Shown here in pieces: positions 1 to 64,000 of a stretch of 64,000 bases of DNA. Within the stretch, counting starts at the first letter, position 1, and each line of letters opens with the position of its first letter. Source of the stretch: Octopus sinensis. Its lineage: Eukaryota. The notes beneath the pieces are model-generated. The model was given only the letters and a program-made list of their open reading frames with translations, did not search any database and was not told the DNA's origin. The translations under genes were made by a program, and so were the position numbers. The stretch covers positions 55,614,001 through 55,678,000 of the forward strand of contig NC_043009.1 of NCBI RefSeq assembly GCF_006345805.1, written 5' to 3'.

Positions 1-1071
1 CATTATTATTTTTTTCGCTTTGTATTTTTTGCACCTTTTTCAGTTATGTTTTACTTGTTGGACACTATGTGTTATTTGTTTGTTTGTTTCATCTTTCCTT
101 CACAACTTTGTTATATTTGCATGATTTTCACACACAGCAAAAAAAAAAAAAAAATAAAGATTGTTGATACAAAAGAACCTTTGAAAACCACTGAAAGCTG
201 AAGTTGAACAGAAATTGGATTTTTCCTTAATGTAATTGCAAGACCTATAAATAGCACAAATAACCAGTTTACTGTTCTGCCATTTGTCTTTTATCATGTA
301 TCTTCATCCTGCTAGATTTGACCTATTCTTTATCTCATACACATAACATAACTAACGCAACAAATAAACCCATTATAAAAACTATTACATTATTTCCTCT
401 GGAGGTTACTGTGTGTTCTGTTAGATGGCGAAGCAACAGTAAAAGTGTGATGATAATGGCAAACAACCTCCAATATAACTTAATCTATATGTCCTTCATA
501 AAATAGTAAATATCAAAGTTCATGTCTCAATAACACTACGGAATAAGCTAAACTGAAATTTCTAATTAAAGAACATAATTTAGATTTTATATTAATCCTG
601 CAATTTTTCTGAATGTTAATTGCAAACATTGTCGTTTTTATAACCATTATCATCATCATTTAATCCCTATGTCCCATGCTGTCATGGGCTTGACTGCTTG
701 ACAGGACCTAATGGTCCCAAAACCTGCATTGTGCTTCAGTGTCTGCTTTGGCGTGGTTTCTATGGCCAGATGCCCTTTCTAATACCAACCACTTACATAT
801 ATTGGATGCTTTTTTCCATGCCACCAACACTATGGATACCACCACACAATCTGCATGACTACGAACCTCAAAGCAGTAACTTTATGCCAGAAGATGAGGG
901 GTGAAATATATTTTCTTTTTCTTCTTTTTTTTGTCTTATGAAATCTTTCTGAGAAAACAATGAACCATTGAGTGTTGCGTATGTTTCTTGCAACGACCAA
1001 AACAACTCTTTAAAAATTGCCTGACTTTGATGTTTTAAAATACTGAAATTATATTTTAGATTATGTTTTAC

Positions 1072-1145
1072 CTTTAGAAGAATCTTGTTCATTAGATCAT
1101 GTGGCGATGGACATGGGGCATTGTCATCATGAATGTAAAGATTAT
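1072..1145 (-). CDS. PLC exon: end of X box (NNLYIHDDNAPCPSPHDLMNKILLK)
   Basis: Donor AAG|gtaaaa; 74 nt, phase 1/0; matches LPSPE.LK.KILLK. Confidence 0.9.
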
Positions 1146-2858
1146 CTGTTTGACAGCAGTTAAAGAATTATTATCATTATGATATATAGAAAGAGAAATT
1201 AACAAACTGGATAAGCAAAAAAGTAATTAAATCAAAAGTAAGAAAAAGAATTCTAAAACTGTAATGGCCTGAGATTCTTTATTGTTGGGACACCACTAAA
1301 AGTTTCATCTTCATGTAATGATTACCGAAAAAAAAAAGGACAATGGAATGGTTTCTTCTTGTCACAATTTAGCACAATAAGCAAAAATAAGACTTATTAA
1401 TTGTATATTTTCCTGCAATTCATCAGACACCTACCATATTCTGAGCGCCTTGTTTCCCTGGGCATGGATTCACTGAAGCTCCGGCGTCTGGCGACGGACT
1501 TGGTAAACACCCACAAGGTTATCAACCACCTCACCAACAACAACACTGAACACCTTTTTGATTTCCATGTGTCTAACACACGTGGACATGCCTACAAAGT
1601 CAGAAAACAGCACAGCTCCCATGACTTTCGGAAAGATTTTTTCACGCTCAGGGTTGCTGAAGCGTGGAATAAACTGCCTGCATCAGTTGTTGACTGCCAT
1701 GACACTGCATCCTTTAAGGCCCTCATGCTTCCCGAAATCCGTCGAAACTACACCTGATTATATATACACTTTAGATGAGTTGTAGTGCACCTGAGCACTG
1801 TACACAATTATTATTATTATTTAAAAATTACACTTCATGCTGTACTGAACATCAAACTAGTTTTTTGATAGTTCAAGTAGCATATTAGTTTTTTTATGAG
1901 CAGGGGTTGCTTGCTCCTACTTTCAATGAGGACTTGTTATCTACATAGTTCCTGTTTGAAGTTAGCTGGGCTGGACCTTTCTCATAGAATCAAGAACCAG
2001 AGACAATTCTGGTACAAAGCAGTTCCAGCTGGAACTGAAATGCTCTTGTTGTAAACCTTGCAAACAAACAGAACATTGCTGGGTCATTGGGGACATTAAA
2101 AAGAGTCACTCTCTTAAGTACCAAAAAAAAAAAAAATTCACATGTAAGATTCCTAACTCTTCATAATAACTTTTTTCAATAATAGAGGTCAGGGTAACTA
2201 TGAGGGGCTGGTTATTCATTGGTGGATATTGTTTCTAATATAAGCAACAAAACCTCTATAAACAAGTATCACTCTCACCAAGATTAGAATTCCTATGCAG
2301 GACAAAAGATATAAATCTTAATATCCACATACCAGAGGTCTGGCAACAGGAAATTTAGTCCATGCAAGCTAGGCACAAATCCTGAAATTTGAGAGAAGAG
2401 GATAATTGGTTATATACACTTCAGTACTTGACTTGTACTAAGCTTTTCCCCACCAAGGTTGATAAAAAGTTTATTCTCGGTGGGATTTGAACTCAAAATA
2501 TAAAGGGCCATAACTAAATACTGCAAGGCATTTAGTCTGATTCTCAAGTGATTTTGTGAATCATTGACCAACAGATCATGTGAGGAGATTGAGGAGAAGA
2601 ATCTGGAAGAAGGAGGGGGTGGAAGAGGATGGGAAAGAGGCAGATTGTAAGATGAAGGGAGGAGAAGAAAGAAAGAGGAGAAAAGAGATGGAGAATGAAG
2701 AGAATGAAGACGGGAAGAAAGATGAACAAAAAGAAGATGAAATGAAGAAGAAGTAGAAGAATGCAATGCCATAGGACAGGAAGAAGTAAAGTAGAATAAA
2801 ATACAATACATTATAATATATTAGTTGCTTGTTGAAAACAAGTTTGGCAAAAGGATAC
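1146..2858 (-). other. U12-type GT-AG intron (1713 nt)
   Basis: 5' end GTATCCTTTT; branch-like TTCTTTAAC at 1167-1159, 13 nt before the exon; no polypyrimidine tract (tgctgtcaaacag). Confidence 0.85.
1420..1821 (+). mobile_element. 5'-truncated CR1/L2-group LINE 3' end
   Basis: ORF 1401..1757 has Y.ERL..LG..SL..RR...DL, TRGH..K and FF..RV...WN.LP motifs of CR1-group ORF2 C-termini; short 3' UTR and (att)n tail. Confidence 0.85.
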
Positions 2859-2944
2859 TTCCAAGAATGGTTTTTATTTGATGTGCCATGACTTTCTGTT
2901 GTGTGAGGGAACAGTGATTCTCAATAGACAAGATTACTGGGTAA
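2859..2944 (-). CDS. PLC exon: X box ([29 protein letters not shown])
   Basis: Acceptor ctctgtttcag|, donor GGAA|GTATCCTTT (U12); 86 nt, phase 2/1. Confidence 0.95.
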
Positions 2945-3122
2945 CTGAAACAGAGATATAACAGGATTAATTATGCCAGTAGATTAACTGATTTCACTTC
3001 ACATTATATTGGATTTACATGGATTATTAAAATACTAATGGTTGTTACTGTTGCATAACCACCAGGTTGGTTTTGATTATGCAAGTCTTTGCTCAAATGC
3101 TTGAAGGCACATTGGTCTAGAG

Positions 3123-3378
3123 CAATGTTTCTCAACCATTTTTTGGCCTATGGACCCCTTTGATTCCCATTTTACTCAGATGGACCCTTTTCACCATTTG
3201 ATGTTTAAAAAATCATATCTTTTTATAATCAAATATCATTAGGAATTGTATTTTAAAAAAATATTAAAATATTTTGTGTATTGTAGAAATAAAACCAATT
3301 TATTGCAGATAAATTTGAAACAGAGAAAATTTTATATGTACTCCCAAGGGCCATGTGGACCTTAATTGAGAACCAGTA
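3123..3378. mobile_element. hAT (Charlie-like) MITE, degraded
   Basis: Ends caatgtttctcaa / ttgagaaccagta; flanks gtctagag / gcttagag (6/8 TSD match). Confidence 0.6.
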
Positions 3379-3634
3379 GCTTAGAGATTATGGTGTTGCA
3401 CTCACAATCACAAGATCATGGTTTTGATTCCCACACTGGATGGCATGTTGTGTTTTTGCACCAGACAGTTAGTGAAATCCATTAAATATGTAATATATTT
3501 AGAAGAAATGTTGATAATTGGTACTCTGTACTGCTCATGGAATTTCTTGCTCACTTGTTCACTACTGCACACATCACATCCACAACCCACTGACACACTG
3601 ATTGGGGTTTAACACAGGATTTGTGCATGCATGC

Positions 3635-3665
<31 letters not shown>

Positions 3666-4304
3666 CATACATACACATATAGATATATATATATAGATAG
3701 ATAGATATAAATATATATATATAGAGAGAGAGATGTGTATGGAGGTGCATGGCTTAGTGGTTAAGGTGTTGGACTCATGATCATAAGATTGTGGTTTCGA
3801 TTCCTGGACAGAGTGATGTGTTGTGTTCTTGAGCAAAACACTTCATTTTATTTTCTTTCAGTCCACCCAGCTGGTAAAAATGAGTAATTTTGCAACACAC
3901 TAGTGTCCCATCCAAAGAGGAATATATATATACATGTGCCAGGGAAATCAGGGACTCATAAGGATTATGTATTAATGTGGACTAACCTTATACACACACA
4001 CACACACACAAACATGTATATGCATGTGTGTGGATGCACAATTACAAATATACTTGTGCACATAAACACACACACACACACGTTTGTGTTTAGCATTCAA
4101 TTGACTGGTAAAAACCTAAAATGAATGACCTCAGTTTCATTATTTGATTTTCCCCACCTTTTTTAATTAACATGTCTCTAATAGCAACCAAACACAGAGG
4201 TTCACATTCTTCTCTCATCCCCAAATGTTCATAACATTCTAAACAAGTGAAATTGCAAATAAAAACGTCAACTCTTGTTCAAAATAGACATTTCTATGAC
4301 TCAC

Positions 4305-4425
4305 GGAGAAGTTTTGAAGGAATATTCTTTAATGGCAATTAGAACTTTATCCAGTTGAATCTTCGAGGTAAGTGTATGTCCATGATAAATAACTGGTTCA
4401 TCATCATTTCCATCCCAACAATCCA
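4305..4425 (-). CDS. PLC exon: X box ([40 protein letters not shown])
   Basis: Acceptor aacccatgcag|, donor CTCC|gtgagt; 121 nt, phase 1/2; seen in ORF 4301..4483. Confidence 0.96.
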
Positions 4426-5200
4426 CTGCATGGGTTAAAAAAATTAAATAAAAACAATAAATAAAATTAAAAAAACAAGACATAAAAATGGTAAGATATG
4501 GTAATATGATTATCGCTAAACATTACAGGATTTTAACATATAATTCACACACACACACAAGTTAGTAGTTCACATAACTGAAAAGATGCACACTCTAAAA
4601 CATTAGAGCAGTAATATTTAGAAGTTGTCTGTTATGGTTGATCAGAGAGTAACCATCAGTTTCACACCTATAAAGCACTTAGCTGTATAGGTGACTCATG
4701 AGACTTGTTGGCTGGAGATACATAACCTCTCTACAACTGGGGGGAGGAATTCTTCCCTCCACTTATGTATTTCTGGCCAATCAAATGTTTTATAGGTGCA
4801 AAACCAATTGTCACTCTCTGATCAGCCATAACAAACAGCCTCTATCTATATCTATCTGTCTGTGTGTGTGTCAGTGCACTACCCCACTCTAAGAATTGAA
4901 CACACAACCTTATGAGAATAAGCTGAACATTCTAACCATCAGGCCATGCATCTTCATACCAAGATGGAATTTATCATTTACTTGTTTCAGTCACAGGACT
5001 GTGGCCATGCTGGGGCATTGCCTTGAAGTCCTTAATCTAACAAATCAGCCCCAGGACTTATTTTAAAATCTGATTGTTAGGTGTCTTTTGTCTTTTGTCG
5101 AAGAACTAAGTTATGGAGATATAAACAAACCAACACTGGTTGTCAACTGGTGGTGGTGATGGGATTAAAAAAATCCAAGACATACACACACACATTATAA

Positions 5201-5231
<31 letters not shown>

Positions 5232-5233
5232 CA

Positions 5234-5433
5234 TAGTTAATCCAAACATGAACAAAAAGAAAACACAACAACTCGAGGGCATGGAACAAGTATAGTGTTA
5301 TTGGACGCTCAGGAAAGGAAAGAAGGAGGATTTAACGTTTCGAGTGGAGCTCTTCATCAGAAACATAGAAAAAGGAAAGGTCCAAGGAAGGGAATTCAGA
5401 GAAAGAAAATCGCTAACGATACACATGCGGTCA
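5234..5433 (-). mobile_element. Penelope-like terminal-repeat fragment inserted into the (TA/CA) tract of a SINE
   Basis: Interrupts a SINE whose parts lie at about 4978-5230 and 5455-5630; carries a hammerhead motif; family assignment inferred from that motif. Confidence 0.55.
5330..5364 (-). ncRNA. Minimal type I hammerhead ribozyme motif
   Basis: gttt-CTGATGA-a-GAG-ctcca-CTC-GAAAC-GTT-aaat: intact core, 3-bp stem II, palindromic AACGTT stem III, short stem I. Confidence 0.65.
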
Positions 5434-5670
5434 CACACACACCCATATATATGACAGTCTTTCACACAGCTTTTGTTTACCAAATTCACCCACATGACCC
5501 TTATTGGCCTGGGGTTTATGATACAAGACACTTCCCTGAGGTAGCAGCATACAATATGACTGAACCCAAAACCACATGACTGCAAAGTGAGCAAGCATCT
5601 TAACCATATAACTATGTCTACACCCAGCAAAAGGCTGAAAAATAAATAAATAGAGAAAAGGTGAACTTAC

Positions 5671-5756
5671 ACTCAACACAGCGGCAACCTTTTTGTAAAG
5701 CTCTGATATAGGCCTCCACACTGCTTGGGCCATGGAGTTGATCTTCAAGCAAATAA
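5671..5756 (-). CDS. PLC exon: X box ([29 protein letters not shown])
   Basis: Acceptor ctatttttccag|, donor GAGT|gtaagt; 86 nt, phase 2/1. Confidence 0.95.
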
Positions 5757-8650
5757 CTGGAAAAATAGAATTATATATCATCATCATCGTTTAACGTCTG
5801 CTTTCCATGCTAGCATGGGTTATATATACTGAATAACAGGTGAAGGAATAAACAAATCAATAATTTTTATTGAGAGCTAGATGATTTAGTTGGCAGAATT
5901 GTTAGCATACCAGGTAAAATAGTGACATTTCATCTGTCTTTATGATAGGAGTTCAAATTCTGCCATGGCTGACTTTGCCTTTAGGAGATAATAAAATAAG
6001 TACCTGTTGAACATCAAGAAAACCCATCACCAAAGACATTCCAGTTGACACCAATCAGTCCTATTGTATATCTAGGGTTATATTTTCCACTGTAACCTTC
6101 TTTCTTTTTAAGACATTGATGTGTAATTTGAAGGAAATTTGGTCGAGGTTTCTAGCTGGTTGAATGGCTATGTAGTGGTGTTCTCATTGGTTGATCAAAG
6201 TATAGTAAGAAATGGTAACAGAAATAACTTAAAATCTGATTTTTCTTTTATTTCTTCTTTTGCTGTTTTTTCCAGCATACAAGATGAATGTTTCAGTCTA
6301 AAATTTACAACTGCAAAAGGTAGGTCAACTCATGCACCAAGATGACTATGGAAGCTCAAAAATTCCATGTGAAATGCAGAAGAATTTGGAACAATAGTAA
6401 TGATGTTTGAATGCTTACATTACATGTTTACATTATATACTTACTTGATTCAGTCATTATACCGTGGCCATGTCCCACATTGAAGAATTTTTAATCAAGT
6501 GAATCACACCCAGTACTTATTTATTTCAAGCCTGGTACTTATTCCATTGGCCTCTTTTGCCAAACTGCTAAGTTACAGCGATGTAGACACACCGACACCT
6601 GTTGTCAAGCAGTGGTGGCGGACAAACACAGACACAAAGACAAACACATGCATGCACACCACACACGTTTAGGATTTGTTTTTTATTTGGTCTCCATTTA
6701 CCAAATCCACTCACAAGGATTTGGTCAGCTCAAGGCTATAGTAAAAAACATTTGTCAAAGGTACCATGTAGTGAGACTGAACTCAGAACCATATGGTTGG
6801 GAAGCAAGCATCTTACCACATAACCACACCTGCACCTATGCTGACTTGTATGCCAGAAAATATGGTACTTCTTTTAGTCACTGAACTGCAGACATGCTCA
6901 GGCACCAATTTGAAGATTTGTATAACAGTTCAACTGAACTTTTATACAAAACATACTGGTCAGTGTTAATTCATGTAAAAACTTATAGTTTTTCTAGTCA
7001 GTCCAAGATTTGCAAACAGTTAAACTACTCTGTACTGATAAAGGCTAATAAGACTGAAACACCATATTATCAAAAATCGGATTCATTCCCCTCTATACTT
7101 TAATTATTTAATAAATTAATTTAAATTTCAAGGTTGTTACCTTTGCCTTTCATTACTGGACTTAATTAATCAATTAGGTTACTTTTGTTTTTCATCATTG
7201 AAAGTGTAAATTTAATTAAAATTTCCTAGTTTATTACACCAAGTATGTTAGTAACAAACTTTTTTTTTTTTTGCTTAATCAGAAGCAGGGGTAATGTTTC
7301 TGATCTTCCTCAGGGATGTGAGACTGACTGGATAGTTATTCTCAAACAGGAGGTCTAGCCCAAATGCTGAAGCCACACCCCCACCACCACTATCACCACG
7401 AGGGCCAGTTGATGGTGTGAAGCCAGTCAAAGGATTGTGTCTCTTATCCATGTAGGCCACAGCAAGATTTGAACCCTAAATGCAAACAAATGGAACTAAT
7501 GCTGACGTTCTAATGATTCCACCAATCCACTGCCCTTGACTGGTACTTTATTTATTAACCCTGGCAGGATGAAAGGCAAGGTTGACTGAATGCAGGAATT
7601 GAACTCAAGATGCAGAGCTGGAATAACTATTACAAAGTGAGAGAGGCGAAAGGAGAGAAAGGATAACGGGAGGTAGGAGAGTAGGAGGGGAGGAGAGGGA
7701 AGAGGGAGAAGGAAGGAATATGGAGATGGGGAGGGGAGAAGGAAGAAGAGGGGAGGAGGCAGAGGAGGTTAATTATTTACTGATTTCAAATTCTGTCATG
7801 GATTTAGCTTTGTGAGAGAATAAAACCAGCCATAAAGACAGTTTGCAAATAGTTACGGGACTTTCTCTCCATACACACCTCTTTGCTATAATGAGATGGT
7901 TAAGTCTGAAGATGAGGAAATAGAAATTATAGTTTAATTGAGTAAATATTTAATGAAGTATTTGAATAGGTTGAACTGTACAATTTGATATCAACAACAA
8001 AATGGACATTATCACCCTGTAATTACACTGTAATTGTCCTCTCCATACTTGTTCTAATAAAAGAATTGTTGTGTCACAACTGTCTGTTAGTGTAAAATGA
8101 CAAAGCAAGTTTTAAACACTCCAATTTCCTCGGCAATGACATGTAATACAATTAAAAAAAGAAATCAAACAAAAACAATGTTGTTGTTATTATTTTTACC
8201 GTTTAGCACTGGGTCAGCTCTGACTGAGAACTATTATCAAAGATATTTCCTTCAACACGTGTAGTGTTTCTATGATAGAAAGAGCATAGTGTATGTGTGG
8301 AGAAAGTCCCATAACCAGTTTAAAACCGTCTATGTAGGTAAGGAGCAAGTTAGCCTGCCATGTATCATCTCTCAAAGGGATATCTATGAGAGATCAACAC
8401 TGAACCATTAGTTTCCAGCTCTCCATCATTTTCAACATTTTAAATCATGATGTATAAATAAACCAGGTCTGCTGTACAACATATCACTTCATGTCTTGGC
8501 ATTATCCCACATCCATTCAGTACTAGACATTAGAGGGGAATCCTTAGACCTTTTGACTTGCAATAAGATTAGGTAACTCTATACAATGTTTTCTACTAGA
8601 GCCCTGGGCCAACCAAAGCCTTGTAAGTAGATTAGGTAGACAGAAACAGT

Positions 8651-8884
8651 AAGGCGGTGAACTGGCAGAAACGTTAGCATGCCAGGTGAAATGCTTAGCG
8701 GTATTTCACCTGCTGCTATATTATGAGTTCAAATTCCGCTGAGGTCAACTTTGCCTTTCATCCTTTCGGAGTCAATTAAATAAGTACCAGTTACGCCCTG
8801 GGGGTCGATATAATCGACTTAATCTGTTTGTCTGTCCTTGTTTGTCCCCTCTGTGTGTAGCCCCTTGTGGGCAGTAAAGAAATA
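8651..8884 (+). mobile_element. tRNA-type SINE (family B) nested in a family A SINE
   Basis: ggcggtgaactggcagaaacgttagc...gagttcaaattcc...gcctttcatcctttcgg...aagtaccag; flanked by agaaac duplication (8642-8647, 8885-8890). Confidence 0.85.
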
Positions 8885-9333
8885 AGAAACTGAAAGAAGC
8901 CCATCATAAATGAGTGTGTGTGTGTGTGTTAGTGTCTTCATGTTTTGATACCATGTAATAGTTGCAAACATGAGTCATAGTCATACAGTGTCCTTTATTT
9001 CTAATCTTTCATATAAACACATCTGGCCATGGAGAACTATTACCTTGCTTAGGAACAAGTGAGGGTTGGCAACAAGAAAGATATTCCGTTGAAGAAAATC
9101 TGTCTCAACAAATTCGATCTGACCCCAGCTAGTAAGGAAAAGTAGACACTAAAAAAAATGATCATGACGATGGGAGAACCACATAAATCTTACAACAGTC
9201 TGTGATGACTTTCAAGGTCCATGAACACTGCCCCCCCTCCATTTGCAAGGCTCACAGACTATCCTTCTTTCCACTCTTCTCACTCTCTATTTAGCACAAA
9301 AATAGAGTTAAACTGTAGTTTTTCAAAACTTAC

Positions 9334-9451
9334 GTATTGTGGGAGGAGTTTATGAAATAATTAATCATTGGTTGCTTCATATCCTGATAAACCTGTAAAC
9401 ATGCAGGGTTAAATATGGACTGTTCTGGAGAGGCAAGAAACAACTGGAAGC
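9334..9451 (-). CDS. PLC exon: start of X box ([39 protein letters not shown])
   Basis: Acceptor ttttgttttacag|, donor AATAC|gtaagt; 118 nt, phase 1/2; QDM.QP..YFI.SSHN. Confidence 0.95.
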
Positions 9452-9531
9452 CTGTAAAACAAAATGAATAAATAAAAATTTATGAAACAAAACTAATTTA
9501 TTAGAAAATTGTATTTATTGACATTGTTTAA

Positions 9532-9746
9532 CCCTTTAGCATTCACAATATTTTGTCAAAATGCTTGTTTATTTACATTGTTTTAAATTAATCTTGCATT
9601 GTCTTGCAGCTTTGAAAGTTCGATGAGCTTACTTAATTTTTAGAATGATAATGAGGGTTGGTGTGAGAGGCTAGATCTGACCAGTTTGAACATAAAAAAA
9701 CGGAAGAATATTTTGGCTGGATATGGCCAGTTTAAATGCCAAAGGG
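9532..9746. mobile_element. piggyBac-type MITE
   Basis: TTAA|CCCTTTAGCATT ... AATGCCAAAGGG|TTAA: TIRs plus TTAA TSD. Confidence 0.8.
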
Positions 9747-10171
9747 TTAAGCAAAAATACACTGCCTTTATTTTTATTAATTTTGAAGATAATGAAGAAT
9801 TTACTAAAATAACTCGTTATTGAGCTGTGTTTGAAACATAAATTAACATGAATATTTGATGGCAGGTTTTAATTGAGATCATTTTAAAACAGGAAGTTTA
9901 AATAATAGATCCAGGGTTAGTCTGAGGAAAACTGGGATAAAGAGTGACCTTAACATAAGGTCAACTCTGATTGAGCAGATCTTTATATGATCAATGATAT
10001 TCCAGTCTTCAATGTTGGAAATCTTTCCTCATAAAGAAATCCCCTGCCTTAATATTTCAAGTCTCTGCTTTAAATATTCAAATCTCACATTTCTTGTAAC
10101 ATATTTACTTACCTTATTGTATATAGTGCTTAGGTGTACAACAACAACTTCACCTTAGGCTATTCTCTTTC

Positions 10172-10578
10172 TCTTTTACTTGTTTCAGTCATTTGACTGC
10201 GGCCATGCTGGAGCACTGCCTTTAATTGAGCAACTCGACCCCAGGACTTATTCTTTGTAAGCCCAGTACTTATTCTATCGGTCTCTTTTGCTGAACCGCT
10301 AAGTGATGGGGACATAAACACACCAGCATCGGTTGTCAAGCAATGCTAAGGGGACAAACACAGACACACAAACATACACGCACACACACACACATATATA
10401 TATATACATATATACGATGGGCTTCTTTCAGTTTCCGTCTACCAAATCCACTCACAAGGCTTTGGTTGGCCCGAGGCTATAGAAGAAGACACTTACCCAA
10501 GGTGCCACACAGTGGGACTGAACCCAGAACCATGTGGTTGGTAAACAAGCTACTTACCACACAGCCACTCCTGCGCCT
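10172..10578 (-). mobile_element. tRNA-derived SINE (family A), full length
   Basis: Minus strand aggcgcaggagtggctgtgtgg (A box), gggttcagtccc (B box), ggcaccttgggtaagtg, internal (TA/CA)n, tail actgaaacaagtaaaaga. Confidence 0.9.
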
Positions 10579-12690
10579 ATTATAGAAGAAATTTGCCCAA
10601 GGTGCTGCAAAGTGAGATTGAACCCCAAACCACATAGCTGAGGAGTGAAATTCTTCACCTCACAACCATGCTTGCACCTATACATACAAAACTAGCACAT
10701 AATCTATACTTACATACAATTTATGCAAGTACAAACACATACATCAATAAAATAAAAAAAATTATGAATGCATATATGCAAATAGATATATGCATGCTTG
10801 TGAATGTGCCTGTTAGTATGTATAAATTTATGTGCTGAAAAGTTCCTTGCTTTAAGGGTATTGTGAAAGGGCTGGTTGGAGGTCCAACCTTCTGAGTTCT
10901 TTTACAGGGCTTAGAAAAACAAAGGACAGCTGCAATAAGTGTGTGAATATACTATTACCTGAGACTATAGTAGAAGACACTTGCCCAAGGCATGCCATCC
11001 TCACTATTGGTGCACCCTCTGACTTACAGTGACACACTTATTTCAAAACTCCACTTTAGCATTATTAGTGCCCACCCAGAATATTCTGAAGCATCCCCAA
11101 ACACCAAAGTCTACTGATCCTCCTGTATTTTCTTTGACCCCAAAGCCAGTAACTTTCAGTACACCCTCAAATGAATATAACTGCACATATGTACTCACAT
11201 GCATGATATCACAGCAAATACAGCTTTGACAGACATTCAACTTTCAAACAATAACAACAACAGAAATAAATAACAATATAAGACAAAGAAAACAAACAAA
11301 AAAGCGATAGTAAGAAGATTGGGGAGATGGGGATAAGACGAATGAAGAGCTAGTGTGTCATAACATGTGCTGGATGTCGCTGTATGTGTCAAGATAAAAT
11401 GACAGAAGATCTGTTGGTCCAAGTCACGACAAACTTGGTTCATGTAGGTGAATGGTACTTAGTTATCTCTATTATCAAAAACAAAAGTGAAAGGTCAAGT
11501 TATTGTTATTGTTGTAATTGTTGAATTCCAGGTACATCTAGACATTATTTAAAAACATTTCCTAGACCCCCTAAGGACTCATAAGTTTGGATATCAGTTT
11601 TCATGGTGTATAAATGACTGAGATCACAGCATTTTCAGAACAGAAGGGTGGTCTGTTGCAGGATTCTTGATTTAGTAGCAACCATCAATCAAAGCTATTT
11701 CCAGCATTTTTCAAGGTACAGGTCATCCAGGACAATATTTTTTAATGTCATTTTTTCTTTTCTTTTTCTTTTTTTGTTTGAAGACAGGTGCAGGCATAGC
11801 TGTGTGGTAAGAAGCTTGCAATTTTGCAACCATGTGGTTGCCAAGCAACTTCTAAACCACACAACCATGCTGGCTAAGAATTTAAAAAAAAATGATTTTA
11901 TGGCTTAGTCAGGAGAGAAAATACAACAGCCAAGCTCTTTTTCATGGGCCCCATAACTTAACCAATTTTCCTCAGACAGGAGACCTGGTACAAATGCTTG
12001 CAGCAGAAAGAACTCCACTAAAGGCACCCAAGGATCAGAAGATAGTGGTGTTAAACAGGAGAATGAATCAAGTCTATCACTCAAGAACAAGACACTCCTT
12101 TGATGGGTTTCTGTATAGTTTCCATCAACTAAATTTTACTCAAAAGATCTTGGTTGACCAGGGATTACAACAGAGGACATCTGCCCAAGATGCTGTACAG
12201 CAGAAAAGAACTCAAAACCAGATAATTGTGCAGTAAACTTATTCACCACATGACCACACCTGCAAGCACTGAACTGGAACGGTATTGATATCTCATCCAT
12301 CCATTTAACCCTTTAGCATTCAAATTGTTCAGTCAAATGTAATGATTATTTACTCTTTACTCTTTTTACTCTTTTACTTGTTTCAGTCATGTGACTGTGG
12401 CCATGCTGGAGCACCACCTTTAATCAAGTAAATCGACCCCAGGACTTATTCTTTGTAAGCCTAGTACTTATTCTTGTTAGAAATAGCAACTAAATCTCAT
12501 TCATGTCACATCAACCATCTAAAATATAAAGGACACATAAGATAGGTTTATTTGTACCGTGCACCTTATAAAGAGTAAGTTTCAATGGACTTGCAAATTA
12601 GATAGACAAAATTATTTCAAATTCAAAGTTTCATTTTTCTTGCAAGCTAGTGTGATTTAACATGATGGATCAAAAGATTAGAATACTTAC

Positions 12691-12784
12691 CTAGTAAGCT
12701 TAGTCTTATTTGCTGTTTAAAGCAAGGATCTGGTTCAAACTTTTTAATCCATTCTTTACACATATCTTCAGTGACAGTTTTCTC
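12691..12784 (-). CDS. PLC exon (EKTVTEDMCKEWIKKFEPDPCFKQQIRLSLL)
   Basis: Acceptor ctttcattacag|, donor CTAG|gtaagt; 94 nt, phase 0/1; I..FEP motif. Confidence 0.9.
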
Positions 12785-13987
12785 CTGTAATGAAAGTTGT
12801 ATATATGTAACTACTCTAGTTAATGTAATGAAATTTATACATTAATGTAATGCAGTGCATAAATATATACCTAGACAGGTTAATGTAATGAAAGCTGTAA
12901 CACACAGAAGATATAAAGCAAAACTAAATACATAAACTCAATACTTCAAATGCATTGATCCTAAGCTTCCTTATCTAGAGCTGTAGTACGTCTCATTATG
13001 AAGAGTTGCAATAAGAACTCTCTTGTATATAGAGTAATAATAAGTGACAATACATAGGGTTCCAATAGCTCTCTTTTTGTAGAGTTTTAGGATGGATATT
13101 CACAATTGTGAAGCTGGGAAGACCACTATCCAAGGAAATACTCAATACATAGATATGTAGAGCTGAAGAAGGCTTATTTGTAGTTGCCCAATGATGATCT
13201 TTGAATGAAATTTGTAGAATTGTAGTAAGTCTCTTTATGCAGAGTTGCACTAAGAACACTTATGCAAAGTTGTAGTATACCAGGTACAGGCATGACTGTA
13301 TGATTTGATGGAATTTTCCATCTACTCCCAGCTTGTCAAGCAACTATAGGAAGACTCTATCATTGCTTCATATAGTTGGGGTAGGTTGTTTATCACTTAA
13401 CTTGGCCTTAATTTAGTCTAGCTGTTACCATTCTGTTTGTCTTTATTTTTATTTTTTTCATCAGAAACATTGTACCTAATATTATATTATCTAATGTCTC
13501 TAGGTTTAATGGTTCAAACTAGAACTGGGCTAAACATGTTATTATGTAGAGATTCCTTTCATCATCATCATCATCGTTTGTACACTCAATTCATTTGACC
13601 CGTCTCCTCAAAATTGCAGGCCTTGTGTCAAAATTTGAAATCGTTATTATTATTATTATTATGATTATGATTAAGGCAGCAAGCTGGCAGAATCGTTAGC
13701 ACACAAGGTAAAATACTAAGCAGTATTTTGTCCATCTTTAGTTTTGAGTTCAACTTCTGCTGAGGTCAATTTTGCTTTTCAACCTTTTGTGGTCGATAAA
13801 TTAAGTACCAGTGAAACACTGGAGTTGATGTATTGACTAATCTTCGCCTCCCCCCCTCAAATTTCAGGCCTTGTGCCTTCAGTAGGAAGGATTATTATTA
13901 TTATTATAAATATTGTTAATATATTATCATTTTCTTGTGTAGCCGTGCAGAAAAGATTTATATTATAAACCAAGAAATTTATTTTAC

Positions 13988-14054
13988 CTTTTGTTGTTGC
14001 TTTAGAAATTTGAGGAGATCTCCTGAAGATAAGTATGATTTACCACGCACATAC
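13988..14054 (-). CDS. PLC exon: EF-hand-like region (RYVRGKSYLSSGDLLKFLKQQQK)
   Basis: Acceptor tttgaaag|G, donor AAG|gtaaaa; 67 nt, phase 2/0; Y.....L....L..FL..xQ motif; follows a 23.1-kb intron. Confidence 0.88.
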
Positions 14055-14171
14055 CTTTCAAATTTAATAAACAAATTGATTAATTAGCTGATCAATTAAT
14101 AACAAAAATAGCACAAAACAAAATGGAATATGTGAAGATTTCATATATATTTTCTCAAATCAAATATTTTA

Positions 14172-14568
14172 TCTCTCTTTTTACTTGTTTCAGTCATGTT
14201 GACTGTGGCCATGCTGGAGCACTGCCTTTAATTGAGCAACTCGACCCCAGGACTTATTCTTTGTAAGCCCAGTACTTATTCTATTGGTCTCTTTTGCTGA
14301 ACCGCTAAGTGATGGGGACATAAACACACCAGCATCAGTTGTCAAGCAATGCTAGGGGGACAAACACAGACACAAAAACATACACGCACATACATATATA
14401 TACATATATACGATGGGCTTCATTCAGTTTCCGTCTACCAAATCCACTCACAAGGCTTTGGTCAGCCTGAGGCTATAGTAGAAGACACTTGCCCAAGATG
14501 CCACGCAGTGGGACTGAACCCGGAACCATGTGGTTGGTAAGCAAGCTACTTACCACACAGCCACTCCT
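14172..14568 (-). mobile_element. SINE family A, full length
   Basis: Near-identical to 10172-10578. Confidence 0.9.
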
Positions 14569-15092
14569 AGGTAATTATTGATGATGATCATCAGCAAAAT
14601 TTATGTGGCAAAATGGTAAGTTTGGATAATAGTTTGTATATTATGAAATTGAAATGGCATCTGAAGTTTTGGGACTGACCCTTCAATGGAGGGAAAAAAA
14701 TTTACCTTTCTGATGAAGTATCAATCTTAAAATGCCAAATTATTTTCTACAAACCACTCTGTATAATTTTACGAGTTGAAATATAACAGGTTTCTTCCTT
14801 TTACTTTGTTTCAGTCTATAAACCGTGGCCATACTGGGGCACTGCATTGAAGGGTTTAGTCAGACAAACTGACCCCAAATACTTATTCTATCATTTTTGT
14901 CGAACACCTAAGTTATGGGGATGTGAAAAAAGACAACACCAATCATCAAGTGATGCTGAGACATAAACACAAACACACACACACATATATATATATTTAA
15001 CCATGATGGGCTTTCACAGAGTTTTTGCCTACCAACTTCATTCACAAGGCATACATACACACACACAACACACATTATATATATGTACATAT

Positions 15093-15127
<35 letters not shown>

Positions 15128-15920
15128 AGCACATTTCAGAAATCATCAATGGTATTTCAATTATAACCGCTTTATCTTTTTTTTTAAGTATAGAGTAACT
15201 AGTGTAACATTTCCAACTGAGACATTTCTTTTTTAAAAAAAAGGGCCCAATGTTATTTGAAGAGTTTTAGGCAATTAATTCTAGCAGATCAAGCAACAAT
15301 GTAACCCCCATAAAGGTTCTCTCACTACCATTTGTAATTTAATAGTTTGACTAATAGGTTATTAACAAACCAGCCAGTTCTGTATATGAAGGATAGCAGT
15401 TCAAACAGCAAGCAACTGTAAAAAAAATATTTAATCTTTCTCTTTGTCAATATTTGTATTGCTGTACAGTTTAATGTCATTGATTGACAGTTTTGTTACC
15501 ATGAAGTTCTACCAGCTGGTGCATTGATAGTCAGAATGCTCTCTTAGTAAAAAAAAGAATTGCACTCTAGTGAGCACCAATCAATAACATGAGAATGAAC
15601 ACTTACAGGCATATACACACACATCATATGTTTGTGTGTGTGTGTGTGTTTAAAACTTATTTTATGTAGAGTCATTATAAAAACAAACTGAAAAGTACTC
15701 AATACTTTTTTATACATATATTTTGGCAAGAAGAGTGACAGTATCTTCGAAGTTTTAGCCTGTTAGACTATGTAAAGCCAAGAGGAATCCAAATGTACCA
15801 CAGTGTAATGAAGGCTAGCAAACTGAAACTTCAAAGTCACTATCACCCTTCTTCATGTAAAAATATAAGTATTACATATATATATATACACACTCATAAT
15901 ACTTATATATTATATATATA

Positions 15921-16047
15921 CTTTATCAATAAAACTGCAAAAACATCACAAAATCTGTTACTCAGAGTTTCATGTTCCTGTCTGACGAATGGGAATGTGA
16001 AACTGAGTAACAGTTTTTGTGGTGTTTTTGCAGCTTTATAAATAAAG
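15921..16047. repeat. Foldback (about 58-bp arms) centred on a hammerhead core
   Basis: Left arm ctttatcaataaaactgcaaaaacatcac...catgttcc is the reverse complement of right arm ggaatgtgaaact...ataaataaag. Confidence 0.8.
15978..16013 (+). ncRNA. Minimal type I hammerhead motif, partly decayed
   Basis: ctgt-CTGACGA-atg-ggaa-tgt-GAAAC-tga-GTA-acag; stem I ctgt/acag; stem II weakened to A-U and G-U pairs. Confidence 0.5.
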
Positions 16048-16101
16048 CATATTACTCCACCTTGTTTCACATTTATGTACTTACTCTGGTATGTGTGTGT
16101 G

Positions 16102-16149
<48 letters not shown>

Positions 16150-16151
<2 letters not shown>

Positions 16152-16431
16152 GAAAATAAGACAAGGTAGAAAATCCTAATTTTATCATGAAATACATTTT
16201 GTAACGGTTAGCACAGTTTCTGTCTTTTTGACTTTGTCATCTCAGATTAAAACAAAAGTGGATATTAATTAAGAAAAACAAATTGATTTAATTGTTTTTC
16301 TTCTTAATTAATATCCACCTTTGTCTAACCCTCCGTTGAAAAACTCAAAAATACAGAAACTGTACTAACCATTACAATATGTATTTCATGATAAAATTAT
16401 TTTAGCATTTTCTACCTTGTCTTATTTTCCT
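16150..16431. mobile_element. Foldback element (about 130-140-bp arms) beside a (TA)n tract
   Basis: aggaaaataagacaaggtagaaaat... and ...attttctaccttgtcttattttcct; related single arm at about 21830-21910. Confidence 0.75.
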
Positions 16432-16696
16432 TATCCATATCAACTCGTGTGTCATTTTTCAACATTATATATAGATAGCATATTCTGACTTTTGTTTATT
16501 CTGTGGTACAAAAACATACAAAATTATATATCTGTATGCTATTTGGATCAAAATTTAAGAAAATCAAATATCTTTTATTGACAATTTATCAAATGTTAAT
16601 ATTATCAGAGAATTTATTGATTGAACTGAAAGAAAAACTACAGAAAGAAAAAAATATATTCATTGAACTAAATGAAAAAAAAAAGAAAAATATTGC

Positions 16697-16736
<40 letters not shown>

Positions 16737-18719
16737 AGAGGAGGAATTTGAAAAGTGTAAAAATAAAAAAATTTTTTTAAAAATCAATATTTTTCCAAAC
16801 TAAGATGTTAAAAATAAAACAATTTTTCAAGTTAACTTAAGATTAACAGCATTTATTACCAACATATTTTAAATTGCCTTAAACAAATTTAACTCTATAA
16901 ACATTAGAGAGTAATGTGTTTTCGTGTGTGTATGTGTGTGCATAGGTAAAAAAGAATTAAAAAAAAAATAAATGTAAAGCAACAGTGAATAGTGGTTCTT
17001 TTTGTGTCAAAATAGAATAACAACCATCACCTTTGTAATTTTCGTTGAGAGCAAAAGAAAAATATAAAATAGAGCAAATAAATAAATAGAAAAAAAAACC
17101 CTTCACAAGTTAAATTAGTTTAAAATTTAGATGAAAAAGATTTTAAAAATTAAACATTATCATTATTTTCATTTAATTTTAATTAGTTGGCTTCAATTAC
17201 AAATTTTGTCTTCTTGAAATAACCAACCCCAATTTTTCTCAGGTGTTATAATTGTTGTTTAGTCTACTCGAGACCAACTCCTAACTGTATTCTGCATTTT
17301 TCCCACGCATTGAATATACAAGACTATATCCAGTCTGAGAAACATTCTTTTCAAGGTAGAGTATGTAATATGAGTGGATTTGGCTACTATTTCTACCAGC
17401 TCAAGTGACAACTCAGATCCCATTGTTGGTTCTTCAATTTATATGTTGTAGAACAATTAAAAAAAAAAAAATGAAATGTCAATCAGAATTTGGCAATATC
17501 AGAAATGAGCCATTTGAGATGTTCTAGAGTATATTATTTTGTAAACCATTGGGAAAAGTGCCTTCAGATATTCAGTTACAATCTTTTATATTCTGAGTTC
17601 GAAGCTTGTCAAGATTAACTTTGCTTTCATCCCTCTGGGGTTAATAAAATAATGTACCAATGAAATACTGGGATTGATTTAAATGACTAACACCTATAAC
17701 CAGATCTGTGGCCTTGTGCCAATGTTAGAAATCCAGTGATGTGGTTTGATAAGATTATTGGTGCCAGACATTGTTGTTTAATATTAAGCATATTAAACAT
17801 GTGGAAGCAAAAAGATAACCAACTATCATTTAGTGACAAAAAAGATGACCTGTTATTTTTTAATATTTTACATTTAGTGGCAAAAGATGGCCAATTGAAT
17901 AATATATACTACCAACCAAATAAGGGTCAACTGTCATATTTTTGTTTCATGACCTAGATCAGTGGAAAGGTCATTGTTGTCTAATACTATACATTTAATG
18001 ACAAAAATGATGGTTTGCTAAGGTTTAATATTAAGTAGAGACAGATAATTCATTGTTTAATATAAAACATTTTGTGATAAAAGAATGGCTAACTGTTATT
18101 TAAAATTAAACATTTAATCTGGTGGTTTGTTGTTTCAAATTAGACATTTGTTTCAAGAAAGCTGGCCCCTTGTTGCTTAATACAAAATATTTGGTGACAA
18201 AAATGGTCCGTTGTTGTTTCATATTTAAATATTTAGTGACAAAATGTTTCATAAATATAGAATGCAATAAAAGAAACTAAAACTCAAGAAAAAGATTTTG
18301 AAAAGAAAAAAAATTTTTCCAATGATTTTGGGAAAAATTAATAGACCTGTATTGACCAAAACATACATTTTGGAAAGGAACATAAGAAAAGAAATGAAGA
18401 GAGAAAAGCTAAAGAGAAAAGAAACTGAAAGAGGAAGGGGAGAGAGGAAAGAGAGAAAGAGAGAGAGAAAGCAAATAACTTCAAGAATTTAAAGCTAATT
18501 TTCTTTATAATTTGGATTTACTTGGTTTTGATCATCTTAGACAAATAAATAAAATGTGTTGGTTGTTTTTGCTTATTTTTTGGTCTTATAACCCTATAAT
18601 CAAAGGCATTCCAGGTGTGATCATCCTGTCTTCTCTATCCAATATTCTATCCCCTTTTGGCTAAAAAGAACTGGAAGAAATGCAGCATGGTATTTTGTCC
18701 AATGATTTATTATTCCTGC

Positions 18720-19012
18720 CAATAATAGTGATAATGGTTTCCAATTTAACCACAGGACCATCAGATTTGAGGAGAAGGGGATTAGTTGATACCATCGACC
18801 CTGGTACGGGAGTGATGCTTTATTTTAATTGACCCCAGAGAGATTAAAGGCAAAGATAACCTCAAAGATTTTGAACTCAGACTATAAAGAGCCAGAACAA
18901 ATATCAGGTGGCATTTTTCTTTCAACACTAATGATTATGCCATCTCACCATGATGATGGTGATTTTTTTTATTCCTCACTAGAGAAATGGATGAAGAAGA
19001 CAATAATGAAGA

Positions 19013-19043
<31 letters not shown>

Positions 19044-19650
19044 TCCTTTCTACTAAAGGCATAAGGCCTGACACTTTGGGGGAGGGGGTAAGTCAATGTA
19101 ATCGACCCCAGTACTCAACTGGTACTTATTTTATCAATCCCGAAAGGATGAAAGGCAAAGTCGACCTTAGTGGAATTTGAACTCAAAATGTAAAGACGGG
19201 CAAAATGTTGCTAAGCATCTTGTCTGGCATGCTTCTTTCTATACTACAGGCACAAGACCATCAGTTTCAGGAAAGCATGTAAGTTGATTATATTGACTAC
19301 AGTACTTGACTGGTACTTTGTTTTATCTCAAGGTAAAGGCAACCTTCGCAGAATTTCAACTCAGAATGTAAAAAATTGGAAGAAATGCCACTAAGCATGG
19401 TAACAATTCTGCCAATAATAATAACAACAATAACAATAATAATAATGCTTTCAAATTTTGCCACAAGGGCAGCAATTTTGGGGAGTGAATGAGTTGATTA
19501 CTTCAACCTCAATCTTCAACTGGCACTTATTTTATTGACCCCGGAAGGATGAAAGGCAAAGTCAATCTTGGTGGAATTTGAACTCAGAATGGAGTGATGG
19601 ATGAAATACTGCTAAGCATTTTGTCCAGCATGCCAGCTTGCCACCTTAAT
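18720..19650 (-). repeat. Cluster of 4-5 diverged family B SINE copies with (aat)n spacers
   Basis: Repeated gatgaaaggcaaagtc...tggaatttgaactcag units separated by aataat runs. Confidence 0.75.
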
Positions 19651-19823
19651 AATGATAATAATAATTCAGAGGGGGAGGGGGTTAGTCATTTAAAATGATG
19701 TTAATACTAATGATAATTATAGTACTAATACTAATTGCGACCAAGCAGTTATATGAACGATCCTACTTTTAGTAGCTCCTGATGTAATAAGCATCACTAA
19801 AAATTTAGGTTAGAAGTTTTCTA

Positions 19824-19876
<53 letters not shown>

Positions 19877-21062
19877 TATATATATAGCAAAAGAAGAGTA
19901 AAATAGTTAACAAGGTGTGTACATTTAACAGACACCACATAATACACACGTGTAATTTTGCTGAGTACACAAAATAAAGTGCATTGCTCAAAAATACAGT
20001 GTGATGAAAAAAGGAGGAAAAAAGACAAATAAAAAAGAAAGAATTTTTTTTTTTTTCATTTTTGAGAATTTCATTCAATCTCCTATTTATGCCACCATCA
20101 TAAATACCTTGAAATACTAATCTTTGTTTGGAGTAATTTTTTTCAGAGATTTTTCATATGAAATATTTAAATGGAAAGAATTACAAAATGAATGATATAA
20201 ATGGAGAGTAAATAAAATGAGAAGAAAATAATGAAAAGAATAAGAGACAATGAATACATCAAAATTAATGAGAGACAGGGAGAAAGAGAAAGAGTAAAAA
20301 CATAATAAAATGAGAAAGACAGAATGAGAAATAATGAGGCTTATATGAGAAAGAGAGAGGGCAAAGTCCATGCAGAAGAGAATGGTGGCAACATTGCTGG
20401 TAAAACTGGTTATATGACCTTTTCAGAATGTCACTTCAGACAACCATACATACAATAGCAACACCATACAAATTATTGAACATCATTTATGTAACTTTTC
20501 TTTCATTAATGTAGGTTAATGCATATAAGTATATGTATGTCTGTGTGTGTGTGTAAGGTTTTTGCAATTGGGAGGAGTGGGGCACAATGCATAAAGCAGT
20601 GTCTGTGTATTATTTATTAGCTGTGAATCTAACACTGTGACTCAAAAGCTTAGAGTTTCATTTCAAAGAACTTGTCAAACTAAATAGAATTTAAACCAAC
20701 TATCACATGTATAGTAAAAACATTTAATCTTTCAGAAAGATCATCATTTAATGTCCACAACTCCATGCTTGCATAAGTTGGACAGATTTGAAGAGGCAGA
20801 TTTTCAACAGCCAGCAAAAAAAAGAACAAAAATTCCATTAAATAATTACACACATCAATCAAAGTAAATTAAAAAAAAAATTGTTGTATGATGTGAAAAT
20901 ATCTTTATTTTCTTTCTTTTTTGTGTGAAAATTTTTTTCAGATTGAGTCTGAAAGCTGTTTAGTTTGAGATGTTCTGTTATGAAACTCTAAACCTTTGTG
21001 TAATTTATGTCTCTCGATCTCTGAATCACTTAGTTTCACAGGTGATATATTACACATATATG

Positions 21063-21093
<31 letters not shown>

Positions 21094-21746
21094 CAGCACT
21101 AACATGCTATCTTAAAGATATTATTTTGAAAGTGATATGTACTTGATATATTCAGATTGTTTAGTATATTTTTGCATAAGAGCAAGGGTAAATAACAGAG
21201 GAAGAGTTAAGAATCAATAATGAGGATTCTGCTTAAGCTAGAAATACTTATGGTTAATGTTTAGCCTCAGGTCAGCTATGATTGAGCATACTTATTATGA
21301 AAGAGTTCCATTTGTGATTATACATCCTTTTGTATAGTCACATTCCCTAACATCTTTTTTGACTATCTATATATACATATATGAAGGCCTCTGTTGGTCG
21401 AAGGTGGCCAGATATTTGTACACAGAGACTTCCTCTCCAGAGTACAAGTTCAAGAAATGTTTATATAAGACTGTCAATTTATTTCTCTAAACTGACCAAA
21501 GCCTTGTGAATGGATTTGGTAGATGAAAGCTAAAAGAAGCCAGTCACATACATATGTGCATATATATATATACATATATATATATATATTTCCCTTTGTA
21601 TAACGGTAATTTTTCATAGCATTTTTCCAATGGCTGGATAACTGAAAAGATGGCAGCGTAGATTTTCACCTCAGCATCCGAAACTCGGAGTTTTATCATG
21701 GCTACCGAATAATTGTCACATATTACATTTACAATATATATATATA

Positions 21747-21794
<48 letters not shown>

Positions 21795-23767
21795 GAGGTT
21801 GAAAAGGAACACGTGAGTTAATATGTAAAAGGAAAATAAGACAAGGTAGAAAATACTAAAATAATTTTATCATGAAGAACATTTTAGTACTGGTTTCAGC
21901 CTTTGCAACTTTTTCTCTTTTTCAACTTAGAGTAAAGCATAAAAAACAAATTGTGGAAAAATTAAATGAAATCTTTTTTTAAAAATATTTCCCTAGTTTT
22001 CAAATGCAAGGGACATTTTCCTTTTTTCTGTCTGTCTCTTTTTTACTCATGTAAAAGGAGATGATGTAAGTATCCCAAATTTAATATCAGTTACAATTGC
22101 TTCAGTACCATTCTGCTTCAAACTACAATGCCCATAAATAACTGTATGATTATACATTATGTGGTACTGTCCTTTACAGAGCCCTACAATATGTAATAGA
22201 ACAGAAAGGGTTAACACAACAATAGATATGCTGATATATAAGCAGCACTCAAATGTGCTTTTGTCTGTCTGCAGTAAGAGGAGTAAGGAATTGTAGTCAA
22301 GAAGATACTTCTACATAAGAGTATGGAGTAGCAATAACCTTCTGTAGCTTGTGTTTGACATTTACTCATTCAAATGGTGTTTAGAAAGACATACACTATA
22401 CTTCTATGAAGCTACTTACAATTGTTTGGTAGTAATTGATCCTGGTATTCAATTTTCTCCCATAATATGTTATTGTTATGATAATTATCCTTTTAATTTC
22501 CTTGTTACAAATAACGTTTTGAACTTTAATCTTTCATTCATAGAACATTTTTTATTCTTTTCATTAATGACTTAGAGGAAGAAAAGCAGTCCTTTTCAGG
22601 TTTCCACGAGTAGTGGGGCAAAGAGAGAAATTTAATGTGAGACTGGTGACCTAACCTGAATACATGTAAAAGAGTGGACTCTATTAAAGACATCCAAGAG
22701 CTAAGTGGGGGGTGTTAATCTAGTTTCATCAATGTTAAGCGAGTTGTTGGTCATATCAGTTGGGATGCATCTGTGCATGTAGAAGTAGTGAGATAGATTG
22801 ACTTCAAGTAATGCTGCCTTGCACACCTGAGCTCCTCAAATAGGGCCTCTAGACAATCTACTTCACTAGCCATCTGCATACACCACCTCAAGCCCCAGGG
22901 TATATCTTATACTCTATTCTGGTTCATAGTTTGTGGAGGAACCCTATACAATACTAATCTTTGCATTTATGAATTATGCTATTGAGGACCATATCATGCC
23001 AAAATAAAACCTTAATTGATTCTCTAATGTAATCTTCCCTTGCAGACACAAATTCTGTAGCACCTTTGCTCATTATGTAAAGTCATAATTTCTCTTCAGC
23101 TTACTGTACTTGTATTATCTTCCACTACTTCCACTTCCTCCCATGTCTCTATGTCTATTGCCTCTAAGTTTATTAACAGCTTTATCATCAGAGATTGACA
23201 ACTCTGACCCCTGCTAGGTGAACTGACTACAATTTCCTTCTGCTAGCAATTAATTTCCATCTGCTTTCTCTAATCTCTATTTCTCTCTTTTTATCTTTAA
23301 ACCTTTATATCTATAAACAATACTAAATGACTCACACCTAGCACTCTACTCTTGAAAAGGTAGGCCGAATTTACTGAACAATTTCATCTAGACTTGTCAC
23401 TGGTCACACACCTATGACATGGTGCACATATCACCTACGAATATGGTTCTCAGATAATTTTGGTGGTTGAGATAAGACCTTGCATAATTGAAGAAAGAAA
23501 AGTAAACCAATGCTTTCATTACGTAATGTTTTTCATTGTATAAATTTTTTCTTCATTTATGATCTATATTTTATGCTCCATGTAAATATGTCTCAAGTCT
23601 GTGTTATCCATAACATTGTGGTTTAGATTCCTCTTATAAGATACTTCTGTACCATGGGCCTGAGCCTTGATGAGGAAGTTGGAATTTAAGTTCACATTCA
23701 TTTGAGCACAACTCTGTGTTATCTATACCAAGCTTACTTTGCTCTTATCCACTCATACTTTCTTCCC

Positions 23768-23816
<49 letters not shown>

Positions 23817-24772
23817 GTGTGTGTGTGTGTGTGTGTGCATATATATATACACCCACTACAATATATAACAATATATCTGCATATTCTATATATCTGTGTG
23901 TTTATATCAGATCCACCTTTCTCTTGCAAAATACTGGACAACTTGAAGTGGCTGGCAGTTCAAGTGACATCAAAAACACTTTGAATGCATATTTCATATA
24001 TATATATATATATACACACAATTATTAACATGTAAACTTGCGTGGTTAACTTCTGCATTCTGTATTCCTATACCATTGCTATGGTGTGTGTGTGTGTGTG
24101 GTATAGGTGCTTGCATGTTTGTATATATCAAACAGTTCTTGTGGTTTCTGATTATTAAAATGCCTCTTCTACAATGTAATTGCTATAGACACACATGTAC
24201 ACACAAAGCTTTGCTATTTTCAAGCAATTTCTTAGTAGGCAAAATATAAAATGCTAATTGCAAAAGTGCAATTATATCCTATGGAGATTTTACAGAAATA
24301 ATCAAAAGTAAATGGCACAGGAAAGTGCATATTGCCCTTTCAGCAAGTATGTATATGTGAATATGTGTGGTTATTTACGTATATGTCAAAGCATTTAGTG
24401 GAATAATGTGTACACATGAAAACAACTCTATATCTATCTGTCTCTAGCTCTGTATCCATCTATATATCATGCTCAAAGTATCTTTTTTTTTAAAGTAGAA
24501 GGAAATTGTAGTATAACAAAAACAACAGCTGTTGTTCTATATGTCTCTCCAGATAGCTGATAATTCCCCAATTTAACGGTGTCTGCAATGACTTTGGCAT
24601 TTAACATAAATGATACATAGAGAAATACTGGAACAAAATTAAATGTATTTGAAATTATTGTATCATTTCAATAGATAAATACTACCATCTTAAATGGGGC
24701 CATCCGGAACATGTCCAACAGAAGAATCCCTTAAATGTCAGAAAGAAGAGAATATGTATATAAGTATGTCTA

Positions 24773-25145
24773 TCAGGCTGAGTAAAAAGTAAGCAACGTT
24801 TTGAAACATGAAATTCATCACTATTTCAATACTGCGGAAATTTTATTCATCAAAGTAAGTACCATTACAATCAACACATTTTTGCCAACAAGTTTGTTTA
24901 TTCCGGTAACATAAAAATCTGGAGTTCTGGAGCTGATGAACTCTTTGAATGCACTTTCAGTACCGGTTTAATTTTTGAAGTCCTCCTCTTGCAGGGAACC
25001 ATCAAGGTGCTTGAAAAAGTAGTAATCAGTAGGAGAAAGGTCTAGGGAGTAAGCTGGGTGGGGAAGAACTTTGAGCCTAGTTCCCTCAACTTCAGGAGTT
25101 TCATTAGTGAAGCGTGTGGTCAGGCATTTTCATGAAGAATAGTAG
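24773..25145 (-). pseudogene. Mariner transposase 3' relic with element end
   Basis: Minus strand reads HENA*PH...VLPHPAYSLDLSPTDYYFFKHLD...WQKCVDCNGTYFDE* with stop and frameshift; TA-flanked end near 24773. Confidence 0.85.
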
Positions 25146-27095
25146 GGTGTGATTTGAAGGAGAGTTTGGCTGCTACACCCCATCAATCATGTAGATGCTC
25201 CCAACTGATTAGAATGGAACTAGCTAATGTATGGAACAGAACTGAACTAAAAATGAAAGGGATCATTTCCAAAAGAGGGTATTAGCAAAGATCAAATACA
25301 AATGGGTATATTATGCAACATCAGTGGCTGAGGTCATTAGTTCAGAAGTAAATGCTCCAAATACAGAATCCTCTTCAACTTGAATTGTTCAAAGAATTTT
25401 AATAGAAAAGTGCGCGTGTGTGTGTGTGTGTGTGCACGCGGATATGTGCACATGAATGCAAGTGCATTTGTGTGCACAATGCATTATAATATACGTTTTT
25501 AAAAATTGTGTCAAGGGGCCAGTTGGTGAAATAAAGGCACAGGCTGGTTAAAATGGTTCCTCCAAATATCTTCTGTAGAAGAGCTGGATCTGCTCAGTGA
25601 CATTTTGATAGGGGACTTCAGTTTTGTGTAAAGTCAACCTCTTCACAAAACTTCAGCATCCACTAGAAAGGTGCTTTACTTTAATTTATAGCAATATGAA
25701 GCAGATGAGAAATAAACATCCCACTGAATGTGATGCTAATCTATGCAGGTTATTTTCTCAGAAGACATTATCTATTCTCTATAGCTAGGGTTCAAATAAG
25801 GTAAAATAATGGGAACTAAGCACCCTAGAAACAACAAGCATCTACAATGGATCTAAATTCCTGATTCATAATCCAATATTCAAATTAAGTACCTTACACT
25901 TTTTTTGTGTGACTTAGTCAGGAGAAAGGGCATGTGTCTAATGATTGAATTTAGTAAAAAACTAAAAGAACAGTTTTAGTGTAGAATTAATCTTGGAGGA
26001 TATATCCCAAGTCTTTGGAAAAATTGCACAGATAATATAAAGATTGGTTACAGAGACAAATGGTCTTTCATTAACTTTCATTATCCCCCCACTGTTGAGA
26101 GTTTAACAGCAAACAGTATTCAGTTGCAAGTATAACTGCTTACAGCAATTAGCTGCTCTATCTTGGAAACAAAATATCTACAGAGGATATGAACTCAGGA
26201 TTCATGATTCACAATCCAATATTCAAATATATTAACTTTTTTATTGTTTTTGTAGTTCTTTAATGAGAGTAGTTCGGCTATGACCTTTAGGAACCTTTAA
26301 CAATGGAAAAAAGAACCCACAACTGATAGGTTGCTACAGTAAGAAGTAATACATCTAACTATCTGTTGAATGTGCCTTAGACCTGAGATTAAGCTAGTCT
26401 AAATGCTTGCAATAGAGGGGACTCCACTAAGAAGCACTCATGTTAGATAGTGGTGTTAAATTGAACAGCAAATTTAGTATGTCATTGAAGAACGGAGACA
26501 GTTTCATCTGTCCAATGGGATCAAATGTGAAATCATGGGATTACAAATTGAATCTCTGATTTCAGGTAAAAGATTAAGTCTATCACTTCAAGGTCCAGTC
26601 TTTGGTGCATGTGGTGACTTGTGTATCTAAATGATTCTGAAAGCTATACCAGTAGAGTACAAGCTCCACCACTAATGTGCCAACCATGCTGGACAGGTTA
26701 AAGGATAGAGGTTATACTAATATAGATCACCTCTTCCCAGAGGGAAGCATTAATCATAATTTGAAACCAAGAACTGGGAGAGGAAAACCTTCGATCAAGG
26801 AAAGAGCGAAATAATTCTGATGCCATCATAGATCTATTTCATTATTTCACATAATGATCTATTATCTGTAGAAAGAAGATGGATTATTGCATAAAAGAAA
26901 GAGGAGAAACTAAATTGAAACTATTTCCAAATTGCAGCCCCTGAAGTGTCATCAATTTCTTACATCAACAAACATCACCATGGTCAACAAATGTCATTTT
27001 CTTCACTTCTACACCAGTCACAAATGTTATTATTATCAACATCTTTTCTTTAAATAAACAAAGGGTTACATTCTTAAGATGTGTATGTGTGTGTG

Positions 27096-27130
<35 letters not shown>

Positions 27131-27133
<3 letters not shown>

Positions 27134-27430
27134 GAGGCGCAATGGCCCAGTGGTTAGGGCAGTGGACTCGCGGTTGGAGGATCGCGGTTTTGATTCCCAG
27201 ACCGGCTGTTGTGTGTGTTTATTGAGTGAAAACACCTAAAGCTCCACGAGGCTCCGGCAGGGGGTGGTGGCAATCCCTGCTGTACTCTTTTGCCACAACT
27301 TTCTTTCACTCTTTCTTCTGTTGGCCTGCTCACTTAGCCAGCGGGGTGGCGTCATTTGAAGGCTAAAACAATGTGAAGGGCATTGTGACCAGCGATGTGT
27401 AACAACATCTGATAGCCTGGTCGGTCACAT
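27131..27430 (+). mobile_element. tRNA-derived SINE (family C) inserted in (TA)n
   Basis: ggaggcgcaatggcccagtggttaggg (A box), ggttttgattccc (B box); same head on the minus strand at about 59200-59360. Confidence 0.8.
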
Positions 27431-27619
27431 GATATATATATATAAATATATATATAGATAGATGTTATGTTTAAGTGCAAGTATGAAAGAAAAAAAGGAA
27501 GATAAACAAAAATAGGTGTGAGGAGTGTATTTACACAGAAGATTGCAAATACAAATAAACAAAATAAATAGTGCAGTAATCTTATCTTTACAGCTGTTTT
27601 GGGTGAACAAAAATTGTTG

Positions 27620-27665
<46 letters not shown>

Positions 27666-28954
27666 TGTGTGTGTGTCTGTGTGACATATGTGTGTATGTG
27701 ACATGTTTGCTCAGGTTACACAGAATGTGTGACCCAAGCAAACACGCATGAAAATGTAGACAGTAAAATGATGATGATGATGATAGGTATTTGATAGGTG
27801 TTTATTTCTATGTTTGTGTATGCACGTGTATGCGGTGCATATGTACATGCTTGTTTGGGCTTCAATACTTACACTGTAGTTTTTATATTAAAAGAGGAAA
27901 TAAAATATGAAAATAAACAAAAACTCAAAGAACAGAAAACTCCATGCATTTCAAAAACAAACAAAAAAATGCCCTCCTCCAAAAAAGAAACACCCTACCA
28001 CACACACACATACACATAAAAGAGAATGCAAAAATGCAACTTCAATAGAAGGGAATCTTATAACATGCTTGTTGAAGTGGTGAGGTGGTCTGTTAGAAAA
28101 TATGTTACCCTTCCTATCTGTATGTATTATAGATAAGTGGATGAATATGCCAAAATTACAGATTTGGAATATTACATGCAAATAGACAAAGAGGTAGACA
28201 TAGAAGAAACATGTACAAACACAGAAATATATCAAATATATACACATGTATACACTTACTTCCTGAACTACTTTTTATAAGAGATATATTTATAATTAAA
28301 ATATGTATTTATAAGCAACAATAAATGAAGAAGTGGCAAAAGTAAGTGTGTATGTGTGTGTGTGAGAGAGAGAGGGAGAGTTTGTGCATAGTCATGTGTG
28401 TGTGTCATAAAATGTGCCACTCCCTTTCTAAATATAAAGAAAAAATATCTTCTTTCACACAATTTAAAGAAAAAAAATCTGAATAATTTGGTAGCTAAAT
28501 ATAAACAGTTGTGTGTGTCAGCTATGTAAGGAAAGGGTTAAACCAGCAGATTAGCTAGCTAGATGGATGGACAGATGGAGAGGTAGACAGACAGGTAGAA
28601 CAGGTAGAGAGTAGACACAACTAGATGGACACTTGGAAAGGTAGATGAATACAGACAGACAGTAGATGGATAGATAGATAGATAGTGAGGTGGCTAGATA
28701 GCTTGGCAAACAGACAGCTAGAAGGATAGACAGCTCATTTGCGAGAAACAGGTAGAGACATACTTAAATATAAATAGATGAATAGTACATATATATATAT
28801 ATATATACACATACATACATACACACAGAAATGGATAGATGAATGAATGGACAGGAAGATGGAAAAACAAAGAGAGAATTATTTCTTTTAATCCATAAAA
28901 GAAATATATGTTAAAATAAAGTAAAAAGACAATAAACCAATGCTCAAGATCAGC

Positions 28955-28961
28955 AATATAT

Positions 28962-29035
<74 letters not shown>

Positions 29036-29058
29036 TATATATTATATATATATACACC

Positions 29059-29119
<61 letters not shown>

Positions 29120-29136
29120 TATATATATATATACAC

Positions 29137-29201
<65 letters not shown>

Positions 29202-29385
29202 TATATATATATATAACACATATATATATATATATACACACATATATATATATATATACACACTATATATATATATATACACACATATATATATATATAT
29301 ACACACATATATATACACATATATATATATATATATATCTACACACACATATATATATATACACACTATATATATATATATCCAT
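28955..29385. repeat. Compound (TA)n(CA)n microsatellite, about 430 bp
   Basis: Directly visible; source of several spurious IY/YI ORFs. Confidence 0.95.
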
Positions 29386-30351
29386 GGTAAAGTAGTGATA
29401 GTAAAAGGACAAACATTTTCAGTTAACTTATGCTTTTCTCAGAGAATTTTGGAAAGCTTAGTGAGAGATGAAGCAAAAATATAAAGGTAAATAAATTTTT
29501 AAAAAAACCCATAAAACAAAATCAATGCCTAATCTCACCTGGGTTCTTCACAAATGCTAGATTGTCAAATAAAATGAAAGTATCAAAAAAAATAAGTTTG
29601 TCATTAATTAGGGAAATAGCAAGATGGTATTGGTCAACTTATAACTAAGGGGTACATACTGGTCAGTGGCGGGTATACAACTGTGTGCAGATTTAAAAAG
29701 TGAAGATTGTTGTGAGAAAATGATTTTTAAGTGCAATATAAAATTATATTATCAACACAGAGATAATCAAAGATAAACACATGTATTTAAAGTGTTTTAA
29801 ATGAATATATCTTTTACCTTTATTTTTCACTTAGTTGGGACACCACCTTCAAAGGTTTAGATGAGCAAATCAGCCCCTGTACTTAGTTTTGTTTTTATCA
29901 AACCATTAAGTTATGGGGATGTACAGAAACCAACACCATTTGTCAAGCAGTGGGGGTGGGGAGGAGAATACAAACACAAAGACGCATCAAGATTCCACAC
30001 AGTTTCTGTATGCCATATACACCCACAAGTGATTGGTTGACCTGGAGCTTTTGTAACCAACTGGTTACAAAAGGAACTTCTTAACCACCTACTGGCATTC
30101 ACTTCAATGACTCAGCAATGAGCCTGCACAGAAAACCATTGTTGGTTCATGTTATATATATGTAGTGGAAGGCATCCAACAATTGTAGAAAATTTGGAAA
30201 TCATACCAGATGCAAAAGATATCTCAACACATTTAAATATACTAAGTCTTTCTAATGTGAAGGGTCTCCATTTTTGTATTAAGGTAGCCCTATCTATCTC
30301 TCTCTCTCTCTCTTTCCTTCCCTCTCTTTCACACACACACACACACATACA

Positions 30352-30569
30352 CAAGAGGGTGCTGAAAAGTTCTTAGCTTTAAGGATTTTGCAAAAGGCCT
30401 AGTTGGGAGGCCCAAACTTCCAAGTTCTTTTATGGGGCTTAGAAAAACCAAAGGACCGCTGCAATAAGTGTGTGAATCTGAGAGAGGTATATGTTGAATA
30501 AAATCATAATTAATTGATCCTCATGTATTTTCTTTTTCTCAAAACCAAGAACTTTTCAGTATCCCCTCA
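30352..30569. mobile_element. Mariner-type MITE
   Basis: TIRs aagagggtgctgaaaagttct / agaacttttcagtatcccctca followed by TA; partial copy at about 10830-10950. Confidence 0.75.
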
Positions 30570-30781
30570 TATTGAAGCTGAAAATTTTTGATTACTGACT
30601 AGAGTGGTGCTCCAGTCTTTTTTCTTTTTAATTATTCAATTAATTTTGAAAATAATAAACTATTTAGTAAAATAACTCATTATGGAAGGTTTAAATTTAG
30701 ATCACTTTAAAATAGGAACTCTGTATTGCAGTGCCAGGGTAGTCTTGGGCAAACTGATATTAAAAGGGTTAATACTTTCAG

Positions 30782-31220
30782 CAGGGCTAGATTAAGAGCC
30801 ATAGAAGCCCTAAGCATTTAAAAGGTTTTAGTGCACTCAAGTAGATGTAAATGGTTCAAAATGTAAACAAAAATAATTCAAAATGTAATAAATAATAAAC
30901 CATAAAATAAATTTTTAGTTTTCAAAATGAAACAAAATTCACAGTAAGATGGAAAATTACATTTTTGTATACTTCCCCTTTATTTATATTTGAAAAGTTT
31001 CCTCCTTTTTTTTTTAATTGCAAAGTATTTGAGGATATCTTTAAATTAATTTTACATAAAACTTCTGCTCCTATACGTAGTAGAGATAAGGCATTACAAA
31101 TATTTTACCAAGTTTAAAGTGATTTCTTTAGTGCCATAAATCATTTTCATTTCTGTGGTGCCCCATCCCTTGATGCCCTTAGCACGGACTTATTTTGCTT
31201 AATGGGTTAACCCAGCGCTG
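30782..31220. mobile_element. hAT-superfamily MITE
   Basis: TIRs CAGGGCTAGATTAA / TTAACCCAGCGCTG; perfect 8-bp TSD ACTTTCAG (30774-30781, 31221-31228). Confidence 0.88.
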
Positions 31221-31612
31221 ACTTTCAGCTTAAGCAAATAAGTATGCAATACTCCACTGTGTTATGAACAAGTGCTGAGTTCTCTATTTGAATTTATGTG
31301 TTGTTTTAGAGAACAAATGTGTTATATATAATCATACATATACTTGCTTGTTTGGGGGTACAAGCAAGAGGAAGACTATTTAATAAGGGAAGTTGATGAT
31401 TCACTGTCACTACTCAGAGTTGCTAATGACAGATGGTTCAACTGATGAAATGTCAACCCTTTATCATATGAAGGATTGCATATCACAAGAAACTGAGCAG
31501 TGACAGAATGACCAGCTTCTGAATTTGTGTGTGTACACAAAGAAATGGAAAACCAAATATTTATAGACATAAACAAATGTGTGAGTATGAAATGTATGCA
31601 TGTGTATGTGTG

Positions 31613-31680
<68 letters not shown>

Positions 31681-33963
31681 CAGTTATGTATATACTTATT
31701 CTGATTTAAGTTGAAAAGTCATATACATAGATATACATATTGTCATACATACACAGACACACATATGTATATTTATACATGTGGTTGGTGTATTCAATAG
31801 TTGATGTTTTGTGTAATATAAACATCTAATATATGACACATTCCCATATACACTTTAGATGCTACATCAAATATTTGTCACCAAGTCACATGCTAACCCA
31901 GCTGGAGGAATCCCTCTTTCAACTCCACAGCACCATCTAGTTGGTGCTAGTGTTGTTTTAAAAATTTACTTTTGTTGCCATACTAAGTCAGCAGGGTGGT
32001 GAGAGGTTTATTTTTTTTCTTTCCATAATGCACCTAAGTAGAATTTGAAATAGAAACTGGAAGAGTTTGCACAAATGTCATAGGGTATCTCTCCTGATGC
32101 TCTGATAATTCTATCAACCTGCCATGAATTGGCACTTAATTTGCCAATCCTGAAAGGGTGAATGATGTCAATAAAATTTGAACTCAGGGCAACGACCTGA
32201 AATGAATACCACAAGGTATTCTGATAACTTACACTCTCCACTATTAATTGATCATGTTACCGTCATTATTAAACTGGTATTTGGATGGAATTTTGACGGA
32301 TTAAAAATGAGTCGTATGTCAGTTGAAGTTTTAAGTGGATTGAAAACTGAAACATACCATATATGAAGCTTCTCTTGAGGGTGCAAAGCATTGCATGGAT
32401 TGAGCACAAGGCCTAAGAGGAGAGGAGATTAATGGCCATATTTCATCTGTATCTACTATTATTACTGAATAAACTTTGCTGATTGTTGCTACCAAGCTGA
32501 ATACCAGGCCATATCAAGTGTTATATTTAGGAAACTTTTGAACACTAATAGTGAACAAAGGTCACACAAGCATATTGATGTTGTTGGCAGAGAGACACAA
32601 CAAAACAAACTGAGGACCTACTGAAATTAATAGCAACCAGAGATTCTTAATATGGCATGGCAAAATGCATCCTTGTAAATAGGAGAAATACTACAAGAGG
32701 GTGTGTATTATTGTTAATAATCTAAGTGAATTAACTATAATTGATATATAATACAGAGCCTCATGTATAAGAGATGGGTGTGTATAACAGTGAGTCTACA
32801 ACAATTATACATGCAAACACATGCAAAATATATAAAGTTTATTTAATTATCAAAGTTTCAAATGACATGACAGATTTATAACATAGACCAGGTGGGTGTC
32901 ACCTGATCTAAGTGCGGAATTAAAATTACTTAGGTGGTGCAAACCCAGGTCCAGAATATTTTACAAACAAGGTCAATCTTTTTAAATCTTAATATCAAAA
33001 CAAACACAGGTATAACAATAATAATTATTATAATATTTGTGCATCAATTAAATCAGGTAAATCTAATAATGGTAAAGTAATGCTTAAAATCAGCCCAGGA
33101 ATGTTTCTACCCTTGTTCATTCTAACGAAGTTTTACAAGAAAACGTTCAAAATATTTTCATCAACCCCTACCCAAAATTTTAGAGGGTACACTTGCATTT
33201 TCTACATTCCTTCTTCCTGAGCCTATAATATCTACCTGTTACTGATATTATCTATTTCAGTGGGATATGTCGCTGTCAGGTGAATGACTAAACTGCATTG
33301 CCAAGAGAGAGGTACGAGTATGATGTAACAGCTAAATTCAAGCACCTCCATAGTGCATTAGTTGAAGCCTGAACTAAGCCTGGACCAAGGGATATCTTCC
33401 CTCAGGTTATGAATTTTTGATCGATGAAATATATGCTTACAAATAATTGAGTGTGTAATATTAGAATCAAAAGCCATCCTTTGATTGACGTTAGCAAACA
33501 TCCATCAATATCAATTAATACTAGTTGTTTGGATTGATCAGTATTAAATTTCAGCCAATAACATCTGTTAGTGTTCTCTCAACCTCCATCCTTTCAGTTT
33601 GGTCTTGAAGAGTAACAACAAGAGTTTTCTTTTAAAGCCAAAATACAAAGGGATTGAAAAGGAATGGTATCAACCACCTCAAACAATCATAATGTTATAA
33701 TGTAAAAACAAAAATATGAAAAGAATAAGAGGAAAACTATATTGTATTTAAATAGACGCTATAAGGAGTGTGTGTGTGTGTGTGTGTATATAAAGGAGGA
33801 GAAGAGAGATGTGTATACAAATTCATTTAATGAATGAGTATCCAGATCAATGAGTGTAATGATTTTGTTTTCTTTATACTCCTTTATATCAGGTCACTAA
33901 GAATGGAATGTCCAGTTTTGAACTGAAGTTTATTTCACTTTATCTCAACAAAAAGCAATGCAG

Positions 33964-34320
33964 TTAATCAGAGTATGCACTTAAATTATCAACACAATTT
34001 TGCCTTTTTATTGGTAGTTTATGCCGGCAGTGTAGATTTCTGGAGAGCAAGAGGTGACGAAATCGCGAAAGGCTGGTTTTGCATCTTCTTCAGACTTGAA
34101 GCTTATTCCTGGCAAAAAGTTGTCTAATACCTGGAAAACATTATAGTCTGTCGGTGCAAGGTCTGGTGAATATGTTGGATGACTACTTGGATGACAGTTC
34201 AGTTCCTGTAACTTAGTAACATTCTTTGTGCAACATGTGGTCGAGCTCTGTCTCTATTTACCAATTTTGATTGTTTAATTGCAAGTTCACTCATCATTTC
34301 ATCCAACTGGTTGATGTATA
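33964..34320 (-). pseudogene. Mariner transposase C-terminal relic
   Basis: Minus strand DRARPHVAQ...HP.YSPDLAPTDYNVFQVLD...QNCVDNLSAYSD* with frameshifts. Confidence 0.85.
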
Positions 34321-34321
34321 A

Positions 34322-34713
34322 CTAGCACTATGACCTGGCGTTGCTGGGTCTAGTGCTACTGCTTGTTGTTCGTTGCCAGGTTGCAGTAAGAATTTCTCAC
34401 TAAATCAAAAGCTAAGTTTCTTATCACATTTCAGCCCGGGCCAGTTTTGTTGTTTTTGAGCTAGTTGGAGCTTTTTATGAGAGTAATTAATATTCATTGG
34501 ACTTCGGCAATGCCCATATGCCCATAACTAAGTTAGTTTATTGATTTTTTTAATGGCTTTCTGGGGTGACTGGGGAAATGAAAAGATTTTCAAGACCACC
34601 CTCAGACAGTTTTGAAAGCCCATAAAAAATGTGAGCCTTTTACATGAATAACTGTGGATTTGTATAAAGGACACATAAACACACAGACATTTTGCCATTT
34701 ATAGATATAGAGA
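34322..34713 (-). mobile_element. Non-autonomous Helitron, internally deleted copy
   Basis: A|TCTCTATATC ... gacccagcaacgccaggtc hairpin, atagtgCTAG|T; no TSD; homologous to 46288-46770. Confidence 0.8.
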
Positions 34714-37176
34714 TCTGCTGTAATTGACATACCGGGTCTCATGAAACTGTAGTGAATGACACCAGCACTGGACTACTAAATAGACACCATTACCTTTTTT
34801 TTTTGGTGAATATTCTTCTTTTGGATTATGTTTTGGCACTTCCACAACAGAACTCACATTCATAAACATGAATTTTTGATCAATGGGTTCGCAAAAATTG
34901 ATTTACAAGAGAAAACTTACAATATAATCAGACACCATGAACTGCATTTCGAAAAGTGATGATGTAACTCTTCAATGTTGTAAAACAAAGAATTGTCAGG
35001 ATAAAACATTAGAGTTAATGACTGTTAAACTTGATGCATAAGAAAACTGGACATTTCATTCTTAATGACCTGATATAAACAAAGACAGGAACAGAGAATG
35101 AACTCCTGATAATCCTGTCTGCAATTTCAGATAACATAGTAGGATGGGATTTGAGAAGATTTGGTTACTATTTCTAGCAGACTTAATGAGTACACAATAC
35201 ACTAACTTATTCACTGATACCTAAGTGAACTCTATTGTGTTTTCATAGTGCTGTAGCTGAATTTTGACTTGATATAACTTTAATTCCTTATTAGTGTATT
35301 TATTTTATTTCACAGTTTTATTTTCATTTCACTCTACAGTACAGACATGGTTGACATATGTAATTTGATTTATTTTTTAATAAAATATTTACATTTGAAC
35401 ATTCTTAGATAGCCTTCCTTGCTTGAGCTGATCATTCAGTTTCTAAACAAAAAGCAGGACTTAAGGAGGTATGTGTCATATTCAGAAGTACAGCACAACA
35501 AAGAAGTGTTAATGCCATAGAAATAACACAAAATACTGAAACAAAACCATGCAGAAGCTAAATTCTCAGAGAGTTGATCTAAATGTGTTTCAATCCATTT
35601 CTGGTTAATGGCAATCCAATCTCTTCGGTTGGATATCGAAACTCCAGCTAAATTGATATCCTCTCCATAATCAGTGTGATGAATAATTAATGTCAATGGG
35701 AGATGGTAGGAAGACTTAGCTGAACAAATTGAACAACTAATCAAAATGCAGTCAAATTTGGAAGATGTGAAATGCCTGTCTTTCTTCATGAAAGGGAAAA
35801 ATAACAATTAAGAAATTAAGAGGCAAAGACTCTATTTCATATGAATGCAGATTTCTTAGATACAGTGCAGGATTAAGACTGTAACATAACACATTTGGTC
35901 CCTAGGCCTTATTGAACTCTACTATATTCAAACAATCAATCGATAAACCTTTATTTATATCATTATTATTGCTGACCTTTGATCCCAGATCAGCCCTGAC
36001 CCAACAGACCTCTGATTGCAAATGTTTTAACTGCAACAATCCTATTCTTTCTTTCTTTTTTTTTTTCAGACACTGAATCTAAGAGCACATTATCAAAATG
36101 TATCTAATTATTTTAGCTTGTGGGATGTGATTTAGTAAAGTATTTGAGTGCTATTTCAACCATATTGAGTTTCCTTTCTTTTTGGTGAAGCATACTATCT
36201 TAACACTTAGCACAGAAAACGTGGTCCTCACTCCAGATGTTAGGGAGTTTGTTGATAAAAATTTGGATATTGTTTTATTTATACATAACTATATAGAAGT
36301 TTCATTACATGTTTGTTACACTTGCACAGCAAGGACAAAAGATTGGGCTGAATCAATGAGTGCAGGAGTGAAAGGGAGAATCAGAAATGATAAATATATA
36401 TTATATGAAATAAGAAGTTATATAATAATAAATACAATATATAAACTTATTACATTCATAAAATAGCAAAGAAATAGAATGAGAAACACAAAGTAAAACA
36501 AAACTTCCTGTAATTATAACCATATTTCAATGCAATGGGCATAAAGCTTGAGATTTATTGAGGAAGGAATTTTAGTTTTGCTGAATGGTGTGTTCTGCAA
36601 TGCTGGTTCAGTCACCAAAGAGAGAGAAAGACATGATTGAATAATGTTTTCAGTGTTGTAGTCATGGTTACCTTGTCTCTAATATGGACACATGATTTAA
36701 GACTCCAAACACATACATCTCTCCATTTTGAAGATGCCAGAAGGTTTGCTGAAGGAGATTTTGTTGCTTGATTGAGGAGGTTCAGCTAAAACAAAATCTA
36801 GACCTTCGTATTGGCTTCGCTTCCATACTAGTTGGAGGAAGAAATATAAAACTCATGGATATGTTTTTTGAAAAGTGTGAAAAATGTTTGCTTATATTCT
36901 TGGGAAAAGGTATGGACACCATACATTGTTATCTTCCTCATAAATCTAAAACTTCTTGTTCGTGTAACTAATAGAAAATAGGTTTTAAAAAAATGTTATT
37001 TTTACAATAATAAAAACTGTTTAGTATTTCACACACACAAAGATTTGATTAAGAATAAAGGAAACAATGCAAAAGGAACACAAACATTGTTTTTCTTTTT
37101 CTTTTAGTAGAAATGTTAAAATATGGAAAGCTAAATTAAAGAATGACAAGGGAAGGAAAAAAATAGCAATATTTAC

Positions 37177-37295
37177 CTTTTGAACAATTCTTCCAGTTCA
37201 CTTCTCCTAGTGAGAAGATGATAGAATTTCACAAATTCTTCACTATCCAAAGTTTGCTTACCATAACGGTTGGCAGTTTTGTTTGTGTTAGCTTC
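37177..37295 (-). CDS. PLC exon: EF-hand 2 (EANTNKTANRYGKQTLDSEEFVKFYHLLTRRSELEELFK)
   Basis: Acceptor ttttcttttaaag|, donor AAAG|gtaaat; 119 nt, phase 0/2; EEF..FY..LT.R.E motif. Confidence 0.92.
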
Positions 37296-38789
37296 CTTTA
37301 AAAGAAAAAAAAAATGATAATTTCTAGCCTTGTGTCTTTGTTAGAAACAATTATTAAAATTATTTATAGTCACACAGTACTGATGCTGTAACCTCTTTAA
37401 TTATGCTCCCTATTGAACCACAACCTATGGGCTTGGATGAGAAACACTCTTGCACTATCTTCTATTAAAGTCTCTTTATGCTATTCATATCTGTCCTTAC
37501 TTTATATTGCCAACTGACTGGATTATTCTCATTGAACCAAGTAAAAAGGTTTTCAACACAGCACTCACTCACAGATTGCTCTCAAATTATTTGCCACAGT
37601 TCCAAGGCCCCAATGATAATTTGCAGTATCATGACCTTGTTAATATCTTTATTCCAATGTTTGAGAATTTCGTTTTCCAAGATTCTATAATACTCTAATT
37701 TTCTTTCTTCTTTTTCTCAACTCTGGTTTCAAAAGGGTACATCCAGACATACTTTCTTTTTCTCATAACAACAACAAAATCCAACTTGTGCTCTGTCCTA
37801 TTTTCAGTATGTGTAGGAAAATCCCATATCTTCACATCATTGTCTTGAAGAGCTTTCATTTCTATTCTCACAAAAATAGTCAATGCTCCTTTTTTCATAT
37901 CAAAACAAAGAAAAAATATTGAACCTCTCAAAAAAATTCCAATGAATCATTGCAGCAATTTTCTTAAGCCTGTACTTTTATAATCATTTTGAGTTAACTT
38001 ATTTCTTTATTGGCCACAAGGGGCTAAACATAGAGGGGATAAACAAAGGTATTAAGTCGATTACATCGATCCCAGTGCATAACTGGTACTTAATTTATCG
38101 ACCCCAAAAGGATGAAATGCAAAGTCAACCTCGACGGAATTTGAACTCAGAACGTAACGGCAGATGAAATACCACTAAGCATTTCGCCCGGCATGCTAAC
38201 GTTTCTGCCAGCTTGCTGCCTTATTTTGAGTTAACTGTTGGCATCTTATATGATGTGAGCTATAGCCTCATCTATATCACTGAACATTCTATGAGTTTGA
38301 CTCAACTATGATTTTGTTCTTTTAACCATTAGTTTCTCAATACAATTTATCTTTAGCCATTTGCCTGTCCTGTTTATCACATGGACATATTTCTCTGGCA
38401 ACCAGGAATCATATATGATGTACATTCCCAATTTTTTCAACCACCATAGTAATTTGGTACCTATGAAAGAAAAGATTTATATTAATTACTCAGAACATGA
38501 AACGGGGGCTAACTAAAAGTCTGAAAACAGGTATTAATGTCTAGGACAAACTTATGAAATTTTTTGGACAGGTAAATGATTAAGGTTTGTTCCTCTGCTG
38601 CTAACTTTGCACCAAATTACAGACGGTCCTTTACTATCAGAAATGCAATGAGCCAGTGATTTACCCATTGGATACTTGTAACTAATAACACTTTTGTTCA
38701 CCTGTTATGAAACAAAATACATTTATTAATAAATGAAGTATAAAAAAAAAAAGAAATTAAGAACATGAAATAAATGCAAAAGAAATTAC

Positions 38790-38919
38790 ATTGAAAATCT
38801 GCAATATGTATTTCTTCTTCATGCGTGCATTAAGGCTCTTCAGTAGTTTAACCAGTTCATCGAAATCCACTTCACCATCAGAATTTTTGTCAGCACTTAG
38901 AAAAGCATCTCTGATCCAT
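38790..38919 (-). CDS. PLC exon: EF-hand 1 (WIRDAFLSADKNSDGEVDFDELVKLLKSLNARMKKKYILQIFN)
   Basis: AC acceptor, donor AAT|gtaatt; 130 nt, phase 2/0; canonical loop DKNSDGEVDFDE. Confidence 0.93.
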
Positions 38920-40644
38920 GTGAAAAGATTGGTTAAGGAACTTGTATGTCTTTGGTTAATATTACAATAACACTGTGTAACACAATTTTTGTCCTTGGGT
39001 AGCAACTGTTATTTCCTATTTGCTTACCCCTAGAAATTTGGGAATCTAGCTTCTTAACCACACAGCCACACCTTGTTTCAAGTGTGTGTGTTAATTTGAT
39101 GAGTAACAAGGCAAGTTGATCAAATGACTAAATACACATTGTCAAAATTAACAAAGGATCTATAAAATTTATTTACCATAAATCCTCGAGCATAGTCCAC
39201 CCTTGAGTATAATACGCAGGGGGTTTTTAGGGGGCTGTGCCTCTGAAAAATCTAAACCTTGTGTATAATACGCACCCTTTTTCTAACTTGAGTCATGTGT
39301 AATTAAGCTAGCAGCACCTAGTCGAACAAACACTTCCGCGTATGCGATGATGTTCTTAACTGTTATATGGGAATGTAAATATGTTTGCAAATTGTGTTTG
39401 TTACATGTTATTCTGTGTTCTGAATACTTTTATTTTAATAAATGTTGCTTACTGCAAGTTATGGATGATTCTTTTATGACTTCATTACTTTCAGGCTTAG
39501 CTTAAAGTATTTTCACACTCAACATCACAAAAAGTGTCTGAATAAACATTGCCGGACAGCAGATAGAGACTCGGACATTGCTTAGAAAATAATTTTCATT
39601 TTTAACCTCGTATATAGTATGCACAGGTATTTTGATCTTTAAATTTTGGGGAAAAAATGCAGATTATACTCGAGGATTTACGGTAGTTTACAACAGCAGA
39701 GTTGTAAATTAAATGCAAACAAATACACAGACAAGAATGCACAGAAAACAGAGAATATACATGAACTTCAGTTTACAAAATAGATGCATTTTTTAAATGC
39801 ATGTTGTTACTTAACCCCAGGTCAACTCTGATCAAGTAACCTTAGCATCATCAATCATTGTCCTCAACATTTAACATCTGTTTTCCATGCTGGCATGGGT
39901 TGGACAGGTTAACATGAACTGGCAAGGCCAGGGACCACGCCAGATTCCATAGTCTGTTTTGGCTTGGTATAGCTGGATGTCCTTCCTAATGACAGCCACT
40001 ATTTTTCTATACCTATCACTATAGGTGGGTATCTATCATAGATGGGTTCATCATCATCAGAATCATTTTAACCTCTACTTTTTCACTTTGCATGGTTTGG
40101 ATGGAATTTGATGAGGTGCAGTTTTTACAGCTGGATGCTCTTCCTGATGCCAACCCTCCAAGTAAGATAATATTTCTTCATGACCAGACATGTCTTGGAA
40201 GACTGGAAATGAAGGTCACTACGTGTATGATGGTAATACTTGCTTACAACTATCATGTAATGCCAGGAAAAGGGGACAGTAACACACACACACAAAATCC
40301 TACATGTATGTATCCATACATAAATACAATGGGTTTCTTTCAGTTTCTGTGTGTCAAATCCACTCACAAGTCTTTGGTCGGCCTGGGGCTCTAGTTGAAA
40401 ACAACTGCCCAAGATGTCGCACAGTAGGACTGAAACTGAAACCATGTGGTTGGGAAAAAAACGTTCTTACTACACAGCCATGCTTGCGAATATAAAGCTA
40501 TCAACCATCAGTGAAACAAAAGTTGTATCTAATGAACTCATTTATTATAGAAACAAAAGATTTGGTTGACTATTATGTTGCTAAAGAATCATTAGAAACA
40601 ACATTTAATAAAGCAATTTATAAAAAAACAGGAACAAAGGATAT
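38920..40644 (-). other. U12-type AT-AC intron (1725 nt)
   Basis: 5' end ATATCCTTT; branch TTCCTTAAC at 38940-38932; 3' end caatcttttcAC|; junction AG+A restores frame (YD-R-WIRDAF). Confidence 0.93.
39176..39683. mobile_element. Tc2/pogo-like MITE inside the AT-AC intron
   Basis: TA|CCATAAATCCTCGAGCATA ... TATACTCGAGGATTTACGG|TA. Confidence 0.85.
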
Positions 40645-40796
40645 CTGTCATATTCTCTCTCTTGTTGGGCAGATTTTTCAGAGGCAATCACATGACGAAG
40701 TCCTCGTACCCACATGTCTCTAAGATTTTCATTTGGACTCATCAGTGTGACAAGATTATGGCGTGCACCAACCACAATACTAAAACATTGCTCTTT
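40645..40796 (-). CDS. PLC exon: PH domain C-part (KEQCFSIVVGARHNLVTLMSPNENLRDMWVRGLRHVIASEKSAQQEREYD)
   Basis: Acceptor tttttttccag|, ends GACAG|ATATCCTTT (U12 AT donor); 152 nt, phase 0/2; CFSIV and WV.GL motifs. Confidence 0.92.
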
Positions 40797-41811
40797 CTGG
40801 AAAAAAAGATATAAAACAAGAAAAATAAGTTAAATACACAGCAATAAAATAAAAATCCAACATAAAACTAAAATGAAATGATCAAGAATTGTATGCCTGC
40901 ACACACACACACACCTGCATATGCGCAAATATGCAGAGAGACTGGAACATGTAGATACCTAAACAGATACCCATACATGCACACTCAGACAGATATATAA
41001 TGAGAGAGAGAAACAGAGAGAGAGAAGCATACGCCCACATCCAAAGATAGACAAACATATATATATACATACATACAAATACACACATACCAGTACAGAT
41101 ATACGGTTACTACATGAAAAGAGAGAAGAGCACGACATACTGACACCTGCAGACAGCTAAAGACAGACTTATGCACAACCGGAACACACACAGATAGACA
41201 TACACATTTGTATACACACACACACACACGTTTATTCACACAAGTGAATATATATGCACAGACAAATAAACACGCACTAATGCAGACATTCAGCTACAAC
41301 ATAGAGAGAAAGAGAGAGGTGGCGAGAGAGGACTAGATCTACATTCAGACACACATACACACCCACACAGATAGATAGATACATAGATAGATAGATATAG
41401 ACATACAGACAGACATACACATGGGCATACACACTCAAAAATAGAAACTTGCATTCTGTATACTTTCTTTTCTGAGCAATTTGTAATTATGTGTGTGTGT
41501 GAAGGTGATCAATACAATAATTCAGTCTAATAAATTAATCAATAACATGAATCAATACAATAAGTTACTACAATAAATCAATATATAATAACAATATATT
41601 TTACTGCTAGGATGGTGGATCAGTAGAATTGCTAATGATAAATAAGGCACCTTGTGCTGTATTGTTACAACACTTTGTGCCATGAGTTCAAACCGAACCA
41701 ACATCAAATTTAGTTTTCAGCCTTTTGAAGGTTGGGAGAATGGATGTCAGCAAAGTAGTACACTAAAATAAAATAGTACATTAGGACACTAGTAAAATGC
41801 TAGTGTTATTG

Positions 41812-42203
41812 ACTCTTTTACTTGTTTCAGTCATTTGACTGTGGCCATGCTGGAGCACCGGCTTTAGTCGAGCAAATCGACCCCAAGACTTATTCTTTGT
41901 AAGCCTAGTACTTGTTCTGTCAGTGTCTTTTGCTGAACTGCTAAGTTACAGGGATGCAAGCACACCAGCATCGGTTGTCAAGCAATGTTGGGGGGGGGGA
42001 CAAACAGACACACAAACATATACACACACACATACATATATACGACGGGCTTCTTTCAGTTTCTGTCTACCAAATCCACTCACAAGGCTTTGGTCAGCCT
42101 GAGGCTTAGTAGAAGACACTTGCCCAAGGTGCCATGCAGTGGGACTGAACACGGAACCACGTGGTTAATTAGCAAGCTATTTACCACACAGCCACTCCTA
42201 CGC
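41812..42203 (-). mobile_element. SINE family A, full length
   Basis: Same consensus as 10172-10578. Confidence 0.9.
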
Positions 42204-42214
42204 CTTCCCTCAAA

Positions 42215-42597
42215 CTTGAGGCAGTGTGGTAAGAAGTTTGCTTCTAAACCACATGGTTCTGGGTTCAGTGCTATTGCATGGCATCTTGGGCAAGTGTTTT
42301 CTACTCTAGCCTTGGGCTAACCAAAGCCTTGTGACTTGCTTTGGTAGACAGAAACTGAAAGAAGCCTGCTGTGTATATGCACAAACACACACACATGTGT
42401 GTGTCCCACTACTGCTTGACAACTGTTGTTGGTGTGTTTATGTACTTTTATACACAAGCAGTTCAGCAAACCAAACCAATAGTAAAGTACCAGGCTTAAG
42501 GAAAGAAAGCACTCGGATTGATTCATTCAACTAAAAATTCCTCAAGGCGGAGCCCCAGCATGGCCATAGCCTAATGACTGAAACAAGTAAATAAAAA
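42215..42597 (+). mobile_element. SINE family A (diverged), head-to-head with the previous copy
   Basis: gaggcagtgtggtaagaag...ggcatcttgggcaagtg...gactgaaacaagtaaa. Confidence 0.8.
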
Positions 42598-42829
42598 TAG
42601 GAATATTAATATACAAATCAACTTATTGTTTGGGAAGTAAAAGTGGGAGTTTGCTGGATATACCATAGAAAAAAGGTATCAAAAGTTATATTTGAATATG
42701 ACGGATCCCATCCTAAAAGAAATGGCTTCTCATAGTCCCTCAATAACAAACATCACTGGACGTTTTTGTACAAATTGACCCCTATTGATGTAGACAACTA
42801 CAACCTTTTGGTATTGTAACTCATTGTTA

Positions 42830-43310
42830 TCCCCATTATGATATTCATCCCTCATAGGATCAGCCTTCACATCTTTCCCTATCTTCCTTGGCCTTTCTCT
42901 TCCACGGATAACCTTCCACTTGGATTGTTTGGCACTGTTTCACCAAGCTACCATCCTCCATATGGATCTTATGCTTGTATCATCACAATCTTCTAACTGT
43001 ACACTACAGTAGACTCCTCTTATATTCAGGTTTTCTCTCAGATCATTTGTGTTCTGTCATTTATGTATGTTAACATGATACTTTCAGTTTTACATGCCCA
43101 GCCCTTTTCTTCCCAGCCTCCACAACCCCTGAATTCATTGACCAGGTTTCACAACCCTACCATGCAATATCACACTTCATATTTGCTCATCATGTAATCT
43201 AATTGTCACAGAGTGAATCCCTTTGTTACCAAGCAGAGGTGATAGCTCCTTGAAAACCCATACCATGCCAGTGTTTGCTGTTCCCTATGTGACCCATGTT
43301 CAAAGTTTAT
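42830..43310 (-). mobile_element. Degenerate RTE-like LINE fragment
   Basis: Minus strand MEDGSLVKQCQTIQVEG..GRERPRK resembles the RGRPRK.W end of RTE ORFs; heavily frameshifted. Confidence 0.45.
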
Positions 43311-43616
43311 TTTACTTTGGAAAATTTGGAAAAAGGAGGTAAGAAAAAAAATTACTCAGTCCATGCTGTAAAGTAATTGGTGTTAGGAAGGGCATCCAGC
43401 TGTAGAAACCATCCCAAAGTAGATACTGGAGCACAGTACAATCTTTGGATACTGTCAAACTGTCCAACCCATACCAGCATGAAACAGACATTAAATAATG
43501 ATGATGAAATTCAGGTATTTCAGTTGGTATTCAATACTTTCAGCTTAAATAAGTATATAATAGCTTACTATGTTATGTACAGGTATTGAGTTCTTTATTA
43601 AAATTTATGTTTTGTT

Positions 43617-44005
43617 CTAGGAGCAGGAGTGGCTTCATAGGTGCAGGAGTGGCTGTGTGGTAAGTAGCTTGCTTACCAACCACATGGTTCCAGGTTCAGT
43701 CTCACTGCATGGCACCTTGGGCAAGTGTCTTCTACTATAGCCTCAGGCTGACCAAAGCCTTCTGAGTGGATTTGGTAGATGGAAACTGAAAGAAGCCCGT
43801 CATGTATATGTATATATATGTGTGTCTGTGTTTGTCCTCCCAACATCGATTGACAACCGATGCTGGTGTGTTTACGTTCCCGTAACTTAGTGGTTCGGCA
43901 AAAGAGACCGATAGAATAAGTACTAGGCTTACAAAGAATAAGTCCTGGAGTCAATTTGCTCGACTAAAGGTGGTGCTCCAGCATGGCCACTTGTAAAAGA
44001 GTAAA
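43617..44005 (+). mobile_element. SINE family A with a deletion in its tail
   Basis: Full head and body; tail reads catggccac-ttgtaaaaga, lacking agtcaaatgactgaaacaa. Confidence 0.88.
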
Positions 44006-45077
44006 ATACATTATCATATATACCTCAACCCATACACACACACACTCGTTTGTTTGGGGCACAAGCAAGAAAAAAAGTATTCAATACATGTAATAGGACT
44101 TTGAAAATTTGATGACTCACTGTCATGACTCAGAGCTGTTAGCAATAAGAAATAGTTCCACTGACAAAATAACTTTGTCAACCATTTCCTGCCAGTAATA
44201 TCTTCAGAGTAGTAATACGTCATGCAAAAATATGCAAGTCATATGTGCTTCTCTACTGCTCTCCCAGAAGACAAGTGCTACATATCAAATGTGAAATGGT
44301 AACAATTTTAACAATTAAAAACAAAGTTGTGAGGGACCAAATTTCATAGGCTTATAGTGATGGTTTTTACAAACTATGTTATAATGCTGAGCTAGAGTAA
44401 GTAAAAACATCATCGTCATCATCATCACCACCACCATCATCATCATCACCATCATCACTGTTTTAATGTCCACTTTTCTATGCTTGATTTGTTCCACAGA
44501 GTTTATTGAAGCAGATTTTCTACAGCTGGTTGCTTTCCATGTCACCAAACTTTACTTGTTTCCATGGCCAGATATGGAGAATATTGGAAATGAAAAACAC
44601 TGCTTGTATGACAGGGACACTCATTTACAACTGTCACATGATGGCAAAACGAGGAAATGCAAACACACTCACACACACACATATATATTTAATGCATATA
44701 TATGATGAAATTCCTTCAGTTTTTGTGTACTAAATCTACTCACAAGGCTTTGGTTGGGTTATAGTAGAAGTCACTTACCTAAAGTGCCATGCAGTGGGAA
44801 GCAGGGAGCAAACTTGTTAACCATACAGCTACACCTGTGTCTACATGATTTCAAACTAACTTAATCTTTGTTTTCTGAGTGTATATTAAGAAAATTTACC
44901 ATTTTTAGTGAGTGAGTGAGTGGCACTCACCTGGCTTAATCAGAATATAACCACCAACCAAATTCACAAGCAAAACAGATTACTTCTTTTTTCATGGCAG
45001 CCAGATAAAAAAGAAGTAAAAAAAAAAAGGGTATTCAAAGAGAAAATAATAGTTTGAACATGCTATAAAATTCTTAC

Positions 45078-45148
45078 ATTTAGGTTTCGAAATCTTTTCG
45101 TATGGCTGTTCTCTCCCAATCGAATTTCAATTATGTTGTGTAGAGCAA
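45078..45148 (-). CDS. PLC exon: PH domain middle (IALHNIIEIRLGENSHTKRFRNLN)
   Basis: Acceptor ctctttcttttacag|, donor AAT|gtaaga; 71 nt, phase 1/0; matches I.EIR.G motif; absent from the ORF track. Confidence 0.9.
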
Positions 45149-46287
45149 CTGTAAAAGAAAGAGAAGGAAAATATTACTACCATTTGTATTGTTCTGGTCA
45201 TTGAGTTGCTAGTAAGGTTGCTTTATAAATATTTTATGAACAGTAACATCTTGAAAACAAAAGTTTAATATTTGATTTCATAAATATGTGAAATTGAAAT
45301 TTGTGAAATTGATAAAATAAATATAATTTGCAATTAAAATTTGCAGTTTATTGTGACTTAAAATTCCTGCAACTTCATGTAAAACCTTTTGCCAAGGTCT
45401 GCCTGCAGTTAGCATCTCTCACTGTCACTCAAACTCACTCTATCTGCTGCTTTAGTTTCCCTCTACCCATGTGACCAGCATGAAACACGTTGCACTTTAT
45501 TACATTGTATAAGGCACACACACAAACAGAATGAAATTTTATGTTTAGATTCGTCTAAAAAATAAAAGCTGGTGTTATGTTGTGTCACTTCACACCCTGT
45601 AACTTAGTGGTTGACATACAGAGACCAATAAAATAAGTATTTCATAAGTTTTCTCTCTCAGATTAGTCCTTTTAATGTCTAATATCGGAGACTATTAAGT
45701 ATTTTAATAGAATTGTAAGAGAATTAAGAAAGCAAAAAAAGGAGGGACACATGAGACAACGTTGTTCTAGATATACAACACCTGAAAAGACAAGCTTGTC
45801 ATGTCATATATAGAAAGCCTTTTTTTTTTATTATAGTTCTGATTGATTGTAGTTGACCTAGAGCTCAACAACAACAACTAGACTGGAATAGTTAACAATG
45901 GTTTGCACCAGTATAAATCAGTTTAAAAAGCTAAACAAATCCGGTGTATGTTAGTGTGATCTTTTGAAATGGAGCTTTTGATCATAGAAAGCTTGAGTCA
46001 TGGTCAAGTTGTTTATCAAAGACTCATAAGCAATACATACAATTGCAGCTCTCATGGAATGCAGTTACACAGCTGATGAAAGGAGAGGGGAGAGAGAGAG
46101 AGGGTAAAGGGGAGAGAGAAAGGGTAAAGGGGAGAGAGAGAGAGAGAGAAAGAGAGTGGTAAAATGTTGAGAGAGGCATTTCCTTAGTGAAGAAGATGTC
46201 CCCCCCCTCTCTCTCTAAACGACAACATAGGAACCTAAAAAACATTAGTAAGTGATAGTGCATGCTGATAGCAAGTGATGGCCATTA

Positions 46288-46770
46288 TCTCTATATCTAC
46301 AAACGGCAAAATGTCTATCTGTGTATCCTTTATACAAATCCACAGTTTTTCATGTAAAAGGCTCGCATTTTCTATGGGCTTTCAAAACTGTCTGAGGGTG
46401 GTCGTGAAGATCTTTTCATTTCCCCACTCACCCCAGAAAGCCATTAAAAAAAAATTGATAAACCAACCCCTTATGCCCATAAGTTATTTTGCAGCCAAAT
46501 TCGAGTTTTTTGCTTTCTTCTGCCTCCTTTTTTGTCCGACTAATGGCATGTGCACAGTCCCGCTAATTTTCCATGGTGTGAAAACCGAAGTCCAATAACT
46601 ATTAATTACTCTCATAAAAAGCTCCAACTAGCTCATAAACAACAAAACTGGCCCAGGCTGAACTGTGATAAGAAACTTAGTCCTTGATTTAGAGAGAAAT
46701 TTTTACTGTGACCCGGCAACCAACAACAAGCACTAGCACTAGACTTGGCAACGCTGGGTCATAGTGCTAG
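46288..46770 (+). mobile_element. Non-autonomous Helitron
   Basis: A|TCTCTATATC start, GC-rich hairpin at 46742-46760, CTAG|T end, no TSD. Confidence 0.85.
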
Positions 46771-46789
46771 TAATTATTAAGGCTGGAAT

Positions 46790-47438
46790 ATGGACAAAAT
46801 CATTTGAGCACTGGAAAAAATGCCTTGCAGCATTTGTTCCAATTCTTCACATTCTGAGTTCAAATCCTGCTGTGGTCAACTTTATACTTGACTAGTACTT
46901 TATTTTATCAAACCTTAAGAGATGAAAGACAGAGTCAATTTAATCAACTCTCTGTCCCTAAATTTCAGGCCTTGTGCCTATATTAAAAACAAATTTTATT
47001 TTTATTGCTGTTCTTGTCTAGGATTTGGAGAAATGCCTTGCAACATGTTCCAGCACTTTACATCCTAAGTTCAAATCCTACCAAAGTCAACTTTGTTTTT
47101 CGTTCCTCCAAGCTTGATAAAATATATTACCCATCTAGTACTGAAGTAGATGGGACTGACTAAATCCCCTCCCTTTAAACTTAGTGGGTTTGTATCTAAA
47201 TCAGAAACTATTATAAGCATCGTTATTATTATTATTATTTTTAAGGCAGTGATCTGGCAGAATCGTTAGCATGCTGGACGAAATGCTTAGCAGTATTTTG
47301 CCTGTCGCTTATGTTCTGAGGTCAACCTTGCTTTTGTACTTTCAGAGTTGATAAAATAAGTGCCACTTGAACACTGGGGTTGATGTAATCGACTCATCCC
47401 CCTTCTCCAAAATTGCTGCTTATGTGGCAAAATTTGGA

Positions 47439-47481
<43 letters not shown>

Positions 47482-48115
47482 TGGTAAGCTGACAGAATTG
47501 TTAGCATGCTGGGCAAAATGCTTAGCGACATTTTATCTGTTTGCACATTCTACCATGGTCAACTTCACCATTCATGTTTTTGGGGTCGATTAATTAAGCA
47601 CTGGGGTTGATATAATTGGCTAGTCTCCTCCCCTAACATTTCAGGCCTTGTGCCTTTAGTAGAATGTGAGCTGGCAGAATCATTAGCATACTGGACGAAA
47701 TGCTCAGCAGCATTTCTTCTAGATTCACATTCTGAGTTCAAATGCTGCTGAGGTCAACTTTACCTTTCATCCTCAATAAAATAAGTAGCAGTTGAGCAGT
47801 GGGAGTCAATGTAATTGAGTAGCTCCCTCCCCTAAAATTTCAGGCCCTGTGCCTATAGTGGAAACAATTATCATCATCATCACCATAATTATTATTTAGG
47901 CCCTGTAAGGTTGCAAACTAGCAGAGTTGTTACTGCACCAGGCAAAATGCTTAGCAGTATTTCTTATGGTTCTATGTTCAAATGCTGCCGAGGTCAGTTT
48001 CGTCTTTCATCCTTCCAGGATTGATAAAATAAGTACCAGTTGAGTACTGGAGTCAATATAATCAACCTCCCCCTTATCTCCAAATTGCTGACCTTGTGCC
48101 AAAATTAGAATTATT
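46790..48115 (+). repeat. Head-to-tail array of about six diverged family B SINE copies
   Basis: Units start near 46790, 47020, 47241, 47478, 47665 and 47905; several end in (att)n or (atc)n. Confidence 0.8.
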
Positions 48116-48215
48116 TAGGCACTGTCACATATTGAATTTTAGGATTTGTTGTGCCTTGTTCTCCCAGAACTAAGCATAAACCATCCCTACAAATTCTTAT
48201 TTAACTGCAGGCACT

Positions 48216-48610
48216 CTTTTACTTGTTTCAGTCATTTGACTGCGGCCATGCTGGAGCACCATTTTTAGTCGAGCAAATCGACCCCAGGACTTATTCTTTG
48301 TAAGCCTACTACTTATTCTATCATTCTCTTTTGGTGAACCGCTAAGTTATGGGGATGTAAACACAGCAGCATTGGTTGTCAAGCGATGGTTGGGGGGGGG
48401 ACGAACATATACACAAACATATACACACATGTACATATATTTATACATATATACGATGGGCTCCTTTCAGTTTCCGTCTACCAAATCCACTCACAAGGCT
48501 TTGGTCGGCCCAAGGCTATAGTAGAAGACACTTGCCCAAGGTGCCACGCAGTGGGATTGAACCTGGAACCATGTGATTGGTAAGCAAGCTACTTAGCACA
48601 CAGCCACTAC
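48216..48610 (-). mobile_element. SINE family A, full length
   Basis: Same consensus. Confidence 0.9.
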
Positions 48611-50238
48611 TACACAATTTTTTTCCTCTTTTTAATGACAGAGTTTAAAGAAGACATTGCAATGGAAAGGTATCATTTGGCTCAGTAAACTAAAGTTAAC
48701 ATAATCTTGACATGAGGACAAGTATAAAAACAGCCATGCTATCAGGTTAACATGAGGGCATGTGAATTGTTGGTTATTTATGGCCATAGTGACCTAAATT
48801 TATGGTGAAGATTATGACTTTAGTTTATCTTCAATGACACAATTGTGTGTGTGCGTGTAAGAGCATGGAGAAAAAGTGAAAGGTGAGAGTATAATTGAAG
48901 GGAAAGAGTGAGAGAAAGGAGATTAGGCAAGTGAAGTGAAAGAGAATTACAGGATAGCATTCTAGCCTTTACCCTGTGACATTCCAATTTAAAAATATGC
49001 AAGGAAGTGTGATAAATCTGAGTTTTCTTTTGATCTTTATTCAGAATGTGGTGGTCTCCATCAGTTTTCTTTGTATTTAAATAATAATAAACAACCACCA
49101 ACATGCCGGATAATCAACAGAATACAGTTTGCATTCCACACAGACACTATACAAGCACTAAAACAAAAGACTGCAACCATATCCCATAACAAAACAAACT
49201 GACACTATACAATACTAGGAAGAGTTTGCACTCCCCCCCCCCCGACAACAAAAAAGAACATACAATGCTGCGTACACTCATACACATCAGCATCATGAGG
49301 TGTAGCAGATGATGCAGTAGAAACCTACCTGAAACTAACAAATGTTGAAAAATAATAATAATAATAATAATAATAAAAATAATAATAATAATAATCATAA
49401 TCATAATGATGATAGAATAATAATAATAATCATGATGATTGAATAATAATAACCATGAGGCAATTAAAAGTTGCTTGAAACTATCAGATGTCTAAAAATA
49501 ATAGTGGTGATGATGATGGGGATGAACGTTACCATACCTCAGTTTATGAGAGGCAGGAGTTTCTGAAGAACGCTGGTTGTAACAGCAAAAATGAAGCTGG
49601 ACCTTTAAGGGAAGGCCTTTCATTCGGCAGTGGATCAGTAAAGATGCAGACTGACCACAGTTGTCATCCTAATACAGCATCAGCAGATAATAGAGCGAGG
49701 AGGAGGAAGTGAACCAGTGAAGAAAACAGGATAGTGATGCAGTGCTTATTCTATCACTCTATTTTGCTGAACCACTAAGTTACAGGATGTAAATTCACCA
49801 TCACTGGTTGTCAAACAGTGGTGAGGGACAAACACAGTCACACACACACACACACATACACTTGACTTCTTTCAGTTTCCATCTATCAAATCCACTCACA
49901 AAACTTTGGTTGGTCTGAGGTTGTAATAGAAGACACTTGCCCAAAGTGCCATGCAGTGGGACTGAACCCAGAACCATGTAGTTAGGAAGCAAGCTTCTTA
50001 TCCCACAATAACATTTAGTTACAGATGTTTTAAAATAAATTCTTCTGTTCCACCAAAGGATGCAATCATGAAGGGTACGTTTTTTTTTTTTTTTTGCAGT
50101 CTGGAAATTATTCCCTCAGTCTCTTTTACTGAACTACTAAGTTATGGGAACAAAGAAATCAACACCTGTTGTGAAGTTGTGGCAATGGGGTGACAAAAAC
50201 ACACACACACAAATATATATATATACATACACATATAT

Positions 50239-50470
50239 AGGCGGCGAGCTGGCAGAAACGTTAGCATGCCGGGCGAAATGTGTAGCCGTATTTTGTCTGC
50301 CGTTACGTTCTGGGTTCAAATTCCACCGAGGTGGACTTTGCCTTTCATCCTTTCGGGGTCGAAAAATTAAGTACCAGTTACGCACTGGGGTCAACGTAGT
50401 AGACTTAATCCATTTTGTCTGTCCTTGTTTGTCCCCTCTGTGTTTAGCCCCTTGTGGGTAGTAAAGAAAT
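50239..50470 (+). mobile_element. SINE family B (CpG-rich, apparently young) inserted in the microsatellite of a family A SINE
   Basis: aggcggcgagctggcagaaacgttagcatgccgggcg...gtaaagaaat; host parts at about 50118-50238 and 50471-50640. Confidence 0.88.
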
Positions 50471-50898
50471 ATATATATATATACATACACATGACAGGCT
50501 TCTACATAGGTTCCATCTACCAGATTCTCTCAAAATACACTAATTAGTCTGGGGCTATAGTAGAAGAGATTTGTCCAAGGTGCCAAGAGACTGAACCTGA
50601 AACCATGTGGTAGAAAGGTGACCTTCCAAACCATAAAACCAAAAAAAAAAAGAAGAATACACAACACTACTGTGTAATTTCTTGATCGCAGATGAAAGCA
50701 AGAAGGTGAAATTAATATCTCCAAGATTTGAATACCAAACTGAAAGTACTGTTATTAAAAACATTCAAGCCTCCTATGCCATCACAAGCTGCCTATTGCC
50801 GTGTAATAAATAAATAACAAACATGTAAAACAAATCAATGAATCCACATAAAAAAACAAACAAAAAGAAAAATTTGAAGAATATGGATATTTTCTTAC

Positions 50899-51051
50899 TT
50901 TCAGGAGTTTTTTTGCGGAAAACTTTGGTAGAACCTTCATAACGGAGCACCATTTTGTCTCGGTCAAGGACGTAGATCCGTTCATATTGGTTGCCATGCT
51001 TCACCTTATTCATTACGATACCTTTCTCAAGTTCTTTGAGGTCAGCCTCCA
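50899..51051 (-). CDS. PLC exon: PH domain N-part (EADLKELEKGIVMNKVKHGNQYERIYVLDRDKMVLRYEGSTKVFRKKTPE)
   Basis: Acceptor ttttcttttag|TG, donor GAAA|gtaaga; 153 nt, phase 1/1; resembles PLC-delta KVK..ERFY.L..D motif. Confidence 0.92.
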
Positions 51052-51228
51052 CTAAAAGAAAAAAAAAAATTAAATAAAAATTAGATTCAGGCAATAAAAG
51101 ACATGTAAACAAAAATCATAGCATTTTAAAAATAATCAATAATAAATGGTAAAATTAATTAATTAATTAATAATTAATAAGTTTATCAAGTAGTTTGGTA
51201 TGTTAAAAGAACCATTATCGGTAAACTT

Positions 51229-51488
51229 ATACAAAAATTCTATAATTATGAGCATAATTATAATTAGGGTTCTGCAAAATTTGCTTCACCACATACCGAA
51301 ATTTAGAAATAGCAGTCAAAATACTGTTCTACTACCATAAGATATCTCCAATATTTGAATACCAAACTGAGATATCTTATGGTAGTAGAATAGTATTTTA
51401 ACTGCTATTTCTAAATTTCGGTATGTGGTGAAGCAAATTTTGCTGAACCCTAATTATAATTATGCGCATAATTATAGAATTTTTGCAT
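51229..51488. mobile_element. Foldback element: 120-bp arms, 20-nt loop
   Basis: 51229-51348 is the near-perfect reverse complement of 51369-51488. Confidence 0.88.
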
Positions 51489-54400
51489 TTAAAAAATATA
51501 TTGATACAAAGCAATGCCTCAAAGTCTGGAATGGGAAACCCTTCACCTACAAGCAAAATCTTTGCATGTTTGCAAAATTTTGCTGGCATTCAAATTTGGA
51601 ACTGTTTGTTTATTTGTTATTTAATGAATAATATTTTAATGTGTGCAGGCATGTACAGGGTAAAGACCTCCTTCGGTCACTAATGACATGAGCTTGTGCC
51701 TAGAAAGTTCCCCTCTGAGGCACAAAGTCTGGACAAAATTGCTTATGGAAGACCAGCAGTCACCCATGCATACCAGCCTCCCCTCTCCATGCCACCGATG
51801 TTATATAAGGGAAAGGTAAATTAGTAAAAGTCAAGATAAAATATTTTTCTCAGCACAGATGAAATCCCACAGGTTCTTATGCACTTAACAATTTATCCCT
51901 TGTACTAAAACAAAGGGGAGAAAAAGGTCCCACTGTGCTATACACGACATAGTTGTCTGACTATCTAGAAACAGTAGCCAAATCTTTAAATCACACCCTA
52001 CCGCATTTAAAAACAAAGAAGATGCATTATATAATGTACTCCTTGGTGATGGTCATATCAGGCATGTTTTTATAGAACTACTCGAAATAGACTTTGGGCA
52101 TAAACATTATTACAGAAAAATACATGGTCACAACCATTTGTGTTTCAGGAAATGCAGTTCATACCATGTCGTTAGAGAGTGTAATAAGATGGTGGAATTA
52201 ATAAAGTCAAACTTGAAACCAAAGAATTGATGGTACACATTCTGATGCCAACACTGTGTAAGAGTTCAAGGCTCTAATACTGACCCAGTCCACTTAGGAG
52301 TTGTCTAATTGTGAAGGCATACAAACAAAGATATACCAGCAGTGGATATTCCATCCTTTTTTCTTTCAGACGCAGTATATCTTGGAATATATTAGCCAAT
52401 ATACTGTACCTTATTTTAAGATGACATGTTCTGATTTAAAGAAGATATAGAAGCTTTTCTAGCAAGGTGAGCGACCACTTGGTACAATAGGGGCAGGACA
52501 GCTCACTGCTATAAGCAATATGAATGCTGTTTCATCAAAGTGAATAAACAAAAATTTTAGTATGGTGGCTGGTTAAATTATTTGACTTACTAATCACATG
52601 ACTATGCATGTAATGGTGTCATTTTATTTTATCTAGTTTCAGCTCACGAGCTGTGGCCATGCTGGGGCACCGCCATATGTGTATGTATCTTTCTCTTATT
52701 TCAATCATTAGACTGTGGCCATGCTGGAGCACCACCTTGAAGGATTTAGTCAAACAAATTGATTGCAGCACTTTATTTTTTAATCCTGGTACTTATTCTA
52801 TCAGTCTCTTTTTGCCAAACCACTATGTTGTGGGGATGTTAACTAACCAACTCCAGTTGTCAAGCAGTAGTGGTGGGGACACTCACGCATATATATATAT
52901 ATATATGCAACAGGCTTTTTTTAGTTTCTATTTAACAAACCCACTCACAAGGCTTTGGTCAATCCAGAGGGCTAACATAAGACACTTGCCCAAATTGTCA
53001 TGCAGTGGGACTGAATCTGGTACCATGTGTTTGGGAAGTAAGATTCTTACCACATAGTCGTGTGTGTGTGTATGTATCAACATATAGCCAGCAACAGTGG
53101 AATACCAGAGAGAACAGAACAACCAGTTCTTAAACCTGTCAAATCAATGGATCCAGTAGCCACCAGTCTTAGAGAAATTGTATGAAATTCCTGTTACGTG
53201 TCAACTTAATTAGCCACAGACCATTGCTGGAGTTAGTGCCAACATCAAAATACTAGTGGAATCAAACCTAGAACCATGCAGTTGCAGTGTAAATATCTTA
53301 ACCACACAGCCATGACTGCACAATTATGTCATTGCGCAATTGTGGGTTTACATGTGTGTATGTATACAGAACTGTGAGTGAAAGATTTACTTCCTCATAT
53401 GACAGCTGAAGTAACATAACACTTCATACGTGATACGTCTCTGATCATACTGTTTAAATGAAGGATTAAAATAACTTTTACTTTTATCTTAATCTCATTT
53501 TTGTAAATACCCGACAATTCTTAGAATACATTTCCAAGCGTGGCATATGGCATGTTTATCAGGATTTATATTTAACCAAACCATACCAAATCTTACTAAA
53601 CCTTCTTAATTTAGCTATTTTTTTTTCTTTTTTGTTAGCTAGAATTTAAATTTTTTAAAATCTCAAGGTTGTATGACTAACTGCTAAATGACAAGACATT
53701 AGTATATAAGCTATTTGTCTTTTTATTTTTATTGTTTTTGTCATTTAACATCAGCACAGCTTTGGACCAGCAAATCTGTTTGGAAAAACATTCCAGCAGT
53801 GAATCACCTCATCTATCAACATATAATTCCTTTAAAACAGTAATGTAGTTTTTTTTTCAAGGGAATTTGGCTCTTATTTCTAGCAGATTAAACAACTACT
53901 TTCAGACTCACTTTTGAGATCATAATGAAACAAGCATCATAGCAGGATGGTTGGTTATAGTTTAGTTGCAGTTTAGAATGTACGTGCTTCCTATTTGCAG
54001 AATTTTGGTTTCTAAAATTAATGATATTGCAAACCAAAGACAAATACAAATTAATGATACTCATGAGAAAAGAATGAACATCACAGATTCTTATCCTCAT
54101 TTCTGTTTATAACTGATGTATAAGAAATACAATGACTGATTCTGCAGTTATGCTGCCAAGAGCTCATGAATGTTTCATGAGCTGTTTGTTTCATAATGTT
54201 TTCAATGAAAATGAACTCACAGTTACTCTGTATTTCTTTTTCTGTCTACTAAAATATTTAAACTCTGTCACTGTTTTGATTTCTTTTCAATGTTATTTGC
54301 TGTTCTTAATCTCTTTAAATCAGCATCACCAAATAGGCTATTTGATTTTATTATCCAAGAAGCAGTAATGATTCAAATGCCCAGAGTTACTGTAAAACCC

Positions 54401-57400
54401 TTGGTTAAAAAAATGAAATTATGAACACCCTGCTTTATGTATTGAGTTCTATTTTACTTTCAGTGCACAAGGTCTCAGATCAAATCTCTTGTCTGGCAAG
54501 TACACCTCCAAAGCTTGTATATGTATGTATTTTGATATATATGTCAGCGAGAACTGCAATGTTGATGATTATGATGATGTTGGGACTTCACTTGGCCCTG
54601 CCTGAGATTTGAAGAAACACATAGGATAGTATCGTTCTGTGTGTTCATAGAATGCACACATAGGATAGTATCATCCTAGATATATTCCATCTAGAATAGT
54701 GATAGTTGGAATGTCTTTGACCAAAGATCAGCTGGATCTGGACTTATCTAGTGATTAATAATAACAAATACTCTGTCTTTTCCTCTACTCTCACTTGCAC
54801 TTTACTCTTAAAAATCCTATATTGAATACATTCAATATTTTTCCCTCTTCACAATCGTATCCTTCCAAACCCTGTCTCAGTTTATGTTCCTCCGCTACTC
54901 TCTAACCAAACACAATCATACCTAGAAAGATGACAACCTGTGACAGTGTTAAGGGTACTCTTTACTGCGTGAGGTTGTATCTCTAAGCAAACACAACCTC
55001 AGGGTATTCCTAATATGACCAAATGTTGTCATTATCTTCCAATGGAGGGTACCTCTAATACTACTACATGTAGTAACTTTCTCTCCCATGAACCAATGAT
55101 GGAACTTTTACAGTCTCTTGACTTGCTAAATGTTATAGCTAGTGAATCTCTCTCTCAATTCACATCCCTGCTGTCTAAGGAAAGACCAACTGGATAATTT
55201 CATGTGACTATAAACCAGAAAAACTCAAAAATGGACATCTGTGTTTACAGAGGAAATAATGATGTTTCTGCATATCCATTAACTATAAACACAAAATCCA
55301 TTTGGCTGCCTGCTTTTGTATCTTCTTAGGGGTACAAACAAATGAAATCACACCCACTAAAGTATACACGTGGGATTTAGGGATTAAAATGATAGAATGT
55401 AATTTGAAAGATTTGGCTGCAGAGTGAATGACCATATAGATGCTGGTTTGTTGCAAAATTGGTGTCATATTAAGTCGGCACATGGCTTAATGGTTAGGGT
55501 GTTGAACTTATGAGAATAAGGTCATTGGTTCAATTTCTGATGCAGGAGGTGTATTGTATTCTTGAGCAAGGCATTATGTCATATTGCTCCTGTCTAAGCT
55601 AAAAATGAGAACCAGTCTAGTATTAGTGCAACCTGCTCTCCTGTTAGTTGTTACATCATGGATTTTTCTGGATCAATGAGAAGAGGGTCAAGAGGGTGCT
55701 TATGTCTGTTTATGACCACACAGATACACCTAAAACAATTAACTCAACCATGATAAATATCACCAAGTCACACTTGTTTGCAAGTGATGGCTTTGCTTTA
55801 TGCTGAATTAACCAAGTGCTATTTAGCATTATCATTAATATTGTAATAAGGTTTTATAATATTGGCATTAGGAAGGGCGTCCAGCCATAGAGACCAAGCC
55901 AAGTCAGACTGGAACCTGATACAGTTCTTTGGCTTACCAGTTCCAGTCAAACTGTCTTACCCATGCCAGCATGGAAAGCAGACACTAAATAATGACGATG
56001 ATATTTTAAGGTGGCAAGCTGGCAGAATCATTAGCATGCCAGACAAAATGCTTAGCAGTATTTCATTTGTCTATACATTCTGAGTTCAAATCCTGCCAAG
56101 GTAGACTTTACCTTTTATCCTTTTGGGGTCAATAAGATAAGTTGGGGTTGATGTAACCAACTTACCCCCTCCACCAAAATTGTTGGTCTTGTGCCAAAAT
56201 TTGGAACCATTAGTTTTGATAAAACTTTTAATTTAATTATGAAGACTTTAACGTGTGCAGTCTCAGACAAGATAACATTAAAAGGGTTAAGGAGGAAATA
56301 TTTTCCTGAAATGGAAGCCAATCTGTTTAACACTGTATCATCGACAATGCTTGTGTGTGTGTGTGTGTGTGTGTGTGTATGAATGAACAGACAGGCACAA
56401 TACACCATTTGTTCCAAATGCCACAACAGATAACCACAGCTCAGATCAGAATACAAACTACTGAAGTGAAATGGGAAGCTACATTTTCATTCATGGTTTG
56501 AAGTGTTGTGGAATATAGGCCAGAGGCAAAGCAGATATACATCTAGCCAAACGTGATGGTGATAAACAGCATACATATATTAACAACTACACCTTTGAAT
56601 ATTCCTTATGTCTGGCATGTGTGTATATAGGCATGCATATTTTTTTATTAAAAGCATATTCAAAGGTGTGTGTGTGTGTGTGAACATATATTTTCAAAAA
56701 ACAATCAAAGGATTGGTTGTTTGTATGTACATACACACGCATAAAAAAATATATGCATGCATACACATATACCTACATGCATACATATATATACAAGCAT
56801 ATGAACACACACACACAGAGTATTTTTTTTCAGAAATATTTCTGCAAATAGATAATACCATACTTTTACATTCTGCCTAATTTAGAATCAGTTTTATCAG
56901 AGTTGACCTGTGGCTAAATAAAAACATCTTCAAAATGCTCTTACTAATTATCTGTTCATGATAGATGGGAAAGGCCAACATTCCCCAATAAATACTCACT
57001 TGTAAGTCTTGAGCACGGGTGCAAGCATGGCTGTAATGGGTAAGAAGTGCCCTCAACAATTACATACCTCTGGATTCAATCCCAATGTATGACACTTTGA
57101 GCATATGTCTTGTATGATAACCTCAGGTCAACTTGTGAGTGGAATTTGTAGATGGAAACTGTATGAAAGCCCTGTGTATGTGAAAGAGAGAGAGGGAGAG
57201 AGGGGGAGAGAGCGAGATAGTAAGATGTGCGTGTGTGCTTTCCACTGAAGTATATCAGTGAAGGTTACAGACATCCGTAACCTCACTGCTGAAAACTCAT
57301 GCTTTACTGATGAATCCTTGAATGCACTTGTTCTACATTGAGTCACAGACACTATCTCATTGTTGCCATCAGAAAAGCAGTTAATTAGTGATCGGCCCAT

Positions 57401-57529
57401 TACAAGCCTGTAGTTAATAACTAAAATGTTCATCAACTATCCATATTGGATAAATAAATAAATATATTCCTGCAAAGCCACACTCAAGTGGGACTTTACA
57501 TGGATATATTTCAAGTGCACTCAGATATT

Positions 57530-58103
57530 CTTTTACTTGTTTCAGTCATTTGACTGTGGCTATGCTGGAGCACCGCCTTTAGTCGAGCAAATCAACCCTA
57601 GAGCTTATTTTTTGTAAGCTAGTACTTATTCTATCGGTCTCTTTTGCCAAACTGCTAAGTTACGGGGACGTAAATACACCAGCATCAGTTGCCAAGCGAT
57701 TTTGAGAGGACAAACACAGACACACAAACATATACACACACATACCTCTCTCTCTTTCGGAGAGGCACAAGCACCTACACGCACATAATACACACACGGC
57801 AGTAACTTCCACCTACCGAATTCAATCACAAAGCTCCGGTCGGCTCAGGGCTATAGTGGAAGACACCTACCCAAAGTGCCACGCAGTGGGACTGAACCCG
57901 AAACCATATAGCTAGGAAGCAAGCTCCCTAACCACATAGCCATGCCAAGCTTCTAGTTTCCGTCTACCAAATCCACTCACAAGTCTTTGGTCGGCCTGAG
58001 GCTATAGTAGAAGACACTTGCCCAAGGTGCCACGCAGCGGGACTGAACCCAGGACCATGTGGCAGGTAAGTAAGCTACTTACCGCACAGCCACTCCTGCG
58101 CCT
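57530..58103 (-). mobile_element. SINE family A with duplicated head (dimer-like)
   Basis: Two successive head/core segments at about 57800-57945 and 57950-58103. Confidence 0.75.
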
Positions 58104-59059
58104 ATGTGAGAAAAAACCTTCAGCTAAGGAGATAGTTCTGGGAGAAAATTCGCGTATTAGACATATGTGGAAACACATAAGGGCTGTGAATGACATCATG
58201 GGATCATAGGATGTATACATTTCTGTGCTGTTTCACTTTGTTAGCTACAAACAACATTGCTATCACTCACAGTTATATAAGAATGGAATTACTTTTATTA
58301 AAACAGCATACAGAATATACATTTGTGTGTGTACAACTTTGTTTAGTTAGAATTAAATAGTATAATAGAATTAAATAGAATATAAAATATATTCATATAA
58401 AATCACATCCAATATGTTGCAGTGTATTTGGACAATAAGAACTTTTACTGTGAAAATAGACCTGAGAGAAAACTCTCCACCAAATTGTGTTTGGAAACAC
58501 ATTTTTTTTCTTCTTTTTTTGAAAGAGCAACACATGAATTCTGGTGCATCGTTTGACACTTGTTTCCTGTGTTGTTGGCTACAAAAACCAAATCTATCAC
58601 TCAAAACCTGCCAAGAACAATTATTCTTATTAAAACATCATCATCATTTAACGTCTGCTTTCCATGCTAGCATGGGTTGGACGATTTGACTGAGGACCAG
58701 GCTCCAATCTTGATCTGGGAGAATTTCTACAGCTGGATGCCTTCCTAATGCCAAATATAGAATATAAAACACCATATAGAATATATGTTGATATGTGCAA
58801 AGCTTGGTCAAGTTAGAATTAAATACATAATGTTGCACAGTCCATCTTTTGTTTTCACACATATCTAAGAGGAAAAATTTTCTCTTTGGATTACCTCTGC
58901 AGTGAAACTCTTCTCACATCTGAATGCTCTTGAATATGTTGAATATGACTTTACATGAATATATTTTATTCAATGCTGTTCTGTTTGACCTTATTTAAGA
59001 AAAATAAATAGAAATCATCTGTTGTCATTTCATGGATGTATCTCTATCTTTTTTAGCCC

Positions 59060-59595
59060 TTTCCAAGCCTAGCCAGGCTCATGGGACCAGTTTCCTGGTT
59101 TCTGTAGCATATGTGTTCCCCCAGTTGGATGGGACACCAGTCCATCTCAGTGTTACTCAAGAAACAGGAAGAGAGAGTGAGAGAAAGTTGTGTCAAAAGA
59201 GTACAACTGGGGTCGCCACCAACCCCTGCCGGAGCCTCGTGGAGCTTTAGGTGTTTTCGCTCAATAAACACACACAACGCCTGGTCTGGGAATTGAACTG
59301 CAATCCTCCGACCGCGAGTCCGCTGCCCTAATCACTGGGCTATTGTGCCTCCACAAGCGCTCTTTTAAAGCCTAGCCAGGCTCATGGGCCTGGTTTCCCG
59401 GCATATGTGTTCCCCAGCTGGATGAGATGCCAGTCCATCACAGTGTTACTCCTTTTTGCCAGCTGAGTGGACTGGAGCAACGTGAAATGAAGTGTTTTGC
59501 TCAAGAACACAACGCATTGCCTGGTCCAGGAATCGAAACCACAATCTTATGATCATGATGCTGATACCCTAACCACTAAACCACGCACCTCCACA
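59060..59595 (-). mobile_element. Two tandem SINEs with different heads and a shared 3' part
   Basis: aagcctagccaggctcatggg...gtgttact occurs at about 59060-59160 and 59365-59450. Confidence 0.75.
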
Positions 59596-61543
59596 TATCT
59601 CTGTATAATATATTTAATTTCAGAAAGTCTCAATTCACCAATCTATAGATAACTAAATTTCAAGGAATATTATTACACACAGACTTGTATCTTATCCATG
59701 GCTATGAAATTCATATTCTGATTACGTGATTTAGTGACATGAAATCAGAGATAAATGCCAGTATTCAATGTTTCTGCCTAAGACCCCCCCGAGAGAGTAG
59801 ATTTATAGCTTGCTATGTGGTTGACAGGCCAGCTACAAGAAATAAGAAATATTCAATGGGAGAAGATTTATAGTTAGCTGTTAATATGGATGACAGGCTG
59901 TTTATGATATGTTTGATAAAAGGAGATTCATAACAGGCATAGGGCTGACTGGCTGTCTACATACAAGACAGTAGTAATCTTGTTACAAGTCTATATTATC
60001 TTCCTTTATTTGTTTCAGTTATTAGACTGTGACCAAGCTGGGGCACTGCCTTGAAGGGTTTTAGTCAAACAAATTGATCCCAGAACTAATTTTTCTTCTT
60101 AAGTCTGCTATTTATTCTATCAATCTCTTTTTCCAAATCATTAAGTTATGAGAACACAAACAAACCAATATCAGTTGTCAAAGTGGGTGGGAACAAACAC
60201 ACACATACATACACACAATGGGCTTCCGTATAATTTGCACCTACAACATTCATTCACAAGACATTGGTCAATCCAGGGCTACAATAGAAGATGCTTACCC
60301 AAGGTACTATACAGTGGGACTGAACCCCAAACCACATGATTGCAAAGCAAGCTTCCTAACCACACAGCCATCCTGTGCAAAATTGCTGATTTAACAATAT
60401 TACTCAAATGTGAATTTAAGCTGAAAATCACTTTAAATATTTTAATTTACAAAAAGTTCCACTGACATCTATTGGTGGATTGTAGAGATAGTTCAAACAA
60501 TTATTTATAACAGCTGTAGCAAGTGACAATTATAGCAATTTTTAGAGATTAAATAACCATTTCTATTATCATAATAAAGCATTTACATAAAAATGCACAC
60601 ACAGTATTATTAGAAAAATATTTCAAAATTTCTGTGTTTTTAAGTGTAAATTGTCATCCTCATCTTCATAACATCCACTTTTCCATGTTTGCATGGGTCA
60701 GATAAAATTTATTGAGGTAGATTGTTCAACTGTTGGAGGACTTTCTTGTCACCAATCTTCACCTGTTTCCATGCAAGATAATATTTTCCCATGGCCTGAC
60801 ATGCTTTTGCTGAATGTTGGAAATGAATGACGTTGCTTGTATGACAATGACACTTATTTACAAGCATCACATGATGTCAAGATAAGGATATAAACAATGG
60901 ATTTCTTTCAGCTTCTGTCTATCAAGTCCACTTAAAAGGCTTTGCTCAGGGTCAGCTCATGGCTATAAAAGATAATTTGCCTAATCATGTGGTTTTAGAA
61001 ACAGACTTTTAGAAACTGACTCAGCAAAGATGTTTAAGTGCAACCACATCTTACAGTCTTTTAATGTAAAGTAGACCAAAGTGGAGCAAAATCTAAAGAC
61101 AGTTCCTTAATTTGTAGAGTTTAATGGGATTTGCTAAGTAGATACCCCATCAGGAGTCTGGGTAGATATATCGAAGTGATTATCAGGAATATTGATACTT
61201 TTGGTACAACTCAAGCTATACCTAATCTCAGTCTTATCTACGGTACCCCTTGATGGTATCTCATGCATATAATAGAAAGAATCTACTTCATTAGCAGAAC
61301 CTTTCTATGCAAGGAAAGCTAAGATGGCTTATGTAGTCAAGAGGATGAACAAATCTGATGTGCTTCTCAATGGTAGCATTGTTGCATTAAATTATGATTT
61401 GTGTCGCATCTAAAAATGATGTTTAACCATCATTCTAGGTTAAGCATCAATTGAAGATTTCACAGCCAAATGAAATACATCACTTTATAATTCCAATGTA
61501 GCAAAGAGATGTGAGTTGTTTTCAGAAATTACTTCAAGAATTA

Positions 61544-61717
61544 TGTTGTGTGGACGCCCCCAGACGATGAACTAGACTAACCCAATACATAGATATAGAG
61601 GGAGAAGTCTAGACGTCAAGAGTAGCAGTAGTAGACTAGAACAGAGTAGCAGTAGAGAAGAGTTGAGTAGTAGAGGTATCTGAATGTGTGACATAACAGT
61701 GGTGATGAGGATGAGAT
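61544..61717 (+). mobile_element. 5' LTR (155 bp) plus primer-binding site of a Ty3/gypsy-type relic
   Basis: TGTTGTGT...ACATAACA termini, then g + TGGTGATGAGGATGAGAT; no matching TSD. Confidence 0.6.
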
Positions 61718-63035
61718 AACTCACACAGCCACTGTGTAGTATTGCGATATAGCAAATTAATACTACAAAAATCACCCAATAGTGCATTTGAGTATCATTA
61801 AGGGATCTGGGATTTTGTAGGATTTTCTTAACAGTATGAGTTCTAATCACCACCAAAGGTCATTTTAAATCTTGTTAAGTATTTTATACCAAACAACTTT
61901 CTGATTAGTTACTAGAGTAAATTGTTTACTTTTTTACTGGTTTCAGTCACTGGACTGCGACCATACTGGGGCACTGCCTTAAAGGGTTTAGCCAAACAAA
62001 TTGACCCCAGTATCTATTTTGTTTTTAAAGCTTGGTACTTAAAATTATTGGTCTCTTTTGCCCAAATGCTAAGTTATAGTGACAAACAAACCAACACTGG
62101 TTGTCAAGTAGTGGTGACAGACAAACACACACACAAACACACACAGGTACATACATACATACATTGACATACATACATAGACATACATTGACATACATAC
62201 ACTTATGACAAGCTTTTTCAGTTTCCTTTCACCATATCTACTCACAAGGCTTTAGTTTGCCTAAGAAAAAAAATGACAACATTTTTCGATAGTCACCAAC
62301 TGCTATATAAACCTGCATTCCTACTCTGCAATAATTTTTTGACAGAATTTAGAGACCAAGAAACAAAAAATGCTACAGACTTGGTGTTTTGATTAAAAGT
62401 GGCCTGACTATGATAAATAACAAGTCTGTGTACTTCACTTACAATAGCAGCCATAGTAGTTCTTTTTTAAGTTATTGATTGCCATTATATATTTCCATGA
62501 GTGTCAGAACTGGGCATTAATTAATAGTATTATTCATGCAGAGATGCAAGGAACCTTTCATGTAAAATAAGCAGAGTGACATATAACACAAGATAAGTAT
62601 TAGTTATTAGTAGGCACAGACATTTCTCTGAGTGGAATTAAACATGAGGAATCAGGATATAATTAATGGCTAATCTAGTAACCTAGAATACAGGGAGATT
62701 TTGTGCAAAATTTTCATTTATCATTATCATAGCCTTATAGTCCTTAGCTGGCAAATTTAGTTAATACAACTGATTCAAAAGTAAAATTTTTGTAACGTTT
62801 TCTATAGCTGGATGCCCTTCTTAACACCAATCATTTTACAGTATACTAGAGGCATTTTTTTTGGTGACACCAGCACTATAGAGGCTGTCTTGATGCAGTG
62901 AGTCTAACATCTGTTGTGAAATTGATTGGTAATATTGGCTGCAATGGATCTATAATACTAAATATTTTGATTAATATACTCATGCTATTGACAAACATAC
63001 ATGCCTATATTTTGACTCACAGATTCTTAGGTGAC

Positions 63036-63069
<34 letters not shown>

Positions 63070-63229
63070 CACACACACACACATGCATGCACACACACGT
63101 ATGTACATACATACAGTAGTTTGCATCAGTACAGTACACATTTTCAGGTATTTCAGTCTCAATGTTTAGATCAACATTCGAATCCTATACCTGTATTGTA
63201 TGGTCACTATATTTTCCATGCAGGAGTAC

Positions 63230-63615
63230 TCTCTTTACTTGTTTCAGTCATTTGACTGTGGCCATGATGGAGCACCGCCTTTAGTCGAGCAAATCGACCT
63301 CTGGACTTATTCTTTGTAAGCCTGGTACTTCTTCTATCGGTCTCTTTTGCTGAACCACTATGTTACGGGGATGTAAACACACCAGCATCGGTTGTCAAGC
63401 AATGTTGGGGGGACAAACAGACAAGCACATACACATATATATACATATATACGACAGGCTTCTTTCAGTTTCCATCTACCAAATCCACTCACAAGGCTTT
63501 GGGCGGCTCGAGGCTATAGTAGAAGTCACTTGCCCAAGGTGCCACACAGTGGGACTGAACCCAGAACCATGTGGTTTGCAAGCAAACTGCTTACCACACA
63601 ACCACCCCTATGCCT
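63230..63615 (-). mobile_element. SINE family A, full length
   Basis: Same consensus; further partial copies near 6440, 12360, 14805, 29860, 40320, 44700, 49745, 52690, 60005 and 61930. Confidence 0.88.
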
Positions 63616-64000
63616 AGTAGGTGAGATTATCAGAAACACAAGCCCCAAAATTGGTCTTCAGTCTTAGGTTTGCTACCCTACAACTATCACCAATCCTCCC
63701 TTCCACACACATACACACGCATTCGCCTCACTGGCCAGAGAATTGTGTCACACTGACTCATATCCGATCACCAACAGTTGATGTGTCAACCGGTAATACA
63801 AGCATTTATTATATGTAAGAAATCTTGTTTAATGTGTGTATTTAATAGCTAAGGAAAAGTGACAGAGTACACCACCCACAGAAGCCTCTAGCAGTTGTTA
63901 AACCCCTTTTTTTTTTTTTGTATTTATCATTTTTAAAATTCATTATATATATAGGTGTGGCTGTGAGGTAAGAAGCTTGATTCTCAATGACATGGTTCCG

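What the first reader, a model, noticed from the sequence alone, without database searches (positions are those of the whole stretch)
38920..40644. AT-AC minor-spliceosome intron between the PH and EF-hand exons
Seen: ATATCCTTT donor, TTCCTTAAC branch 11 nt before the terminal AC, and no usable AG nearby. Only this junction gives an open PLC frame (EYD-R-WIRDAF). Established: AT-AC U12 introns are rare and GT-AG-only predictors often mis-model them. The intron carries a 508-bp MITE and SINE debris. Gene models here may be wrong, and retention would truncate the protein after the PH domain (inference).
Basis: partly seen in the sequence, partly recalled or inferred. Interest (0 to 1): 0.72.

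Follow-up and report, generated by a model that had tools for sequence, protein, structure and literature searches.

The report
Conserved AT-AC minor intron in octopus PLC gene
The flagged stretch is a real, textbook AT-AC "minor spliceosome" intron in an octopus phospholipase C-delta-like gene. It is the mollusc counterpart of a minor intron already catalogued at what appears to be this same spot in vertebrate PLC-delta/eta/zeta genes, so it is correct but ordinary.

Summary
On the minus strand, exon 40796-40645 ends ...GAC AG and is followed by ATATCCTTT. TTCCTTAAC lies at 38940-38932, the intron ends in AC at 38921-38920, and exon 38919-38790 begins A TGG ATC. Joining 40645 to 38919 gives EYD-R-WIRDAF inside an uninterrupted 423-aa PH/EF-hand/PI-PLC-X model built from 12 exons. 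The Octopus bimaculoides protein A0A0L8I8M9 has exactly this junction.

An intron sits at the same codon position (phase 2, just before the conserved W) in every relative I fetched.
- AT-AC: Lymnaea and shark PLCH2-like. Bird PLCZ1 shows the matching 3' end.
- GTATCC-type GT-AG: gecko PLCD1, bird PLCD3 and fish PLCD4.
- U2-type: a pseudoscorpion.

Olthof et al. 2019 already list PLCD1/3/4, PLCH1/2 and PLCZ1 as minor-intron genes. Larue and Roy 2023 already surveyed Octopus sinensis minor introns.

Two side claims are overstated: "no usable AG nearby" and "only this junction is open". The 508-bp MITE and the short repeats are real. In passing, I found a second U12-like (GT-AG) intron in the same gene at 2858-1146. 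It is shared with Lymnaea and absent from the vertebrate genes examined.

The parts
40645..40796 (-). Exon 4 of the model (end of the PH domain). It encodes KEQCFSIVVGARHNLVTLMSPNENLRDMWVRGLRHVIASEKSAQQEREYD plus the first two bases (AG) of the split Arg codon.
   Evidence: Pfam PH match
40636..40644 (-). U12-type 5' splice site ATATCCTTT, starting at the first intron base
38920..40644 (-). AT-AC U12-type intron, 1725 nt, phase 2 (intron 4 of the model)
   Evidence: positional conservation
38932..38940 (-). Branch-site motif TTCCTTAAC. The presumed branch A is at 38933, 13 nt upstream of the last intron base.
38920..38921 (-). Terminal AC of the intron. There is no polypyrimidine tract upstream of it.
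38790..38919 (-). Exon 5 (first EF-hand). It supplies the last base of the Arg codon, then WIRDAFLSADKNSDGEVDFDELVKLLKSLNARMKKKYILQIFN, and ends at an ordinary GTAATT donor.
39176..39683 (.). 508-bp non-coding element with terminal inverted repeats CCRTAAATCCTCGAG, flanked by TA at 39174-39175 and 39684-39685 (MITE-like). It is single-copy in this window.
40281..40498 (.). Copy of a short interspersed repeat. Up to 11 other copies in the window overlap it, at 71-81% identity and in both orientations.
39861..40294 (.). Further low-copy repeat fragments (39861-39994 and 40100-40294, 2-4 copies each in the window)
1072..51051 (-). Part of the host gene lying in the window. It has 12 exons (51051-50899, 45148-45078, 40796-40645, 38919-38790, 37295-37177, 14054-13988, 12784-12691, 9451-9334, 5756-5671, 4425-4305, 2944-2859, 1145-1072). 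These give an open 423-aa PH / EF-hand / PI-PLC-X protein. The gene continues past the low end of the window.

Best explanation
Positions 38920-40644 (minus strand) are a U12-dependent (minor-spliceosome) intron of the AT-AC subtype. It lies in an octopus phospholipase C-delta-like gene, between the last PH-domain exon and the first EF-hand exon.

Mechanism (inferred from established knowledge of U12 splicing, not shown here):
- U11 snRNA pairs with the 5' splice site ATATCCTTT.
- U12 snRNA pairs with TTCCTTAAC and bulges the branch adenosine about 13 nt from the 3' end.
- U4atac/U6atac.U5 then complete catalysis.
- The result joins ...GAC AG to A TGG ATC..., which encodes EYD-R-WIRDAF.

The intron is ancestral. 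An intron at this codon position and phase is present in every PLC-delta/eta/zeta-type gene I fetched. It is AT-AC in molluscs, shark PLCH2-like and bird PLCZ1 (3' end seen). It has switched to a GTATCC-type GT-AG intron in gecko PLCD1, bird PLCD3 and fish PLCD4. It has become an ordinary U2-type intron in a pseudoscorpion.

If the intron is retained, translation stops 14 codons into it. That leaves a PH-only fragment or a likely nonsense-mediated-decay target. The MITE and short-repeat copies are passengers in the middle of the intron and touch neither splice signal.
For: Shown by the sequence:
- The 5' splice site matches the consensus perfectly, and the branch motif matches perfectly at the canonical distance.
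- The termini are AT-AC and there is no polypyrimidine tract.
- In contrast, 9 of the other 10 introns of the same gene in the window have GTAAG, GTAAA, GTAAT or GTGAG donors and T-rich acceptors.

Reading frame: the junction gives an uninterrupted 423-aa model with PH, EF-hand, EF-hand-like and PI-PLC-X domains.

Ortholog: the O. bimaculoides protein P0001 has the identical junction peptide.

Conservation at the DNA level, same position and phase:
- Lymnaea, AT-AC.
- Shark PLCH2-like, AT-AC.
- Gecko PLCD1, GTATCCTTTT.
- Bird PLCD3, an 88-nt GTATCCTTGG...TTTCCTTAC...TAG intron.
- Fish PLCD4, GTATCCCT.
- Bird PLCZ1, TTTCCTTAAC...CATAC|.
- Pseudoscorpion, GTGACC...ttgttgttgtag, U2-type.

Literature:
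- Human and mouse PLCD1/3/4, PLCH1/2 and PLCZ1 minor introns are listed with CA|GTATCC, CA|ATATCC or AG|ATATCC donors (PMC6717393 supplements).
- 60% of PLC genes contain minor introns (PMC6865273).
- Octopus sinensis is one of the species in the pan-eukaryotic minor-intron survey, which reports that molluscs are relatively minor-intron rich (PMC10639083).

Retention stop codon.
Against: - No transcript or spliced-read evidence from this species was available.
- The O. bimaculoides junction comes from a predicted protein whose evidence basis I could not inspect. That same model is wrong further downstream, where it lacks the [12 protein letters not shown]... exon.
- Formally, 132 other stop-free dinucleotide pairings exist around the junction.
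- Use of the minor spliceosome itself is inferred from sequence rules and not measured.
- That the listed human and mouse introns occupy this same position is inferred. It rests on their 3-nt exon context and on the fetched vertebrate loci, not on direct mapping.
Confidence: 0.93

Rival explanations
1. The exons are joined by the major spliceosome through cryptic GT-AG sites. One example is donor TTT|GTTCCT at 40636 with acceptor GGATCAG| at 38911, giving ...EYDRYPLDAFLSADK. Another is donor TGG|GTACGA at 40710 with an upstream AG.
For: Such pairings are in frame and free of stops. An AG lies 8-9 nt downstream of the AC and another lies 21 nt upstream. GT-AG-only gene predictors seem to choose this kind of workaround in other genomes. 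The Saccoglossus P0010 model reads ...QWLLSLIILCTWIRDFF.
Against: The donors match almost none of the MAG|GTRAGT consensus. The products delete or replace the conserved W-I-R, or insert non-homologous residues. The O. bimaculoides protein matches the AT-AC product exactly. A GTATCC- or ATATCC-type intron at this exact position is conserved in six other genes.
Confidence: 0.03
2. It is an AT-AC intron, but it is removed by the major (U2-type) spliceosome, as a few AT-AC introns are.
For: U2-type AT-AC introns exist (established knowledge). The spliceosome actually used was not measured here.
Against: By established knowledge, U2-type AT-AC introns have ATAAGT-like 5' sites and a polypyrimidine tract. 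This intron instead has ATATCCTTT, TTCCTTAAC at 13 nt, and no tract. The positional homologues are curated minor introns.
Confidence: 0.02
3. The locus is a decaying or non-expressed gene copy, and the splice signals are relics that are no longer used.
For: No expression data were available for this genome. The first coding exon was not found in the window.
Against: All 12 exons in the window are open and collinear. Per-exon protein identity to O. bimaculoides is 86-100%. All 11 intron boundaries are intact, and both U12 signals match their consensus perfectly.
Confidence: 0.02

Closest known systems
Minor (U12-type) introns of vertebrate PLCD1, PLCD3, PLCD4, PLCH1, PLCH2 and PLCZ1, as listed in the Minor Intron Database paper (Olthof et al. 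2019, PMC6717393)
   Same: - The gene subfamily is the same (PH/EF/X architecture).
- In the vertebrate loci I fetched, the intron position is the same: phase 2, split codon directly before the conserved W that opens the EF-hand region.
- The 5' site class is the same. Human PLCH1 is CCA|ATATCCTTT, PLCH2 is CCA|ATATCCTTG, PLCD3 is CCA|ATATCCTGC and PLCZ1 is GAG|ATATCCATT.
   Different: - The host is a mollusc.
- The split codon is AG|A (Arg), not CA|N (Gln/His). PLCZ1 also has AG|.
- PLCD1 and PLCD4 in vertebrates, and PLCD3 in birds, are GT-AG subtype, whereas this one is AT-AC.
- That the listed human and mouse introns occupy this exact position is inferred from their exon context plus the fetched loci. 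It was not mapped directly.
Orthologous intron in Lymnaea stagnalis (GCA_964033795.1, contig CAXITT010001075.1; locus L001)
   Same: It is AT-AC, with AG|ATATCCTTT at the donor and a branch motif 9-10 nt before a terminal AC. The codon is the same (Arg, phase 2). The gene also carries a second GTATCC-type intron at the same downstream position.
   Different: It is about 480 nt rather than 1725 nt. It is filled with a tandem-like repeat instead of a MITE and dispersed short repeats. The branch motif is CCTTTAAC rather than TTCCTTAAC. The residue after the junction is N, not W.
Classical AT-AC U12 introns (for example in NOP2/P120, and in the voltage-gated sodium and calcium channel genes)
   Same: The consensus elements are /ATATCCTT, TCCTTAAC 10-15 nt from the 3' end, AC| at the end, and no polypyrimidine tract. 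This comes from established knowledge and the introduction of PMC10639083.
   Different: The host gene is different. Nothing about the signals themselves differs.

Membership tests
U12-type (minor-spliceosome) intron, AT-AC subtype | 5' splice site matching /ATATCCTT | tested here: met
   ATATCCTTT at 40644-40636, directly after the last coding base 40645
U12-type (minor-spliceosome) intron, AT-AC subtype | Branch-site motif TCCTTAAC-like, about 10-15 nt from the 3' splice site | tested here: met
   TTCCTTAAC at 38940-38932. The branch A at 38933 is 13 nt from the last intron base.
U12-type (minor-spliceosome) intron, AT-AC subtype | Terminal AC and no polypyrimidine tract | tested here: met
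   The intron ends ...acatacaagTTCCTTAACcaatcttttcAC|ATGG. The U2-type introns of the same gene have long T-runs before AG.
U12-type (minor-spliceosome) intron, AT-AC subtype | The junction is really used in mRNA | tested here: inconclusive
   There are no reads or cDNA for this species. Two indirect supports exist. The sister-species protein P0001 has the identical junction. The Lymnaea annotation uses the homologous AT-AC junction.
U12-type (minor-spliceosome) intron, AT-AC subtype | Removal depends on U11/U12/U4atac/U6atac | not testable with these tools
   This needs a splicing assay. No minor snRNA gene lies in the window (Rfam scan found nothing).
U12-type (minor-spliceosome) intron, AT-AC subtype | The host lineage has a working minor spliceosome and other minor introns | not tested
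   Literature only. Octopus sinensis is included in the pan-eukaryotic minor-intron survey, which calls molluscs relatively minor-intron rich (PMC10639083).
Conserved PLC-delta/eta/zeta minor intron at the PH/EF boundary | Same codon position and phase as the U12-type intron in other members | tested here: met
   Phase 2, immediately before the conserved W (N in Lymnaea), in Lymnaea, gecko PLCD1, bird PLCD3, fish PLCD4, shark PLCH2-like and bird PLCZ1. The position is the same but the intron is U2-type in a pseudoscorpion.
PLC-delta-like phosphoinositide phospholipase C (PH, EF-hands, X, Y, C2) | PH domain, EF-hands and catalytic X domain in order | tested here: met
   Pfam matches: PI-PLC-X 2.1e-61, EF-hand_like 1.5e-20, EF-hand_7 4.7e-10, and PH 3.1e-05, which is just under the cut-off. 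The best hits are PLC-delta, eta and zeta proteins.
PLC-delta-like phosphoinositide phospholipase C (PH, EF-hands, X, Y, C2) | Y domain and C2 domain | not testable with these tools
   The gene runs off the low end of the window after exon 1145-1072.
MITE (non-autonomous DNA transposon) | Terminal inverted repeats, target-site duplication and small size | tested here: met
   24-nt arms, 88% complementary. The core CCRTAAATCCTCGAG occurs only at the two ends, where 0.06 matches are expected. TA flanks both sides. The element is 508 bp. I did not check coding capacity below the 130-aa ORF cut-off.
MITE (non-autonomous DNA transposon) | Many copies in the genome | tested here: inconclusive
   There is no second copy in this 64-kb window. 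The rest of the genome was not available.

The most novel reading that the evidence does not exclude
The gene needs the minor spliceosome twice. Besides the AT-AC intron, intron 2858-1146 has a perfect GT-AG-subtype U12 donor (GAA|GTATCCTTTT). It also has TTCTTTAAC 13 nt before its terminal AG and no polypyrimidine tract.

The same position (phase 1, after the ILG/TFG motif at the end of the X domain) compares as follows:
- Lymnaea has a GTATCCTTCC intron there.
- Limulus has an ordinary GTAAGG intron there.
- Gecko PLCD1, bird PLCD3, shark PLCH2-like, bird PLCZ1 and a carp PLC-beta have no intron there.

On this reading, molluscs preserve a second ancestral U12 intron of the PLC-delta lineage. 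Chelicerates converted it to U2-type, and vertebrates lost it. The one gene family would then show AT-AC to GT-AG switching, U12-to-U2 conversion and outright loss side by side.
Probability: 0.7. Interest if true: 0.3.

Novelty: new member of a known kind. Interest (0 to 1): 0.17.

Why it matters
- **Annotation.** Splice models restricted to GT-AG will break this gene at the PH/EF boundary. Models of relatives show what that looks like. The bird PLCZ1 model reads into the intron, and the Saccoglossus models lose the linker. The true junction should be enforced.
- **Biology.** The gene's expression is tied to minor-spliceosome activity. Retention would stop translation just after the PH domain.
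- **Evolution.** The intron is a clean positional marker. It shows that the PLC-delta/eta/zeta minor intron predates the protostome-deuterostome split.
- None of this is unexpected. PLC genes are a recognised minor-intron-rich family (PMC6865273), and octopus minor introns have been surveyed genome-wide (PMC10639083).

Tried and rejected
1. A protein search with only the 93-aa junction peptide found nothing, because the tool needs shared 5-mers. A longer 326-aa model then worked.
2. I asked whether the second GTATCC intron (2858-1146) is the known PLC-beta minor intron, because human PLCB3 is listed as GGA|GTATCCTTT. This was rejected for the region tested. A carp PLC-beta-like gene has no intron at that position and no GTATCC or ATATCC donor at any exon end of its X-domain region.
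3. The other gene-strand ATATCCTT (60884-60891) and TCCTTAAC (56286-56293) were inspected as a possible further AT-AC intron. They lie in repeat-like or non-coding sequence with no exon next to them.
4. An Rfam scan and ARAGORN on the whole window found nothing. They were meant to give the short repeats a tRNA-derived SINE identity, or to find snRNA genes.
5. ORFs of 130 aa or more in the window are only low-complexity artefacts. There is no transposase or reverse transcriptase.
6. The Exaiptasia PRIP-like protein P0061 could not be traced to a contig, so no cnidarian data point was obtained.
7. Levine and Durbin 2001 (PMC60238) is not held in the library.
8. No protein in the two hit lists exceeded about 570 aa, so full-length RefSeq octopus PLC models, if present in the collection, were not seen.
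Full report
**What is at the coordinates.**
Read on the minus strand, a coding exon ends ...GAA TAT GAC AG at 40645. The next nine bases are ATATCCTTT (40644-40636). About 1.7 kb further on lies TTCCTTAAC (38940-38932), then CAATCTTTTC, then AC (38921-38920). Coding sequence resumes with A TGG ATC AGA GAT GCT TTT at 38919.

**Is it more than chance?**
- Taken alone, the motifs are not enriched in the window. ATATCCTT occurs 3 times against 3.5 expected. TCCTTAAC occurs 2 times against 2.3 expected.
- The signal is in the placement. One motif starts at the first base after a coding exon. The other sits at the canonical distance from the first base of the next coding exon.
- From the per-position rates, and about six allowed offsets, I calculate about 3e-9 per exon pair.
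- The other gene-strand copies of the motifs (60884-60891 and 56286-56293) have no exon next to them.

**The host gene.**
- A heuristic probe and then the Octopus bimaculoides protein P0001 located 12 exons on the minus strand between 51051 and 1072.
- Spliced together, they give an open 423-aa protein with PH, EF-hand, EF-hand-like and PI-PLC-X domains. The Y and C2 domains must lie beyond the low end of the window.
- The best database hits are PLC-delta, eta and zeta-type proteins.
- The closest hit is O. bimaculoides A0A0L8I8M9, with 86-100% identity per exon. The window therefore comes from another Octopus species.
- Nine of the eleven introns in the window have ordinary donors (GTAAG, GTAAA, GTAAT or GTGAG) and T-rich acceptors. 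The two exceptions have GTATCC- or ATATCC-type donors and no polypyrimidine tract.

**Evidence that the junction is the real one.**
- P0001 reads ...SAQQEREYDRWIRDAFLSADKNSDG..., which is identical across the junction.
- I enumerated every GT-AG, GC-AG and AT-AC pairing with the last exon base in 40770-40541 and the first exon base in 39030-38831. This found 132 in-frame, stop-free combinations.
- AGs do exist nearby, at 38942-38941 and 38912-38911.
- The listed alternatives that I examined have donors with almost no match to the U2 consensus (for example TTT|GTTCCT). Otherwise they cut away the C-terminal helix of the PH domain, or insert non-homologous residues.
- Among the alternatives I examined, only 40645|38919 reproduces the orthologous protein. 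The printed list was cut, and I did not score the sites with a splice-site model.

I fetched genomic loci for relatives and read the DNA at the homologous junction. In every case the intron splits the codon just before the conserved W, in phase 2.

| Gene (locus) | Splice-site sequence | Type |
|---|---|---|
| Lymnaea stagnalis (L001) | AG\|ATATCCTTTG ... CCTTTAACTGTCCACAC\|G | AT-AC |
| Shark PLCH2-like (L004) | CA\|ATATCCTTCC ... GTCCTTAACTGTTATCCAC\|G | AT-AC |
| Gecko PLCD1-like (L002) | CA\|GTATCCTTTT ... CTCCTTATAATCGATTCAACAG\|C | GTATCC-type GT-AG |
| Bird PLCD3 (L003) | CA\|GTATCCTTGG ... TTTCCTTACCCCGCTGTAG\|T (88 nt) | GTATCC-type GT-AG |
| Fish PLCD4 (L005) | CA\|GTATCCCTGA ... TTTTCCTCAGCATCTTCTCAG\|A | GTATCC-type GT-AG |
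| Bird PLCZ1 (L006) | 3' end TTTCCTTAACTGGATCTCGCATAC\|G TGG; the deposited partial model reads into it | AT-AC 3' end |
| Pseudoscorpion (L009) | AG\|GTGACC ... ttgttgttgtag\|G TGG | U2-type |

The intron is thus ancient, at least as old as the bilaterian ancestor. It shows the known evolutionary paths of minor introns: AT-AC to GT-AG subtype switching, and U12-to-U2 conversion.

**What is already known.**
- The supplements of Olthof et al. 2019 (PMC6717393) list one minor intron each in human and mouse PLCD1, PLCD3, PLCD4, PLCH1, PLCH2, PLCZ1 and PLCB1-4. The listed donors include:
  - PLCD1: GCA|GTATCCTTT
  - PLCD3: CCA|ATATCCTGC
  - PLCH1: CCA|ATATCCTTT
  - PLCH2: CCA|ATATCCTTG
  - PLCZ1: GAG|ATATCCATT
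- PLCL1 and PLCL2 (PRIP) are not listed.
- The CA| and AG| exon ends match what I saw at the PH/EF boundary in the fetched vertebrate loci. I infer that the listed delta, eta and zeta introns are this intron, but I did not map them directly.
- Baumgartner et al. 2019 (PMC6865273) name phospholipase C as a minor-intron-enriched family (60% of genes).
- Larue and Roy 2023 (PMC10639083) include Octopus sinensis in their pan-eukaryotic survey and note that molluscs are relatively rich in minor introns.
- The finding is therefore a correct identification of a new orthologous member of a known, catalogued minor intron. It is not a new kind of feature.

**Mechanism.**
- Shown: the sequence signals, the frame, and the conservation.
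- Inferred from established knowledge of U12 splicing:
  - U11 pairs with ATATCCTTT.
  - U12 pairs with TTCCTTAAC and bulges the branch A.
  - U4atac/U6atac.U5 complete the reaction.
- Retention gives EYDRYPLFLFFYKLLY-stop. That is a PH-only fragment or a probable nonsense-mediated-decay substrate.
- Whether retention is regulated here is unknown.

**Contents of the intron.**
- The 508-bp element at 39176-39683 has inverted ends CCATAAATCCTCGAG and CCGTAAATCCTCGAG. These lie within 24-nt arms that are 88% complementary. TA flanks both sides, and the end motif occurs nowhere else in the window (0.06 expected). That is MITE-like anatomy, but copy number could not be tested.
- Segment 40281-40498 belongs to a short repeat that stacks up to 11 further copies in the window. 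Segments 39861-39994 and 40100-40294 have 2-4 copies each.
- No tRNA-like head was detected, so "SINE" remains a reasonable label, not a demonstrated one.
- By my sum, repeats make up roughly 60% of the intron. Neither splice signal is touched.

**Gene-model concern.**
- I could not see this genome's annotation.
- In the sister species the junction is modelled correctly, although the same model is wrong at a later exon.
- Models in other phyla do look broken at exactly this junction:
  - Saccoglossus P0010 reads ...AMQWLLSLIILCTWIRDFF. This is what a read-through of TCCTTAAT...CAC|ATGG would encode. That is an inference, because no DNA was available.
  - Saccoglossus P0108 lacks the linker residues.
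  - The bird PLCZ1 model reads into the intron.

**Side finding.**
- Intron 2858-1146 of the same gene has GAA|GTATCCTTTT at its donor, TTCTTTAAC 13 nt before the terminal AG, and no polypyrimidine tract.
- The splice gives ...KTILG-N-NLYIHDDNAPCPSPHDL... This aligns with Limulus ILGDYLYCTPV, Sinanodonta TFGKSLYAPDV and Patella ILGDLLWSPEG.
- At the same position (phase 1):
  - Lymnaea has GAG|GTATCCTTCC ... CAACTTAACTATTAATGTACAG|.
  - Limulus has a U2-type GGAG|GTAAGG intron.
  - Gecko PLCD1, bird PLCD3, shark PLCH2-like, bird PLCZ1 and a carp PLC-beta have no intron.
- It is not the PLC-beta minor intron, at least in the carp X-domain region.

**Verdict.**
The feature is a conserved, already-catalogued type of minor intron in a recognised minor-intron-rich family, so interest is low. 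The remaining gap is direct transcript evidence from this species.

Noticed in passing
window 1146-2858 (minus strand), between exons 2944-2859 and 1145-1072: This is a second U12-like intron in the same gene, of the GT-AG subtype. It has donor GAA|GTATCCTTTT, TTCTTTAAC 13 nt before the terminal AG, and no polypyrimidine tract. The same position and phase carries a GTATCCTTCC intron in Lymnaea and a U2-type GTAAGG intron in Limulus. The vertebrate PLCD1, PLCD3, PLCH2 and PLCZ1 genes and a carp PLC-beta have no intron there.
   Followed up: partly
protein P0001 (Octopus bimaculoides A0A0L8I8M9), residues about 332-380, compared with window exon 5756-5671: The sister-species protein model replaces the conserved X-domain exon ([28 protein letters not shown]) with unrelated sequence (LFLQLPSAEKLPLHLASS...). 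It then stops at ...FKTSP. That model is therefore faulty and truncated downstream, although the AT-AC junction in it is right.
   Followed up: no
proteins P0010 and P0108 (Saccoglossus kowalevskii), P0103 / locus L006 501-520 (Jacana PLCZ1), P0061 (Exaiptasia PRIP-like): Deposited gene models in other phyla look wrong at exactly this PH/EF junction. P0010 reads ...QWLLSLIILCTWIRDFF, as if translating the branch site and 3' end of an AT-AC intron. P0103 starts inside the intron 3' end (TTTCCTTAAC...CATAC|G TGG). P0108 and P0061 lack the linker and the W.
   Followed up: partly
locus L003 2730-2818 (bird PLCD3) compared with the human and mouse PLCD3 entries in PMC6717393: The subtype differs within one orthologue. 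PLCD3 is listed as AT-AC (CCA|ATATCCTGC) in human and mouse. In the passerine Sapayoa it is an 88-nt GT-AG intron (CA|GTATCCTTGG...TAG).
   Followed up: no
window 14055-37176 (minus-strand intron 6): This is a 23-kb intron, by far the longest in the window. It contains a roughly 450-bp TA/TATACA-type low-complexity tract at 28940-29395, which produces spurious ORFs on both strands.
   Followed up: no
locus L007 about 14860-15670 (Limulus PLC eta-2-like gene): There are several tandem near-copies of the short [14 protein letters not shown] exon fragment, spaced about 110 bp apart and upstream of the real exon. This may be a local tandem duplication or an assembly artefact.
   Followed up: no
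locus L001 5300-5680 (the Lymnaea AT-AC intron): The Lymnaea orthologous intron is filled with a roughly 60-bp tandem-like repeat (...ggactcacat(t/a)gca(t/c)acacttacttgacaaatttaccagg...) rather than transposon copies.
   Followed up: no
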